Assembly: GCA_964019335.1 (NCBI GenBank)
Contig: OZ025696.1
Coordinates: forward strand, 474,244-538,243
Reading direction: 5' to 3'
DNA length: 64,000 bases
Origin: Diplonema japonicum
Taxonomy: Eukaryota; Protista; Euglenozoa: Diplonemea
Shown here: positions 1-64,000 of the stretch, piece after piece
How positions within the stretch are numbered: the stretch's first letter is position 1
How the letters are laid out: every line of letters starts with the position of its first letter
Made by a program: the position numbers and the translations under genes
Notes under the pieces: generated by a model
The model's database searches: none
The model's input: the letters and a program-made list of their open reading frames with translations, nothing else
Told to the model about the DNA's origin: nothing

Positions 1-536
1 ACCACCACCTCCGTCGAAGCATTCCCCTTCTGTGCCCCAAGGTAGTATGCATTGATGTTCCTGTACACCTCAGGGATGGGGACAGACGCCACGTAGCCGA
101 TGCGGCCCGATGTAGACTGCCCCGCCGACACCACCCCAGACAGGTACCGTGCTTGATACAGCTTTCCAGAGGCCGTTGCGAAGTTGGGCTTCCCGCTGTA
201 ATAGCCTGTCAAGTGCACGAAGTCCACCTCAGGGTACTCGGACGCCGCCTCGAAGGTTTGGTCGTGGAACGTGAATGACGTTGCGAAGATCAGCTGAAAC
301 CCCCTCTTGACAAGATCTGCAATCGTGTCCTTGCACTTCCCTGCCTTCACACTCTCCACCACCTCTGTCCGCACGTACACGTCGTTTCCGACAACCCTCT
401 GCACCGCCTCCACTGCCTCGATCCTCCCCAGGTTGTGGTTGTAGGTCCACCCATAGTCATCCAGGGGGCCACTTAGGATGAACGCAGCCCGCAGGTCACC
501 CACAACCAGGGCAGCGATCACCAGGACCCCGATCAT
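1..536 (-). CDS. Receptor adenylate cyclase paralogue (Bmp-type ectodomain), 5' part only; runs off window start
   Basis: Nearly identical to 4266-4801 and 13485-14020; ATG at 536 (MIGVLVIAALVVGDLRAAFILSGPLDDYGWTYNHNLGR); local divergent patch VQRVVGNDVYVRTEV versus VQQAVGNTTRIQTEV. Confidence 0.9.
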   Translation of the reverse strand, partial: MIGVLVIAALVVGDLRAAFILSGPLDDYGWTYNHNLGRIEAVEAVQRVVGNDVYVRTEVVESVKAGKCKDTIADLVKRGFQLIFATSFTFHDQTFEAASEYPEVDFVHLTGYYSGKPNFATASGKLYQARYLSGVVSAGQSTSGRIGYVASVPIPEVYRNINAYYLGAQKGNASTEVV

Positions 537-1651
537 GTTGACATCAAGAATGGGTGGGATACTGTAGATGAGTGAGCAGGATTAAATTTCAAAAAAAGAA
601 TGAAAATAAAAAAGGAAGAAAACTTAAAATAAAGAAGAGAAGAAGAAGAAGAACACCAACGCAGAGCCAAACGTCATCCATTGTGTGGGTGTCTATTGAA
701 AGGTTTGGCATAATAGGAAACAGATTCGTTGGCATTACATTTCTTCCTTTTCCGCCATCTCCAACTTCTTAGTACCAACATGTGTTTTCAGTTTTTGACT
801 TGTAAAAGTAAAAATACAACACAAGCTAGGAATGTGGCTGAGCTTGAAAATCAAAGCTCCGGCCCCTTCGTTTGTCGTATTCTTTTTCTCCCGTTGAGGG
901 CTAACAGTTCATTATCATGTGATAAGTGGAAAAATGAAATGTTATAGCAAGGTGCTTCAAAGTAATTAGTCGAAAGGGGGAGGGAGTGAGAAAAATATTT
1001 ACCAATGTGAAAGCTACTAACCGGAGTAAAAGAGAGAGAGGGAGAGAGAACGCTTTTGCCAAGTAAAGGAAAGCGTATCCTAGAGGAAGGGGAGACACCG
1101 TTTGAGCCCTCTCATACCCTTGGGGGGACGTACCTAAGTCTTGTCCACCGCTAAGATGCGTAGGCTGTCTCCTGATGCTAAGGGGAGTGGGGGGAAAGCC
1201 ATGGGAAGGACAATAGTGGACAAAGAATGGCAAACAGTTGCGATAACAGAGAAAACGGGAGAAGATTTTGAAAAATTAGGGCGGCTTCCCCTCCGATTTT
1301 CTTTGGAGCACGCTTTTTATGGAATGTAATTTTGCCTTCTCAGGTCACGTCTGGACACCACATGGGGTCAGAGTACAGAAACCCGTCTTCGAAACGCCAC
1401 TTAAATAAAAGGTCAGGAAACAAAAGTCATCACACACATAATTTACATTACATAAGAAAGAAATTCGGGTACCAGTCTTTGGCTCTAAGTTGTTTCTGGA
1501 TGCGTTATTTTCTAACACATCCAGAAACAAATAACACCAGTTTTAGTTTCGACAACAACATTGTTAAACAGAAAGGGGGGCCAAGAATTGCATCGTGAAA
1601 CCCAGTACTTTAGTTTAGACAAGTCAAAAGATTCATTGCACAGAATGGTCT

Positions 1652-4600
1652 TTAACATAAAACCCCAGATTGTGAAGCGTCCGACCTGATAAATTCTAGG
1701 TGCTTTCTCATTTCTGCTATCGCGGCCATGATGACTGTGTCCTCTTCGAGTTCAGCCATCTTCTCACACCTCTTGAATTCGTAGTTATGGAAGGCATCTT
1801 CAAACTCAGGCGACCATGTTGTGTTGAGGTTTTTCTCATTTTCCACGATGTTATCAGTGAGTTGATAGGCCACGACAGCTTCTGCCACAGTTTTGTTAAG
1901 GTTGACGTGGAGGATGGGACGGGTGGAGTAGCTGTCAGCCAGTGAAGCTCTATGCTGTATGTCCCCTGACAACACACAAAAGACGATCCCCATCCCAAGG
2001 TCCTGTGCCTTGCACGACAGCTTGAACGCTATGTCCACTGTCTCCCCTATCACAGAGGCGAAGCGCTGCCGGTGTGTCCCCACAAACCCACTCGAACACT
2101 GCCCTGTCCCAATCCCGATGTGCACAGCAACTGGCAACGCAGTCATTCGCATGGACTCGTGGCAGAGTGTCGCCCACCGCACAGCATTTTGAAGGTGTGC
2201 CGGGCACGGAATTGCGGTGTTCCAGCTCACAACCACAAGTCGGTTGAACACCGATACAACACTACCAGTCGTCCGTTCCAAGTGCGTGACGAAGGAGCCC
2301 ATCGCCGCACAAAGTGTTGTTCTAATATCGTCCTCTTCATCAATGTAATCTACCTGAATCGCGGCTATTGACGATGCCCTGCAGTAATTGAAGCATTGCC
2401 ACCTGCCTGTCGTTGACCTAGATAAGGGCGACGACGCAGAGCTTGTCGATGTCAGCGAGCTGCGGCGATTATTTGTGGGCTTCGCTTCCTCCAGCCTCTC
2501 GGGGAATCTCTTTGGAAGGAGAAGGGTAATCACTTGACCTCCAGAAACACCACGAAACACCACTCCTCCCATCACATGTTTCAGAGGTAGCCCGAGCTCG
2601 AAATCCGACCCTGCCACTTTCATAAAGACCTCAGCCGACACTGCAACACACCCCCCTGGACACACTGCCTCAATCCGAGCCGCCTTGTTCACACACCGAC
2701 CAAAGTAGTCTGTCCGTCCAGACATAGTGTCATTGTCCAGAGCCACCTCACCCTCGTTCACCCCGATCCGCACACGAAGGCCTTTCCACGTCCCTTCCAC
2801 ATACTCGCTTTCTGAGTTTTTCCCCAGTGACTCCGTCCACTTGTCACTGTCGTAGAGGTCTTCCTGAATGTCCAACCCGCACCTGCACGCCGCAAGTGAC
2901 TCCTCGAAGGCCACCATGAAGCTGTCCCCGATCGTCTTCACCTCGTAACCACTGTGCCGGAGGATGCACCCGCGGATCACATGGTTGTGTATGCCAAGGT
3001 TCGTGCACATGTCTTCCGCATCCAGCTCCCACAACATCGTGCTGTGCTGCACGTCTGTGAACAGGATGGCCGCTGTCCCTGTCTTCCCAGGAGGGTTGAT
3101 GTTCAACAGGGGGGACACAAGGCTCTGCTCCTGTGAACTCTTGTTGTCCACCAAAGACTGTGGGAGGTATCGCCTGAACTCTGTGAGGTTGTCGATGATC
3201 TTGATGAAGGAGAGTTGGATCTCGTTCGGGTTTTCGATCTCCCTGATGTACGACACCGCCTCGAGGTTCATGTTCGCAATGGACTCCGCACACTTGATCG
3301 CCACCATCTTGTCGGTGTGCATGAGGTTCAGTGTCTTCCTGCTCTGCGTGAGCTTCAGCACGACCCCCACGATCACAGTCATCATCACCGTCCCGAGCAC
3401 CCCAGCGATGATATAGTAGGTCGTCAGGTCCTGTCCTGTCGAGACACACTCGGTGTTCCCCTCCCCGTAGTTCGTTGTCCCCGACCCGCAAGGGGTGCAC
3501 CCAGCCGACCCGAGCCCAGTGCTGTAGGTCCCCTCCCCACACGGTGTGCAGTTCGCTGAACCCTTTTGCCCAGAGAAGGTACCGGGTAAGCACTGCAAAC
3601 AGATCCTCGGCTCCACCACAGACTCCGAGGCTTCAGCATACCAACCAGAGTCGCACGGCTCGCACACGATGTCGAAGGAGGGGGGGCTGTGGACAAACAC
3701 CTCCCGCGAAGAGGTACCTGCCTGGCACCCCCCGTGGCTCGGAAGGAAGCCGATGTCCACCACCCCATCTATGATGTACTTCATCTTCACCTGAAGGTGG
3801 AACTCGTCCAAGCAGCCAGAGGGGTTCTGCAAGACCCCGTTGTGTACCACAGGGCTGCAGAAGGGGTCGAAGGTCCCTGCCTCGAGCTTTGTCTTCTCTG
3901 CTTGGTACACATCTTCATCCTGTCTGCTCACGAGGAAGGACAGTGGGTAGTTGCGGGAGACGCCCTTGTCATAACCGTACCAGATTGAGCGGTTTGGGTG
4001 CCCCTTGAAGGTGTCGGAGAGGGTGCGGAGCATGTACTCGGTGTAGATGGGACCCCAGTTGAAGTTCGCAGAGGTGAGCACCGACTCCCCGATGGACAGC
4101 CGTTGGTCTCCGTTTGAGCCTGTCGACAGCTTCCCTTGAGCCTTCGCCGTCACAGGGGACGCCTTCGTGTCAGTGTGGTAGGCGATCACATCGCAGCCGA
4201 GCTTCGCAAGCACCTCTGTTGCATACCCTTCCTTCACAGCGTCCATGAAGGTCCCGATCCACAGCACCACCACCTCCGTCGAAGCATTCCCCTTCTGTGC
4301 CCCAAGGTAGTATGCATTGATGTTCCTGTACACCTCAGGGATGGGGACAGACGCCACGTAGCCGATGCGGCCCGATGTAGACTGCCCCGCCGACACCACC
4401 CCAGACAGGTACCGTGCTTGGTACAGCTTTCCAGAGGCCGTTGCGAAGTTGGGCTTCCCGCTGTAGTAGCCTGTCATGTGCACGAAGTCCACCTCAGGGT
4501 ACTCGGATGCTGCCTCGAAGGTTTGGTCGTGGAACGTGAATGACGTCGCGAAGATCAGCTGAAACCCCCTCTTGACAAGATCTGCAATCGTGTCCTTGCA

Positions 4601-4801
4601 CTTCCCTGCCTTCACACTCTCCACCACCTCTGTCTGGATGCGGGTGGTGTTCCCCACTGCTTGCTGCACCGCCTCCACTGCCTCGATCCTCCCCAGGTTG
4701 TGGTTGTAGGTCCACCCATAGTCATCCAGGGGGCCACTTAGGATGAACGCAGCCCGCAGGTCACCCACAACCAGGGCAGCGATCACCAGGACCCCGATCA
4801 T
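1652..4801 (-). CDS. Receptor-type adenylate cyclase: signal peptide, Bmp/PnrA-like periplasmic-binding domain, Cys-rich (GCC2/ephrin-receptor-like) repeats, TM, class III cyclase, degenerate second cyclase domain
   Basis: 1049-aa ORF; Bmp motifs GPLDDYGWTYNHNLGR, LIFATSF, ARYLSGVVSA, IGYVASVPIPEV.RNINAY.LGA; C..C..GT[FY]S repeats; TM YYIIAGVLGTVMMTVIVGVVL; cyclase FTDVQHSTMLWE, GYEVKTIGDSFMVAF, GLRVRIGVN, DYFGRCVNKAARIE. Confidence 0.92.
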   Translation of the reverse strand: MIGVLVIAALVVGDLRAAFILSGPLDDYGWTYNHNLGRIEAVEAVQQAVGNTTRIQTEVVESVKAGKCKDTIADLVKRGFQLIFATSFTFHDQTFEAASEYPEVDFVHMTGYYSGKPNFATASGKLYQARYLSGVVSAGQSTSGRIGYVASVPIPEVYRNINAYYLGAQKGNASTEVVVLWIGTFMDAVKEGYATEVLAKLGCDVIAYHTDTKASPVTAKAQGKLSTGSNGDQRLSIGESVLTSANFNWGPIYTEYMLRTLSDTFKGHPNRSIWYGYDKGVSRNYPLSFLVSRQDEDVYQAEKTKLEAGTFDPFCSPVVHNGVLQNPSGCLDEFHLQVKMKYIIDGVVDIGFLPSHGGCQAGTSSREVFVHSPPSFDIVCEPCDSGWYAEASESVVEPRICLQCLPGTFSGQKGSANCTPCGEGTYSTGLGSAGCTPCGSGTTNYGEGNTECVSTGQDLTTYYIIAGVLGTVMMTVIVGVVLKLTQSRKTLNLMHTDKMVAIKCAESIANMNLEAVSYIREIENPNEIQLSFIKIIDNLTEFRRYLPQSLVDNKSSQEQSLVSPLLNINPPGKTGTAAILFTDVQHSTMLWELDAEDMCTNLGIHNHVIRGCILRHSGYEVKTIGDSFMVAFEESLAACRCGLDIQEDLYDSDKWTESLGKNSESEYVEGTWKGLRVRIGVNEGEVALDNDTMSGRTDYFGRCVNKAARIEAVCPGGCVAVSAEVFMKVAGSDFELGLPLKHVMGGVVFRGVSGGQVITLLLPKRFPERLEEAKPTNNRRSSLTSTSSASSPLSRSTTGRWQCFNYCRASSIAAIQVDYIDEEDDIRTTLCAAMGSFVTHLERTTGSVVSVFNRLVVVSWNTAIPCPAHLQNAVRWATLCHESMRMTALPVAVHIGIGTGQCSSGFVGTHRQRFASVIGETVDIAFKLSCKAQDLGMGIVFCVLSGDIQHRASLADSYSTRPILHVNLNKTVAEAVVAYQLTDNIVENEKNLNTTWSPEFEDAFHNYEFKRCEKMAELEEDTVIMAAIAEMRKHLEFIRSDASQSGVLC

Positions 4802-6065
4802 GTTGACATGTGTAAGTCTTCTACCTGTAGACGTTGGCAGCAGACACAGAGGAAGGTGAAGGCTTAAAAGAGAAACGAGACTTTAGTGGCAAATAGAAGT
4901 GTTTCTTTCTTTCTCGTAGTCGTTCGATATTGGGGGGAAAGGAGGGATAAAGGCAACTCATCTCCTGAGTAAGCCAAGTTAAGTCTTACCAAGAGGCCGC
5001 AACCACGGAATCACGAGCTCTTCTTGTCAGGAAAGGTCAAGTTCTGTACTAATGTGGTATGCCTGTTGTTTTTCCGGATACAGCTACTAAGAGAACTCCG
5101 AGGAATTCTTACAGAGTGTTGCAGAAGGTTTATTGCTACTACTATACCACAGATGAGAATCGTATTGGTGTCTTTGTTGTGCCCATTTATTACGGGTTTT
5201 TTTTGGGGGGGGGGTAGCGCCAACAAATAGTGTCATGGCAGCAATTTTTAAAAACGTATGGTATTTTCATTCGGAAGGGAAACGGAGAAATTCTTTTTTT
5301 ACACCCGTCCTTTGTGCCACTCCCCCCCCAGCTGCGCTCTTCACAGAACAGTACAGTGTCCCGTTTGGGGGAAGAAGAAAAAAAAAGGGGGGGAATGACT
5401 AAACTTAATAAATGGAACAGGTTCTATTTTGTGAGCTTTTCCAAGAACTCAACGATTCTCAAGAAGTAAAAGGGGTCATTGGTCTTTGGCTATTCTTCTT
5501 TGTGTTTTTTTCTTTTTTTTTTCTTTCAATTAAATTTTTTAGGGTGGGTTGAGAAGGAAAAAAAAAAGAAAGAGGGGGGTGTTAAGATGAACCGGTCAAC
5601 CCCCCTCACCCAAGTCTGTTCGAAGGGAACACACGTTAATTTCTGTTCCTCCCCTGGCAAATAATCAGACGAAAATAAAGAAAAAAAAAAAATAGGAACT
5701 CTGGTCCAAGTGCAGTGAGTGACTAAGGAATTAAAACAAAAAAAAATTGATAAAGTTCGGTGTGCGGGTGGGTGCTCACTGTTCAGGGAGAAATTCACAC
5801 TAACCGGTCACCGTTCTGCGGTTGCTGTCCGGTGCCTGCAGTGGCTGTTTGTCGTGATGAGATGGACGGCATCTGGGCGAGAAACAGCTGCTAGGTAGGG
5901 GGCGGTTTGGCTCGAAGAAAAAAAAGAAAAAAAAAAGAAAAAAAACAGAAAAAAAATACCGGTCCATAATGTAACCTTGTGGTTCTGTATATATGAGCTC
6001 GTCCGAAAAAAAATGTCAACACTTTTTTGGGCACCTCCGAAAATTTCTTGTTTTGATTATTTGAG

Positions 6066-6096
6066 CAAAAAAAGGGCAGCATGCAACCATAGGAAG
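6066..6096. repeat. Inverted copy of a piggyBac subterminal sequence
   Basis: AAAAAAGGGCAGCATGCAACCATAGGAAG is the reverse complement of CTTCCTATGGTTGCATGCTGCCCTTTTTT at ~8663-8691. Confidence 0.7.
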
Positions 6097-6985
6097 ATGA
6101 CATACATGGTGTACATGGCGCCGTTCTTTCAATTGCGATGCTTGTTTTGCCATGAGGGTGGCAGGCTTCGCAACCGGCTGCCCCTGGGAAGCGAAAAACG
6201 GAGGTCAGAAAAACGACGAAAAAATGTTTAAAATGCAGTTTAAAAGCTTGAAATGCAGCACCTAGGGTGCATAAAAGTGGTGAACACACACCTTTGTGAC
6301 CCCTGGGTACAACCCAGGGTCGGGTTACTGTTAAAAGTACTTAGAAAAATATATGGCGTTGCATAGCCCCCAAAAAACCGGTTTTTTTAGCCCTATTTTT
6401 TGCTTTTTTGGGGGGTTCCTAAGGGAATTGGCCTAAAAGGCCCATTTTCCTGAATACCCAATTCTTAACACCTGCCTGCTCAACATCGGTATCTTTGGGG
6501 CCATACATGCATTCTCTACCCATCTGCTGAGGTTTGTCATTTTTTTTCTTCTTCAATTAAAAATTGAGAAGTTTGCTTGAAAAGGGCCCTTAAGGGATTT
6601 AAGCCTAAAATGGGCATTGTAGCCTAAAATAATCTGGTATAAACACACTTTACCACGTTTCCGGGCCACCAAGCATCACACCTGAGGCCGGCAAATGCCG
6701 AAAATTACTGGCCATGCATACAGGCGTTCTTTTGCACAATACCTTGTTGATGAAGGAACCTGCTGTTTTGGCTGGAAGTCACACCTGATCAAGCCCCTGC
6801 ACAAAACCAGCAGTTTCTGAAGAGCGATGATCAAGTGCCGACAAATTACACAAAACCTACAGAATTCTGTCAATTTGACATCACCTTCTCAGGCAATCAG
6901 GCTTAGTTTTGACATCAGTGTGAACATTTCGCAGAAGTGAACATAAACCTCATTTAACTATACAAAAATTAAATAAAATATCATA

Positions 6986-8810
6986 TTAAATAAAAATCAG
7001 CCAGATTTTTACTCGGAATTTCTTTTTTCACTCGTTTTTTTTGAAATTCAACTACCCCCTAAACGCCCGCGCGGACGTTTTTGTCCTTATTTCAAAATTT
7101 GCTTTTTCGCTAAGTACTTTTTTGAACACGGCCCCTGGACTTCAAAATATGGCATTGTTGCGCGGTTTATTTTGTCTTGGAACTACATTTTGCGTTAAAA
7201 GTTTTGTTTTAATTGAAACCGGCAGGGTTGGCTTAAAATGAAATCAGATGGTCAAAATAGCAGCGAAAACGTGAGTCTCCCCCGACTGGTCAGAAAAAGA
7301 AGAAAAAGACGATGAGGCGGTCAAAGAGGGGCCGGAAACGATGCTTGGGTGGGAGAAATACTCCCAAAGGCCCGAAACATATCATTTCCGTAAAAAGGTG
7401 GGCTTAGGACACCTCTAGGTGAAGCGGCCAATGAGGAGGGTGTTTTTAATCTTTTTTTTTACACACGCGGTACTTGAGCTCATAGTTTCTTCCACGAACG
7501 GTCGTTTCGGTTCAAAAAAACAGCGGAATCTGAATCTTTCCATCCCAGAGTACAAAATTTGGCTTGGGTTGGTCCTGTTAATGGGTTTACGCTCGGCACC
7601 GAACATGAAGAGCTACTGGACAACAAATTCTAATTTAACCATCCCGGCTTTTGAGAAAATGAGCAAACCAATTCGTTGACATACAGTGCTACCTCACCTT
7701 TGACAACCTGGAAAGCATTTGGAAGGCCTGAAACTGCACCTCATGTGCAGGTTTCTTGACATCATTGTCAACCGGTGTAGGACTGTGCGGACCCCTGGCA
7801 AGTGGTTGTCTGTTGACGACAGTGTTATCCCGACAACAATAAAAGTCATGGCACCACGAAAAAGCAACTCGGTGGGCATCAAGGTAATCGCTACATGCGA
7901 CTCATAAAACTGTTACCTGGCGAATTTCAACATTTTCAGCAAGAAGTCCACAACACAGGACCTAGTCATGCGTACTGTCGACTCCTAAGGGTTTGCTGTC
8001 GACCCCTGACCTGCAAGACCAGCTCCAGGGGACTGGAGTTCGGCATATGAAAACCCGGAAGTGGACCATGGCTTCCCGAGCTTCAAAGAAGAACTTGTTG
8101 GCAAGCTTCTCACCCATGCCCCAAAAACCGATAGCACACACCCCCCGACAACACCGTCACCGACCCCCAAGCGCAAACACGCTAGCAATGAGGATTCCCT
8201 CACTCAGAAATACCCAAAACGTCTCGATTTGACCCTAAATCACACCTCCGAGACCATGATGAACGGAACGAAGGTGAGGAGGGTGCTCTATGCTGTTCCT
8301 GGGTACGGGAAGAAGGTGCAAACGTGGTGCCCCTGTTGCAAAACCCCCTTATGCAAAACGTGTTTTTTACCCTTGCATGCTACCCCGGCTGGAAAAAAAA
8401 CTCGCAAGTTGCTTTTTTCATCCCACAGCCCCAAAAAGTCTCCAGACTGACCTCAATCCTAGAGTTCAGGGCACCAAATAGGGCTGAATGCTGCCCTATT
8501 TAGCCCAGCCATAACTCCACGGACCCCCCACGACAAGACCCCCCAAAATCGGACATAAAAAGTACACCTTCAACCCCCCTCTTACACACATAGTTAAGTG
8601 TTCTCATCTGAATCTGGCACCTGGAATTGAAAATTTTAGTACCGTTTACCCTTTCCTTGCACCTTCCTATGGTTGCATGCTGCCCTTTTTTTGAGTATTT
8701 AAAGCAACAACGAAAATGGGGGGGTACCGTAGATAGGCTCCGGGCGTTTAGGGGCTACTCGTGAAAAAAAGAATTCCTCGTAAAAATCAGGTAATCTGAT
8801 TTTTATTTAA
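6986..8810 (+). mobile_element. Degenerate, internally deleted piggyBac-like DNA transposon
   Basis: Broken ORFs with PGBD motifs FFTHAVLELIVSSTN, EYKIWLGLVLLMGL...YWT, TPGKWLSVDDSVIP...GIKVIATCDS and C-terminal CPCCKTPLCKTCF..H; imperfect terminal inverted repeats (ATAAAAATCAG...CCCCTAAACGCCCG) with TTAA at 6986-6989 and 8807-8810. Confidence 0.8.
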
Positions 8811-8832
8811 TAAATAGTCATTTTTTTTTTTG

Positions 8833-8903
8833 CTGTAAAAGGAAAAACCACCGGAAGGAAAAATGTCCAAAAGCCCTAGCTGACCGGATGATTTTCCTTT
8901 CTG

Positions 8904-8938
<35 letters not shown>

Positions 8939-9178
8939 CCCTTTTCTGTTGCCAAGAGATCAAAAATCAAAACCGAGTAGAACAGTGCTTTTCGGGTTTT
9001 ACAAGAACCAAAATCTTCAGTGACCTTTCATTGACCACTTCTTACTTTTAAGGTTATTATGCTTTCATTTTCATTTCCCGGGAGATTAATCCCCAACTCC
9101 TGGCAGGAAGTACTAAGAACTCAAGAAACAAGTCAAGAAAAATGTCCGGAAGCGGATGATTTTCCTTCTGGTAATGTT

Positions 9179-9218
<40 letters not shown>

Positions 9219-9220
9219 AG
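8833..9220. mobile_element. Possible MITE-like element with palindromic ends
   Basis: GGATGATTTTCC(T)TTCTGGTA occurs twice (~8887, ~9154); the left end CTGTAAAA..CCGGAAGGAAAA mirrors the right end; no clean TSD. Confidence 0.35.
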
Positions 9221-9304
9221 GGAAGGACGATCAAATGCTTAAGAAAAAAAGAGTCGGCTGATCGAACTGACCGAATTATTTTCAAAATTTTGTTGTACTT
9301 GTTC

Positions 9305-9355
<51 letters not shown>

Positions 9356-9828
9356 AAAAAAGAAGAAGAATGAATTTGATATCACTGTTTCTCATATGGT
9401 GTGATACCTAAACCAAATCAGGCAGCGATTACGGTCGAAAGGAAAGAAGGGCACCAATTAAATGGTGCAAGAAAGAAAGAAAAAAAAACTCAAATTAACA
9501 TGCAAACTCCTAAAGCGAAAGCCGCATGCCCTAAAAGGGAGGAGGTATGGTCAGTACTAGGTAGCTCTCAGTTTCGATCTAATCTTGCGACTCCTCCAAG
9601 TGCTGATCTCTTCAGGCAAGTAGCACCCTTCATTGGCTCCCACTAGCATCCCAGCAGGTATGGAGAGTACTTTTCCCGACCACAAAAAAAAAAAGGGAAA
9701 AAAAAAAAAAGAATGACATAACCAATAACAACCCTTTTTTTTTGCAGCATCATACCTTTTAGGTATCCCTGTTCCCGAGGGTTATCTGATGACACAAAAA
9801 AAAGTTCTGGGGAGAACCCCCAGCAGGT

Positions 9829-10002
<174 letters not shown>

Positions 10003-10915
10003 GGGAGTACAAAATAATAAAAAAAAGTTGAAAGGAAGAATAAAATAATGCTGTGAAGATGGGTTGCAAAAAGAAGGGTGAAACAAAAACAGAAGCATAC
10101 AGGGGGGGGGGGGGGGGTTATCAAATGAAGGTAACAGTGGGGTAGTTTTCTTTTCCCCCTCGACGAAAAATCACAAACAGTTGTTAATTGTTGGGGAAAA
10201 AAAACCAGGGATAGGGAGGACGCCACTTTTTTTTTCTTTTTTTTTTTTCTCTTTCCTCCTAGAACCCGAAAAATTAACCATCCACGGTAACCTCGAAAAA
10301 TCTTTTCTCCATCATCCATGGTAACTCCGAAAATTACTACATTTCAAATATTAGTCAAAAAAAAGAAAGAAAAAAAGGAAAAAAAACAGGGGGGGGGAAA
10401 GAGTGTCATGGTGTTTAACAGAACGGTGGAAGAAATACAATGTTACAAGGCTATCGTGTTTGGTGGTAAGTTTTTTTGAGGTTCAGTAGATGGTGGAAAA
10501 TGAAATTCAGGTTTAGCTTAACGGGAAATCATTCATTTGCTTACCGTGTGTAATTTCTTTCTCATTTTTTAACCCCCCCCTCCCCCTGTTGTCATCTTCT
10601 TTTCACTCACATTTTTGCACAGGCGAAAAATTCGGCTCAACACAGGAATGTGAAACAACTTACCGCCATATTTAACTCTCGTTATTCTAAAAATCTCTAC
10701 TCAAAAAAAAAAAAAAAAAAAAAAAAAGAAGAAGAAGAAGAAATAAAATGGAAAGCACAAGTTAAAAGTATGCCTCATAATTTGTTAATTTGAAAAATTA
10801 ACTAAGAAGCATTTACAGCAAATATCCCTCAAAAAAAAAAAAAAAAAAAAAAAGACTCTATTTATCTTATCCCTTCGTGCTGAAGAATCTAGTGGTTTCT
10901 ATTCCACCAACCACG

Positions 10916-13900
10916 TCAGAGCCTCAAGTGCAGCGGCGGCGGTGACAGGGCAGGGGGCATGCCTTCTCTCTTCATCGTTTCCAGGACAATCATGATGACA
11001 GCATCCGAGTGGTCCTCGTCCCTTACTATCTCCTCGCACTTCTTGTAGTCGCTGCTCTTGAAAGCCTCTTCGAACTCTTGTGACCACGAACCCTTCCAGT
11101 AGTCACCATTTTCTGCAAGCTGGTAGGCCACGGCCCCCTCTGTCCCTGAGTCAGTAAGGCGGAGGATGGGACGGGTGGAGAAACTGCTGAATAAAGCGGT
11201 CTTCTGTATGTCCCCTGACAACACACAAAAGACGACCCCCATCCCAAGGTCCTGTGCCTTGCACGACAGCTTGAACGCTATGTCCACTGTCTCCCCTATC
11301 ACAGAGGCGAAGCGCTGCCGGTGTGTCCCCACAAACCCACTCGAACACCGCCCTGTCCCAATCCCGATGTGCACAGCAACTGACGATGTAACCGTCCGCA
11401 TGGACTCGTGGCAGAGTGTCGCCCACCGCACAGCATTTTGAAAGTGTGCCGGGCACAAGATCCCCGTGTTCCAGCTCACAACCACAAGTCGGTTGAACAC
11501 CGATACAACACTACCAGTCGTCCGTTCCAAGTGCGTGACGAAGGAGCCCAGCGTTTCGACAGGGTCGGGGGCGAAGAGAGACTTGCTCCCCATCCATAGC
11601 GCTGCTATTGTTGCTGAGTTGATCTGCTTGAAGTGCAGGCGTCCACTGATCGCGACTGATGAGCGGCGGGACCCTGCACTGGAGAGCGAGCGGGATAGCA
11701 CTGTGCGGATGCACCTCAGTCTCTCGGGGAACCTTCTTGGCAAGAGAAGAGTGATCACATGTTTTCCAGAAACACCACGTAGCTCAACCTCTCCCATCAC
11801 ATGTGTTAGAGGGAGTCCTAGGTCCGACCCTGCCACCTTGCCGAAGACCTCAGCCGACACTGCAACACACCCCCCTTCACACACTGCCTCAATCCGAGCC
11901 GCCTTGTTCACACACCGACCAAAGTAGTCTGTCCGTCCAGACATAGTGTCATTGTCCAGAGCCACCTCACCCTCGTTCACCCCGATCCGCACACGAAGGC
12001 CTTTCCACGTCCCTTCCACATACTCGCTTTCTGAGTTTTTCCCCAGTGACTCCGTCCACTTGTCACTGTCGTAGAGGTCTTCCTGAATGTCCAACCCGCA
12101 CCTGCACGCCGCAAGTGACTCCTCGAAGGCCACCATGAAGCTGTCCCCGATCGTCTTCACCTCATAACCACTGTGCCGGAGGATGCACCCGCGGATCACA
12201 TGGTTGTGTATGCCAAGGTTCGTGCACATGTCTTCCGCATCCAGCTCCCACAACATCGTGCTGTGCTGCACGTCTGTGAACAGGATGGCCGCTGTCCCTG
12301 TCTTCCCAGGAGGGTTGATGTTCAACAGGGGGGACACAAGGCTCTGCTCCTGTGAACTCTTGTTGTCCACCAAAGACTGTGGGAGGTATCGCCTGAACTC
12401 TGTGAGGTTGTCGATGATCTTGATGAAGGAGAGTTGGATCTCGTTCGGGTTTTCGATCTCCCTGATGTACGACACCGCCTCGAGGTTCATGTTCGCAATG
12501 GACTCCGCACACTTGATCGCCACCATCTTGTCGGTGTGCATGAGGTTCAGTGTCTTCCTGCTCTGCGTGAGCTTCAGCACGACCCCCACGATCACAGTCA
12601 TCATCACCGTCCCGAGCACCCCAGCGATGATATAGTAGGTCGTCAGGTCCTGTCCTGTCGAGACACACTCGGTGTTCCCCTCCCCGTAGTTCGTTGTCCC
12701 CGACCCGCAAGGGGTGCACCCAGCCGACCCGAGCCCAGTGCTGTAGGTCCCCTCCCCACACGGTGTGCAGTTCGCTGAACCCTTTTGCCCAGAGAAGGTA
12801 CCGGGTAAGCACTGCAAACAGATCCTCGGCTCCACCACAGACTCCGAGGCTTCAGCATACCAACCAGAGTCGCACGGCTCGCACACGATGTCGAAGGAGG
12901 GGGGGCTGTGGACAAACACCTCCCGCGAAGAGGTACCTGCCTGGCACCCCCCGTGGCTCGGAAGGAAGCCGATGTCCACCACCCCATCTATGATGTACTT
13001 CATCTTCACCTGAAGGTGGAACTCGTCCAAGCAGCCAGAGGGGTTCTGCAAGACCCCGTTGTGTACCACAGGGCTGCAGAAGGGGTCGAAGGTCCCTGCC
13101 TCGAGCTTTGTCTTCTCTGCTTGGTACACATCTTCATCCTGTCTGCTCACGAGGAAGGACAGTGGGTAGTTGCGGGAGACGCCCTTGTCATAACCGTACC
13201 AGATTGAGCGGTTTGGGTGCCCCTTGAAGGTGTCGGAGAGGGTGCGGAGCATGTACTCGGTGTAGATGGGACCCCAGTTGAAGTTCGCAGAGGTGAGCAC
13301 CGACTCCCCGATGGACAGCCGTTGGTCTCCGTTTGAGCCTGTCGACAGCTTCCCTTGAGCCTTCGCCGTCACAGGGGACGCCTTCGTGTCAGTGTGGTAG
13401 GCGATCACATCGCAGCCGAGCTTCGCAAGCACCTCTGTTGCATACCCTTCCTTCACAGCGTCCATGAAGGTCCCGATCCACAGCACCACCACCTCCGTCG
13501 AAGCATTCCCCTTCTGTGCCCCAAGGTAGTATGCATTGATGTTCCTGTACACCTCAGGGATGGGGACAGACGCCACGTAGCCGATGCGGCCCGATGTAGA
13601 CTGCCCCGCCGACACCACCCCAGACAGGTACCGTGCTTGGTACAGCTTTCCAGAGGCCGTTGCGAAGTTGGGCTTCCCGCTGTAGTAGCCTGTCATGTGC
13701 ACGAAGTCCACCTCAGGGTACTCGGATGCTGCCTCGAAGGTTTGGTCGTGGAACGTGAATGACGTCGCGAAGATCAGCTGAAACCCCCTCTTGACAAGAT
13801 CTGCAATCGTGTCCTTGCACTTCCCTGCCTTCACACTCTCCACCACCTCTGTCTGGATGCGGGTGGTGTTCCCCACTGCTTGCTGCACCGCCTCCACTGC

Positions 13901-14020
13901 CTCGATCCTCCCCAGGTTGTGGTTGTAGGTCCACCCATAGTCATCCAGGGGGCCACTTAGGATGAACGCAGCCCGCAGGTCACCCACAACCAGGGCAGCG
14001 ATCACCAGGACCCCGATCAT
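10916..14020 (-). CDS. Receptor-type adenylate cyclase paralogue (same architecture as 1652-4801)
   Basis: 1034-aa ORF; protein identical to the 1652-4801 copy up to AARIEAVC, mosaic thereafter. Confidence 0.92.
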   Translation of the reverse strand: MIGVLVIAALVVGDLRAAFILSGPLDDYGWTYNHNLGRIEAVEAVQQAVGNTTRIQTEVVESVKAGKCKDTIADLVKRGFQLIFATSFTFHDQTFEAASEYPEVDFVHMTGYYSGKPNFATASGKLYQARYLSGVVSAGQSTSGRIGYVASVPIPEVYRNINAYYLGAQKGNASTEVVVLWIGTFMDAVKEGYATEVLAKLGCDVIAYHTDTKASPVTAKAQGKLSTGSNGDQRLSIGESVLTSANFNWGPIYTEYMLRTLSDTFKGHPNRSIWYGYDKGVSRNYPLSFLVSRQDEDVYQAEKTKLEAGTFDPFCSPVVHNGVLQNPSGCLDEFHLQVKMKYIIDGVVDIGFLPSHGGCQAGTSSREVFVHSPPSFDIVCEPCDSGWYAEASESVVEPRICLQCLPGTFSGQKGSANCTPCGEGTYSTGLGSAGCTPCGSGTTNYGEGNTECVSTGQDLTTYYIIAGVLGTVMMTVIVGVVLKLTQSRKTLNLMHTDKMVAIKCAESIANMNLEAVSYIREIENPNEIQLSFIKIIDNLTEFRRYLPQSLVDNKSSQEQSLVSPLLNINPPGKTGTAAILFTDVQHSTMLWELDAEDMCTNLGIHNHVIRGCILRHSGYEVKTIGDSFMVAFEESLAACRCGLDIQEDLYDSDKWTESLGKNSESEYVEGTWKGLRVRIGVNEGEVALDNDTMSGRTDYFGRCVNKAARIEAVCEGGCVAVSAEVFGKVAGSDLGLPLTHVMGEVELRGVSGKHVITLLLPRRFPERLRCIRTVLSRSLSSAGSRRSSVAISGRLHFKQINSATIAALWMGSKSLFAPDPVETLGSFVTHLERTTGSVVSVFNRLVVVSWNTGILCPAHFQNAVRWATLCHESMRTVTSSVAVHIGIGTGRCSSGFVGTHRQRFASVIGETVDIAFKLSCKAQDLGMGVVFCVLSGDIQKTALFSSFSTRPILRLTDSGTEGAVAYQLAENGDYWKGSWSQEFEEAFKSSDYKKCEEIVRDEDHSDAVIMIVLETMKREGMPPALSPPPLHLRL

Positions 14021-14115
14021 GTTGACATCAAAGGTTTTCTGTTCGAGTACTCGGAATCATAGTAAAAGAAGCAACAAAAAAATAAATACAACAAGTCAAA
14101 AAATCTATTTAGGCA

Positions 14116-15213
14116 CTAGGTACCCTCCACAGCGCTGATGATGAGCAGGATCTGATCCTTACATAGCTTCTCCCAGTCGAGGTTAATGGACTTCCAATGG
14201 GTTTTAATGGTGTGGAGGGCTGTGTGTTGGACATCGGAACGGCCTTCTTTGAAGGCGGAGGTGAAGGACTCCGCACAGGTGTCGGGGTCCCTAGCACGGG
14301 AGAGGAGAACCGTTTCGGTCAGAGAACTGAGGCGTCCTAGGTGGAGCTGGTGCGCCACACGACCGACGGCGTAGAGGAGGTGAGGAGGAGGGGGGACAGA
14401 AGTGTAGATGTAGGTGAGCACAGCGAGCATAATTTCGCAAGACATCCGGCAAGCTTCCGAAGGAGAGGATGCGGCTTCAGGCGGAACAATGTTCTCGATG
14501 ACGAGCTGTGTGAGTTTGGAACGGTTCTGTTGGCGTTCACACTGCCGAAGGGCGTCTGCGAAGTAAGAGCTTCGTGATGCTAGGATGCACTTATGCCCGA
14601 GAATGGTGCGCTGCTCACGTCCGCTTTGAACAATGACAGCAACGTCTGCGTACTCATCAGCGTTGACGAGCTTCAGGAGGTCTACCTTGAGCTGCTCGCC
14701 AGGTCCTGCTACATGGGTGTCTTTAATGCTTACGCTTTGCACCCCAACCCGTAAAGCCTGCCGCCCCACGTGCTCCACCACTGTGAACCGTATTGCCACC
14801 GCTTTGAACGTTGGAGAGCAGGTCACAACGCATAACTGGTGGTTGTCTGTGTTGCCTTTCTGCACCTCACCCCTGTTGTAGTCGACCCACGTCATGAAGT
14901 CCGCTGTGTACTGCAGGGTGTACCTTGTGACCCACCATGGCTCCACGGGGTGCCCTTGGGTTGCGACGCCGGTCACCGTGTGGCCTTCTTCATCTCCGTT
15001 TTCCCACCTATTTTTATTCACCAGAGATATCTGTAGGTACTCCCCTTGCCCTCCCCGTGCGACCCATGCCGACAATGGGAAGTGCAGCCTACCGTATGAA
15101 GGCGATGCCACAGAGCTGCTCGCCGTGAAAGCTGATGGCGGGAGGTCGTCCATCGCTAGCTGGCGGTGCTGCAGGTTTGCGTTGTGGTGCGGTGGCGGCG
15201 GCAGCGGGTCCAT
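14116..15213 (-). CDS. Discoidin (F5/8 type C) domain + BTB/POZ domain protein
   Basis: AWVA...EYLQISL, VTGVATQG...WVTRYTLQYT, GNTD, AIRF...ALRV (F5/8C); YADVAVIV...ILGHKCILASRSSYF...LTYIYT (BTB). Confidence 0.85.
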   Translation of the reverse strand: MDPLPPPPHHNANLQHRQLAMDDLPPSAFTASSSVASPSYGRLHFPLSAWVARGGQGEYLQISLVNKNRWENGDEEGHTVTGVATQGHPVEPWWVTRYTLQYTADFMTWVDYNRGEVQKGNTDNHQLCVVTCSPTFKAVAIRFTVVEHVGRQALRVGVQSVSIKDTHVAGPGEQLKVDLLKLVNADEYADVAVIVQSGREQRTILGHKCILASRSSYFADALRQCERQQNRSKLTQLVIENIVPPEAASSPSEACRMSCEIMLAVLTYIYTSVPPPPHLLYAVGRVAHQLHLGRLSSLTETVLLSRARDPDTCAESFTSAFKEGRSDVQHTALHTIKTHWKSINLDWEKLCKDQILLIISAVEGT

Positions 15214-15304
15214 TTCTCTTCCTCCCCCTTTTCCCCTTCCCTCCTTTCCTTATTTTTCTTATTTAGAAAGAGAGAGAAAAAAAGAACATAGAGATAAATA
15301 AATA

Positions 15305-15881
15305 CTGTAAAACAGAAAATGCCGAACGGACGAAAGCTGGACGGGAAAATGCCAGACGGACAAACTCCGGACGCGACAGAAACCTGGACGTTTGTCCGTC
15401 CGGCATTTTTTTACATGGGAGAGGTACGGTATGTAGGATCCTAAGAGGAAAATCTTTTGTTGTGTTTTTTAGCCCAGCAAGGGGGAGAAGCTTCTGGGTG
15501 ACTTGGCAATACCTCCCAAAGCTCGCACCTACTACCTTTAACACAGGGCAGTATTTGAAAGTGCGCCTACAAGCCACGTAAGCTTGGAGGCAAGAGAGTT
15601 GCGTAGTAGTTCCCTACCCCCCTTTTTTTTTCCTTTTCTTTTTGCCTTTATTATTTAACCCTTTCCCACACAGTATCTTCATCAAAGTGTCACATCATGG
15701 TACATCCTGCATACGACAAGAAAGGCATGGTGAATTGTAAGCTAGCAGGGCCCCTCTGTTCTCCCATTGGTTTCTGACTGAAAAGCTATAAAGAGAATTT
15801 TAATGCCGATCGGGAAAATGCCGGACGGCCAAAAAACCCGGACGTTTAACCGTCCGGCATTTTTTTTTTTTTGTTTTACAG
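15305..15881. mobile_element. MITE with TA target-site duplication (Tc1/mariner-type)
   Basis: TA|CTGTAAAAC..AAAATGCCG at left and CCGGCATTTT..GTTTTACAG|TA at right; subterminal GGACG/CCGTCC palindromes at both ends. Confidence 0.75.
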
Positions 15882-15929
15882 TAAATAAAAACACCACAAC
15901 CCTCATAAAAAAAAATATAAAAAAAAGTT

Positions 15930-17108
15930 CTAACCAGTTCTCTCCCACATATCACCCTCAACTAGGATGCTCTCAGCTCCTTGAAGCACCCCTTCGGGAG
16001 CTTTTATGTACTTCTCGTAATGCTCGGAAAGCTCTGACCCCGAAAGGTCACGAAGGGAAGTGTCCGTCGCGATGACTTCACCAAAGATCTCAGGAAACCC
16101 TGGAGGGAGCACCCCACGGATGAGGCTGGTCTGTGAGGTTGGTTGCCGGGGCATGATGAAGACTTGGTTGCTCGCAAAGAGTAAGTTATAAGGCTGCTCA
16201 CGAGCGTAGAGGTACGCGATGACGCGGCTGAGTAAGTCCGATACAATATCGATGTAAAAAGAGATGTTGCGGATGGCAAAGCCGGGTACTTGGAACTTCT
16301 TTAGGGAATAGATGCGGAGGTCCGGGTGGTACTTGTGCGCGGCCAGGAGCACCTTTTCAGCTTCTTCCACCGGGAGCACACCGCCCTCCCGGGGTCCGTG
16401 GTAACTCCAGAACTGAAAATGCAAATGGTTCACGCTAGCCCCCGCTGCAAGCGAATTAAACCCGACCCTGAAGTCCCTCCCCAATGGGAGGAGCGAGGCC
16501 GCAAACCGCATCCCGACTTCAAGCGCGTCAGAGGTAAGATGCTGCGATCGATTTTCTCGCACATACGGTGCCAAAATGCCTGAATATCTGCTGAGAGGGA
16601 ACTTGTTAGTCATTACGAAGTGTGCTGGATCTAGGTTTTCCACAGGTGTGCATGAGCACCCGTGCCAAGGGACGGGGCTGAAGTAAAACAAAACCTCGTA
16701 TGCAGGGATCTTGTGGAAGTTGAAGAGGGACGAGTTGAAGGGCGTCTGCATGCTCTGCTGTGTGTTCCAGATTGTAGTTCTCCGTTTCTTTCCTCTTGAA
16801 GGGTTGAAGGCGATGTCGAATGTGCCCCTTGCCACTGCCAGCTCCCCAAGGGGGTCCACAGCCTGTTCGTCCCATAGCTTTTTTAAAGTCTTGCCTAGTG
16901 GGAGATTGCTCCCCCCACCACAGCCGAGAACCCTCTTCCCCCTGCACCCCAGAAGGCTTTCTTGCATCGCGTCGGTGTTCTTCCCCCCCGACGTTCCTAT
17001 TGCTATGAAACAAGCCACCATCGTAGCAACCCACATCAGCAACCACCTCCCGGCGTTCACCCTTCCCAACACTGAAGGGTACCCCAGTGTTTGTCTCGGC
17101 CTGTGCAT
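15930..17108 (-). CDS. GDP-D-glucose phosphorylase 1 / VTC2 (GDP-L-galactose phosphorylase)-like HIT-family protein with N-terminal signal anchor
   Basis: FNPSRGKKRR, PFNSSLFNFHKI, NKFPL, FRVGFNSLAAGASVNHLHFQ (HxHxQ), PYNLLF, PGFPEIFG; first ATG at 17108. Confidence 0.85.
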   Translation of the reverse strand: MHRPRQTLGYPSVLGRVNAGRWLLMWVATMVACFIAIGTSGGKNTDAMQESLLGCRGKRVLGCGGGSNLPLGKTLKKLWDEQAVDPLGELAVARGTFDIAFNPSRGKKRRTTIWNTQQSMQTPFNSSLFNFHKIPAYEVLFYFSPVPWHGCSCTPVENLDPAHFVMTNKFPLSRYSGILAPYVRENRSQHLTSDALEVGMRFAASLLPLGRDFRVGFNSLAAGASVNHLHFQFWSYHGPREGGVLPVEEAEKVLLAAHKYHPDLRIYSLKKFQVPGFAIRNISFYIDIVSDLLSRVIAYLYAREQPYNLLFASNQVFIMPRQPTSQTSLIRGVLPPGFPEIFGEVIATDTSLRDLSGSELSEHYEKYIKAPEGVLQGAESILVEGDMWERTG

Positions 17109-17175
17109 CTCTTTCTTTTTTATCACACTTTCCTGTTTTTCTTTCTTTTTTTTCCCCCCCCCACCCCCAAATCGA

Positions 17176-17600
17176 TGAGTTGCGCTTTACATCACATTGC
17201 GCGTGTTGTATCCAAGATGTCCACCTGCGTTCATCGTACTAGGCTAAAAGCTAAAGGTGCGCAACAGGCTAAGAGCTAAAGTTGCGCAGCATCCGCAGGT
17301 GAAGAGGTTACTCGTGGCTGCCGACAAATTCAGCCTTGAGCCCGAGGAATGGAACGCTTGCGGTAATCTAGCATCCATCGCATTGGTCACCTGGTACAGT
17401 GGTGCAACGTGTGCCAGCCCCCTGCAGCACAAGCCACACTGGCCAGCTTCGGCGCATCTGCTGCTGGTATAGAGAGAATCATAGCCAAAGTTTGGGTATT
17501 GTTTGGATTCGAGGCACCGCGAAGATGCACGATGTCCATGCTTAAAGGAACCATTCCAGTGGGAGAGTACTTGCTTCTGCGCTTGAAGGGGTACCTGTAG
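17176..17600 (+). pseudogene. Frameshifted ORF relic, possibly a hAT transposase fragment
   Basis: GC-rich island antisense to its gene cluster; a ~25-bp imperfect tandem duplication (AGGCTAAAAGCTAAAGGTGCGCA / AGGCTAAGAGCTAAAGTTGCGCA) breaks the frame; LEPEEWNACGNL...QATLAS resembles the hAT L..EEW....L...TL motif. Confidence 0.3.
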
Positions 17601-18547
17601 GATGCACCCGATCGGGACGGCATTCGTCGTTTGGAGACAGGGCACGTGAAGGGGGGGGAATAGATGACACGAAGAAAGATACAAAAAAGAAAAAGGAAAG
17701 GGGGGAAATTTGGGATAAATAAATAAACGGAGGGGGGGGGGGGGGGGGGTGTTTTCATACTTGAAACCGTTGTTGGGGGCCTTACAAGGGGAACGGAGGA
17801 GTTCCCCTGTGTCCCCTACTTTCTTTCCATCTGGTTTTGGAGGGCGTCTTGTTGGGGATTCTATTTTTGTCACTAAGCAGAAACCCCCGCAGGGTAGGTG
17901 ACTAGGCAACTACACAGAAGATACGGGATAGGCAGGATAGGGGTGGGGTACTAAAGGTTACGTGAAGCGAGATCTGTATCTTCAAATTGAGATAGTTTCT
18001 CGCTTTTTTTTTTTTTTTTTCTCTTCTACCTCCGATAGGTTGCAAGTATGGTTCATAAACATAATAGCTGTGGGAATAGATGCTATTTCTTTTTTCTGAA
18101 AAACTTACTAATTAAGTGGCAAACGTAAAAAAAGGGGGGGGAGAAGAAGAAAAGGCTTTTACTACCAAAAAGAAATCCCATTCTGGGAATTAAGTGAATG
18201 TTTGCCTTTTTTTTGGGGGGGGGGGTAGCGCTTTTTTTTTGGGGGGAATATTAAGTGAAATAACCCCTTATTTTTAATTTTTCCTCTTCATTCATAGTCC
18301 CTTCTCTTTCCATCTTTTTTTTTTTGAACTAAATTTGGAGATTCTCTCCCATCCTTTCCTTTATTGTTTGTTTTTTTTTCTTTTCTTTTTTTTTTTTCCT
18401 TTCTTCCTCCCCCTCGTTCTTTTCTAATGGGAAAAAACTTATACAGGGAAGTGGGTGGGGTGTTTTCATCTTTTCCGGTTCTAATCGGCTTTCTGGTTCC
18501 TTTCTTCAACGCACTGCCTGTTGACTATTCTCCGTTCCACTACCAAC

Positions 18548-20494
18548 TCACACACCATAAGCAGAGCTCTGCCACCTGGGAGGGGGCTGATTGTAATTCA
18601 AGCTTAGCCGCGAGGCCTCAGAGGAGAGAGACTGAGACAGCTCGCTGAGCTCCTGCCTCACACGTGCCACGCTATGCGTAGTGCGCTCATAACTGTCGGC
18701 AAGACGCTCTGCTTCTTGTAGCTTCTCCTTGAAAGCATGCACCTCCCGTTGGTACTGTTTGTGTTCCCGCCGCCTCGCCCGCTCGTTGTGCTGGTAGTGC
18801 CGTGTGAACATCTTGGACAGCCGCGATATACCTGACGCTTCCTTAGCACGCACCGGTACCACAGCCCTCCCTTCTACCGCATCAAGCATTCGTCCACACA
18901 TCATTTGGATGCTGTGGATCTCTTCCTCAAGGCCTGTGTTCTTCGGCTGCTCTGTTGGTTTGAAGATCCTCCGCCTGCGGGACCCGCTCAAGGTGACGGG
19001 GACAGCGACAGGGCCTTGCATCTTGGAGTTGATCAATTCTTGGGTTTCGAGAATTTTCAACTGCGCACGCTGGTGCTCTTCGATCTCCTTGTGCACGTCT
19101 TTTATGCTCTGCAGGTGCTGGGTCAGGACCTCTTTCACGACACTGCGCTCGCTGCCCACGGACGGCGACGCAGACCGTTGCGCTTGTGCCTTCACAGGGG
19201 GCGACCAGCCTGCATCGAGCAACTGCTTCATGTCAACACCTTGCAGCGGAGACGGTTGGTATGAAGTAGATGAGCCGGTTCTCTGAAGGAGCTCGGGGGA
19301 TTGCGATGGGGCACGCAGTATGGACACAGGTGAGGGGGTGCGGGGGACTGCGAAGGTCTCTCTTTCTTGTATCGCGGTGATTTCTTCTTGCTGCCTGCGG
19401 ATGGTCTCCTGCTGGTTGATGATTTCGTCCTGAAGCTCCTTCTGCTGCCGCAGCAGATCGCAGGTGATCCTATGAGTGTCGAGGGCACGCTCTGCTGCGT
19501 CCTGGTCCTCACGAGTCACGCGGGGTGATGGTTCGGCTTCTTCCTTTTCCTCACGTGGCGGTGGTGGTGGTTTCGAACCCCTGCGCTCCTGTCGTTCTAT
19601 GAACTCTGTCAGAAAGCTCAGCTCCTCTTCTTTGTTGGGGTAGAGCCTGTTCAGTGCCATGGCGATATCCCGCTCCTTTCCCTTGTTGTTGTAGAGCACT
19701 TTCGGAACAGTCTTCGCCCTATCGTCGCTCTGCCGATCGTCCATGTCGTAGTAGAAGTCTTGCAGTCTCCTAGCCAGCTCTGCACGCTCAGGGTCCAGCT
19801 TCATCATGTAATCAATGGGTGGGCTGTCGGGGCCGTACTTGTCTATGTATTTTTTGAGCCAGATGAGGTTTTTCTTCTGTCCGTCTCCGTAGCTTGTCAT
19901 AAGCTTCTTGTAAAAGTCTGAGGGGCATGTTTTGTAGTGCTCCCATATGGTGGGGACTCTTGGTAGGTTAGCGGGTGCAGTGAGTTCGTAGAACTGCGAC
20001 AACCTATCGACCGCGTCGTCGTCTGTCTCTGGCAGTCCAGGGCTGATTTGTGGTTCGTTGTCCTCTTCTTCTGGTTCTTCTTCTTCTTCTTCTTCTCTTT
20101 CTTCTTCTCTCTCCTCCGGTGGGGGGGTCTGCTGTCTCTTTTTTTTCGGCGGTTCTTCCTCTTCCTCCTCCTCTTTCTCCTCTTTCTTTTTCTTTTTGGG
20201 TTTTTCCTCCTTCTCTTTTTCTTTCTCTTGTTTTTCCACGAACTCTATCCACTCGTCCAGCCACTTCAGCTCATTGACGAGATCGCCGTACTTAGTCTCC
20301 AGTGCTGTGTAGAGTGCCTGGGGGTTCCCGTTGTACTTTTTGTTTTTCAAGATGTTTGCAGCAGAGCCCACTTTGTTCTTGTGTCCCTCCCTCGCAGCAA
20401 GTTTGAAGAAGCCGTCCAGCTTCTTAGCCATCTTTTCATCTGTAAAGTCTTCCTCCGTTTTTGCCTTGTTCCGTCGTAAGCCTTTGAACACCAT
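18548..20494 (-). CDS. Uncharacterised protein with three helical 'L..FY...P...V..I...Y.G....L...L..KYG' repeats and C-terminal coiled coils
   Basis: 648-aa ORF with coding-like composition; three internal repeats, acidic/basic linkers, heptad-rich tail. Confidence 0.8.
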   Translation of the reverse strand: MVFKGLRRNKAKTEEDFTDEKMAKKLDGFFKLAAREGHKNKVGSAANILKNKKYNGNPQALYTALETKYGDLVNELKWLDEWIEFVEKQEKEKEKEEKPKKKKKEEKEEEEEEEPPKKKRQQTPPPEEREEEREEEEEEEPEEEDNEPQISPGLPETDDDAVDRLSQFYELTAPANLPRVPTIWEHYKTCPSDFYKKLMTSYGDGQKKNLIWLKKYIDKYGPDSPPIDYMMKLDPERAELARRLQDFYYDMDDRQSDDRAKTVPKVLYNNKGKERDIAMALNRLYPNKEEELSFLTEFIERQERRGSKPPPPPREEKEEAEPSPRVTREDQDAAERALDTHRITCDLLRQQKELQDEIINQQETIRRQQEEITAIQERETFAVPRTPSPVSILRAPSQSPELLQRTGSSTSYQPSPLQGVDMKQLLDAGWSPPVKAQAQRSASPSVGSERSVVKEVLTQHLQSIKDVHKEIEEHQRAQLKILETQELINSKMQGPVAVPVTLSGSRRRRIFKPTEQPKNTGLEEEIHSIQMMCGRMLDAVEGRAVVPVRAKEASGISRLSKMFTRHYQHNERARRREHKQYQREVHAFKEKLQEAERLADSYERTTHSVARVRQELSELSQSLSSEASRLSLNYNQPPPRWQSSAYGV

Positions 20495-22460
20495 GTCCTA
20501 TTCACATTTTTTTCTTTTCCTCTTTCTACTGTTCTTTTTTTTTTTTTCTTTTTTTTTTCTTGAACCCTAAGTTCAGGGATATGCTCAAAACCAACCCCCT
20601 TTAATTTGAGAAAGCCCAAGGCCTATCATTTAGGGGGAAAAGTCATCAGACCTGTCCCCAAGGCTTCATGACCCCAATGTATAAGGACTGTTGGGAAGAG
20701 CAGCAAGAGGATCCCCAGTAGGAGTGAAAGGCATTTAAAACATGGGGGCGAAAACTTGGGGGGCTCAAGGCTAGCACACGTTTTTTTGCAGTTTTTAAAG
20801 CAGAAAAGAAAAAAATGACAACAGGTTTATAAATAAATAAAGAAGAAGAAAAATATAGACATTTAGGATTTGCGTGTACACACTCACCCAGCGAGTCTTG
20901 CGGCTTTAAAAAAAGAGGGTGGGAGTGGGGGTGGTTCTTCCACATGAGAGGAATTGGGACAGAAGGCACCTCACACATGGGGCATGGAAAACTCCAAATA
21001 CTCATGGCCTGACCTGCTAAGGTCATTTGAAGAGGTGCACTTGTCCCATCTTCTTGTTGGTTTCATCTCCGTGTGTAAGCAGGTGCGGACACCACAGTAA
21101 CCTTGGTGTGTTCGCAAGCAGCAAAAAAAGGGGGAAATAAAAAAAAATTAAAGGGGGAGAAAGAATGAGAAGAGCTAGCCTTTCCTTTTTTTTTTTTTTT
21201 TTTTTTTTTTCTTCCAATTAGTTCTTAATGTATCATTGTGTACTGCAACGTTCTTTGAAAATTTTAATTTACGAACCCTTTTTTTTTTTTTTTTTTATTC
21301 TTCTTTTCTTTTTTTTTTTTTTTTTTTTTTCGCTTCATTTTTTTTTTCGTTCTTTTTCTCAAAACTGCAAAGAGAAATACTGGTATTATCAAGGGTGGTC
21401 GCTTTTCACTGTGGGGAGTAGCCAACCTTTAGAAAAAAAAAAGAAGAAAGAAGAAGAAGGAGACAAAAAAAAAAAGAAAAAGGGGAACGAGGAGTGGAAC
21501 TTTATTTTTATTTATTTTTTTTTCTTTTTATTTTTTTTTTTTTCTTTTGCTTAAATTGTGTTTTAAAATATCCTGCTTCCCTGGCCTCGGATAAAAAAAG
21601 AAAATGGGGTTGGGGAAGGGGGCGAGAGGAAAGGGTGAATAACCTTGCATTATTAACAGCAGACAAGGAAAAGAAAACAAGTAAACAAGAGTGAAAGGGG
21701 TGGAGCGGGGAGAAAGTTAAGGGGGTGGCTGGACATGTTTGTTGTACATTCTTTCTTGCACTTCTGTGCTCCAAACAAGCAAAACAACTTTTTTTCCGTT
21801 TTCTTTTCTTTTTCTGGAGGTTTCATCACAAACTTGCATGTCCACAGCCTTAAGCGCGTTAATGCCTACAAGGATCGCTTTTTCTTTTTTTTTTTTTTTA
21901 AATTACCACTGGTTTACCAAGGGAGGGATGAGCTCTCTCCTTTCATTACTCAATCCATACGATCCATGCAAGAAAAAAAGAAGAGGAGGAGGAAGAAGGG
22001 GGAGGGGGATTTCCCATTTATTTTCTGTTCTTTTTCTCGGGGTTAAAACACCCTTTGCTCTCAAACCGGTAGACCCCAGAAGAAGCAAGAACCCTGTGGT
22101 AACAGGAGAAAGAAAAGAAGAAAAAAAAAGAAAATAATATGTTTTCTCTGTTAGGGTCCAAAGACCTAGTTCTGTGTGTCTTCTCTCTCTTCCGGGGCTT
22201 GCGGGCTTTGAGCAGGTGTCGCTTTGTTGTAAACCTCTTAGTTATTTTCAGGTAAAAGGGTACGTGAAAAGTAAAAAAAAGAGATATAAAAAGGTATCGA
22301 AATACTTTTTTTTCCGGGCACGTAAGAGGTTTACAGCATTGCTTTTTTTTTTTTTTTTTTTTTTTTTCTTTCTTTTTTGGAAAACAAAAAGCAGGCATGT
22401 GAGTGTTGCATGCTCAGGGGGGAGGGGGTAAATTAAATACGAGAAACGAGATAAATTCAA

Positions 22461-22514
22461 GGGAGGAGGGAGGAGGGAGGAGGGAGGAGGGAGGAGGGAG
22501 GAGGGAGGAGGGAG
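22461..22514. repeat. (GGGAGGA)n heptamer tandem repeat
   Basis: About 7-8 perfect units downstream of the Ctr gene. Confidence 0.95.
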
Positions 22515-22741
22515 AAGGAGAAGGAAAAGAAAAGGCCGATATAAATAAAAAGGAGGGATAAAATCCTGAGAAGGGCTAGGCCGACACTACAGAGAGGTCT
22601 TGCAGCCATGGCAATTCTCATTGTAAACAAGCCCTTAGCTTCATCTTTAAAAAAAGGGGGGGGGGGCGAGGAAAAAAAGGGGGGAAGGAAAAGGAAACCC
22701 TCTTCTAACAGAGAAATACTCACTGTTACTGCCTGTCCTTC

Positions 22742-22773
<32 letters not shown>

Positions 22774-22870
22774 CCTTCTTGCAACAAGGGCCAAGGCGTA
22801 ATCACGAGAACTTACTCTAGCAGAAACATGAAAAGCCCTTCTTTTTCCTTTTTTTTTTTTTTCCCTTCTT

Positions 22871-23572
22871 TTAATTGCAGCAAGTCGGTTCTGAGGTCGA
22901 CTTCTTGGGAGCTTCATCATCATTGCCTGATGCCTTCTTGCTCAAAAAGAAGTGGAGGTAGGCTTGCCAAGCCAGCCAGCCCAGCCACAAGCCAAAAACA
23001 ACGGCTAAGAAAAGCCCAACATTCATTGTCATTGCAATCAACATAAGGAAGTACCCAAGGGTGATACAGAACAGCATCAGGAAGGCACGGAAGGGGAAGG
23101 GCATCTCGACCTCACGAGCCACATTGTTTGTGAAGCCGCAGATGGCGCCGGCAATGAGAGTGAAGATGACGGCAAAGGCATACATCCCTTCAGAGGTGAC
23201 CTTCCACTCGTCAAAGAGGATAGTCGTTCGGTGCGAGTTGTAGAAGGTCATGGGTGCCATCTCCATGAGATGTGCAGCACCTGGGGTGGGGGTGCCTCCT
23301 GCCTCCACTGAGTTCATGCAATGGCCCATTCTGACACTCCAGTCACACTTCTCGCAGTTGCTGGTCTGACCTGCACACATATCCATCTCCATCATGCACT
23401 CCCCCTTGTCCATCTTGCACCCGTCCATTGCCATGCACATTGTGTGGTTGTGTGCGCTGCAGTCGTCCTCCATCGCCATGCACCTCCCACCGTGTGACAT
23501 GCATTTCATGCAGTGCATCTTGTCCTTCTCGATGCAGGACGCCAAGACCGCTATGGCGAGCAAGGTCAGCAT
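22871..23572 (-). CDS. Ctr-family copper transporter with signal peptide and Met/Cys/His-rich ectodomain
   Basis: MAPMTFY...ILFDEW, three TMs, MxxxM (LMLIAMTMNVGLF), GxxxG (GLWLG), C-terminal CC; probable start MLTLLAIAVLASC at 23572 (upstream part of the track ORF is repeat/poly-A). Confidence 0.92.
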   Translation of the reverse strand: MLTLLAIAVLASCIEKDKMHCMKCMSHGGRCMAMEDDCSAHNHTMCMAMDGCKMDKGECMMEMDMCAGQTSNCEKCDWSVRMGHCMNSVEAGGTPTPGAAHLMEMAPMTFYNSHRTTILFDEWKVTSEGMYAFAVIFTLIAGAICGFTNNVAREVEMPFPFRAFLMLFCITLGYFLMLIAMTMNVGLFLAVVFGLWLGWLAWQAYLHFFLSKKASGNDDEAPKKSTSEPTCCN

Positions 23573-24081
23573 TTTCTTTTTTTTTTTTTTTTTTTTTTTT
23601 GTGTTGGTAGTTAACAGTCTTGTTGTAGCATTCTCGATAAAAAGCAGCTGGGATTTTGTAAGAATAACTGAAGAAGTAGTAAGAAAAAAAGAAATATATA
23701 TATGAGTTAAAGGAGGCCGGTGTTGGTGGTGCCCTGCACAAGAACTGTCTACTTGATTACAGGGGGTGCACCGCGGCCGAGTTGTAGCTTCTTCTGCGTT
23801 CCGCGTCATGTCCTTAATGCATGCGGTGTACAGCTCAACCCCAGCCAGGACGTCCTGGGTAACCAAGATTCTGCACTCGTGCAGTTTGCTGCCTGTTCAT
23901 CACCCTGAGCATCTGCGTTACGTTCTTCCACTTGGGCGCTACCAGTGATGACCGACGAGGAGGTCAACAGCGAACAACACATCTGATGTTTTTCTTATAT
24001 TTTCATGTTATCCCCACCACCTTAAAAAAAAGAATGCGGTATGTGACACAGTGGCCACCCTTGTGAAACTTCGCCCCAAAG

Positions 24082-24224
24082 CAGTGATGGGTGAATCCAG
24101 TCCGGTCTGGTGTACCCAATTTACCGGACTGACCGGACTGACTGGACTCGAAAATTTTCTGCAATTTTTGACACACCTGCAAACACTTTTTTTTCAAATA
24201 TTTTTGGACAATGATTTTTTTTTC

Positions 24225-24262
<38 letters not shown>

Positions 24263-25587
24263 CTTCTTCTTCTTCTTCTTTGTACCACAGACATGCACAG
24301 CTCCATCAAGCAATTTGCACCTATCTACTCCAGTGCACTGCAGCTGCAGGTATGTACATATGTCCGGAAATGTTGTATTTGGATGTAACCCGGCTGTGGT
24401 GATCAACGTGGAACGCAGAAGAAGCTACAACCTGGCCGTGGTGAGAGATATATGAGTTAAAGGACCTGCACAAGACTACTTGATTACAGGGGGTACACCA
24501 CAGCTGAGTTGTAGCTTCTTCTGCGTTCCGTGTTCCGTCTCCTTAATGTGTGCGGTGTTCAGCTCAACCCCAGCCGGGGCGTCCCAGGTAACCAGATTCT
24601 GCTCATGCAGGGGTGGGTCGTTCCGTTCCCTTCCGCCAAACTGAAAAGTCGGAGCTTGGTGGAACGGCAGAACCAGGGAATTCCTTACCTTTTTTTTTTT
24701 TTTTTTTTTTTTTTCCTATTGTCCTTAATCACCACAGCCGGGTTGTAGCTTCTTCTGCGTTCCACGTCATGTCCTTAATGTGTGCAGTGTTCAGTTCAAC
24801 CCCAGCCAGGGCGTCCTGGGTAACCAAGATTCTGCTCATGCAGGGGTGGGTCGTTTTGTTCCCTTCTGCCAAACTGAAAAGTCGGAACTTGGTGGAACTG
24901 GAACTTGGCAGACAGGGAATTCCTAACCTATTTTTTTTTTTTTTTTCCCCCTTTTTTTTTCCCCCTTTTTTTTTTTTTTTTTTTCCTCTTTGCATCATCA
25001 AGGTTGAAAGTGGTGACTATATCACCACAACACTGACAGCACAATATTCCGTGTTGTGTCCTTAATGTGTGCAGTGTGCAGCTCAACACCAGAGCATCTG
25101 CAATACGTTCCTCCACTTGGGCGCTACCAGTGATGACCGACGTGGAGGTCAACAGCGAACAACACATCTGATGTACTTCTTATATTTCCATGTTATCTCC
25201 ACCACCTGAATGATATATATATGAGTTAAAAGAGGCCGGTGTTGGTGGTGCCCTGCACAAGAACTGTCTACTTGATTACAGGGGGCACACTGCAACCGAG
25301 TTGTAGCTTCTTCTGCATTCCGTGTCATGTCTTTAATGTGTGTGGTGTTCAGCTCAACCCCAGCCAGAGTGTCCCAGGTAACCAAGATTCGGCACTTGTG
25401 CAGTTTGCTGCCTGTTTGTCACCCTGAGCATCTGCATTATGTTCTTCCACTCAGGCGCTACCAGGGAGCTACTGGTGATGACAGGGGTGGGTCGTTCCGT
25501 TCCCTTCTGCCAAACTGAAAAGTCGGAACTTGGTGGAACGGCGGAACCGGAACTTGGCGGAACATGGTGGAACAGGGAATCCTTACC

Positions 25588-25621
<34 letters not shown>

Positions 25622-26235
25622 CCTCTTTGCATCATCAAGGTCGAAAGTGGTGACTATATCACCACAACATTGTCTACTTGATTACAGGGGGCACACCTTG
25701 GCCTAGCTGTAGCTTCTTCTGCATTCCATGTCGTGTCCTTAATGCGTCTCAACCCCAGCCATGGCGCCCCTGTAATCTTCTCCCACACAGGCACTACCAG
25801 TGATGACCAACGTAGGTCAACAGCGAACAACACATCTGATGTACTTCTTTATATTTCCATATTGCTGTGTTATCCCCACCACCCAATAATAAAAGAGGTA
25901 AAGGAAACCAGTGACAGGGTGCACCTTGGCCACGTTTGCATTCCACGTTGTGTCCTTAATGTATGCGGTGTGCAGCTCAACCCTAGCCAGTGCTCTGGGC
26001 AGGGGTGGGTTGTTCTGTTCCCTTCCACCAAACTGAAAAGTCGGAACTTGGCAGAACGGTGGAACCAGAACTTAGCGGAACTGGTAGAACTGGCGGAACA
26101 TGGCAGAACTGGTGGAACATGGTGGAACATAGCAGAACTGGTGGAACTGGTGGAACTGGTGGAACATGGTGGAACTGGTGGAACATGGTGGAACTAGCAG
26201 AACATGGTGGAACTGGTGGAACGTGGTGGAACATG
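24082..26235 (+). mobile_element. Second, right-truncated copy of the CAGTGATGGG non-autonomous DNA element
   Basis: Left TIR CAGTGATGGGTGAATCC at 24082; the first ~600 bp match 27844-28460; ends in (GGTGGAACT/ACAT)n repeats with no right TIR. Confidence 0.75.
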
Positions 26236-26239
26236 CTGC

Positions 26240-26263
26240 TGCTGTGGCTGCTGTGATTGCTGT

Positions 26264-26295
<32 letters not shown>

Positions 26296-27125
26296 TGGTT
26301 GTACACGTCCACTGCTCCTCTAACCTTTCTCTGCCTTGCGGGTTGCCTCCAGTGTCTTATCTGCTGCTTGGATCCTTGCCAGGTATGAGGGGGGAGGTTC
26401 TGGTCCCTGAAGCTCCTGGCCAGCTCATTTGCCACTGCAAAACCCCTGTCTACACCTGCCCTCTTCACATCCAACCTCCTCAGCTATCCTTGGTCCTTCC
26501 TTCCCCTCTTAGGTGTGCCTGTGTGTGTCCTTGTTGCAGGTAGGAGGGGTGTCACCTCCACTACCTGCTCTGCAAAATGGGCAAAGGCATTGACTTCACC
26601 TGTTCCTTCTTCAGCCAGAAAGGCACCTGCATCATTGACACCAACTGTGCCAACTATGTGCTCTTCAGCACCATCTGGTCCCCTCAAGTGCACCTGCACC
26701 CTCTGCCCATTCAACGCTTCATACTGTGACATTTTTCTGAGCAAACAGGGATTTCAGACAGATCACTGTATGGTAAGTAACACTGCCAGAAAAACCACAA
26801 AAAAGGATCAATGAATAAGAGTATAAAAGTATGAATAAAACATTGAAAATAAAAAGCGAAAAGTAAAACAAAAGCAGAGAGGGATGAAAGAAAAAGCTTT
26901 CTGGTCCTCCCTTGACCCTTTCTCACACCTGTTCTTCGCACGTCCCAGGTGGTACTCCCTGAGTAATTGAGAATTACTTTAGCACCTTTTTTTTTAACCC
27001 CCAAACTTCTCACTTTCACCCCACTGGCCAGATGTGAGGTCTTCCACATCTTCCTGGACATTGGTTGTGCATCCTTGGTCCTTCCTTCCCCTCTTAAGTG
27101 TGCCTGTACATGTCCTTATTGCAGG
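26240..27125 (-). other. Unidentified degenerate coding-like relic (probable retroelement fragment)
   Basis: Short ORFs 26484-26744 and 25983-26474; ~55-bp block at 26486-26540 duplicated at 27070-27125. Confidence 0.3.
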
Positions 27126-30100
27126 TGTCCCCTGTGTGTGTGCCATGGTCACCAGCCAGCTCCACATCTGGTGGTTGAGCTTCTCCCTCTGTTGCATTGG
27201 GCCAGCTCACAGCTGCTCAACAAGGGAGAGGGAGTCGGTGCAGATCAACAGTGGGGACTTTGCCAGCAAAGGGTGTGTTTTTCAGAGGGTAGCCACCATA
27301 TCCAGCACCATTTTCACAGCCATGCCCTCTGCCCAAAAAGATGAACAGAAGTCGTTGATGCCATAGCACACAGACACAGGGGTCAGGGGGGGAGGCAGCT
27401 GCAGATAAACCCCAGAGCCACCTTTCACCTTCTGTCCAACCTGTACAACCAAGCCATCTGTGTAGGCATGGATGCCTGGGGGGAGGGCCACAAGAGCAGC
27501 CTTGGCTGCCTTCCACCTGTCTGTGTCTGGTGATGATTGTGTGACCCTGCCAGGAAGGTCAGTTCTGAAGTTGACCATGGGGTGTAGCCAATAGGTACTC
27601 GAAGTGCACCTTTGGTTCCAACCCGCATCGATGCAGTGCTTGGTAGCCAGAGTGCAGCCACCCACACCCCAGCCTGTTTGCCTGCTTCAGCTTGACCATC
27701 TCCCTGTGAACCAGGGAGGACTGCCAGCAGAAGGCCTTTGCCATCATTGTCGCCACAGCACCCTCTGCCATTCTTTCGAGGGGAAGCAGTCCTGCCTCAG
27801 CTAGGAGCTTGTACCCTCTGGAGCCACTCCAGCAGCCTGTGATCAGTGATGGGTGAATCCAGTCTGGTCCGGTGTACCCATTTTACCAGACTGACCAGAC
27901 TGACCAGATCGGCCGGACTGACCAGACTCAAAAATTTTCTGCAATTTTTGACACACCTGCAAACACTTTTTTTTCAAATATTTTTGGACAATGATTTTTT
28001 TTTTTTTTTTTTTTTCTTTTTCTTCTTCTTCATACCACAGACATGCACAGCTCCATCAAGCCATTTGCACCTATCTACTCTGGTGCACTGCAGCTGCCGG
28101 TATGTACAAATGTCTGGAAATGTTGTATTTGGATGTAATACAACCTGGCTGTGGTGATCGATGCGGAACACAGAAGAAGCTACAACCCGGCCGCAGTGAG
28201 ATATATATGAGTTAAAGGACCTGCACAAGACTACTTGATTACAGGGGGTACACCACAGCCGAGTTGTAGCTTCTTCTGTGTTCTGTGTTGTGTCCTTAAT
28301 GTGTGTGGTGTTCAGCTCAACCCCAGCCGGGGCGTCCTGGGTAACCAAGATTCTGCTTGTGCAGGATTGGGTCGTTCCATTCCCTTCTGCCAAACTGAAA
28401 GTCGGAACTTGGCAGAATGGCAGAACCGGAACTTGGTGGAACAGGGAATTCCTTACTTTTTTTTTTGTTTTAACAATATTATTGTCGAGACTAAAAACTA
28501 GTTGATGGCAGCATAATGAGCTATTTTATTAGGTAAAATTCCGCTCGTGTGCACAAACAAATGGAGTGTCAAACTAGTTCCCCCCCCCTTTTTTTTTCCT
28601 CTTTGCATCATCAAGGTTGAAAGTGGTGACTATATCACCACAACACTGACAGCACAATATTCCGTGTTGTGTCCTTAATGTGTGCAGTGTGCAGCTCAAC
28701 ACCAGAGCATCTGCAATACGTTCCTCCACTAGAGACCAGTGACAGGGGGTGCACCTTGGCCGCTTCTGCGTTCCGTGTCGTGTCCTTAATGCATGCGGTG
28801 TGCAGCTCAACCCCAGCTGGTGCCCTATGTAGTTTACTCACCCTGAGCATCTGCAATTTGTTCTTCCACTCAGGGTGCTACAGGTGATGACCAGCCAAGT
28901 GGATGGAGGAAATGCCTGTTTGTCGTGTTGGTGGTGCCTGCACAAGAACTGTTAACTTGATACAGGGGGGCACTGCAGCTGAGTTGTAGCTTCTTCTGTG
29001 TTCTGTGTTGTGTTCTTAATGTGTGCAGTGTGCAGCTTAACCCCAGCCATAGCAACCCGGGGTAACCAAGATTCTGCGCTCATGCAGTTTGCTGCCAATT
29101 CATCACCCTGAGCATCTGCATTATGTTCTCCACTTGGGTGCTACTGGTGATGACCAACATGGAGGTCAACAGTGAACAACACATCTGATGTACTTCTTAT
29201 ATTTCCATGTTATCCCCACCACCTGAATGATATATATATGAGTTAAAAGAGGCCGGTGTTGGTGGCACCCTGCACAAGAACTGTCTGCTTGATTACAGGG
29301 GTGCACCGCAACCGAGTTGTAGCTTCTTCTGCATTCTGTGTCATGTCTTTAATGTGTGTGGTGTAGTTTGCTGCCTGTTTGTCACCCTAAGCATCTGCAT
29401 TATGTTCTTCCACTCAGGAGCTGATGAGGAGGTCAACAGTGAACAACACATCTGATGTTTTTTCATGCTATCCCCACCACCTTTGGAATAATATACAAGA
29501 GTTAAAGGAGGCTGGTGTTGGCAGTGCCCTGCACAAGAACTGTCTACTTGATTACAGGGGGTGCACCGCAGCCGGGTTGTAGCTTCTTCTGCGTTCTGCA
29601 TCGTGTCCTTAATCACTGCGGCCGAGTTGTAGCTTCTTCTGTGCTCCGTGTCGTGTCCTTAATGTGCAGGGTTCAGCTCAACCCTAGCCGGGGCGCCCTG
29701 GGTAACCAAGATTCTGCACTCGTGTGGTTTGCTCGGTGATGACCAATGAGGAGGTCAACAGCAAACAACACATCTGATGTTTTTCTTATATTTTCATGTT
29801 ATCCCCACCACCTGAAAAAGAAGATAAAAGTTTTTTTTTTTTTCTTCGTTTCTCATTGTTTTTGTTGTTGTTGTCGTCTCTCAGTACCTGTGTAACATCT
29901 TGTCTTGTAGACATCTGTTTATATGTTTGAACTCTGCAGCAAAAAAAAGGGGGGATGTGGTGTTGTGGTTGTATCTTGTACGGTCCGGTTCAGTCCAGTC
30001 CAGTCCAGTCCAGTCCGGTCTGGTCCAGTCTGGTCCGGTCTGGTCCAGTCCAGTCCGGTCCGGTCCGGTCCAGTCTGGTCAGTCTGGTCAGTCCGGTCAG

Positions 30101-30515
30101 TCCGGCATAATTGGGTCGAAATTCACGCCAGATCCGGTCCGGTCCGGTCCAGTCCGGTCTAGTCCTAATTAGGATTCACCCATCACTGCTGTGATCAGTA
30201 CTGCCGCCTCCTGTGAAGCCCAGCCAGGTCCTTCCTCCCAACATCATCGAGCCTGCTGTAGTAGACCCCCATGCAGTAGTGCAGCAGTGGGAGGATGTAT
30301 GTAATGTAGAGAGACCACAGAGTGTCCCTCTTGCTGCCCCAGGACGTGCCAGACAAGAGCTTCAGCACCCTCAGCCTTTTGCTGGCCCACTGTAGGATGT
30401 CCTGTGTGTGTTCACCAAACGTGAGCCCAGAGTCCACTGTAACCCTAAGGTACCTTGCGTGTTCAGACAGAGGCAGGGGATGGGCTGCAATGTAATCCAC
30501 GTTGGGCCATCGCAA
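27126..30515 (-). mobile_element. Degenerate ingi/L1Tc-like non-LTR retrotransposon fragment (RT thumb, connection, RNase H), split by a DNA-element insertion
   Basis: RYL.VTVDSGLTF..H...ASKRLRVLKLLSGTSWG...LY.TYI.P.L.Y (30195-30515); rejoins across the insert as AAVL|ITGCWSGSRGYKLLAEAGLLPLE; RNase H AYTDG...SSFWAEGMA...ICTDSLS; stops and frameshifts. Confidence 0.88.
27844..30188 (+). mobile_element. Complete non-autonomous TIR element (hAT-like ends) with 7-bp TSD
   Basis: Perfect 17-bp TIRs CAGTGATGGGTGAATCC / GGATTCACCCATCACTG; CTGTGAT on both flanks (27837-27843, 30189-30195); subterminal GACCGGACT and GTCCG/GTCCA repeats. Confidence 0.92.
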
Positions 30516-30574
30516 AATTAACGTCCTGAGGGATGGGTTGCACTTGCCCCTGTACCCTAAGGCTCCTCCTAACG

Positions 30575-30655
30575 GGCTGCTGGGAGAATTGAACCGACGC
30601 TACTAGAAGGCTGCCCATACACTAACCAACTAGACCATGATCGATCCCAGCAGCC
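30575..30655 (-). ncRNA. tRNA-like / Pol III A-box and B-box element closed by an 11-bp terminal stem (SINE head or small ncRNA)
   Basis: Minus strand GGCTGCTGGGA...TGGTCTAGTTGG (A box)...GGTTCAATTC (B box)..TCCCAGCAGCC; no clean cloverleaf. Confidence 0.45.
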
Positions 30656-30851
30656 ACCAGATGCAAAAAAATGAAGACGAATAACTGAAAAGGCCTGAAA
30701 ATTGCTCAGTGTAAAAATCAGATTTTACTTCACATTTACAGCACTTTTTTAAGCCAAATTCGGCCATTACTTTACCTTTGTTCTTCACTTTACAGGAGGT
30801 GCCACGTGAAGGCTGTGAGTTGGGTTTTATCCTCCTTTCTGTGTGCCTCAG

Positions 30852-31175
30852 ATGGCTTTACCTACTATTGCACCACACCCTGCCCCACAGGAGACTACAT
30901 GTATTCGTCTCTCTAACCTGTTCAACCCTGATGATGAGGATGATTACTTTGACAAAGACATCAAGGAAGGTTGCTGACCAGTGCAACAAGCTCGCTCCAC
31001 TGCAGCATATCTTCGTCGATAAGTACTCTAAGCAGGGTGAGCTTTGGCTATGGTTTGCTACCAACCCTGATAGCCAAAAGGTTTTTGACAGCATGAACAA
31101 CAGTGGTTTGCAAAGCAACAGATAAACGCCCAGTTCGTCCCCCCCTCTGTCTACATGCAACGATTCCCTGCTTGA
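30852..31175 (+). pseudogene. RBM39/CAPER-type C-terminal RRM (UHM) pseudogene fragment
   Basis: Across two frameshifts (~30970, ~31102) it reads TTCIRLSNLFNPDDEDDYFDKDIKE/VADQCNKLAPLQHIFVDKYSKQGELWL...MNN/WFAKQQINAQFVPPSVYMQRFP. Confidence 0.8.
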
Positions 31176-31604
31176 GCCCCCTTTCATATATTCTCTTTTT
31201 CGATTCACTGTATTTTCTTCTTTCCCCCCTCACCACCTCGCTCCTTTATGACGAGGAAGGGCAAGGTATGGCAGACATCCTTGTCATGTCTTGTAAGCCA
31301 CCAATCGTTTTGGTTTGTTCCAGTTATCCCTTTTATATTTTCTGTACCTTTTTCAAACTGATATAATCTTATATTCCTAAAGTAATTCTCAATTACTCAG
31401 GGAGTACCACCTGGGACGTGCGAAGAACAGGTGTGAGAAAGGGTCAAGGGAGGACCAGAAAGCTTTTTCTTTCATTCCTCTACTGTTGAATTGTCTTTTT
31501 CTTTCTCTTTGCTTGAACAAGAAAACCAATAACTGTAAATGAATTGTTATTGCTGTTGTTTTCTCTATTTCCACCACCTACTGTACCTCGTTTTCAGGCA
31601 GGAG

Positions 31605-32888
31605 ATGTCAATCATGTTTGAGATCTCAGCACCAGAGCTGGGTCGCACTGTTACAGTAGAAGAGCAGAAAGGGACACTTGCAGCACTATACCAACAGGTT
31701 GCTGGAGAACTTGGTATTGCAGAAGGATGCTTCGACTTACATGAGGGGGAACGTCTGGTGGACAGCGACGGCACGTGTGACTCGTTCGGGCTGTGTGGTG
31801 GATGCTTGCTGTTGAAGCTTAAGAAGAAGGTAGTAGCTGAAAGGCATCTTGAGGACAAGGGGCTGATGGTTAATGTGCCCACTTTTGCGAGGGCCCTCCT
31901 TTCACAGGGTGGAGACGTGCAGCTCATGGTTGAGGCTGGTGTGGCAGGGATGCAAGATACAGAGGGCATGACAGCTCTGATGCATGCTGCACGTGGGCAC
32001 CCTGCTGCTGTCAAGCTGCTCCTTGAAGCACAAGCTGATGTTGATGCGGCAGACTGTGATGGCATTACAGCACTGCATCTTTCTAGTGCAGAGAACTACC
32101 CTGACATTGTGAAGCTGCTCCTTGATGCTGGCGCTGACGTGGATGTGACAAACGAGTTTGAGGAGTCGCCTCTGCACTGTGCAAGCAAGGAAGCTGCCAC
32201 CAAGGTGGTCTCACTCCTCCTGTCTGCAGGTGCAGACACTGAGAAAGCATGCGACATGGGCACCACACCGCTTATGATTGCCTGCGAGATAGGCAGCGAT
32301 GTTGTTGTTGGACAACTGTTGCAAAAAGGCGCTGATATAGAAGCGAAAAACGATGAGGGATGGACTCCTTTGATGAACGCGGCCATGTATTCCCATACTA
32401 GGGTGGTGAGAAAGCTGTTAGATGCTGGTGCAGACGTGCAGGCCAAGAATAACTATGGGGATGACACTTTGGATATTGCCTTGAAATGTAGTGTGAGAAT
32501 GGAGTGCGTACAGCAGTCTTTTATAGAAGAAGTAGTAACAATGTTACTGCGAGCAGGTGCAAACCCCAGCGACAAAGTCCTGTGTTGGGCCACATCAACA
32601 GATGTCGTTTCTGCACTTGTAAGCAAGAACCTATCTACCAATCAGCTGGCTCACCTCGCAAACCGTTTTTCAAGCACCCCTGGGCTCAGCGAAGGGATGG
32701 CTGTACTGTTACCAGTTCTTGACACCACAACACTCGACACTGCCCTTTGCCAGGCATCTCGTGCAGGCAACACTGAGGTGATAAAACTGCTAGAGACAGA
32801 CAGATCCACCCTGACAACAACGGCTACTAAAAAAAGAAAAGATATAGACCCTGAGGATGCACCTGATGCAAAAAAGCGGCGCAAGTAA
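31605..32888 (+). CDS. Ankyrin-repeat protein with ubiquitin-like N-terminus and C-terminal NLS-like motifs
   Basis: GMTALMHAA, GITALHLSS, ESPLHCAS, GTTPLMIAC, GWTPLMNAA repeats; KKRK and KKRRK tail; ATG 31605 follows a pyrimidine tract + AG. Confidence 0.9.
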   Translation: MSIMFEISAPELGRTVTVEEQKGTLAALYQQVAGELGIAEGCFDLHEGERLVDSDGTCDSFGLCGGCLLLKLKKKVVAERHLEDKGLMVNVPTFARALLSQGGDVQLMVEAGVAGMQDTEGMTALMHAARGHPAAVKLLLEAQADVDAADCDGITALHLSSAENYPDIVKLLLDAGADVDVTNEFEESPLHCASKEAATKVVSLLLSAGADTEKACDMGTTPLMIACEIGSDVVVGQLLQKGADIEAKNDEGWTPLMNAAMYSHTRVVRKLLDAGADVQAKNNYGDDTLDIALKCSVRMECVQQSFIEEVVTMLLRAGANPSDKVLCWATSTDVVSALVSKNLSTNQLAHLANRFSSTPGLSEGMAVLLPVLDTTTLDTALCQASRAGNTEVIKLLETDRSTLTTTATKKRKDIDPEDAPDAKKRRK

Positions 32889-32993
32889 CAGGGTGATACG
32901 TTCAGTTGTGTCGTGGAAGTAGCAATTCGAAACGGACACGGGATTTAAAAAAAGAATAAATAAATCAGCTTTCTTTCTTGCTCCTTTCTTCTA

Positions 32994-33872
32994 ATGATGT
33001 TCTCAACAGGGACGGAAATGGCTGCACCACCCGTGCCAGTATCCGAGTCCGACAGAAATCCACTACAAGCGTACTTTCAGTCAGATCAAACAGACGAGGA
33101 AGATGAACCGCTTCTCAAGAACTCTGTGAAGAAGGTACTGCTGGCATGCGAGGCTGTGATGCCAATAGCGTTGTTGTTGAACCCGCGGTTCGGGTGGCCT
33201 GAGGGGCATTGGGTGGGGAAAAGTGCATACATATTACTGGTGGGTCCAGTGTGGGACCCTGAGCTGTACAACCTTAAACATGGACCTGCACAGGCTACAT
33301 TCTGGGTCTCGGCGGCTGTTGTATTCATCACTGCCGGACTGATCATCTTGCGTGCTGTTTGCCACCATGAAAGGGTGATGCGTGCCACGAGGACCGTCGT
33401 TCACCTTATCACATCTCCCATTAGCTTCCCATTGCTGCAAGTCTTTTTGTCGAGGGTTGTATGCAATGGGCACAACAGGTTGTGGCTGTACCCCTCAGAG
33501 GAGTGCTACACCGTCCCACATCTCTTTGAAGTTGCTGTGGGGTGTCTGTGCTTTGGGTTGTTGTGTGTCATGTGCCTCAGTGTCCTTGTCACCAGCTACG
33601 ATGCAGCGCCCGTCCGCCAAGCCCAGCTGTGCTCTAGAGTCGACATCTGCTTGCTCGTGTTTAAGATATCGAGCTCGCTGTGCTTCCACCTCCTCCTGGC
33701 ACATAGAATGATACAAGAACTGTGCCTCCTCCTCATCATGTTACCTCTCATTGTCGCTGGCTACATAGCCTTCGCGACACGCTCCTTCAGTGGCGCCACC
33801 ACCAGAATCAGACAGGGCTTCCTCTCCTTTGCGAGGTGGACACATGGCAACAGCGGTTCTAATGTATTGTAG
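32994..33872 (+). CDS. Stand-alone/truncated paralogue of the N-terminal multi-TM block of the 34969-41982 protein
   Basis: PIALLLNPRFGW..WDPELY..ITSPISFPLLQVFLSRVVCN..LWLYPSEECY..KISSSLCFHLLLA aligns with the downstream gene; start may be 33018. Confidence 0.7.
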   Translation: MMFSTGTEMAAPPVPVSESDRNPLQAYFQSDQTDEEDEPLLKNSVKKVLLACEAVMPIALLLNPRFGWPEGHWVGKSAYILLVGPVWDPELYNLKHGPAQATFWVSAAVVFITAGLIILRAVCHHERVMRATRTVVHLITSPISFPLLQVFLSRVVCNGHNRLWLYPSEECYTVPHLFEVAVGCLCFGLLCVMCLSVLVTSYDAAPVRQAQLCSRVDICLLVFKISSSLCFHLLLAHRMIQELCLLLIMLPLIVAGYIAFATRSFSGATTRIRQGFLSFARWTHGNSGSNVL

Positions 33873-34329
33873 TCTAGACCTTTGCCTCTTCGGGTCTCGT
33901 CCCATTCTCGTCCTGACCCCCCCTTCAGCGGTGCCAACTCGTACTTGTAGCTATCCTTTTTTACCCTTCCTCTTACTCCCCCTCCTGAAAATCCTTGTAA
34001 CCGTCAGTCCCCCGTAATAAAGACCATTCTCGTCAGATCAGAACTTCAGACGAGAATATTTGTACTTGTCTCACTCGGATCCGACTCGTCCGCACAGGAG
34101 GGAGGGAGGGGGAGGGGGTAGGTCACGTTTATTTTCAACTTACTTTTCTGGAGCGTCACATGAAACAAAAAAGGAAGTACTAAGAAAAGAAGAATACGAA
34201 AGTAACATTTGATAAATTTCGGTGTGCGGTGGCTCGCCGTGAATAATAGCTATTTACTGCCAACAAGTAATGACTTTACCGTTACCTCGAGGTCGGTAAA
34301 GCATTACTTGGCGGTAGGTAAGTGGTTTT

Positions 34330-34843
34330 ATTTCACGACACTCTGAAATTACTTCACCACGAGGGGCACAACAGGGTGACAAGGGGTACAACAAGAGAGG
34401 GGTTACAAAGGTTACAATACAAGTTGTTTTTCCTCCTTTTGCTGACTAAGAGCTGCCACTGTCGCTGGCATTGCCACTGTCAGGCCTTCCCATACCTGGC
34501 GTGGCCGCTGGCTCCTTTTTTTCTGCTGCTTCGGTATTTTGAAGTCTTTTGGGGAGCTTGGGTAAGCTGACTAAGTTACCCTTACCCACAGAAACTGGGA
34601 ACAAGGCCTAGCCAAAAGTGGGCAAATTGGGACTGAGCCGAGGCAAAAGTTGGCCAATTGAGCTGAACCTGGGGGGAAATAGCAAACTGAGAGGAAAAAG
34701 CCCCACTGGGAACCGAACCGAGGCAAAATTGGCCTACCTATTACTTCACGGAAAACAGGCCATTATTTCACCGTGAAGTAATGAGATTTAGCGTGAAGTA
34801 ATGGCCCCCCCAGTGCATGAAGTAATTTCTGAAGAGTGAAATA
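34330..34843. mobile_element. MITE-like element
   Basis: Imperfect inverted ends TATTTCAC..CTGAAATTACTTC / GAAGTAATTTC..GTGAAATA; repeated (G)TGAAGTAAT motifs; adjacent hairpin at ~34265-34308. Confidence 0.5.
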
Positions 34844-34968
34844 AAATAATCTTCTTGTTCTCCACTGCTTCTATTATTTTTAAAGTTCCGTCACTTTTTC
34901 TCCTCCTTCATTTCAACAGGGCAAACACGAAAGAAAGAAGGAAAAAAAAATAATAATAATAAAACACA

Positions 34969-37900
34969 ATGACCGAAAATGAGAGCTTGAACAGTTCGCT
35001 CATGTCTGACGAAGCGCAGGAGGTGGCGAACAACCCGAACCTTACAGCACTCTTCACCACCTTGAAGAGAATGGAGCCGACAAGGGGCGATGTAGTGTTC
35101 AGGAAGTCCACGCAGAAAATAGGGCTGGCAATCGAAGTTCTGCAACCTATTGCGTTAGTGCTGAACCCGCACTTCGGGTGGTCTCAAAACTGGATAGGTA
35201 AGAGTATTTACGTATTTCTGGGAGGCTTATTGTGGGACCCCGAGCTGTACAGCGTGGATGTTGTTGCAGCCCGTGCCATGTTTTGGATCGCAGCGGCTGT
35301 CGTGTTGATCACAGGCATTTTGATCGTCTCACGCACCGCCTTCGACAACGACAGGGCCATGCGTGTCATGCGCATCGTTGTCCACACCATCACTTCACCG
35401 TTGAGCTTTCCTTTGCTCCACGTCTTCTTGTCGAGGATCGTGTGCAACGAGCATGACAACCTCTGGCTCTTTCCCTCCGAAGAGTGCTACTCGGTCCTCC
35501 ACCTCATCGAAGTTGTCGTTGGCTGCTTCTGCTTCTGCTTGTTATGCATCATGTGTCTTATCATCATCACCACCATCTACGAGACAGAGCCCTCTGTGCA
35601 CATCCAAGCCCGTGCATGCTCTAAGGTCGACATTTTCTTGATATCGTACAAAATATCGAGCTCACTATGCTTCCACCTCCTCCTGGCACGCGAAATGGTC
35701 CAAGAACTATGCTTCCTGCTCATCGTGTTGCCCCTCGGCGCCACTGTGTACATCGCCTTCGCGATGCCATACAGCAACGGCACAGTGGCACAGCTAAAGA
35801 TGGGTTCTCTGTTGGTCGCGATATGGGGTGCATTTGTGGCCTATCTGTCTAGCAAGGACGAGCACAACAATAACGTGGGCAAGGGCGACGCAGATGTAAT
35901 GATCTTCTTGATAGGGGTGCCTATTGTTGCGTTGATTGGTGCGAAGCTGAGCAGTTACCGACTATCACAGCGGTGTGTAAACCACTTCAACTATGTACTG
36001 GCTGGGAACAGAAGTACCTGGTCTAGCGGTGTCTTCCCGATGTACCTCCCAGATAACGAGCAACTATTCACCCGCTTCTACTACCTCGAGTCATGGCTCC
36101 TCGAGCTGGAGACTGAGAGGGAAAACAACACTTACAAAAGTGAAGAGGAGAGCAACGAGGTGCTTGTCCCATACATCGAAGGTATCTACCTGGAGACCGA
36201 CATCGAGCTCGCATCGAGGTTCCTGTTCTTGTGGGACCAGCACTTCGGGACACGCCCCTCCGACAAGATGCTTGCTATGACGTCGCGCATTTTCACCAAG
36301 GGCATGATCAAGTTCTATGGCAGCCGAGAGGTTCAGGTGCAGTTTGCAGCCTTCTTGATACGATACCTTACCAGGTCCCACATAGCTATCAAGTTCCTCT
36401 GCGGGCTGGAGGCTGTACAGAGCCATGAAGCGGAGATAGCAACCCAGTACAAGATTTTCAAGATGTCCAACGAACTACGTGCAGGGCTGGGGATCCGCGA
36501 CAGGTCACATTCGCTGGCACTTGAACAGGCCAGAATATATCACAAGGAAGCCTTGGAGCTGATGCATTCTTTCTGGATAAAGATAGGAGCTTCTCAAGGA
36601 AAGAACCTCAAGGGGCTTGCCGCCCTTGCTAATCAGATCACGGACCGTCGCGAGAAAGCAAGGTTGTCGTTCAAGTGGATGCTGTCCCAGCATGCCCATG
36701 ATGTGCAGGTACTAGGCCAGTTTGCATCGTTCCTGCTGCAGGTGATGCTAGACCAAGAAGCTTATGAGCAGTGTTTGGAGAAAATAGACACTATCAATTC
36801 GGCCAAGAGGAATCAGTCCAAGGCGACAAGCACCATAGGATCTTCGAAATTCACTATGCTGGAGAATGGTGCCACAGGTGATCTCGTGACATCACTGGAG
36901 ATGCAGCGCTCGTCAAATAACAGAGGCAGTAGGACAGTGAAGGTGCTGCAGCTCACTATCAGGACAGTCTTTATCCCGCTCATCTTGCTGCTTGTCGCGA
37001 ACTTCCTCTTTGCATACCTCTACATCTTCAGTCATACGGAGCTCATTGAGCAGATGTATTCAGCAGGGCAGGTGCGGTTCTTATCGCAGCGTGCAGGAAC
37101 GACACTGCAGCAGCTCATTGAAGAGATACGAAAGGAGGAAGCATCAGGTGGACAGACGACAGAGGCCGTGCAAACCCTGTCAGGCAGGTTGATAAACAAG
37201 CTGAAGTCGATCACAAACACCTTAGAAGCGCATCACAACAAGATCACATTTGGGGACGCTGCCGTCAGCTACCCGCCACACGTGTTGTACTTAAAGAAGC
37301 GCAGTGTGCCGATAGAGTACTACGAAACACCGACTCTACACAGTACAGACCTTGTGTCTTTGTGGTCATTGGGGAATCTGCTGGTATCCAGTCTTTCTTT
37401 AGTGCTGCAAGAATCGCTCACGAATATTCCTAATAGCAGGTACACGGTGTTCCTCCTCACGAACCTCGTAGGGCCTGTGTCCCATGCCTTCAACAAGTCC
37501 TCGTACTACACTGAAGAGCAGAGCTCTACCATGCTGTCGACGTCCTCAAACACAGCGCTTATCATCTTCATAACGTCGATAGTGATGGTGTTCATTGTGT
37601 ACCTTATGTTTGTGTGGAACTTCAACAAGATCGCATCCTCCAAAATCAATACTCTTGAGCTGTTCACACAGATCCCAAGTGGGACCCTTTCTACTACAGC
37701 AGACGAGGCAAAGGCAAAACTCGACGCCTTCGATGTTGAGAAGGAGTTCCAACAGCAGGGCATGGACGAGCTCCTGGAACGGCTTGAAGATGAACCACCA
37801 GAGCCTGAAAAAGAAGAAGAGGAAGAACTGTCACACATGCAATTGCTGACACCAACAAGCGATGCACACATGGCGATGAGCGCCGAGGAGGCACTGGATT

Positions 37901-40900
37901 CGCTTTCAGAGAGGAAGCCTAGCATCGTAGCAATAGTCCTGAAGCGGGGTCTAGCAGATAACATCGACATGATAAGGCAAGAGAAGGCACGTATCAAATC
38001 CCCGCTAAGCGAAGTCGCACACGACATGCTGTCCGAAACCTTTGAGAGGGAAAAGTCCATCCCCAGTAACAGCAAGGTGTCGGAAACGTCTGTCGAGCAG
38101 GAAAGCAAGGAAAAAGTGCACGAAATAGAAGAAAGCGAGACTGCCGAAAAGATTCCATCCCTGACGGTCCCTGTTCTTCTTATGATTCTTGCATTCGTCA
38201 CAACTGTCAGCACTGTTACTACAACGCTCATAATGGACATCTACAGTTTGGCTGACCCCTTTGACCTCAAGAGGACTGCCTATGAGGACATTCTAGAACT
38301 GAAAGAGCACGTCACCGATCTAACCAGGAACGCCAGACTCTTCAGCCAGCAGGGTGACATCGAGCACTACGATGCTTATATGGAAATCGTTCGAACAGAG
38401 AAAATAGACAAAACAATCAAGAGGCTGTGGGATGTGAACCTGGACACGCAAGAAATCGAGCTCTTGGAAGAGGCACGGGATTTAAGCGACACTATCTCGA
38501 AACGCAACAAAATCTCTATGGTGCTCACCCAGCAGTACCGAAGGATCCCAGACCTGAAGGGGCTGAACCACATCACATGGGGACATGAGACACTGCCGGA
38601 CTTCCTGCTGAACTCTTTTGAAAGTCTCACGTCCTCGCAGTACAAGCACTCCAGCTTCGCTGAGGACTATGCCCTGCCGAACGAGGGAACGGCAAGTGCA
38701 GTAGATCTCATCATAACACACATCCAACAGTCGTACGTGCTTGCGTCAATACACACCGTGGCAGAGCTGGGCGAGTCAACCCAAAGTGACATACTGAGAG
38801 AAGCTGTTTTGTGGAAGAATCAGAGCACCACAGTTACAGCTGCTGAGCCACGTCTGCTGATGTCCTCATACACAGCGGCCCTGGAGATTGTCACTAGGCT
38901 CGTAGATGGCCAGACGGTGATCAGCACAGATCTCAATGACCGCATCGAGTCTTATGCCAGTCAGGCATGGACGGTGCTCATATCGTACTTTCCCGCATTG
39001 GCTGTTGTACAGAGCCACACAAACTTTAACATTTCGGTTTATGAGCATGAGAAGCTTCTGTGGGAAAAATCCGCATCACAGTGCTGGAACGCCATGAAGG
39101 TGCGACTCTGGGCGGTAAATCATGAATTGGTGCGCGACCCCACGTCAGCAGCCACTATCGCAGACACGTTCAACACCTTCACAAATGCACACCAAAGCAT
39201 AGCCACGAGCACGGCTGTCAATGATTTGTATAATAAGATCGCGGTTCTGACTAACACTGTGATCAACGCACGGAACGACCAGAAACTCACAACAGTGAAC
39301 AACGAGCTGGGCGTACTGTTGCTGCAGTATGCAGACATATGGAAGCAAAACATTCTCGCAATGCTCAAGGTGGGATCGCTTCTTGAGGTACTGGAGCTAA
39401 AGTTCGTTGTGGCGCGTGCCAGTGTTTTCGACCACATTTACATCCTAGAACTGCGGCACTTCAATACCAAGATTACGGAACTCTCGAACTTGCTTATTAA
39501 GAGGCTGCAGTCGGAGAGTAATGACGTCGTGAACAAGACGAAGGCGTACATGAAGGTGTCGACTGCGCTACAGGCAGTGTCCCTCGCGGTGCTGCTTAGT
39601 GTTTTATTTGTATTGGCCAACACAAATAAAATAATCTCAGGGTGCGTCTTCTCAGTGTTCTGGATCATCGCTGCGAGCACCGTGCTGCTGGTGATGGTCG
39701 GGCAGGAGGTGGATGAGTTCACTATCAAGTACAGTAAGATACAGTCTATAGAAGAAGGGGAGAATAGAACACTCGCAGGGCTGATAGGAGCAACGCAGTG
39801 GGCTATCAGCTTCGTGCAGCTGCAGGATATGTGGATGCTCACTACCTACTGGGACTTCATCAGCAGCAGTGAGATCCATGATGCCCAGGAGCAGATGATA
39901 TCACCTGAGACGCTGATGGACACCTCCAGTTCGGTGGTTGAGGCAAAGCTGGACGTAATGAAGGAGGTAAGAACAGAGTTCGAGGAGGTGAGATGGCTGG
40001 AGCGTATTGCTTTTAGAATGATGTTCGATGAGACAACAGCAGAGCTTTCGACACACCAGGATGTCCCTGCGCTGATCACCACACAAACCTGGAACCGCTC
40101 GAATGAAACACAGCTGCACCCTACATTGCAGTACGCGGCTGAGCTTGAGCACCCAGATATGTATACTACATTTGCTGAAGACATGCAGTGTGCGACCTGC
40201 ACACGCGCAAGCAGGCTTCGCAAAGTGCGGTACTTGCTGACGTCACGGAGGTACCTTGAGACGGAGGAGCGTATCTTTCAGAAGATCAAAAGCGTTACTA
40301 ATTCTGTCATCTCTAATTGGGACGCACTCTCCCCTTCGAAGATGGAGGACTTGTACTACGCGAGCATCATCTTGATCTACTGTGGCATCGCACTGTTGTT
40401 GTTCACTATCTTAGGCACCGTCTCGAAGCAGCTGCAGAACTCGTACATCAAGGACGAGATGGAGGTCGACGACCTGAGGGAGCACTTCTCGAAAATGAAA
40501 AAAAGGTGCCGCATTGCGCTGGGCATTGTGGTGGTGGTGCTTGTGGTGCTGTTCTCGCTGATTTACACAAGCGAGCTGAGCACCGAGAATGACGTGTCGA
40601 TCATCAACATGGCGACGGCCAGGCAGTGGGCGGTTCTCAAGTCGCTGATCGTGGCAAACAAGATATCTGCAGACAGCACCGTCGATATTAGCGGCCTGCA
40701 GCATCAGCTGAAGCTTTCTGCGAAACAGATGCGTGATGTCCGTGAGAAGCTGTACTTCGACTCCGATGGCGGGACGCTTACGGGATTTAGCAATTCGCAG
40801 GACTCCTTACTGTTCGGGCCAACAGCAGACTTGACAGCGGCCCAGTCTGCCAGCAAGTACAAACACTGCACGGAGGGCGGCACTTTCGCACCTTCCACGA

Positions 40901-41982
40901 TACCAGTAGACAGCTTGTATCTATCTTTCGTGACAAACATCGATTTCATTGCAAACTCAGCAGACACAAACACTGGCACCATAGACAGGTCCACTATCAT
41001 CGCTACTGTTGCGACTCTCAACGCTGGTGTCGACACGCTGCTGGAAGGCCTCCAGAACAGCCTCGACAAGTACAAAACAGCAGCCTCAGATGCATCCTGG
41101 CGGAACATCTTGTGGTGCACGCTGGCGTCTGTCGGGACGATGTTACTTATCTTTTTAGAATATCAGTTCGTGTTCCTCCCAATGATCTCGCAGCTGGTGA
41201 ACGAGGAGGACGGCACGAAGCTGATGCTGAACATGATACCGCTCGAGGTGAGAGAGAGCGTCCCAGAGATCGCCGAGTACTTCACCACCGGGAAGGTAGA
41301 CGAGGAAGAAAAGATGAAGAAGCAGCTCCAGCAATCCGAGAAACTGCTGCAGAATATTTTACCGCCAATCATCTCCCGCAGGCTGAAGGCAGGCGAGGCG
41401 CTCATCGCTGACGACCACGCGAAGGTGACGGTGGCATTCTGCGCTTTGGTCGGGTTCGATGAGGTGAGCAAGAACATGTCGGCAAAGCAGATTGTCGGGT
41501 TTCTGAACGACTTGTACAGCAGGTTCGACGAGACGACAGACAAGCTGAACCTTGAGAAAATCAAGACAATAGGAGACATCTACTTCATGTGCGGAGGGCT
41601 CACCGATGTAACGAAAGAGGACCACCCGCTGAGGGTTGTGGACACGGTGCTGCAGTTCTTCGATATTCTCACAGAGCATAACAACAGGCACAGTTCACAA
41701 CAGCTCTTGATGAAAGCAGGTATCAACACAGGCCCTGCAGTGGCGGGTGTCATCGGGTCTAAGAAGGTAGCTTACGACCTGTGGGGTGACGCTGTCAACG
41801 TGGCGTCACGTCTCTGCGGCACAGGGCTACCTGGGAAGATTGCCGTCTATCCCTCTACACAGGAGTCTGTGTCCGAATACTTCAGCTTCCACGAGAAGTG
41901 GGTCGAGGCCAAGGGCAAAGGCAGAATCATGACCTACATACTTGAGTCACGGATTAAGCCCACACCCTTTGCACACTTGTAA
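34969..41982 (+). CDS. TmcB-like giant polytopic membrane protein with TPR-like region, several extracellular helical sensor segments and C-terminal class III (adenylate-type) cyclase
   Basis: 2337-aa ORF; N-terminal TM block; ..KGMIKF..QFAAFL..LMHSFW..VLGQFASFLLQV (TmcB-type); SEKLLQNILP, LEKIKTIGDIYF, AGINTGPAVAGVIG, YDLWGDAVNVASRL, KGKG. Confidence 0.85.
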   Translation: MTENESLNSSLMSDEAQEVANNPNLTALFTTLKRMEPTRGDVVFRKSTQKIGLAIEVLQPIALVLNPHFGWSQNWIGKSIYVFLGGLLWDPELYSVDVVAARAMFWIAAAVVLITGILIVSRTAFDNDRAMRVMRIVVHTITSPLSFPLLHVFLSRIVCNEHDNLWLFPSEECYSVLHLIEVVVGCFCFCLLCIMCLIIITTIYETEPSVHIQARACSKVDIFLISYKISSSLCFHLLLAREMVQELCFLLIVLPLGATVYIAFAMPYSNGTVAQLKMGSLLVAIWGAFVAYLSSKDEHNNNVGKGDADVMIFLIGVPIVALIGAKLSSYRLSQRCVNHFNYVLAGNRSTWSSGVFPMYLPDNEQLFTRFYYLESWLLELETERENNTYKSEEESNEVLVPYIEGIYLETDIELASRFLFLWDQHFGTRPSDKMLAMTSRIFTKGMIKFYGSREVQVQFAAFLIRYLTRSHIAIKFLCGLEAVQSHEAEIATQYKIFKMSNELRAGLGIRDRSHSLALEQARIYHKEALELMHSFWIKIGASQGKNLKGLAALANQITDRREKARLSFKWMLSQHAHDVQVLGQFASFLLQVMLDQEAYEQCLEKIDTINSAKRNQSKATSTIGSSKFTMLENGATGDLVTSLEMQRSSNNRGSRTVKVLQLTIRTVFIPLILLLVANFLFAYLYIFSHTELIEQMYSAGQVRFLSQRAGTTLQQLIEEIRKEEASGGQTTEAVQTLSGRLINKLKSITNTLEAHHNKITFGDAAVSYPPHVLYLKKRSVPIEYYETPTLHSTDLVSLWSLGNLLVSSLSLVLQESLTNIPNSRYTVFLLTNLVGPVSHAFNKSSYYTEEQSSTMLSTSSNTALIIFITSIVMVFIVYLMFVWNFNKIASSKINTLELFTQIPSGTLSTTADEAKAKLDAFDVEKEFQQQGMDELLERLEDEPPEPEKEEEEELSHMQLLTPTSDAHMAMSAEEALDSLSERKPSIVAIVLKRGLADNIDMIRQEKARIKSPLSEVAHDMLSETFEREKSIPSNSKVSETSVEQESKEKVHEIEESETAEKIPSLTVPVLLMILAFVTTVSTVTTTLIMDIYSLADPFDLKRTAYEDILELKEHVTDLTRNARLFSQQGDIEHYDAYMEIVRTEKIDKTIKRLWDVNLDTQEIELLEEARDLSDTISKRNKISMVLTQQYRRIPDLKGLNHITWGHETLPDFLLNSFESLTSSQYKHSSFAEDYALPNEGTASAVDLIITHIQQSYVLASIHTVAELGESTQSDILREAVLWKNQSTTVTAAEPRLLMSSYTAALEIVTRLVDGQTVISTDLNDRIESYASQAWTVLISYFPALAVVQSHTNFNISVYEHEKLLWEKSASQCWNAMKVRLWAVNHELVRDPTSAATIADTFNTFTNAHQSIATSTAVNDLYNKIAVLTNTVINARNDQKLTTVNNELGVLLLQYADIWKQNILAMLKVGSLLEVLELKFVVARASVFDHIYILELRHFNTKITELSNLLIKRLQSESNDVVNKTKAYMKVSTALQAVSLAVLLSVLFVLANTNKIISGCVFSVFWIIAASTVLLVMVGQEVDEFTIKYSKIQSIEEGENRTLAGLIGATQWAISFVQLQDMWMLTTYWDFISSSEIHDAQEQMISPETLMDTSSSVVEAKLDVMKEVRTEFEEVRWLERIAFRMMFDETTAELSTHQDVPALITTQTWNRSNETQLHPTLQYAAELEHPDMYTTFAEDMQCATCTRASRLRKVRYLLTSRRYLETEERIFQKIKSVTNSVISNWDALSPSKMEDLYYASIILIYCGIALLLFTILGTVSKQLQNSYIKDEMEVDDLREHFSKMKKRCRIALGIVVVVLVVLFSLIYTSELSTENDVSIINMATARQWAVLKSLIVANKISADSTVDISGLQHQLKLSAKQMRDVREKLYFDSDGGTLTGFSNSQDSLLFGPTADLTAAQSASKYKHCTEGGTFAPSTIPVDSLYLSFVTNIDFIANSADTNTGTIDRSTIIATVATLNAGVDTLLEGLQNSLDKYKTAASDASWRNILWCTLASVGTMLLIFLEYQFVFLPMISQLVNEEDGTKLMLNMIPLEVRESVPEIAEYFTTGKVDEEEKMKKQLQQSEKLLQNILPPIISRRLKAGEALIADDHAKVTVAFCALVGFDEVSKNMSAKQIVGFLNDLYSRFDETTDKLNLEKIKTIGDIYFMCGGLTDVTKEDHPLRVVDTVLQFFDILTEHNNRHSSQQLLMKAGINTGPAVAGVIGSKKVAYDLWGDAVNVASRLCGTGLPGKIAVYPSTQESVSEYFSFHEKWVEAKGKGRIMTYILESRIKPTPFAHL

Positions 41983-42170
41983 ATAGTTATGGTTCCCCCT
42001 TTAAAAATATGAAAAAGAGCAGTTATTTGGCACCCGGTGTATCCTTTTCTTTTCTTCTTAACATGCCATCAAGACACTTCCGTGTTTGGTTCCTTGTCTT
42101 TTAATTTTTCTATATTTCTCATTTCCCCTTTTTGTTCTTGCTTTTCTCTCTTGCAGCCCAGTAATAGGAG

Positions 42171-43253
42171 ATGAACATCAAGATGAGAAAGTCATGGCAG
42201 TACATGCTCATAGCATTGACTTTGGTGATTTTTGCGGCAGTGAGCGTGGCAAGGCGTGATACGAAGGGCAGAGTGAGGTTCAGCAAAAGGCCGTTGAAAC
42301 CGAAAGGGAAATATTCAAGAGCATTTCAGGCAGGCGAGAAACTAAGGTGTGCAATGCCGATAAGAGATTTGGAGAACATGGGTGTGCGGTATAAATTGGT
42401 AGAGACGAAGGCAGGGTTCATCATTGCTGTGTTTGAGGCGGATGACCTGGTGAGCAGGACCCTGGTGAACGAGGGAGAGTGGGATGGTGACCGGCCGCAG
42501 AAATACCTCGATGCAAGCAGGGCACGCCTCGCAAGGCTGGGGAACACCGTAGAGTGCAGCAGCCCACCGTGCCACGGCGAGGCTTTCCTGGATATTGGTG
42601 CAAACATTGGATACTGGTCATTCTTCATGGCTTCGAAAGGCCTGCATGCTGTAGCGGTCGAAGGCTCCCCTGACGGTGTAGCTCTCATGAAACTCACAAA
42701 ATGCATCACCCCTGAATTTGATGGCATGGTCCAGATCGTCGAGACCTTTGTGGCGGATAGCGACTCGCATTGTATCATGATGAGCCATGGTAGGAATATA
42801 GGCGACAGTGTGATGCACTGCAAAGAGGACAAGAAACCGTGGTCGGATGTGGAGCTGGAGGAGCGACGGAAGCTACTTGACGGCAGCAAGGTGTACCGTG
42901 CGGAGAAGCGTAGGCTGGAAGAGATCTACAACGAGGTGTGGAAGGATCCAGGCTCCAAGCTCCCCTTTTCCATCACTGCCACAAAGATAGACATCGAAGG
43001 CTCCGAGGCGCCAGCGCTGATGAGTGGAGAGTCCTTGCTCGCAACGAGCCACACCTTCCCAACCATGTACATCGAGGTCATGAACAGGGTCAACGTCTTG
43101 TCTCCCGAGGCCTTCCTTACCTACCTCCGAGGACACGGGTACCTCCTCCACGAGGCGGACTGCACCACTCCTATCAATGCGGAGGACACCCAAGCTTTCC
43201 TTACAAAGCTGAATTCCCAGCCCTTTGCTGACATTTTCGTATCCAAGGCTTGA
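42171..43253 (+). CDS. FkbM-family SAM methyltransferase with N-terminal signal anchor
   Basis: DLVSRTL...GEW, FLDIGANIGYWS, AVE, KIDIEGSE, YIE. Confidence 0.9.
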   Translation: MNIKMRKSWQYMLIALTLVIFAAVSVARRDTKGRVRFSKRPLKPKGKYSRAFQAGEKLRCAMPIRDLENMGVRYKLVETKAGFIIAVFEADDLVSRTLVNEGEWDGDRPQKYLDASRARLARLGNTVECSSPPCHGEAFLDIGANIGYWSFFMASKGLHAVAVEGSPDGVALMKLTKCITPEFDGMVQIVETFVADSDSHCIMMSHGRNIGDSVMHCKEDKKPWSDVELEERRKLLDGSKVYRAEKRRLEEIYNEVWKDPGSKLPFSITATKIDIEGSEAPALMSGESLLATSHTFPTMYIEVMNRVNVLSPEAFLTYLRGHGYLLHEADCTTPINAEDTQAFLTKLNSQPFADIFVSKA

Positions 43254-43633
43254 AAGGAAAAAAAAAAGAAAAGGAAAAGAAAGGGATGGTTGGTGTTTTA
43301 GCTCGATCCGTCCTGCTCCATGAGGTCTTGGAAACTAAACTATGGATGGAGCTTGATCTAGCGAGGTGGTCAGTCGATGGGAAAAAATAAGACAAGCCAA
43401 AAAAAGAAAAGAAAAAAAAAAGAGAAGGCTGTATTTGAGAAAAATAAGCGTGTTTTTCTGTTCATCCTTTGCATACCTCCTTTTCGCTGTCATTTTTTTT
43501 TTTTGTTGTTTTTTTTTTTTGTTGATTTCTTTTAATACCGCCCACCAAAACTTTCCCATTTCAATCCACCTCAGCATACACAAAATAGAAATTAAAAAAA
43601 TAGAAAAGAAAAATACAATAAACTTACAATAGA

Positions 43634-45646
43634 ATGAACAAATGCAAAACTTGTAGTTTCTGTGCCACCGATCTTGCCCCGGGGCACTGCTGTCAAGGAT
43701 GTCGCAATGGAAAGGCACACGACACGAGATGCCCTCGTTTGATGAGCGCTGGGCACTGCTACGTGGAGCACGATGGGGCAGTGTTCGGCGTGTTCAAGCT
43801 CTGGAGGGGTAAGGAACACGCAGTGTTCGGGTTGTTGTACCAAGCAGGTCAGCCTCATAAATACCTGAAGGTGTGTAAGGAGAAGGGCCTCTGCGTGCAC
43901 AAGAACCACAAAGCTGTTCCACATAAGGACTGCTGGATCTCGGTATCGTCTGCTGGGGAGGGCAAGGGGCATTTCCTGAAGTCCACGCTCCATGGGAAGA
44001 TGCTCTGCATGAAGGGTGACAAGATGGTGTTGTGTGACCCTGCGGCCAAGGAGCACCACCCGTGGAGCATTCGCATGCTGTCTGAAGCTGAGGTCGCTGC
44101 CTCACCGATGAAAAGCAACCACATCTCAGGCCGAAGGCTGTGCAACGTGGGACGGTACATCAAGCCCTGCGACGCAGCGCAGCTGACCGCCAAAGGGTAC
44201 CTCGTCGTGAGGGATGGTGTCTCCGTGCGCTGTCTGGACCCCATCGTCGCTCGTGTCAACCACAGCTTACTGCAGCCCGAAACCATCAAGGTGTCTGGCG
44301 TGTGGGGAGGACAAATAGACAAACAGTTCACAAAGCATGCCTTGTTCCGTTCTTCTGTGTGGCCCTGCGTGGCCTCCGTCACCGAGCAGCCCAATCCAAC
44401 GACCGTCACGCATCGTGTTGTTGTCGAGATGCCTCTAGAGAAGCAAGCTGAACCGCAAGGCTACCCCACCGACTCCGAGGCCTATGACTCGGAAGAGGAG
44501 AATGCGATGGTCGCCGAGAAGGGTCCATCTGACGCGGAGATAGTAGGGGCTGTGCGATCTGAAGAACAGCATGAGGATGAAGAAGAAGAGGAAGAATGCA
44601 GGGAGGCCACAACACATACTGACCCGAACGCAGACCACGTAACCGTTCAAGTTGTGCTCGCATTGGACAGGTACCCATTGCGCATAGCAGGGGACGAGTT
44701 CACCATCCAGAAGGGAGACTACCTCATTGCACGGTCTGACTGCGAGGTGGGCCGTGCCAGCAACCTGTGCGATGGGGGCGTCGTGGGGATGACAGTAAGG
44801 TACAGTGTGCAGTGCAAGCGGCTTGTGGCATGTGCGGAGAGTATCACCGAAGAAAAGGAGCTTGTGAGGGTTGTGGAGCGGCCTTTGTATACAGCAGATA
44901 CGCTCACTGTAGAGATGAAGCGTGCCTTTGTAGAGGATGGGTACGTGTTGGTCCCTAACGCGGTACCAGATGAGTTCATCACCACAGCCCTCAGGGCTAT
45001 CAACAACGTGCTCTTCGACAAAAAGACTATCTTCCGCCACAAAGATGGCAGGGCCGACTCATGCATGGGTTTATTGTTCCGCTCACCTGAGGTCACAGAC
45101 ACGCTCTACCGCACCAATGCATGGAAGGTTGTGAAAAACCTTCTGGGGCAGGCCTTGAAGAACAAGGGGTGCCAAATCGCCTTTCGCGGTCCAAGCCCGC
45201 CCCATCTGGGCATGACAGCACCTGAGGACATTGGCCCCAAATGGCACGTCGATGGTCATGCTAAGCTCGGCAATCACACACCCTTCAGCCTCCTTGTAGG
45301 TGTCGCCCTCTCGACGACAAGCACTCGAAACAATGGAAATCTCTGCGTCTGGCCTGGGGGCCATAAGAAACTACTCCCGCATCTTAAAAAGCGCCACCAA
45401 GCAAAGCAGCTGTACCTGAAAACCCTGCCAGACGTAGGGCATGGAAGACAGGTCCGTGCAAATAGGGGCGACTTGCTTATATGCCATCAGAAGCTCCCAC
45501 ACCAGTACAGCCCGAACTTGGGGCCCGATATACGCCACATGCTATACTTCAGGATCAAGGCAGCAGGGATGAAGGCAAAGGTACCCTCGGGTGTGCACCT
45601 TGAGGACTTGTGGGTCGACTTCCCGGGTCTGGCTGACGTCTTGTAG
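43634..45646 (+). CDS. Phytanoyl-CoA dioxygenase (PhyH)-family protein with N-terminal Cys/His-rich segment and a second, degenerate PhyH-like domain
   Basis: FVEDGYVLVPNAV, WHVDG, LLVGVALS...GNLCVWPGGH, RGDLLICH..LPH..SPN..IR..LYFR; earlier KGYLVVRDGV..QVVLALD..KGDYLI. Confidence 0.85.
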   Translation: MNKCKTCSFCATDLAPGHCCQGCRNGKAHDTRCPRLMSAGHCYVEHDGAVFGVFKLWRGKEHAVFGLLYQAGQPHKYLKVCKEKGLCVHKNHKAVPHKDCWISVSSAGEGKGHFLKSTLHGKMLCMKGDKMVLCDPAAKEHHPWSIRMLSEAEVAASPMKSNHISGRRLCNVGRYIKPCDAAQLTAKGYLVVRDGVSVRCLDPIVARVNHSLLQPETIKVSGVWGGQIDKQFTKHALFRSSVWPCVASVTEQPNPTTVTHRVVVEMPLEKQAEPQGYPTDSEAYDSEEENAMVAEKGPSDAEIVGAVRSEEQHEDEEEEEECREATTHTDPNADHVTVQVVLALDRYPLRIAGDEFTIQKGDYLIARSDCEVGRASNLCDGGVVGMTVRYSVQCKRLVACAESITEEKELVRVVERPLYTADTLTVEMKRAFVEDGYVLVPNAVPDEFITTALRAINNVLFDKKTIFRHKDGRADSCMGLLFRSPEVTDTLYRTNAWKVVKNLLGQALKNKGCQIAFRGPSPPHLGMTAPEDIGPKWHVDGHAKLGNHTPFSLLVGVALSTTSTRNNGNLCVWPGGHKKLLPHLKKRHQAKQLYLKTLPDVGHGRQVRANRGDLLICHQKLPHQYSPNLGPDIRHMLYFRIKAAGMKAKVPSGVHLEDLWVDFPGLADVL

Positions 45647-45704
45647 TTTCAAGTCTCGTTATTATTCATCATTCCTTTGCATTGTCTTCACTTATTACAG
45701 GGAT

Positions 45705-46046
45705 ATGCAACACCCAATCACGGATATCTCTTTCACGTTGACAGGGTGGTGTCTGCTGCTATGCGGTGCAGTGCATGTTGCGTTTGGTTTATGGACAGTG
45801 AAGAGGTTAGTCGTAACATCTGAGGGTCTGCAACCCAAGTGGCTCTTGCTGCCGCTTGTTTTCGCCATTGTGGGTGCCTTGTGGACGGCAGCTGCGATTT
45901 TCATTCCGGCCCTTGCAATAGGCCTCATCTACTCTTCAACCGACACCATCATCGCAGAGGCTGACGTCTGGTCTCTTGTTGCCCCCCTCTCCGGCATGGC
46001 ACTCTTTTTCAGCGTCGGGTCCATCAAGCTGCAGTACAGCATGTGA
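45705..46046 (+). CDS. Small 3-TM protein, TMEM170-like
   Basis: 113 aa; W.LL....H...G, PALAIGLIY, three hydrophobic segments; ATG follows TTACAG. Confidence 0.6.
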   Translation: MQHPITDISFTLTGWCLLLCGAVHVAFGLWTVKRLVVTSEGLQPKWLLLPLVFAIVGALWTAAAIFIPALAIGLIYSSTDTIIAEADVWSLVAPLSGMALFFSVGSIKLQYSM

Positions 46047-47048
46047 GGTGTTGCTACCTTTAGTTAGACTTGACCATGGATAACAAGAGTTGGATTTTAA
46101 AGTTCCAAGACGCTTGTGCTGGGCCACCACTGAAACTATCGCAGTGTTGATTACAGTAGCACCTGTTCTTTAAGTGCCCCTGGTTCCTGTGGCAGGCTAA
46201 GAGCTCCTATTTACACTACAAACAACTGTGAAATGCTATCAGAAAGATGGTGTCGATCAGCCTAGAATCTCTTAATCCCCCCCCCCCCCCCCCCCCTGCA
46301 ATGCTTCTTGGGGTTGTGTCTTGTCCCTTCTCTTTGTTTGGGGACTTCTTCCCTCCAGTTGCTTTACAGATTTTAGAGTTCCGTCATTTCTTTCTTGATG
46401 GATTTTTTTCGTTTTTTACCCAGTCACTAGCCTTTATAATAAAGGCCACTCTCGGATTCAGAGGCGGGTACTGGAATCTTAAAAGGAAAAGTAGCCCTAA
46501 AATAACAAAGCGCTGGAAATACGCCCCTTCCCCAAAAAAAGGGAAGAAAGAAAAAAGGGGGGAAAAAAAATAAAGAAACCTTAACTGCAAGCTCAAACAA
46601 TTATTTTGTTTTTTCCATTAACGGACCCATGGGGTCAATTTAATAAGGCAAATTCTGGAAAGGCAGAAGTAGAAAAAAAAAAAAAAAAAAAGAGACATTT
46701 AAGGGTACCTGCGGTATGTGGCAGGACGCCTAAAAAAGAAGAGAGGAAAAAAAAAAAAAAATAATTCTTTATGACTATATGTCTTTGTTGTTCGAGGGGA
46801 GCAACTCGGAGATAGCCTTCTGAACGGCCTGCTTGACGAGTCGGTCCACCCTGGATTTCTTTGGGTCGCCTCACTCCGGCCTGGCAGGAGGCGGGGAGGT
46901 AGGTCGCTTTGGCAGTCTTCGGCGGCATTTTACTTTTGCTTGTTGTTCGCACGAGCAAGAAAGGTTTTTAAAAAACTGCGAGAGTTTTTTGCTTGGCACA
47001 GGTTGCATATAGTTATAAAATCGTTTTTTTTTTGAAAGATATTTGTAA

Positions 47049-47089
<41 letters not shown>

Positions 47090-48514
47090 AAAACCTTGAT
47101 GACCCAGAGCGGAAAGAAAAAAATCGTCATCTGAGGGAAAAGAACGCAAGCATGGACGCATGCCATGCCATGTGTCTTGTGTTTCCGATTGAGTTGTAGG
47201 GTCGGTGTTGTGTCTTTGTTATTTTCTTTCCTATTGCTCCTTCCCCTCTCTTTGACCTGGGTTGTTGATGGTTAATAAAGTAGATATTTTTTGAAGAAAT
47301 AATTAGAAAGGAAGAAAGGAAGAGTGATGGGTATGCGACAAGGGACATTGCCTAGAAAGCCAAAACGAAAAGAAAAAGGAGGTTCTCTAAAGTCCCTCCG
47401 ATTCTGCAATTTCTTTTGGTGCATTGCAACAAAATCAACTAATTAAAAGAGCAGAAGTGGAGGTATTGACGGTAATTAAAAAGATTCCTCAATACGAAGA
47501 AAGGGGGGGAGGCTCTTGGTGACTCTTTCCCTTTTATTTATAGCATGTTCTCAGTCTTTTCCCCAAAAAAAGAGAGAAAAAAAAAAGTGACGGCATTCAG
47601 AAAGAATCTCTAGTCATTTGTTCCTCTGGTTTAGTAGATAGAAATATAAAAAAAAGAGAACCAAAAAAAACCTTTTTTTTCCCCTTGCTTACAGAATGAA
47701 CTGGGATTTTCTTTTTCTTACCCCTCCCCCCCCCCCCCCGGCAGTTACCCACCTTAACGATCTCAATGTGTTTTCTCTTTTCTAATCGGTTCTTTCTTCC
47801 TTCATTGTGATAACATTCTCCAGTTCCAAGAGCCCATGTTGATCGCGCAGTTGTGCTCACTTTTATGTCTCTACCGTGCTCTAAGCACAATGTCGAGTTA
47901 AAGATACCTTTGTTTTCTGCAATGTACTGTACACCAATGGGAATGGACTGCTGTTTGCAATCCCATTCCTGCAGTCCCATTGCCCCTTAACCTAGCTTGA
48001 CTTGTTAAGAACATTTGAGAGATACAAGTTGAGCCTCCTTTCAGCCGATACCTTTATGGTGTCGGGAGTGCTAGAGCGCACAAACACCAAGTTCTTTTCT
48101 TCTTCTTTTCTTTCTGGTGGCCGTAGTATGCCCTCTCCCTCTCCAGTGAGTTTTTCTTCTTCTTTCTCCCTAATGCCGTCCAGGAGCATTACCAATATAG
48201 CCCCTTTCCCCTGTGCACTTCTAGTAGTGAAGCAAGTATAGTACTCCCCTCCCATATTCCATGCAACCTCTGGTGGTGGGAAACGAAACACCAAGAAAAT
48301 ATAGAAATTCTTGGGTTTCTTTTGCGAGGGGTCCCTCACCTGTAATGCAATTCAGCTTTCAAGTGACTCGTTACTTGCGTTGTGGCTGGCCGAGCGAAGG
48401 TGTCGGAGGACCCTCCGCAGAGTAGGCGAATACGCCTTCTTTCCTTTTTTTTTTCTCTTAAAGCTTTTCTTTCCTGCTCAGAGTCACCCTGTATCCCAGT
48501 TTTCTAACACTAAA

Positions 48515-49975
48515 ATGGCGATTGTAAGCATGCTTGCTTTGGCAGTGGCGGCTCTGCCTGTGCACGAGGTGGCGCGCAGAAGCATGCCGATGGTGGTGAT
48601 AGGGTTCCCTGAAGCGGTGCTCAGTGCTGACAGCCTGTTTTTCTACGTGGCTGGGAACGGGCGTGTTGAGGTGATGCGTGCCAGCGACCAGCAGTGGGTA
48701 AACACTGCCGCCGCATCGGGTGGTGCCTGTGCTGATGTCCGCGGGCTGAAGAGGTTCAACCAGTGGCTCTTCCTGCTCTGCGGTGACGGCGTTGAAGTGT
48801 TCGATAGCAGTATTCCCGCTGCGCCCATGTCCGCAGGACGCTTCGCCCTCAAGGCCGGCACAGGCGTCGCAATGGACATCGACCACACACGCGGCCACCT
48901 GTGGGTCCTCGCAGAGGACATGAACTTCGAGCTGCAGCAGTACTCTCTCACCGGTAGCAACGTGTGGACGGGCACCTCCACGACACGCCTCCTCGACGCC
49001 ATCAACCTGCGTCTCCCCCCCTCGCACATGCTGTCCGACCTTGCTGTGCACATCGACGGCGACATGCTGCTCCTGACCACCGCCTCTCTCACACAGAGGT
49101 GGGACCTTAGCAACACGGTGCAGCCCCAGTTCGTGCCTGGCAACCACAAGTACGTCGCCCTGGAGGGTAGCCTTGTCGTCTTCTCGAAGGTCCCCAGCAG
49201 CGGAGTGACAGATGTCACGGTGCACACCAGTGACTTGACGCAGGTGTCGAGCCACACGGTGCCCTTCGAGGTCGTGGACATTGCTGTGGTACGTGGTGTA
49301 GTGGTGGCTGCAGGTGCGGGTGGCAAGGTGTGGTTCATGGACGAGGCGAGCGGTTTGACGGTGCAGCACGACGTGGGCGGTCAGGTGGACATCGTGAAGC
49401 TATCGGTGAGTGTGGCAATGGGATGGGTGGTGGCTGCGTCCATGGACGAGGTGGTGATCCTGAGCATTGCCGGAGTTGTGACGGAGGTGACCTTCAACGG
49501 GATGCGTGGGGTCGACGCGGGGTCCAAGCTGACAGGGGTCCCCAGTGGCCTGGCAGGCATCGACGTGTTCAAGCCCAGCACAGGGCACCTGTCTGCCGGG
49601 TCCGACATCGAAGTGACTTGCGGCAGCATGGTGGGGTGCAGTGTGGTGTTGTCCGTGTACCACTGCCCACCGTGTTCTGCAAAGCTCAACGGTGGTCTGC
49701 CGACTGCCCTCATGGCAGCAGGGTGGACACCAAGGTCTTGCGCTCCTAGGTACCACGACCAGGACACGAACTTCGACCAGCCTATGGTGTCCTTCTTCAA
49801 GTCGCTGAATCAGGGTGAGTCAGTCACCCTTCAGACCACCCTTCCCACACACTCACTGGTTGTCTTTTTGGCCGACACACAACTCCCTGACCAGTGGTGC
49901 CCTGTTCCCACCTCCACACAGAAGACTCTTCCCATGCCCCCCAACCCGTGTCTCTCTAAGTGCGCCACGTTGTAG
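48515..49975 (+). CDS. Secreted beta-propeller-like protein with C-terminal Cys-rich domain (YHCPPCS...NGGLP...GW...SCAP...PMV.F.K)
   Basis: Signal peptide MAIVSMLALAVAA at 48515; beta-strand-rich LVIVD-like segments; strong GC3 bias. Confidence 0.8.
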   Translation: MAIVSMLALAVAALPVHEVARRSMPMVVIGFPEAVLSADSLFFYVAGNGRVEVMRASDQQWVNTAAASGGACADVRGLKRFNQWLFLLCGDGVEVFDSSIPAAPMSAGRFALKAGTGVAMDIDHTRGHLWVLAEDMNFELQQYSLTGSNVWTGTSTTRLLDAINLRLPPSHMLSDLAVHIDGDMLLLTTASLTQRWDLSNTVQPQFVPGNHKYVALEGSLVVFSKVPSSGVTDVTVHTSDLTQVSSHTVPFEVVDIAVVRGVVVAAGAGGKVWFMDEASGLTVQHDVGGQVDIVKLSVSVAMGWVVAASMDEVVILSIAGVVTEVTFNGMRGVDAGSKLTGVPSGLAGIDVFKPSTGHLSAGSDIEVTCGSMVGCSVVLSVYHCPPCSAKLNGGLPTALMAAGWTPRSCAPRYHDQDTNFDQPMVSFFKSLNQGESVTLQTTLPTHSLVVFLADTQLPDQWCPVPTSTQKTLPMPPNPCLSKCATL

Positions 49976-50333
49976 GGAAAAAAATGGTAGATGTAGCCTT
50001 TTTTTTAAAAAAAAAAAAGTACTTTGTTAAAAAAGAAAAGATTTTTCCTTTTTCGTTCTTTTTTCTCCATTTCTCGAAACGATTTCAGCAGCGTTTTCAT
50101 TCTCGTAGTTCACGCAACCAAAAAAAAAAAAGAAAAGTATTTCTCCCAGTTCTGTTCCCCTTTCTCGCCGCTGCACGCAAAGTTGTGCAGCTGGGGACCC
50201 CTTTTTTGTTTATCCAGCTAAAGAGAGCGCGTCTTCTTGCAGCTAGATAAGGCAAAGGGGCAAAAGGGGATCAATATGGGCTTAACATTCTTCCTTCCAC
50301 TTTCAATACAGCAAATCTTTAAGAGAAAGAACG

Positions 50334-50375
<42 letters not shown>

Positions 50376-50757
50376 TATATAAAAAAGAAAAAAAAGAGGG
50401 GTAAACAAAAAGGAAAACCCGCAAAAGGCAGAAGAGGTTCTATTAATTTTTGATATCTCTAATTTAGCTGGCGTTTTATTTTGCAAGAATTATTTCAAAA
50501 AAAAAAAAAAAAAAAAGAAATACCCACTCTATTTCACTCTGTCTTTAAAACATATGAAGAGTGACCCCCCCCCCCCCCCCGGAAAATGCCCTCCTCGCGG
50601 ATGTAATTGACCGTCGCCCCCCTCCCCTTCTTTGTTCCCTTGTTCTCTTTCTTTTCTTCTTCCTCTCGTCCCCCCCCCCCCCCCCCCCCTCTTTTATATT
50701 GACTTCTATACTTTTCTTCCTTTCCTTCGTTTTTTTTCCCTTTTGATTCTGAGCGGG

Positions 50758-50789
<32 letters not shown>

Positions 50790-50832
50790 GCTTTAGTTTA
50801 TTCTAAACAAAAAAAAAAAAAAAAAAAAAGAA

Positions 50833-52794
50833 ATGAAGCGCTCGCTGGTGATGTGTGGAACCCTTCTGCTGTGGGTTCTAGCAGCAGTGACAGGGAGTGT
50901 GTGGGAGGGGTCTGACTACGTCCAAAATCGCAACGGACAAATGTCGACAACTGGGCAGTTCATCTGCCTGCTGTTATCAATACCGTGCGGTGTGCTAGGC
51001 ACATGGGGCATGGGGAGACTCATCTTGGAACGAGGGTGCAACAAATATGCCGATGCGGTTCTCTGCGTTGCAATGACTGGCATGGCCACGGTTCTGGGGT
51101 ACACCTACGGCCCGTGGCTTAACACAGCTAAGAACTGGAATGCCACCCTTGCGTGTCTTGGCATGGTGTACTGTGGGTGGGTCGTCGCGACGGTATGCTG
51201 CAAGCACATCAATGCTTGTTTTTTCCCGCCGACTCCACCAGCAGTCCCGTTCAAGCTCGGCGAAGAAACACCCCTCAACATCAACACTGTGCAGAGCACA
51301 GCGCCTTCCCTCCCTACACTGAAAGCTACAAAAATTTTAATTCTCACCGTCTTCTTGCCCACCCTGTTCCTCTCCACCACAGTCCTTCCCAACTCGTGGG
51401 GTGGCTATACCCCCGCAGGCGTCAAGGCTTACCTCTCCAACGATGGCTCGACAGGACGTGCCATATCCGCCCGCCTTGGTAGCTTCCCAGATGGGACACC
51501 GATTTATATGAAGGTGTTCCCTGATGTAGCAATATACTACCTCTTCTTATGGTTTGCTGTGCTCGCCGCTGTGTTCCGGAGGAAGTGGGTCGTGAAGCTC
51601 CTCTTCGTTGCCCTCTTCGGAGCATGGGTCTGGTACTGGGCTACGTACTCATGGTTGGGCGGGTGGCGCCATGTTAGCAATCTGGAGAAAGCCGCAAGGA
51701 CATTAGGCCAGGTAGGGTCACTGTGCGTGTCCCTGACCTACATCCCTGTAGGGTTCTGGGTCGAAGGGCTAGGGTTCGAAAAGAAAGAGAGCCTTCGTTT
51801 CCACCGATGGATAGGCCGTGGGATCTTCCTTGTGACCTTTGTGCACATGGCATGCTTCATCGGGACCTTCACCGACCTCCCGAGGGACATCTTCATGACG
51901 CCAAAGTCCGTGCGGGACAACTTCACAGTCCCTGCCATGTTCTACACGTGGGTCGTGTCGCTCTTCACCATCCTCCTGTTGTCCCTGAGGCCTGTTAGGA
52001 CGAGGTTCTTTGAGGTTTTCTACTTTGTGCACATCCCTGCTGTGCATGTCTTCACCTTTGTGGTGTTCCTCCACGCGGCGTCCTTGTGGTTCTTCCTAGC
52101 ACCTGGGCTCCTTTTGTACTTCATAGGAAAAGCACAGGTAGAGACAGTGTATGTGCAGGCGCAGATGGAGAAGGTCGGCGAGTCGCATGTCTCGATCCAC
52201 GTTCCTGAGCTGTGTGTGGACAACATGGTGGTGAAGGTTATGGCGCCGCAGATCTCAGGTGTGCAGTGGCACCCGTTTTCTGTTGTGAACCCTTACACGG
52301 GGAGGGGGATGAGGCTGATTGTGAAGTCGCAGGGGGACGACACGTGGACAGGCATGTTGCATGACGAGGTGCCGACCAACATCGCTGTGCAGAAGATGCC
52401 TGGTACCCCAGACTTTGTGGGTCTGCAGTGCTACGAGAAAACAACCATTGTGTGCGGTGGCGTGGGCATCACCTACGGGCTCGGGCTGCTCACATCCTTG
52501 CTTGGCACGAAGACCCCTCCGCAGCTTATCTGGGTGTGCTCAAGCCAAGCACTTGAGCAGCATGTACTCGACACCATCATGACACCTGAGCTCCTTGCAA
52601 ACACAACAATATTGAGAAGGGCTGACTTTGCTTCACGTGAAATAGTCATGGATAACGTGAAGGAACTGGTGCTTGAAAACCGCGCAGAAGGCGACACCGG
52701 CCTTGTGTGTGCTTGCGGGCCGGCATCGCTTGTACGTGACTTGCAGATATTCTGCGAGGAATCGGCTTTGAGCTTTCACGAGGAGGTGTTTTAG
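50833..52794 (+). CDS. Ferric/cupric reductase (FRE/NOX superfamily)
   Basis: Heme His pairs FHRWIG...VH and FVH...LH; FAD motif WHPFS; NADPH motif GGVGIT; CGP; C-terminal HEEVF. Confidence 0.92.
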   Translation: MKRSLVMCGTLLLWVLAAVTGSVWEGSDYVQNRNGQMSTTGQFICLLLSIPCGVLGTWGMGRLILERGCNKYADAVLCVAMTGMATVLGYTYGPWLNTAKNWNATLACLGMVYCGWVVATVCCKHINACFFPPTPPAVPFKLGEETPLNINTVQSTAPSLPTLKATKILILTVFLPTLFLSTTVLPNSWGGYTPAGVKAYLSNDGSTGRAISARLGSFPDGTPIYMKVFPDVAIYYLFLWFAVLAAVFRRKWVVKLLFVALFGAWVWYWATYSWLGGWRHVSNLEKAARTLGQVGSLCVSLTYIPVGFWVEGLGFEKKESLRFHRWIGRGIFLVTFVHMACFIGTFTDLPRDIFMTPKSVRDNFTVPAMFYTWVVSLFTILLLSLRPVRTRFFEVFYFVHIPAVHVFTFVVFLHAASLWFFLAPGLLLYFIGKAQVETVYVQAQMEKVGESHVSIHVPELCVDNMVVKVMAPQISGVQWHPFSVVNPYTGRGMRLIVKSQGDDTWTGMLHDEVPTNIAVQKMPGTPDFVGLQCYEKTTIVCGGVGITYGLGLLTSLLGTKTPPQLIWVCSSQALEQHVLDTIMTPELLANTTILRRADFASREIVMDNVKELVLENRAEGDTGLVCACGPASLVRDLQIFCEESALSFHEEVF

Positions 52795-53041
52795 GGTAGG
52801 GAAGGGGACGAAAAGAAAAAGAAAACCATTTTTTCCCTTTTTTTTCTTTCTTTCTCTTTTTTGGGTGGTGCAGGCACCCTTACGTACTGCAGGCACCCTT
52901 AAATAGTCTCTCTCTTTTTTTTTTTTTTCTTTTTTTTTTTTTTTTGAACAGTGAGCACACTGAAACTTTATCGATTTTTTTTTTTTTTTTTCAATTCATC
53001 AAAAGATTGATATTGAGGCGTTGTTTTGTTTTCTAAAAAAA

Positions 53042-53081
53042 GCAGGGCGCCGCCAACACCGGCCTCCTTTAACTCATATAT
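53042..53081 (+). repeat. Dispersed copy of the strand-switch repeat-module end
   Basis: GCAGGGCGCCGCCAACACCGGCCTCCTTTAACTCATATA is the near-exact reverse complement of ~23699-23737. Confidence 0.85.
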
Positions 53082-54731
53082 TTTCTTTTTCTTTTTCTTT
53101 TCCCCACTTCCCTACCTTTTTCTCCCCTCCTACCTGTTCTTCCAAAAAAAAAGGGGGGGGGAGACGATGGAAAAGATAACAACAAACGGTGGAGGATAAT
53201 AGAAGAAGAAAGTTGTCATTAACTTTCTTCCCCCCCTCTTTTGTAGCCCCTCCTTTTTTTTCCTTCTTTTTCTTCTTTACTGTCAATTATAACCTTTGCT
53301 GCTTCGATGAGGTTTAAACTTTTCTTCTTCTTTTCCCCCTTTCCCTTTCTTTCTTTCTTCCTCCTCCTCTTTCCGTTGTGTCTTCACGATGCATGGTATT
53401 GCAGCTTGCACTGATCATTCGCTCTTTATCTTTTTGGGGAAAGTCGTCAGTACAAGTGCGGACTACTTACTAGTGATGGGTCTAACAAGACTAAGGTAAA
53501 GCCGTGTACTCACCCAATCGGTTTTCTTAAACATTTTACCGTCTTTCGTCGACTAGGAGCACCCATTGAAACGGAGCAATTCCAGCAGTTTGAATGCACA
53601 ACGATGCGAGACATGCACAACTCAAGTGGGGTAGGAGGCCCCTTTTTTTTCCCCCTTTCTTTTTTTTTTTTCTTTTTTCCTTAAATTGAGAGAACCGTTG
53701 TAGTTGTGAGACAGAAAGGATGAGATAAAGCGGAACGTAGGGAAGGAAAAAATAAAAAAAAAAAAAAGAAGAAGAAGAAGGCGGACAAAAGAAAATGAAG
53801 GTGTTATGTGTAATGTAAACCTAAGCAAGAGAATGGAACTGAACAAATGAAGGTCTTTGATGCTTGGTTTCCCCCCCCCCTTTTTTTTCCCCTTCCGAGA
53901 GGATTCTTAAGGTGATGTAACTTTTGGCGACTGTGAATCTGTAATGTTGGTAATAGGTTTTTGTTGCCCCAGATTTCTTTTTTTTTCCTCCTCCACTTAA
54001 AAAAAAAGTTGGTATTCATCAAGTTTTCTCATTTTCTTTTCCCCCCCCCCATTTTTTTCCCGTGCGCTCGCTACGATACGTGAGTATTGCATTGCTCTCT
54101 CTCTCAAACCTGTTTCAAGTGATGAGGGAGGATTAGTTAGTGCATTAAGCATGTTTACTTAAAAACCTTATTCTCCCCTTCTGGTGGTACGGATATTTAC
54201 CCTCCTTTTTGTTCTCTCCTGGCATCCCCCCTTAATTGTTCGAGGACTCCATTCTCTCCATTGTTGGATGTAAAAAAGAAACCTTCTTTTGCGTGGTAGC
54301 TATCATTGTGAAACTTCTTCTGTCGCCTTTCTTTTTTTTTTTTCTTCTTCTTTCTTCTTCTTTTTCTTTTTCCTCCCCTCCTTTTCCTCTTTTCATTCTC
54401 CTGCTGTCCTTGTTCTCTATTCTTATATCTTTCTCTCTTTTTATTTCCCCCTGTCACATGTCCTTCATGGTACGCTTTGGAGCCGACGGTGGTGGTCGTG
54501 CAGAGCGCAGCTACCTTGTGGTATTCTTTAATTTTTTCTTTCTTTTTTCCTTTCTTTTTTTTTCTTTCTTCCATTATTTCTATTTCCACTTCCTCTCTCT
54601 TTGTTAAATCCTCTCTCTTTCCTGCTGTTTTAAGGGAAACCAAAATGCCTTTTTATTTTATTTACCCTCCCTATTTTCCATTACCAGAAAAAGTACACCA
54701 TCACAGGACTTCAAAAAAAGAAGAACAAAAA

Positions 54732-55475
54732 ATGAGTGGTTACCCTCCTCCTCCAAGCGGTTACCCCCAGCAGGGTGGGTACCCCCCTGCCCCTGCCCAG
54801 GGTGGCTATCCACCTGTCCCGGGGGTTCCTTTTGCTCCTCCAGCTCAAGGAGGTTATCCCCCTGCGCAGGCACAACAAGGAGGTTACCCTCCTGCGCAAG
54901 GGGGCTATCCTCCTGCACCTGGTGGGTACCCGCCCCCGCAGGGGGGTGGCTACCCTCCTCAGGACGCAGGCTACCCCCCACAGCAGGGTGGCTATCCTCC
55001 TCAGCAGGGTGGCTACCCTCCTCAAGATGCAAGTTACCCGCCACAGGGTGGTTACCCCCCTGTAGGTGGTTACCCCCCTGCGCCTGGTGGTTACCCCCCT
55101 GCATCTTGTGGCCCCCCGACGAGTGGCGACAGCGACTCTAAGTGGGTGATCGAGGCACCCGATGGCACACAGGTCGAGATCTCGGAGCAGGAGGCGATGG
55201 GCGCAGGTGGGGAGGGGCACAACTACGAGAAGCAGATCTCCACCAATGGTGCACAGGACCGTGGCAGTGGTAGTGATCGTGGGATCGGGAAGCTGCTGCT
55301 GGGTGCCGCCGCTGCAGGGCTTGCCTTCTATCTTATTAGAGGTGTCATCAAGAAAATCAAGAAAAAGGTCAAGAAGGGTAAGAAATCCAAGAAGAGCCGT
55401 TCCTACAGCTCCAGCTCCGGCTCCAGTTCTAGTTCCAGCTCCAGTTCTAGTTCCAGCAGCTCCAGCTCCTCATAG
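54732..55475 (+). CDS. GYPP-repeat Pro/Gly/Gln-rich protein with hydrophobic segment and Lys-rich/poly-Ser tail (paralogue 1)
   Basis: (GGYPPQQ)n; [20 protein letters not shown]; [15 protein letters not shown]; probable ATG at 54732. Confidence 0.85.
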
Positions 55476-56405
55476 ATAGTGGGAGGCAAGAGTGTTTGCA
55501 CTTGTTGACGATGCAATCGGCTTGTTTGTAGACTGGGGATCTATCTTTGCTTTGTTCAGGAAAAAAAAGAAAGAAAAAAAAAAAAAGGAAGAAAAAAAAA
55601 GAGGGAACAAAACCTGTAAACCCTTAATTACGGGACGGTTAAGAGAAGAAAACAAAGAAATGTGCATCTTTTCGGACTTCAGTGAGTTTTTTTTTTGTTT
55701 ATTGTTACTTTGTGATGCGCGAATATTTCTTTTCTTACCCCCCCCCCCCCCATTATCTCGGGACAACATTAAGAATGGTACTGGGACTGCTCAGAAAACG
55801 TGCATGTCGGCACACATTCTCTAAGTAATCGAGGATACTTTCAAGAGGTTTGCAGCACATTCAATTCATGGAATTGACCCCCCCCCCCCCCCCCCCCCGA
55901 CTCTTCCGAAATTGTGAATCAGCGAGTACGTGGAAATTGAGAGCAAAAAGAAAGAAAAAAAAAAAGAGACAGCCCCCCTTGTGGCGTGATATGAAAAGTC
56001 ATTTACTACCGCCAAGGAGTTTATTACTCGTTTGGCAGTTTTCTTTGTTTCACATTTTTCTTTCTTTATCCCCATACAAAGAAGAAATGTGTCGATACTT
56101 TCTACCTCCCTTCTTGAGCTTCAACCATTAGTTGATCAATGCGAAGGATGCTTAGTGTTCCAAAGCAATGGTCGGGTGGTAAGTTCACTGATACAACACC
56201 TTTACAGAAAAAAAAGATGTAAGAAGAAATGTCTGTGTTATCAGTGTTTTCCTTTTCATCTATTTTTCTTGCATGCCGTCACTTTGTGCTCCCTCCCTTT
56301 TCTCGGTTCTCCCTTTTTATTTTAAATTTATTTTTATATTATTTACACCTTTCTTCCCTTCAGCAGTAACACCACACATTAGGATTTCTTTTCACACTTT
56401 AAACA

Positions 56406-57113
56406 ATGGACGGTTACCCTCCTCCTCCAGGTGGCGCAGGTGGCTACCCTCCTCAGCAAGGCGGCTACCCCCCTGCACAGGGTGGCTACCCCCCTGCGCA
56501 GGCACAACAAGGAGGTTACCCTCCTGCGCAAGGGGGCTATCCTCCTGCACCTGGTGGGTACCCGCCCCCGCAGGGGGGTGGCTACCCTCCTCAGGACGCA
56601 GGCTACCCCCCACAGCAGGGTGGCTATCCTCCTCAGCAGGGTGGCTACCCTCCGCAGCAGGGTGGCTACCCCCCACAGCAAGGGGGTTACCCTCCGCAGC
56701 AGGGTGGCTACCCTCAGCAGGGTGGCTACTCCATGGGCGGCGACAGCGAGTTCAAGTGGGTGATTGAGGCACCCGATGGCACACAGGTCGAGATCTCGGA
56801 GCAGGAGGCGATGGGCGCAGGTGGGGAGGGGCACAACTACGAGAAGCAGATCCCCACCGATGGTGCACAGGACCGCGCCATGGGGGGTGATGGTGATCGT
56901 GGGATCGGGAAGCTGCTGCTGGGTGCCGCCGCCGCCGGGCTTGCCTTCTATCTTATTAGAGGTATCATTAAGAAGATTAGGAACAAGAAGGGAAAGAAGG
57001 ACAAGAAGGGCAAGAAGGGAAAGAAGGACAAGAAGAGCAAGAAGGGCAAAAAGTCCAAGAAGCGAAGCCACTCCGACAGCTCCAGCAGCAGCAGCGGCAG
57101 TAGCAGCTCGTAA
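56406..57113 (+). CDS. GYPP-repeat protein (paralogue 2)
   Basis: Same architecture; long near-identical nucleotide blocks shared with 54732-55475. Confidence 0.88.
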
Positions 57114-57838
57114 AATCTTTTTGAAAAACAAAAAAGAAAGAGGGGAAAAAAAAGAAAAATAAAACTTTTTAATAAGTTGATATGTGCACCCCTTCACCCC
57201 TTGTTTTTTGTTTTTGCCCCCCCCCCCCCCCGTTTTTTCTGCCTTGTGTGTTTTATTAATTTATCCACTTCACCCCATTGCTTTGAACAAAAAAAAAAAA
57301 AAAAAAAAAGGAAAAAAAAAAGCGAAACCAAAATCTTTTCTTCCACTTTTCTCTTTTTTTTCGATCATTCGCTCTTTTCTGTGAATGTTTGGGAAAAGAG
57401 GTTCCTCTTAAGAAACTCCCCATATTCTTTTTTTTTTTTCGGAGGAAAAAAAAAAAATAAGTGTAAGGGAACACTAACAAGGATAATCCTCCCAAGAAGA
57501 AGCAAAAAAAAAAAAAAAAAAAAAAAAAAATAAATAAAAAAAATAGAAATGTGACGAAATGAGGCGAGAAGGAAAAAGAAAAGATAACAACGTTTGCACA
57601 AGTGTACGCCCCCCCTTTCCATCCCCACCTTACTTTTGCATCCTCCCTCTTATTTCATCTTCTTTTATTTCTTACCCTTTCTCTCAGATTTTTGCACTTT
57701 TTTTAAATTTTAATTTTCTCTTTTTTGCTTTACCATATGCATTTCAAAAGAAAAGTGTTCACGTGCGTCCACATTCCTGATATGGATTTATGAATAAAAA
57801 AAAAGAGAACAAAGTGAAAAAAAAAAAAAAATAAGGGA

Positions 57839-58054
57839 ATGAACAAAGAAAATACATCGCAAGTCCCCATGGCAGCCCGCACGGCACGGGCAGAGAGCAC
57901 CCCCATGTCGAGCATCCACGAGGAGTTAGCACAGGTAGAAGGCCTTCTCGATGAAGCAGCGGACAAGGCGAGAGAAGTGCGTTCGAGACAGATGGGAATC
58001 AACGAGAAATGGTGTGCAGTGGAGCACACGTTAGTGAGGGACGCGCAAGGGTGA
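57839..58054 (+). CDS. Small hypothetical helical protein (71 aa)
   Basis: Coding-like GC island with MNKEN start and amphipathic helix; stop is 48 nt before the next ATG. Confidence 0.45.
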   Translation: MNKENTSQVPMAARTARAESTPMSSIHEELAQVEGLLDEAADKAREVRSRQMGINEKWCAVEHTLVRDAQG

Positions 58055-58102
58055 ATTTCTCCCGTCTTTTCTTCTTTTCTCACTTCACACCACCAACAGG
58101 CA

Positions 58103-59104
58103 ATGGGAGAGGTAATGCAGGTAGCCAATGTGCTTGCCACTGCGGCCGACCTGGAAAACGGCGAGACCTCCAACCAGCTTGCCACCGTCCAGGGTGTGAC
58201 TGTAGTACGAAAGAAAGAGCTCAGTCAAGGCCTTTGCATCTTGACAGTAGCAAAGCCCAGCAACACCTTCCTTACAATTGTCGTGAAGCAAGAAAATCTC
58301 CCTCATGCAAGTGTGAAGAGCATCACTCGCGAGGCAGGTGTTGGGGCTGAGATCACTGCTACAGGGTACATAGAAAAGTCCCCCCGAGGCGTTCCAGGAG
58401 TCCTTTGCACCCAGCCCTTGATAGTCACAACCGGCAGCACATCCACCAGAACAGGACAGGGCCATGTCACTACGTTAGAACGGAGCGAGTGCCGTCTGGG
58501 TGTCGACTGCCCTCACCAAGAAAGCTGCCCCTTCACCCATTCCAAGTCCCCCCCTCCGAAGGGAGTCTCAAAGAAGACACGCTTTGATGCCGTCTGCTCG
58601 TTTATTCTTAAGAAGCTGCCTGTGACGGATTTAGAAAAAGGTTCTGTGCTGGACATCGCAGGGGGCAAGGGGTACTTGTCGTTGTGTTTAGCATCTGCAG
58701 CACCCAGTTTGGAGTGCATTATTGTGGACCCTGCGAACAATGCGCGTGGAGCAGCGCACCGTTCGAAGGTACGCGAGGCAGGTGTGTCGCGGATGGCAGC
58801 AAGCGGTGCACTGCCGGAAGACCTGCTTGCATCGTGTTCGTGCCTTGTGGGCATCCACCCTGACGAGGCGACTGACGACGTCGTGCTGTACGCCCTCAGA
58901 CACAAGAAGCCATTCTTTGTCGTTCCTTGCTGTGTCTTCCCCACCAAGTTCACTCACCGCAAGCTGGCAGACGGCAGCCCAGTTCTTACCCGCCCTGACC
59001 TCCTCCTCTACCTGACTGAGCGCTGCCACGAGGCGCACCGCCAGGCCACCGTCGAGAGGCTTGGCTTCCAAGGTGCTGACGAGATCCTCTACTCGCTTGC
59101 CTGA
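58103..59104 (+). CDS. OB-fold-like + CCCH zinc finger + class I SAM methyltransferase
   Basis: CRLGVDCPHQESCPFTH; VLDIAGGKGYLS; IVDP; LVGIHPDEATD...KPFFVVPCCVFP. Confidence 0.82.
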   Translation: MGEVMQVANVLATAADLENGETSNQLATVQGVTVVRKKELSQGLCILTVAKPSNTFLTIVVKQENLPHASVKSITREAGVGAEITATGYIEKSPRGVPGVLCTQPLIVTTGSTSTRTGQGHVTTLERSECRLGVDCPHQESCPFTHSKSPPPKGVSKKTRFDAVCSFILKKLPVTDLEKGSVLDIAGGKGYLSLCLASAAPSLECIIVDPANNARGAAHRSKVREAGVSRMAASGALPEDLLASCSCLVGIHPDEATDDVVLYALRHKKPFFVVPCCVFPTKFTHRKLADGSPVLTRPDLLLYLTERCHEAHRQATVERLGFQGADEILYSLA

Positions 59105-59242
59105 GGCTTCTGCGGAAAGTTCTTTCATTGCTTCCTTATTTTGGAGCCCAGAAGAAGCCGAACAGGGCAATAAAAGTCGCCTCTCTTTATATCTTCATGC
59201 TTTTCTCTTTCTATTATCAAACGGTATTATCACAGTGGTAAA

Positions 59243-60262
59243 ATGTTAGCGCTCACGATGACCGCCGCAGCATTGGGCTGCGTCCCCCCCGGGCAATGCA
59301 CTCCGCCCTCTGCCACCACGTCGCGCGTTTTCCCTATGCACCCGAGGAAGCAGTGGGGGAATGCTGGGGGGTTCTGCGGGAGTCTGTCCGTGCAGTCCAA
59401 CGCGTTGATGTTCGGGAACTACATCTCGCAGGACCAGGTGAGGAAGGCGACGGATCACGGGCAGGGCCACGGGTCGGTGACGAAGGGGTTCGAGATCCTG
59501 CCGACGAACATCGAGCAGGCGATGGGGAACCTCGCGCTGACCTACGACAGCTGGGACTACAACGCGACGAAGCCGCAGGCGACCGCGTACAAGAACTGGA
59601 TGAAGGCGCACCTGATGAACATGCACCCAGTGGTGTGGTTTGTCATGTGCAAGGGTGACGGGGACCAGGTCCCGTACCCAGGGTCGAACCCGAACGGGGG
59701 GAGGTTCAGCCACATCGAACCCGTGTGGGGGGTCTTCACGAATCATTCCCCTTCCGACCCAACGGCCTACGACGACGACTGGCTGGTACACGGGTCAGAC
59801 TGGGACCAGTTCGGGTACTACAGACCCTTCCACACACTGGTGGACGAGCCCACCATGGATGGGAACTGCAAAAACGCAGGGACTCACGTCGGTACCAACG
59901 AAGCGTACCCCTGCATCTACTCCCAGGTGGACTACGGCTACGCCATCACAGGGAACATGGACCCCACGAATGTGACGTTCCCCGCAATGCTCTCTGTGGA
60001 CAGCTATGAAGAGCCCAACGTCAGTGAGGGCGCTCCCCCCAAGCCTGTGAAGGGAACCCTCACCGTCTCCAAGTTGACCCCTGGCTCGAAGTACGTTATC
60101 TACCGCTACAAGGGCAAGGAGAACGTCCCGCGTGAGTCGCCCTTCAACAAGAACTTCGAGTCCTCTCATCAGTTCACTGCCCAGCACTCCACTTATGTCT
60201 TTGCGGACCCCACCACCTTCATGTCGGATACGGCAACCTACTACAGGGTCATTGCAGCCTAG
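59243..60262 (+). CDS. Secreted protein, possible papain/C39-like fold
   Basis: Signal peptide; QW...GFCG.LS.Q..AL..G..ISQ..VR; SHIEPV; C-terminal beta-sandwich-like segment. Confidence 0.8.
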   Translation: MLALTMTAAALGCVPPGQCTPPSATTSRVFPMHPRKQWGNAGGFCGSLSVQSNALMFGNYISQDQVRKATDHGQGHGSVTKGFEILPTNIEQAMGNLALTYDSWDYNATKPQATAYKNWMKAHLMNMHPVVWFVMCKGDGDQVPYPGSNPNGGRFSHIEPVWGVFTNHSPSDPTAYDDDWLVHGSDWDQFGYYRPFHTLVDEPTMDGNCKNAGTHVGTNEAYPCIYSQVDYGYAITGNMDPTNVTFPAMLSVDSYEEPNVSEGAPPKPVKGTLTVSKLTPGSKYVIYRYKGKENVPRESPFNKNFESSHQFTAQHSTYVFADPTTFMSDTATYYRVIAA

Positions 60263-60880
60263 ATTGTTTGGTTTAGAAAAGGGGAGAAAGAATATGAGTT
60301 GAATGGGCCGTGGCATCGTGTGATTGTGTGTTGACCCCTCCTCCCCCATTTTTTGTTCTTTTGTTTTTGCTGAGGAAAAGCTTTGCGAAAGAGAAAGACC
60401 ACGTTGCCCTTTAAAAAAAAACTATTCCCAGGAAAAAGCCCCCTCCCCCCATACTTTTCCCATTATGAACCCCCCCCTTTTTTAAATGTTTTATTCCTGG
60501 GTGCCAGCACAGTGCGATAGGCGAATGTGCAGGGTCAGATTTATTCTTTTTTCTTCATAACATGATGACGTGAATAGTCGATGCATGTACCTTGCACCAC
60601 AACAGGTTGCACGCGTTAAACGGAAGATGAACCGTATTTACTTATCAAAAATCTTAAGTATACGACCCCTCGCCGGAGGTGGGAATAGAGGCCACTATTC
60701 AATTTAAAGTCCTGAGAAGAAAAAAAAAAAAAAAAAAAAAAAAAAACGTTCTCTCTTTTTTATTTATTTATTTCTCCCCTTTCGATCTCTCGCTACAATG
60801 TCACCCAAAGACACAGGTAAGGAAGGGGAGAAAACAAAAAAAGAAAATAAAGAAACAGAAAATGTGTCGATGAAAAAGTA

Positions 60881-62347
60881 ATGAGCGCAGCTGAGACATG
60901 GCGCCCCGGTCAGAAATACCCACGGGGGTACAGGCCAGAGCCTGTACGCATCCCAGACTGGATGAAGTGGCGCGTTGGTGAGGCGTACGAAATGTTGGAA
61001 ATAGAAAAAATCAGTAGAAAAGGAAAACGGCAGCCGAGGGTGATCGCTGTAGGCAAGGGGCATCTTTTCGTCGCGAAAAAGACGGGACGGTGCAGGAGGA
61101 TACCACTGTCGGACATAAAGAGCGTGCGGTACCATGAGTCGACACTGCAGGAAACGCTTTTTGCAGTACACATGCGAACTGGCGAGCGCGACTGCAGATG
61201 GGCCATCGCCACACCACGTGTCGACTTCAAGTTTGTTCTAGCCATCAACTTTCTCAGAGAACACGGCACTGTCGCAACCCTCCTTCCAGTTGTAAAGGAT
61301 CCATTGTACAACTACGTAAAACCGTTATCATTAGGAACCACAACACCAACACCATCATCTTTTGGAGGTTCTACTACGCCGCCAGCAAGCGGTGCACCAC
61401 AGTGGCGCGAGGCAGTTGTCCCTACAGCGACGACACCGCATACCCCGATGACGGTCGTTGTGAAGTCACCGTATCGTGAGTACCTCAAAAGGTGTGTTGT
61501 GAAGGGGATGACGTTAGTGGATGGCCCTGCTGAAGTGCGGGCTGGTATAGGGCTCAGCATCACACATGTGAATGAGATCCCAGTCGCGACGCTGTTTGAC
61601 GAGAGGGCCGTCGACAGCACGGAGCGCATACAGAGCTGCTTCACATTCCGGTTTGATGTCCACGATACAGCTGTCGTGGCGAAGCCCCCTGCAGCCGTGT
61701 CGCTAGGCTTGTCGTGCACGTCGGACAGCTTGCAGATCGCGTCTGTTGCGGTGGGAAGCCCTGCGTGTCGGGGGGGCGCCATGCCGTTTGCAGGGTATGC
61801 GGTAGCCAGTGTGAATGGTGTTGCCGTGAAGAGCCGTAAGGACTTGGAACAGGCGATCAAGACATCCGGTGACGAGGTGAAGCTGAGGTTCAAACTGTCC
61901 AACACGGTGACTGTTAGAATGCTGCCTGGAAAGGATTTGGGAATGAGGCTGAACCCGCAGTCCATCGTCACAGCGGTGGACAAGGGCAGCCCTGCATACG
62001 CCTTTGGCGTTCCTCATTTCATCGGTAGAAAGCTACTCTACATTAACTACAAAGCTCTCCCCGAAGGTCTTCACCTCCTCTCGCGACCCTTAGACAGGAT
62101 AGATCTTGTGTTTGCAGACGTTGTTTCTCCTACGCTTACCCCTGTTCCTGTTCCTGTTCCTGTTCCTATCCTTACCCCTACCCCTGTCTCTATCCTTATC
62201 CCCACCCCTATTCCATTGCCCTCTGTCTCTATTGCGGCTCTCACGCCACCGTCTTGTTTGTCCACGCCATTTCTCACGAACCTTTCTGGGATGGGTAATG
62301 GGTCGATGTGTCTTAAAAGTACTCCTTCACTGAGCTGCGAGTTGTAA
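60881..62347 (+). CDS. PH-like (myosin-I TH1-type) N-terminus + 2-3 PDZ-like domains + Pro-rich tail
   Basis: KISRKGKRQPRVIAV..RIPLSDIKSV; LGLS...IASVAVGSPA...VASVNG; LGMRL...VTAVDKGSPA. Confidence 0.75.
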   Translation: MSAAETWRPGQKYPRGYRPEPVRIPDWMKWRVGEAYEMLEIEKISRKGKRQPRVIAVGKGHLFVAKKTGRCRRIPLSDIKSVRYHESTLQETLFAVHMRTGERDCRWAIATPRVDFKFVLAINFLREHGTVATLLPVVKDPLYNYVKPLSLGTTTPTPSSFGGSTTPPASGAPQWREAVVPTATTPHTPMTVVVKSPYREYLKRCVVKGMTLVDGPAEVRAGIGLSITHVNEIPVATLFDERAVDSTERIQSCFTFRFDVHDTAVVAKPPAAVSLGLSCTSDSLQIASVAVGSPACRGGAMPFAGYAVASVNGVAVKSRKDLEQAIKTSGDEVKLRFKLSNTVTVRMLPGKDLGMRLNPQSIVTAVDKGSPAYAFGVPHFIGRKLLYINYKALPEGLHLLSRPLDRIDLVFADVVSPTLTPVPVPVPVPILTPTPVSILIPTPIPLPSVSIAALTPPSCLSTPFLTNLSGMGNGSMCLKSTPSLSCEL

Positions 62348-62653
62348 AAAAAGAAAAAGAAAGAAAAAGGGGGCGAAGGGCAGTCACTAAGACAGTCGAT
62401 TGGTAGTTTAGCCCGATTTCACAGTTAAAGCACCACACAGGGCTATTATGGGTTCTATTTACGGACAACTTCTCCAACCTAAGTAGACTGGTCCTTCTGG
62501 TCCTAAGCTTTGAAAATGCGATATTTGAACCGCTTGCGAGCCCCTATTTGTCCCTTACTATTTGAGGAAGGACTTTTTGAGCTAGACTCTGTTTTTCGGC
62601 AAACCAAGGGATGAAAAGACTAGTTTAGTGCTTCATTTGTTTGTGTCACGGGT

Positions 62654-62712
62654 ATTTTACCTAATAAAATAACCCATCAACTAGTTTTTTAGTTTCGATA
62701 ATAATATTGTTT
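62654..62712 (-). repeat. Dispersed repeat shared with ~28472-28539
   Basis: ATTTTACCTAATAAAAT..CCATCAACTAGTTTTT..CGA.AATAATATTGTT is the reverse complement of the 28.5-kb segment with an internal deletion. Confidence 0.7.
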
Positions 62713-63566
62713 CAACAAAATAAACAGAAAAAAAGAAAAGAAATGTACAAACCCCTTGCAGTTGAAGTGACTTGAATGTGTCATGAGCAGCACTGGTGAC
62801 GACACCAGGAGGTGTTGATCGTGCATGTGGCTGTTTTGTGAAAACGGCCCGAAATTACATTTGGTTTACCTCAAACCCCCTTTTTTGTATCTTGTGCGAA
62901 TAGGAAAATGAAAATGAAAGAAGAAGAAAAAGAAACCGATCCTTGAGAAGCAAAAGAAAGAAAAAAAGGGAAAAAAAAAGAAAAAAAAAAAAAAAAAAAA
63001 AAACGATAAAGTTTCAGGAAAAAAAAAGAAGAACAGTACCGCGGCAACCCCCATTGTTTTTACGGTTGTCCGGATTTTCTTTCCCCCTTTCTTCCGAACT
63101 TATCACGGGCATTTTTCTTCAACAAAACTCCTCGCAGCTGCAGAATGCGCAGAAAAATGGAGAAAATGCTTTTTCGCGTTTTTCTTTTGGACCACCTAAG
63201 GGTTGACAGTTTTCTTCGTTTAGGCTCTTTAAAGGTCTGCATACGTGCACTTCGGTAGCGACATGCTATCTTCAGAGTTGCATCGAATGCCCTGTGTTTA
63301 GGAAAAGAACGGGGAGTAGAACTCTTCTTTTGTAAGGAGATAAAAAGATCTTCTGTTCTTTCTTTTCTTCACCCCCCCCCCCTTTTTTTGTGATATCAGT
63401 TGGTTGCCAGTACTGACCTTTCCATCCCACTTTGGAGGAGAGGTTTGAGTTTTCTTTTGATGCGTCTCGTTACATGCAAGTTATTAAGGGTGCAGAGGTT
63501 TTGTGATGTGGTCATCAGCGCGTCTGTGTCTTGTTCTCATACCCCCCCCCCCCCCCCCCCCCCCCC

Positions 63567-63940
63567 CAGGGCTATGCTGGCATGGAAACGCGTTTCCATG
63601 CATTTTTTGAAAAAAAGGGAAACGGAAACGGCAACGTTTCCCTATTTTGGGGCCGTTTCCTTGGGGCAGAAACGTTTCCTTATTTTGGGGGTTTTAGAGA
63701 CTTATTTTTTTGGGGGCAAATCACTCGGAAGAAATATACGAGACAAAGGGGGCCAGTGTTGGTGGCGCCCTGGGGAAATCTTCTGGGTTTCGATGAAGGA
63801 TGCGATTGTGGCATCCATTTTTTGAACAGCGTCGTCAACTGGCCTTCCGCTCAGAGCTTTCCTGTCCGGTAGCTCGTACGTGGCCCCGAGCGGAAGGCGC
63901 TTCACCTTCTCAAACAGTGCCTTGAATGTTCTGTGAACAG
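63567..63940 (-). mobile_element. hAT-like element end with a transposase fragment; other end probably beyond the window
   Basis: Terminus CAGGGCT with GAAAC/GTTTCC subterminal repeats (63585-63690); minus-strand VHRTFKALFEKV...YELPDRKALSGR resembles the hAT F..L...Y.LPSR..LS motif. Confidence 0.55.
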
Positions 63941-64000
63941 AAAATATGAGAGGACACGAAACAGATAAACATCATGTTCGACCCTCAAAAATGGGGTCCC

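Follow-up and report, generated by a model that had tools for sequence, protein, structure and literature searches.

Tandem genes for predicted receptor-type adenylate cyclases with Bmp-family ectodomains in the diplonemid Diplonema japonicum

The window analysed here is a stretch of 64,000 nucleotides of Diplonema japonicum contig OZ025696.1. Three intact tandem paralogues of one gene family lie on the minus strand, and the window holds two of them whole together with the 5′ end of the third, which is the array that the original prediction had described. The features are as follows, with copy B taken as the reference for the domain layout:

1..536, minus strand: copy A, codons 1-178, covering the signal peptide and the N-lobe of its Bmp domain
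1652..4801, minus strand: copy B, complete CDS, 1049 aa
4751..4801, minus strand: copy B, signal peptide, aa 1-17 (hydropathy; start codon conserved among the copies)
3830..4762, minus strand: copy B, Bmp / Venus-flytrap ligand-binding domain, aa 14-324 (Pfam, relatives, Foldseek)
3437..3814, minus strand: copy B, Cys-rich stalk, aa 330-455 (repeats of GCC2/GCC3 or Ephrin_rec_like type)
3350..3418, minus strand: copy B, single transmembrane helix, aa 462-484 (hydropathy, AlphaFold model)
3149..3313, minus strand: copy B, juxtamembrane helical module, aa 497-551 (also present in diplonemid receptor kinases)
2510..3085, minus strand: copy B, CHD1, predicted class III adenylate cyclase domain with a full set of catalytic residues, aa 573-764
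1847..2431, minus strand: copy B, CHD2, degenerate cyclase-fold domain, aa 791-985
10916..14020, minus strand: copy C, complete CDS, 1034 aa

The remainder of copy A adjoins the window on the left (G000:C49:471663-474779), and its full ORF is 1038 aa. A genome-wide family search of the 62.5-Mb assembly gave a copy number of three and no others. All three copies have the start codon in common, and the sequence upstream of it differs among them. Copies B and C are identical in nucleotides up to codon 618, their first amino-acid difference is at codon 715, and their divergence is located in the linker, CHD2 and the tail. DNA of the array is present in six sequencing runs from three studies, none of the six being recorded as RNA.

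The previously proposed order of signal peptide, Bmp domain, Cys-rich region, transmembrane helix, cyclase and dead cyclase was recovered with Pfam, hydropathy and alignments. Hydropathy gives just two hydrophobic segments, aa 1-24 and aa 462-484, and the proteins are predicted from sequence to be type I (N-out), single-pass, receptor-type adenylate cyclases. In the stalk, the 12 invariant Cys of the family span aa 315-452; against Ephrin_rec_like (PF07699) these copies score 22.9 bits for a cut-off of 23.1, and the orthologues 31-46 bits, and among solved structures the mastigoneme 8tx1 is a match. The stalk, transmembrane and juxtamembrane modules are strongly conserved in the family. AlphaFold gave no confident inter-domain arrangement (pTM 0.36-0.48), and its full-length model is poor for CHD2.

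The ectodomain matches the Bmp profile PF02608 with an E-value of 6e-39 and 134 bits, far above the gathering cut-off of 24.1, over aa 16-297 and profile positions 3-282 of 301, so that the Bmp assignment itself stands. By sequence, the nearest solved relatives are Brucella 3S99 (E 2e-51) and Pseudomonas AtzT (6PI5; 3e-48), to which the identity is about 30-40% along the whole flytrap; the remaining solved Bmp proteins match at 5e-12 or weaker, Med at 5e-12, and PnrA, BmpD, BmpA and Lbp remotely, at phmmer E-values of 1e-6 to 1e-7. The nucleoside binders PnrA, BmpD and Lbp are 17-18% identical to the ectodomain and have the fold alone in common with it. Foldseek likewise places the base-binder branch at ranks 1-7 (1e-21 to 6e-23) and the nucleoside binders at 1e-12 to 1e-13. 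Judged by these comparisons, the ectodomain is placed with 3S99 and AtzT in the branch of Bmp proteins that bind purine bases. AtzT binds guanine with a Kd of 110 nM and adenine with 2.5 uM, does not bind GTP, and also takes ammeline and 2-hydroxyatrazine into its pocket, and adenine is modelled in the 3S99 structure (PMC6834077). One bacterial relative (P0121) has a domain of the purine-nucleoside-phosphorylase superfamily fused to a Bmp domain of the 3S99/AtzT type.

The pocket points in the same direction. The residues in copy B are W30, S87, F88, E156, N160, F185, H209 and D211, and they are the counterparts of the AtzT pocket as follows: W30/F185 of the aromatic sandwich Y45/W194, S87/F88 of Ser97/Phe98, E156 of Glu165, and H209 and D211 of positions 218 and 220, the latter two matching the residues of 3S99. 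Written as a signature, the diplonemid pocket reads W-S-F-R-E-N-F-M-D-H-D against W-S-F-R-E-G-W-F-D-H-D in 3S99, and most bacterial proteins show the 3S99 form too. The 3S99-type pocket has lost none of its hydrogen-bonding residues, and at the pocket positions listed for AtzT only residue 185 differs in kind, with Phe in place of Trp. All 17 close relatives among diplonemids have Phe as this second stacking residue, against Trp in 145 of the 151 bacterial proteins; with the replacement fixed in diplonemids the pocket has changed to some extent, which counts against the purine-base reading. Because the AtzT/3S99 signature is kept, a purine base or a similar heterocycle is a better guess for the ligand than a nucleoside, and the PnrA-like nucleoside binding originally proposed gives way to a pocket whose nearest relatives bind free purine bases. 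The differences among the paralogues concentrate at this pocket: copy A departs from B and C beside it (D211N; MDAV186-189HNPA), so the array probably spans two ligand specificities.

On the cytoplasmic side predicted by this topology, the Guanylate_cyc profile (PF00211 class) matches in two stretches with an E-value of 3e-25. CHD1 has the metal residues D583 and D626, the substrate residues K622 and D698, and the transition-state residues N705 and R709; that is to say, the motifs FTD583, EVK622, IGD626, TD698YFG and VN705KAAR709, already pointed out in the original prediction, correspond one-to-one with those of the active T. brucei GRESAG4 cyclases. These residues are invariant or nearly so among 12-22 family members, and the top matches of CHD1, its nearest solved catalytic domains, are the active GRESAG4.3/4.1 domains (1FX2, 1FX4; 9e-25, TM 0.78). 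CHD1 is, by its residues, a complete class III cyclase domain with the ATP-specifying Lys/Asp pair, and is predicted to be an adenylate cyclase.

CHD2 keeps none of the six catalytic residues in the family alignment, which supports the earlier claim of a complete first and a dead second cyclase in one polypeptide with a Bmp ectodomain. Its assignment to the cyclase fold relies on the second stretch of the Pfam match, weak PDB matches, AlphaFold and Foldseek, and Atlas features: the fold is modelled with pLDDT 70-92 and aligns jointly with CHD1 onto two-CHD chains. The profile-profile comparison of CHD1 with CHD2 was not significant, and searching a collection of 5.8 billion proteins with the single CHD2 sequence (aa 790-990) gave no match, a result that says little for a domain this divergent; local profiles did recover CHD2. 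It has a conserved motif of its own (R843, G846, W860, G900, G905, G908, Q912), and we infer that it serves as a conserved scaffold or regulator without catalytic function rather than being a product of decay. Local profiles find the juxtamembrane module with CHD2 in diplonemid receptors devoid of CHD1 as well. The pair makes up a diplonemid receptor chassis, with or without a catalytic domain, and an undescribed signalling unit; this is a new point.

In class III cyclases the active site takes its metal Asps from one subunit and Lys, Asp, Asn and Arg from the partner. Mammalian tmAC (C1-C2) and soluble AC10 resemble the present proteins in having two cyclase-fold domains per chain, one of which is not fully catalytic; however, their catalytic residues are split across C1 and C2 as a complementary pair, whereas CHD1 carries all six and CHD2 none. 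A CHD1-CHD2 pair in cis therefore cannot build an active site, and a complementary pair of the tmAC kind was rejected. The AlphaFold model, in which inter-domain placement is not confident, has no C1-C2-like packing (rmsd about 20 A). Since a single CHD contains the six residues, CHD1 and the trypanosomatid cyclases alike would be active only as homodimers.

Taken as a whole, the best explanation, which we favour by a modest degree, is a flytrap receptor cyclase of the purine-base type that would signal through a CHD1 dimer, with CHD2 as a scaffold or regulator. A free purine base of the adenine, hypoxanthine or guanine type, or a like flat N-heterocycle, would close the flytrap; closure in a receptor dimer would be passed through the stalk, the transmembrane helix and the juxtamembrane module, and would alter the CHD1-CHD1 pairing. 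cAMP would then be made by the CHD1:CHD1 dimer in trans only, since the active site needs both residue sets and CHD2 has none. As the AlphaFold domain arrangement is not confident, the dimer mechanism is drawn from what is generally known of class III enzymes. The likely use would be the sensing of purines freed by prey or lysed cells.

Several other readings have to be weighed against this one. Binding of adenosine, inosine or guanosine in the manner of PnrA/BmpD, with cAMP synthesis driven by the nucleoside, would suit the Pfam family and fold which the ectodomain has in common with those proteins, and the AtzT panel contained no nucleosides (PMC6834077), so a base-only pocket is unproven; yet the E-values of the nucleoside binders are at least 40 orders of magnitude weaker than those of the base binders, the pocket carries the 3S99/AtzT signature, and AtzT refuses GTP, which makes a nucleoside sensor improbable. 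A little less doubtful, though still unlikely, is a purine pocket repurposed to bind some other flat heterocycle or a ligand of an unrelated kind, such as pterin/folate as a cue of bacterial prey, a flavin or a triazine-like compound. The ammeline and 2-hydroxyatrazine held by AtzT speak for it, as do the riboflavin binder RfuA, which has the same fold in Foldseek, the Phe fixed at 185 in the diplonemid clade, and GrlL, which has a Bmp domain (PMC1885808) and is the folate/LPS receptor fAR1 (PMC5969738). Bmp membership as such does not dictate a purine ligand, because the reported stimuli of the Bmp-carrying GPCRs of Dictyostelium are folate/LPS, polyphosphate or a protein. Against this stands the retention of every hydrogen-bonding residue of the 3S99-type pocket; moreover, the guanine-like edge of a pterin would use the same contacts, so this reading overlaps with the purine-base receptor.

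It is very unlikely that the cyclase is independent of ligand, the ectodomain serving nutrient capture, adhesion or trafficking and cAMP being set by stress or membrane state. The output of trypanosome ESAG4-type cyclases has reportedly been proposed to follow stress or membrane state, the catalytic domain is nearest to that family, and to our knowledge no euglenozoan receptor adenylate cyclase has a known ligand; but the pocket residues are conserved over diplonemid genera in cyclase- and kinase-linked receptors, and this conservation, together with that of the stalk, transmembrane and juxtamembrane modules, points to selection for ligand-coupled signalling. That the genes are non-functional, as assembly duplicates, bacterial contamination or pseudogenes, is hardly credible. 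The nucleotide identity of B and C over their first 618 codons could suggest it, whereas the three ORFs are intact, exceed 1030 aa, have diverged in their 3′ parts, differ in their spacers, sit within a 538-kb eukaryotic contig, are found in the DNA of three studies and have orthologues in five diplonemid genera; contamination and assembly artefact were rejected on these grounds.

Receptor-type adenylate cyclases are abundant in Euglenozoa, trypanosomes included, and the array resembles T. brucei ESAG4/GRESAG4 in lineage, in type I single-pass topology and in the six residues of one CHD. The trypanosomatid ectodomains, however, belong to other periplasmic-binding-protein families (PF25495, PF25493, PF13458), and these cyclases have no Cys-rich stalk and no match to the diplonemid juxtamembrane module or CHD2 (P0039). 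The array for its part lacks the combination that marks trypanosomatid receptor cyclases, namely a PF25495, PF25493 or Peripla_BP_6 ectodomain with a single CHD. 3S99 and AtzT, with the same stacking and hydrogen-bond signature, are soluble or lipid-anchored binding proteins of ABC transporters and have Trp as the second stacking residue, whereas the diplonemid Bmp domain has Phe there and is fused to stalk, transmembrane helix and cyclase. Animal membrane guanylyl cyclases of the NPR-A type also pass from a flytrap through one transmembrane helix to a cyclase, and Pigoraptor P0257 (Bmp-EGF-kinase homology-HNOBA-cyclase) has a Bmp flytrap from the same eukaryotic clade; both, however, have a kinase-homology domain, a coiled-coil and a single animal guanylyl cyclase CHD, in place of which the diplonemid proteins have the juxtamembrane module, an ATP-specific CHD1 and the pseudo-cyclase CHD2.

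The same ectodomain is found in kinase fusions of other diplonemids, on class C GPCR cores in amoebae and on the animal-type guanylyl cyclase of Pigoraptor. In the ectodomain tree, which left out the Dictyostelium Grl sequences, the GPCR-linked Bmp domains of Stygamoeba and other amoebae group with those of diplonemids, apart from the bacterial proteins (branch SH-aLRT 90). In Dictyostelium, 13 Grl class C GPCRs (e.g., GrlJ) carry Bmp ectodomains as the ligand module of a surface receptor (PMC1885808), with a 7TM/G-protein core as output instead of a cyclase and without the Ephrin_rec_like stalk, juxtamembrane module or CHD. Given these GPCRs and the fusions in other protists, the notion of a eukaryotic receptor carrying a bacterial SBP module is not new, and that part of the claimed novelty falls away; the other part holds, as the literature search found no paper on a fusion of a Bmp ectodomain with an adenylate cyclase. 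The architecture is thus uncharacterised, yet not unique. One eukaryotic Bmp flytrap clade joined to four outputs (7TM, kinase, animal-type guanylyl cyclase and euglenozoan adenylate cyclase) is a clean example of module shuffling in receptor evolution.

Because structures have been solved for the branch to which the ectodomain belongs, and the purine-base pocket of that branch is defined, the ligand hypothesis is directly testable with few compounds. The species is a marine one, and diplonemids are among the most diverse protist groups of the ocean. It is tentatively suggested, as a possibility short of an even chance, that among euglenozoan receptor adenylate cyclases the array encodes the first whose small-molecule ligand can be predicted, that is, a one-component purine-base chemoreceptor of two specificities which would turn adenine/guanine-type cues from prey or lysed cells into cAMP, on a diplonemid-specific chassis that also serves receptor kinases.

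The orthologues from the five diplonemid genera include those of Diplonema papillatum, where the protein is annotated as hypothetical, Lacrimia and Namystynia; the genes of the latter two are transcribed, since their sequences come from transcriptomes. Among the orthologues, one 459-kb contig carries three paralogues.

A minus-strand tandem array of receptor cyclase genes, recognised as three ORFs, occupies the first 14 kb of the window (contig C49 of the D. japonicum assembly, G000:C49:474244-538243):

1-536, minus strand: first 178 codons of copy A, whose full gene (C49:471663-474779, 1038 aa) continues just outside the window
1652-4801, minus strand: complete CDS of copy B, 1049 aa
10916-14020, minus strand: complete CDS of copy C, 1034 aa

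Protein and Pfam-family searches of the whole 62.5-Mb assembly recovered only these three copies, besides a single weak Bmp match on a different contig. At locus L010, 1985-4531 on the plus strand (G000:C2:478484-481030), an 848-aa ORF carries a marginal Bmp match of 24.4 bits at profile positions 96-215. Numbered as in copy B, the Pfam scan places a Bmp domain (PF02608) at aa 16-297 (E 6e-39), followed by two stretches of Guanylate_cyc (PF00211, E 3e-25), here called CHD1 and CHD2. The Cys-rich stalk between the flytrap and the membrane matches Ephrin_rec_like at 22.9 bits in the array copies, slightly below the 23.1 cut-off, and the same repeat scores 31-46 bits in the orthologues; 12 of its cysteines are invariant in the alignment of the receptor family. 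Since hydropathy gives an N-terminal signal segment and a single TM helix (aa 462-484) and no others, the topology is of type I, which places the flytrap on the outer and the cyclase on the inner side of the membrane. The layout of signal peptide, Bmp-like domain, Cys-rich repeats, TM helix, cyclase and dead cyclase in the original prediction was thus borne out by ORFs, Pfam domains and hydropathy in all its structural points.

The close homologues of the array proteins are all from diplonemids, in keeping with the assignment of the assembly to D. japonicum, and the same full architecture is found at 37-39% identity in Diplonema papillatum (KAJ9463902.1, whose sole annotation is 'hypothetical protein'), in the transcriptomes of Lacrimia lanifica and Namystynia karyoxenos, and on several large ENA contigs, one of which encodes three such proteins.

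CHD1 (aa 573-764) aligns with the active catalytic domains of T. brucei GRESAG4.3/4.1 (E 9e-25, Foldseek TM 0.78). It retains D583 and D626 for the metals, K622 and D698 for ATP specificity, and N705 and R709 for the transition state, and these six residues are invariant or nearly so both in 12 and in 22 relatives. CHD2 (aa 791-985) conserves none of the six, and has its own conserved motif of R843, G846, W860, G900, G905, G908 and Q912. Its AlphaFold model was poor with 12 sequences; with 22 it reached pLDDT 70-92 (mean 80 for the intracellular part), with the strand and helix order of CHD1, and the Atlas features for CHD2 likewise point to Guanylate_cyc clusters. Compared in Foldseek with the two-CHD chains AC9 and soluble AC, the intracellular model aligns over 455-500 columns but at an rmsd of about 20 A; that is to say, both domains are cyclase folds, and a C1-C2-like packing is not predicted.

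One possible reading of CHD2 is that of a decaying duplicate. Profiles of each module, built from the 22-sequence alignment and run against the proteins collected by the database searches, showed that nearly every diplonemid receptor examined carries both CHD2 and the 55-residue juxtamembrane module (aa 497-551), and their joint conservation speaks against decay, since it includes receptors of other diplonemids that lack CHD1 altogether (P0006, P0151, P0154, P0107-P0109, P0116, P0146, P0195, P0203, P0244 and P0040 among the collected proteins). Several of these CHD1-less receptors end in protein kinases, and P0040 is of the 5'-nucleotidase type. The cyclases of fungi, trypanosomes, Euglena and Pigoraptor match only the CHD1 profile. 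Judged by this conservation, CHD2 is a non-catalytic module kept as part of a receptor chassis specific to the lineage, and the pseudo-cyclase seems to be in general use among diplonemid receptors; together with the juxtamembrane module it makes up an undescribed receptor chassis.

The active site of class III cyclases spans the dimer interface, the metal-binding Asp residues coming from one subunit and the Lys, Asp, Asn and Arg from the other. As CHD1 has all the catalytic residues and CHD2 none, it follows from the sequence that activity would be possible only by CHD1:CHD1 pairing between two receptor chains. In the mechanism proposed here, ligand would close the flytrap, and closure would be relayed through the rigid Cys-rich stalk, much as in class C GPCRs, and further through the TM helix and the juxtamembrane module, so as to alter the pairing of CHD1. 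CHD2 may act as scaffold or regulator, and the response to ligand would be activation somewhat more probably than inhibition.

As for the ligand, the original prediction had proposed a nucleoside. Among all PDB sequences, the flytrap is closest to the Brucella Bmp protein 3S99 (E 2e-51) and the Pseudomonas protein AtzT (6PI5, 3e-48), followed by Med at 5e-12, with nothing better than 1e-6 to 1e-7 for the nucleoside binders BmpA, BmpD and pneumococcal PnrA. Foldseek with the flytrap AlphaFold model agrees on the relative order of the solved Bmp proteins: AtzT and 3S99 at 6e-23 to 1e-21 with about 30% identity, and PnrA, BmpD, Lbp and RfuA at about 1e-12 to 1e-13 with 17-18%. Guanine co-purifies with AtzT (Kd 110 nM), adenine binds at 2.5 uM and GTP is not bound; nucleosides were absent from the test panel (PMC6834077). 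The base is sandwiched between Tyr45 and Trp194 and contacted by Ser97, the Phe98 backbone, Glu165, Asn218 and Asn220, and adenine is modelled in 3S99 at the corresponding site (PMC6834077).

When the AtzT pocket positions were transferred by alignment, with the +5 numbering offset confirmed at eight positions, the pocket residues of copies B and C came out as W30, S87, F88, R130, E156, N160, F185, M186, D187, H209 and D211. Those of 3S99 are W, S, F, R, E, G, W, F, D, H and D, and 151 bacterial relatives give an identical majority signature, so the hydrogen-bonding residues are all retained in the diplonemid pocket. Only one substitution is consistent: at the second stacking position, Phe replaces Trp in 17 of 17 close diplonemid relatives. 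In the bacterial relative P0121, a Pfam scan found a purine-nucleoside-phosphorylase-superfamily domain fused to a Bmp domain of the flytrap's type, which is consistent with a purine-related ligand for this branch. Given the nearest relatives and the retained pocket, a free purine base or similar flat heterocycle is, by homology, a likelier ligand than a nucleoside, and the purine-base hypothesis is directly testable for the array.

By codon comparison, the three paralogues are mosaics. Codons 247-715 are nearly nucleotide-identical in all three; up to and including codon 618, B and C do not differ by a single nucleotide, their first amino-acid difference falling at codon 715, and the differences of A from B and C are confined to codons 47-246 (14 synonymous and 15 non-synonymous codons). 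The amino-acid changes of copy A form three patches: 47-56; 186-189, directly following the stacking Phe; and 211-214, including D211N, aligned with AtzT Asn220, a site at which Asp/Asn toggling is recurrent across the family. The linker and C-terminal tail show more than one nucleotide difference per codon, while the core of CHD2 is conserved. Such a mosaic is suggestive of gene conversion of the 5' two-thirds of the genes with pocket differences retained, and the retained differences may mean that the array possibly has two ligand specificities.

An exhaustive flytrap search in HMMER gave 4646 matches, and many of the best 150 were long proteins. In Pfam scans and name look-ups, the ectodomain was found fused to the following partners:

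diplonemids: the cyclase chassis
Sulcionema, Artemidia and Namystynia: protein kinases
Stygamoeba and other protists: class C GPCR 7TM cores
Pigoraptor chileana: an animal-style EGF, kinase-homology, HNOBA and guanylate cyclase module

The proteins P0257/P0152 of P. chileana, a close unicellular relative of animals (EukProt), run Bmp flytrap, EGF, kinase-homology, HNOBA and guanylate cyclase, that is, the layout of animal membrane guanylyl cyclases with Bmp replacing the ANF-receptor domain. In a maximum-likelihood tree of 197 Bmp domains (quick search), one branch of moderate support (SH-aLRT 90) splits the 42 eukaryotic receptor domains from 155 bacterial-type ones, a few of which bear added domains, and the cyclase-linked and kinase-linked diplonemid receptors are intermixed.

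Bmp ectodomains have been described on 13 Dictyostelium Grl GPCRs (PMC1885808), one of which, GrlL/fAR1, is a receptor for folate and LPS (PMC5969738), so eukaryotic receptors bearing a bacterial-type Bmp module were already known. The novelty claimed for the architecture therefore narrows to the fusion of Bmp with a euglenozoan adenylate cyclase, which is new as far as the searchable literature goes. The array is a receptor cyclase with a flytrap ectodomain and a Bmp-flytrap receptor in one, both classes being known before; of the earlier interpretation, the Bmp-cyclase fusion is real, but the concept has precedents and the ligand is to be sought rather among purine bases.

The B-C spacer (4802-10915, 6.1 kb) exceeds the A-B spacer by about 5 kb. 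Between long tracts of (CA)n and poly-A/T, it holds a piggyBac-type transposase fragment (7419-7679, plus strand; DDE_Tnp_1_7, E 2e-9), which probably explains the extra length. Beyond the array, the window contains:

14116-15213, minus strand: BTB plus F5/8C protein
15930-17126, minus strand: HxHxQ-motif ORF
22871-23866, minus strand: Ctr copper transporter
about 24000-31500: strand-switch region, with large ORFs on the minus strand to the left and on the plus strand to the right
34969-41982, plus strand: second, unrelated large cyclase gene (2337-aa ORF, C-terminal Guanylate_cyc E 1e-44, TmcB-like TPR repeats)

This strand-switch layout resembles the polycistronic gene clusters of euglenozoans.
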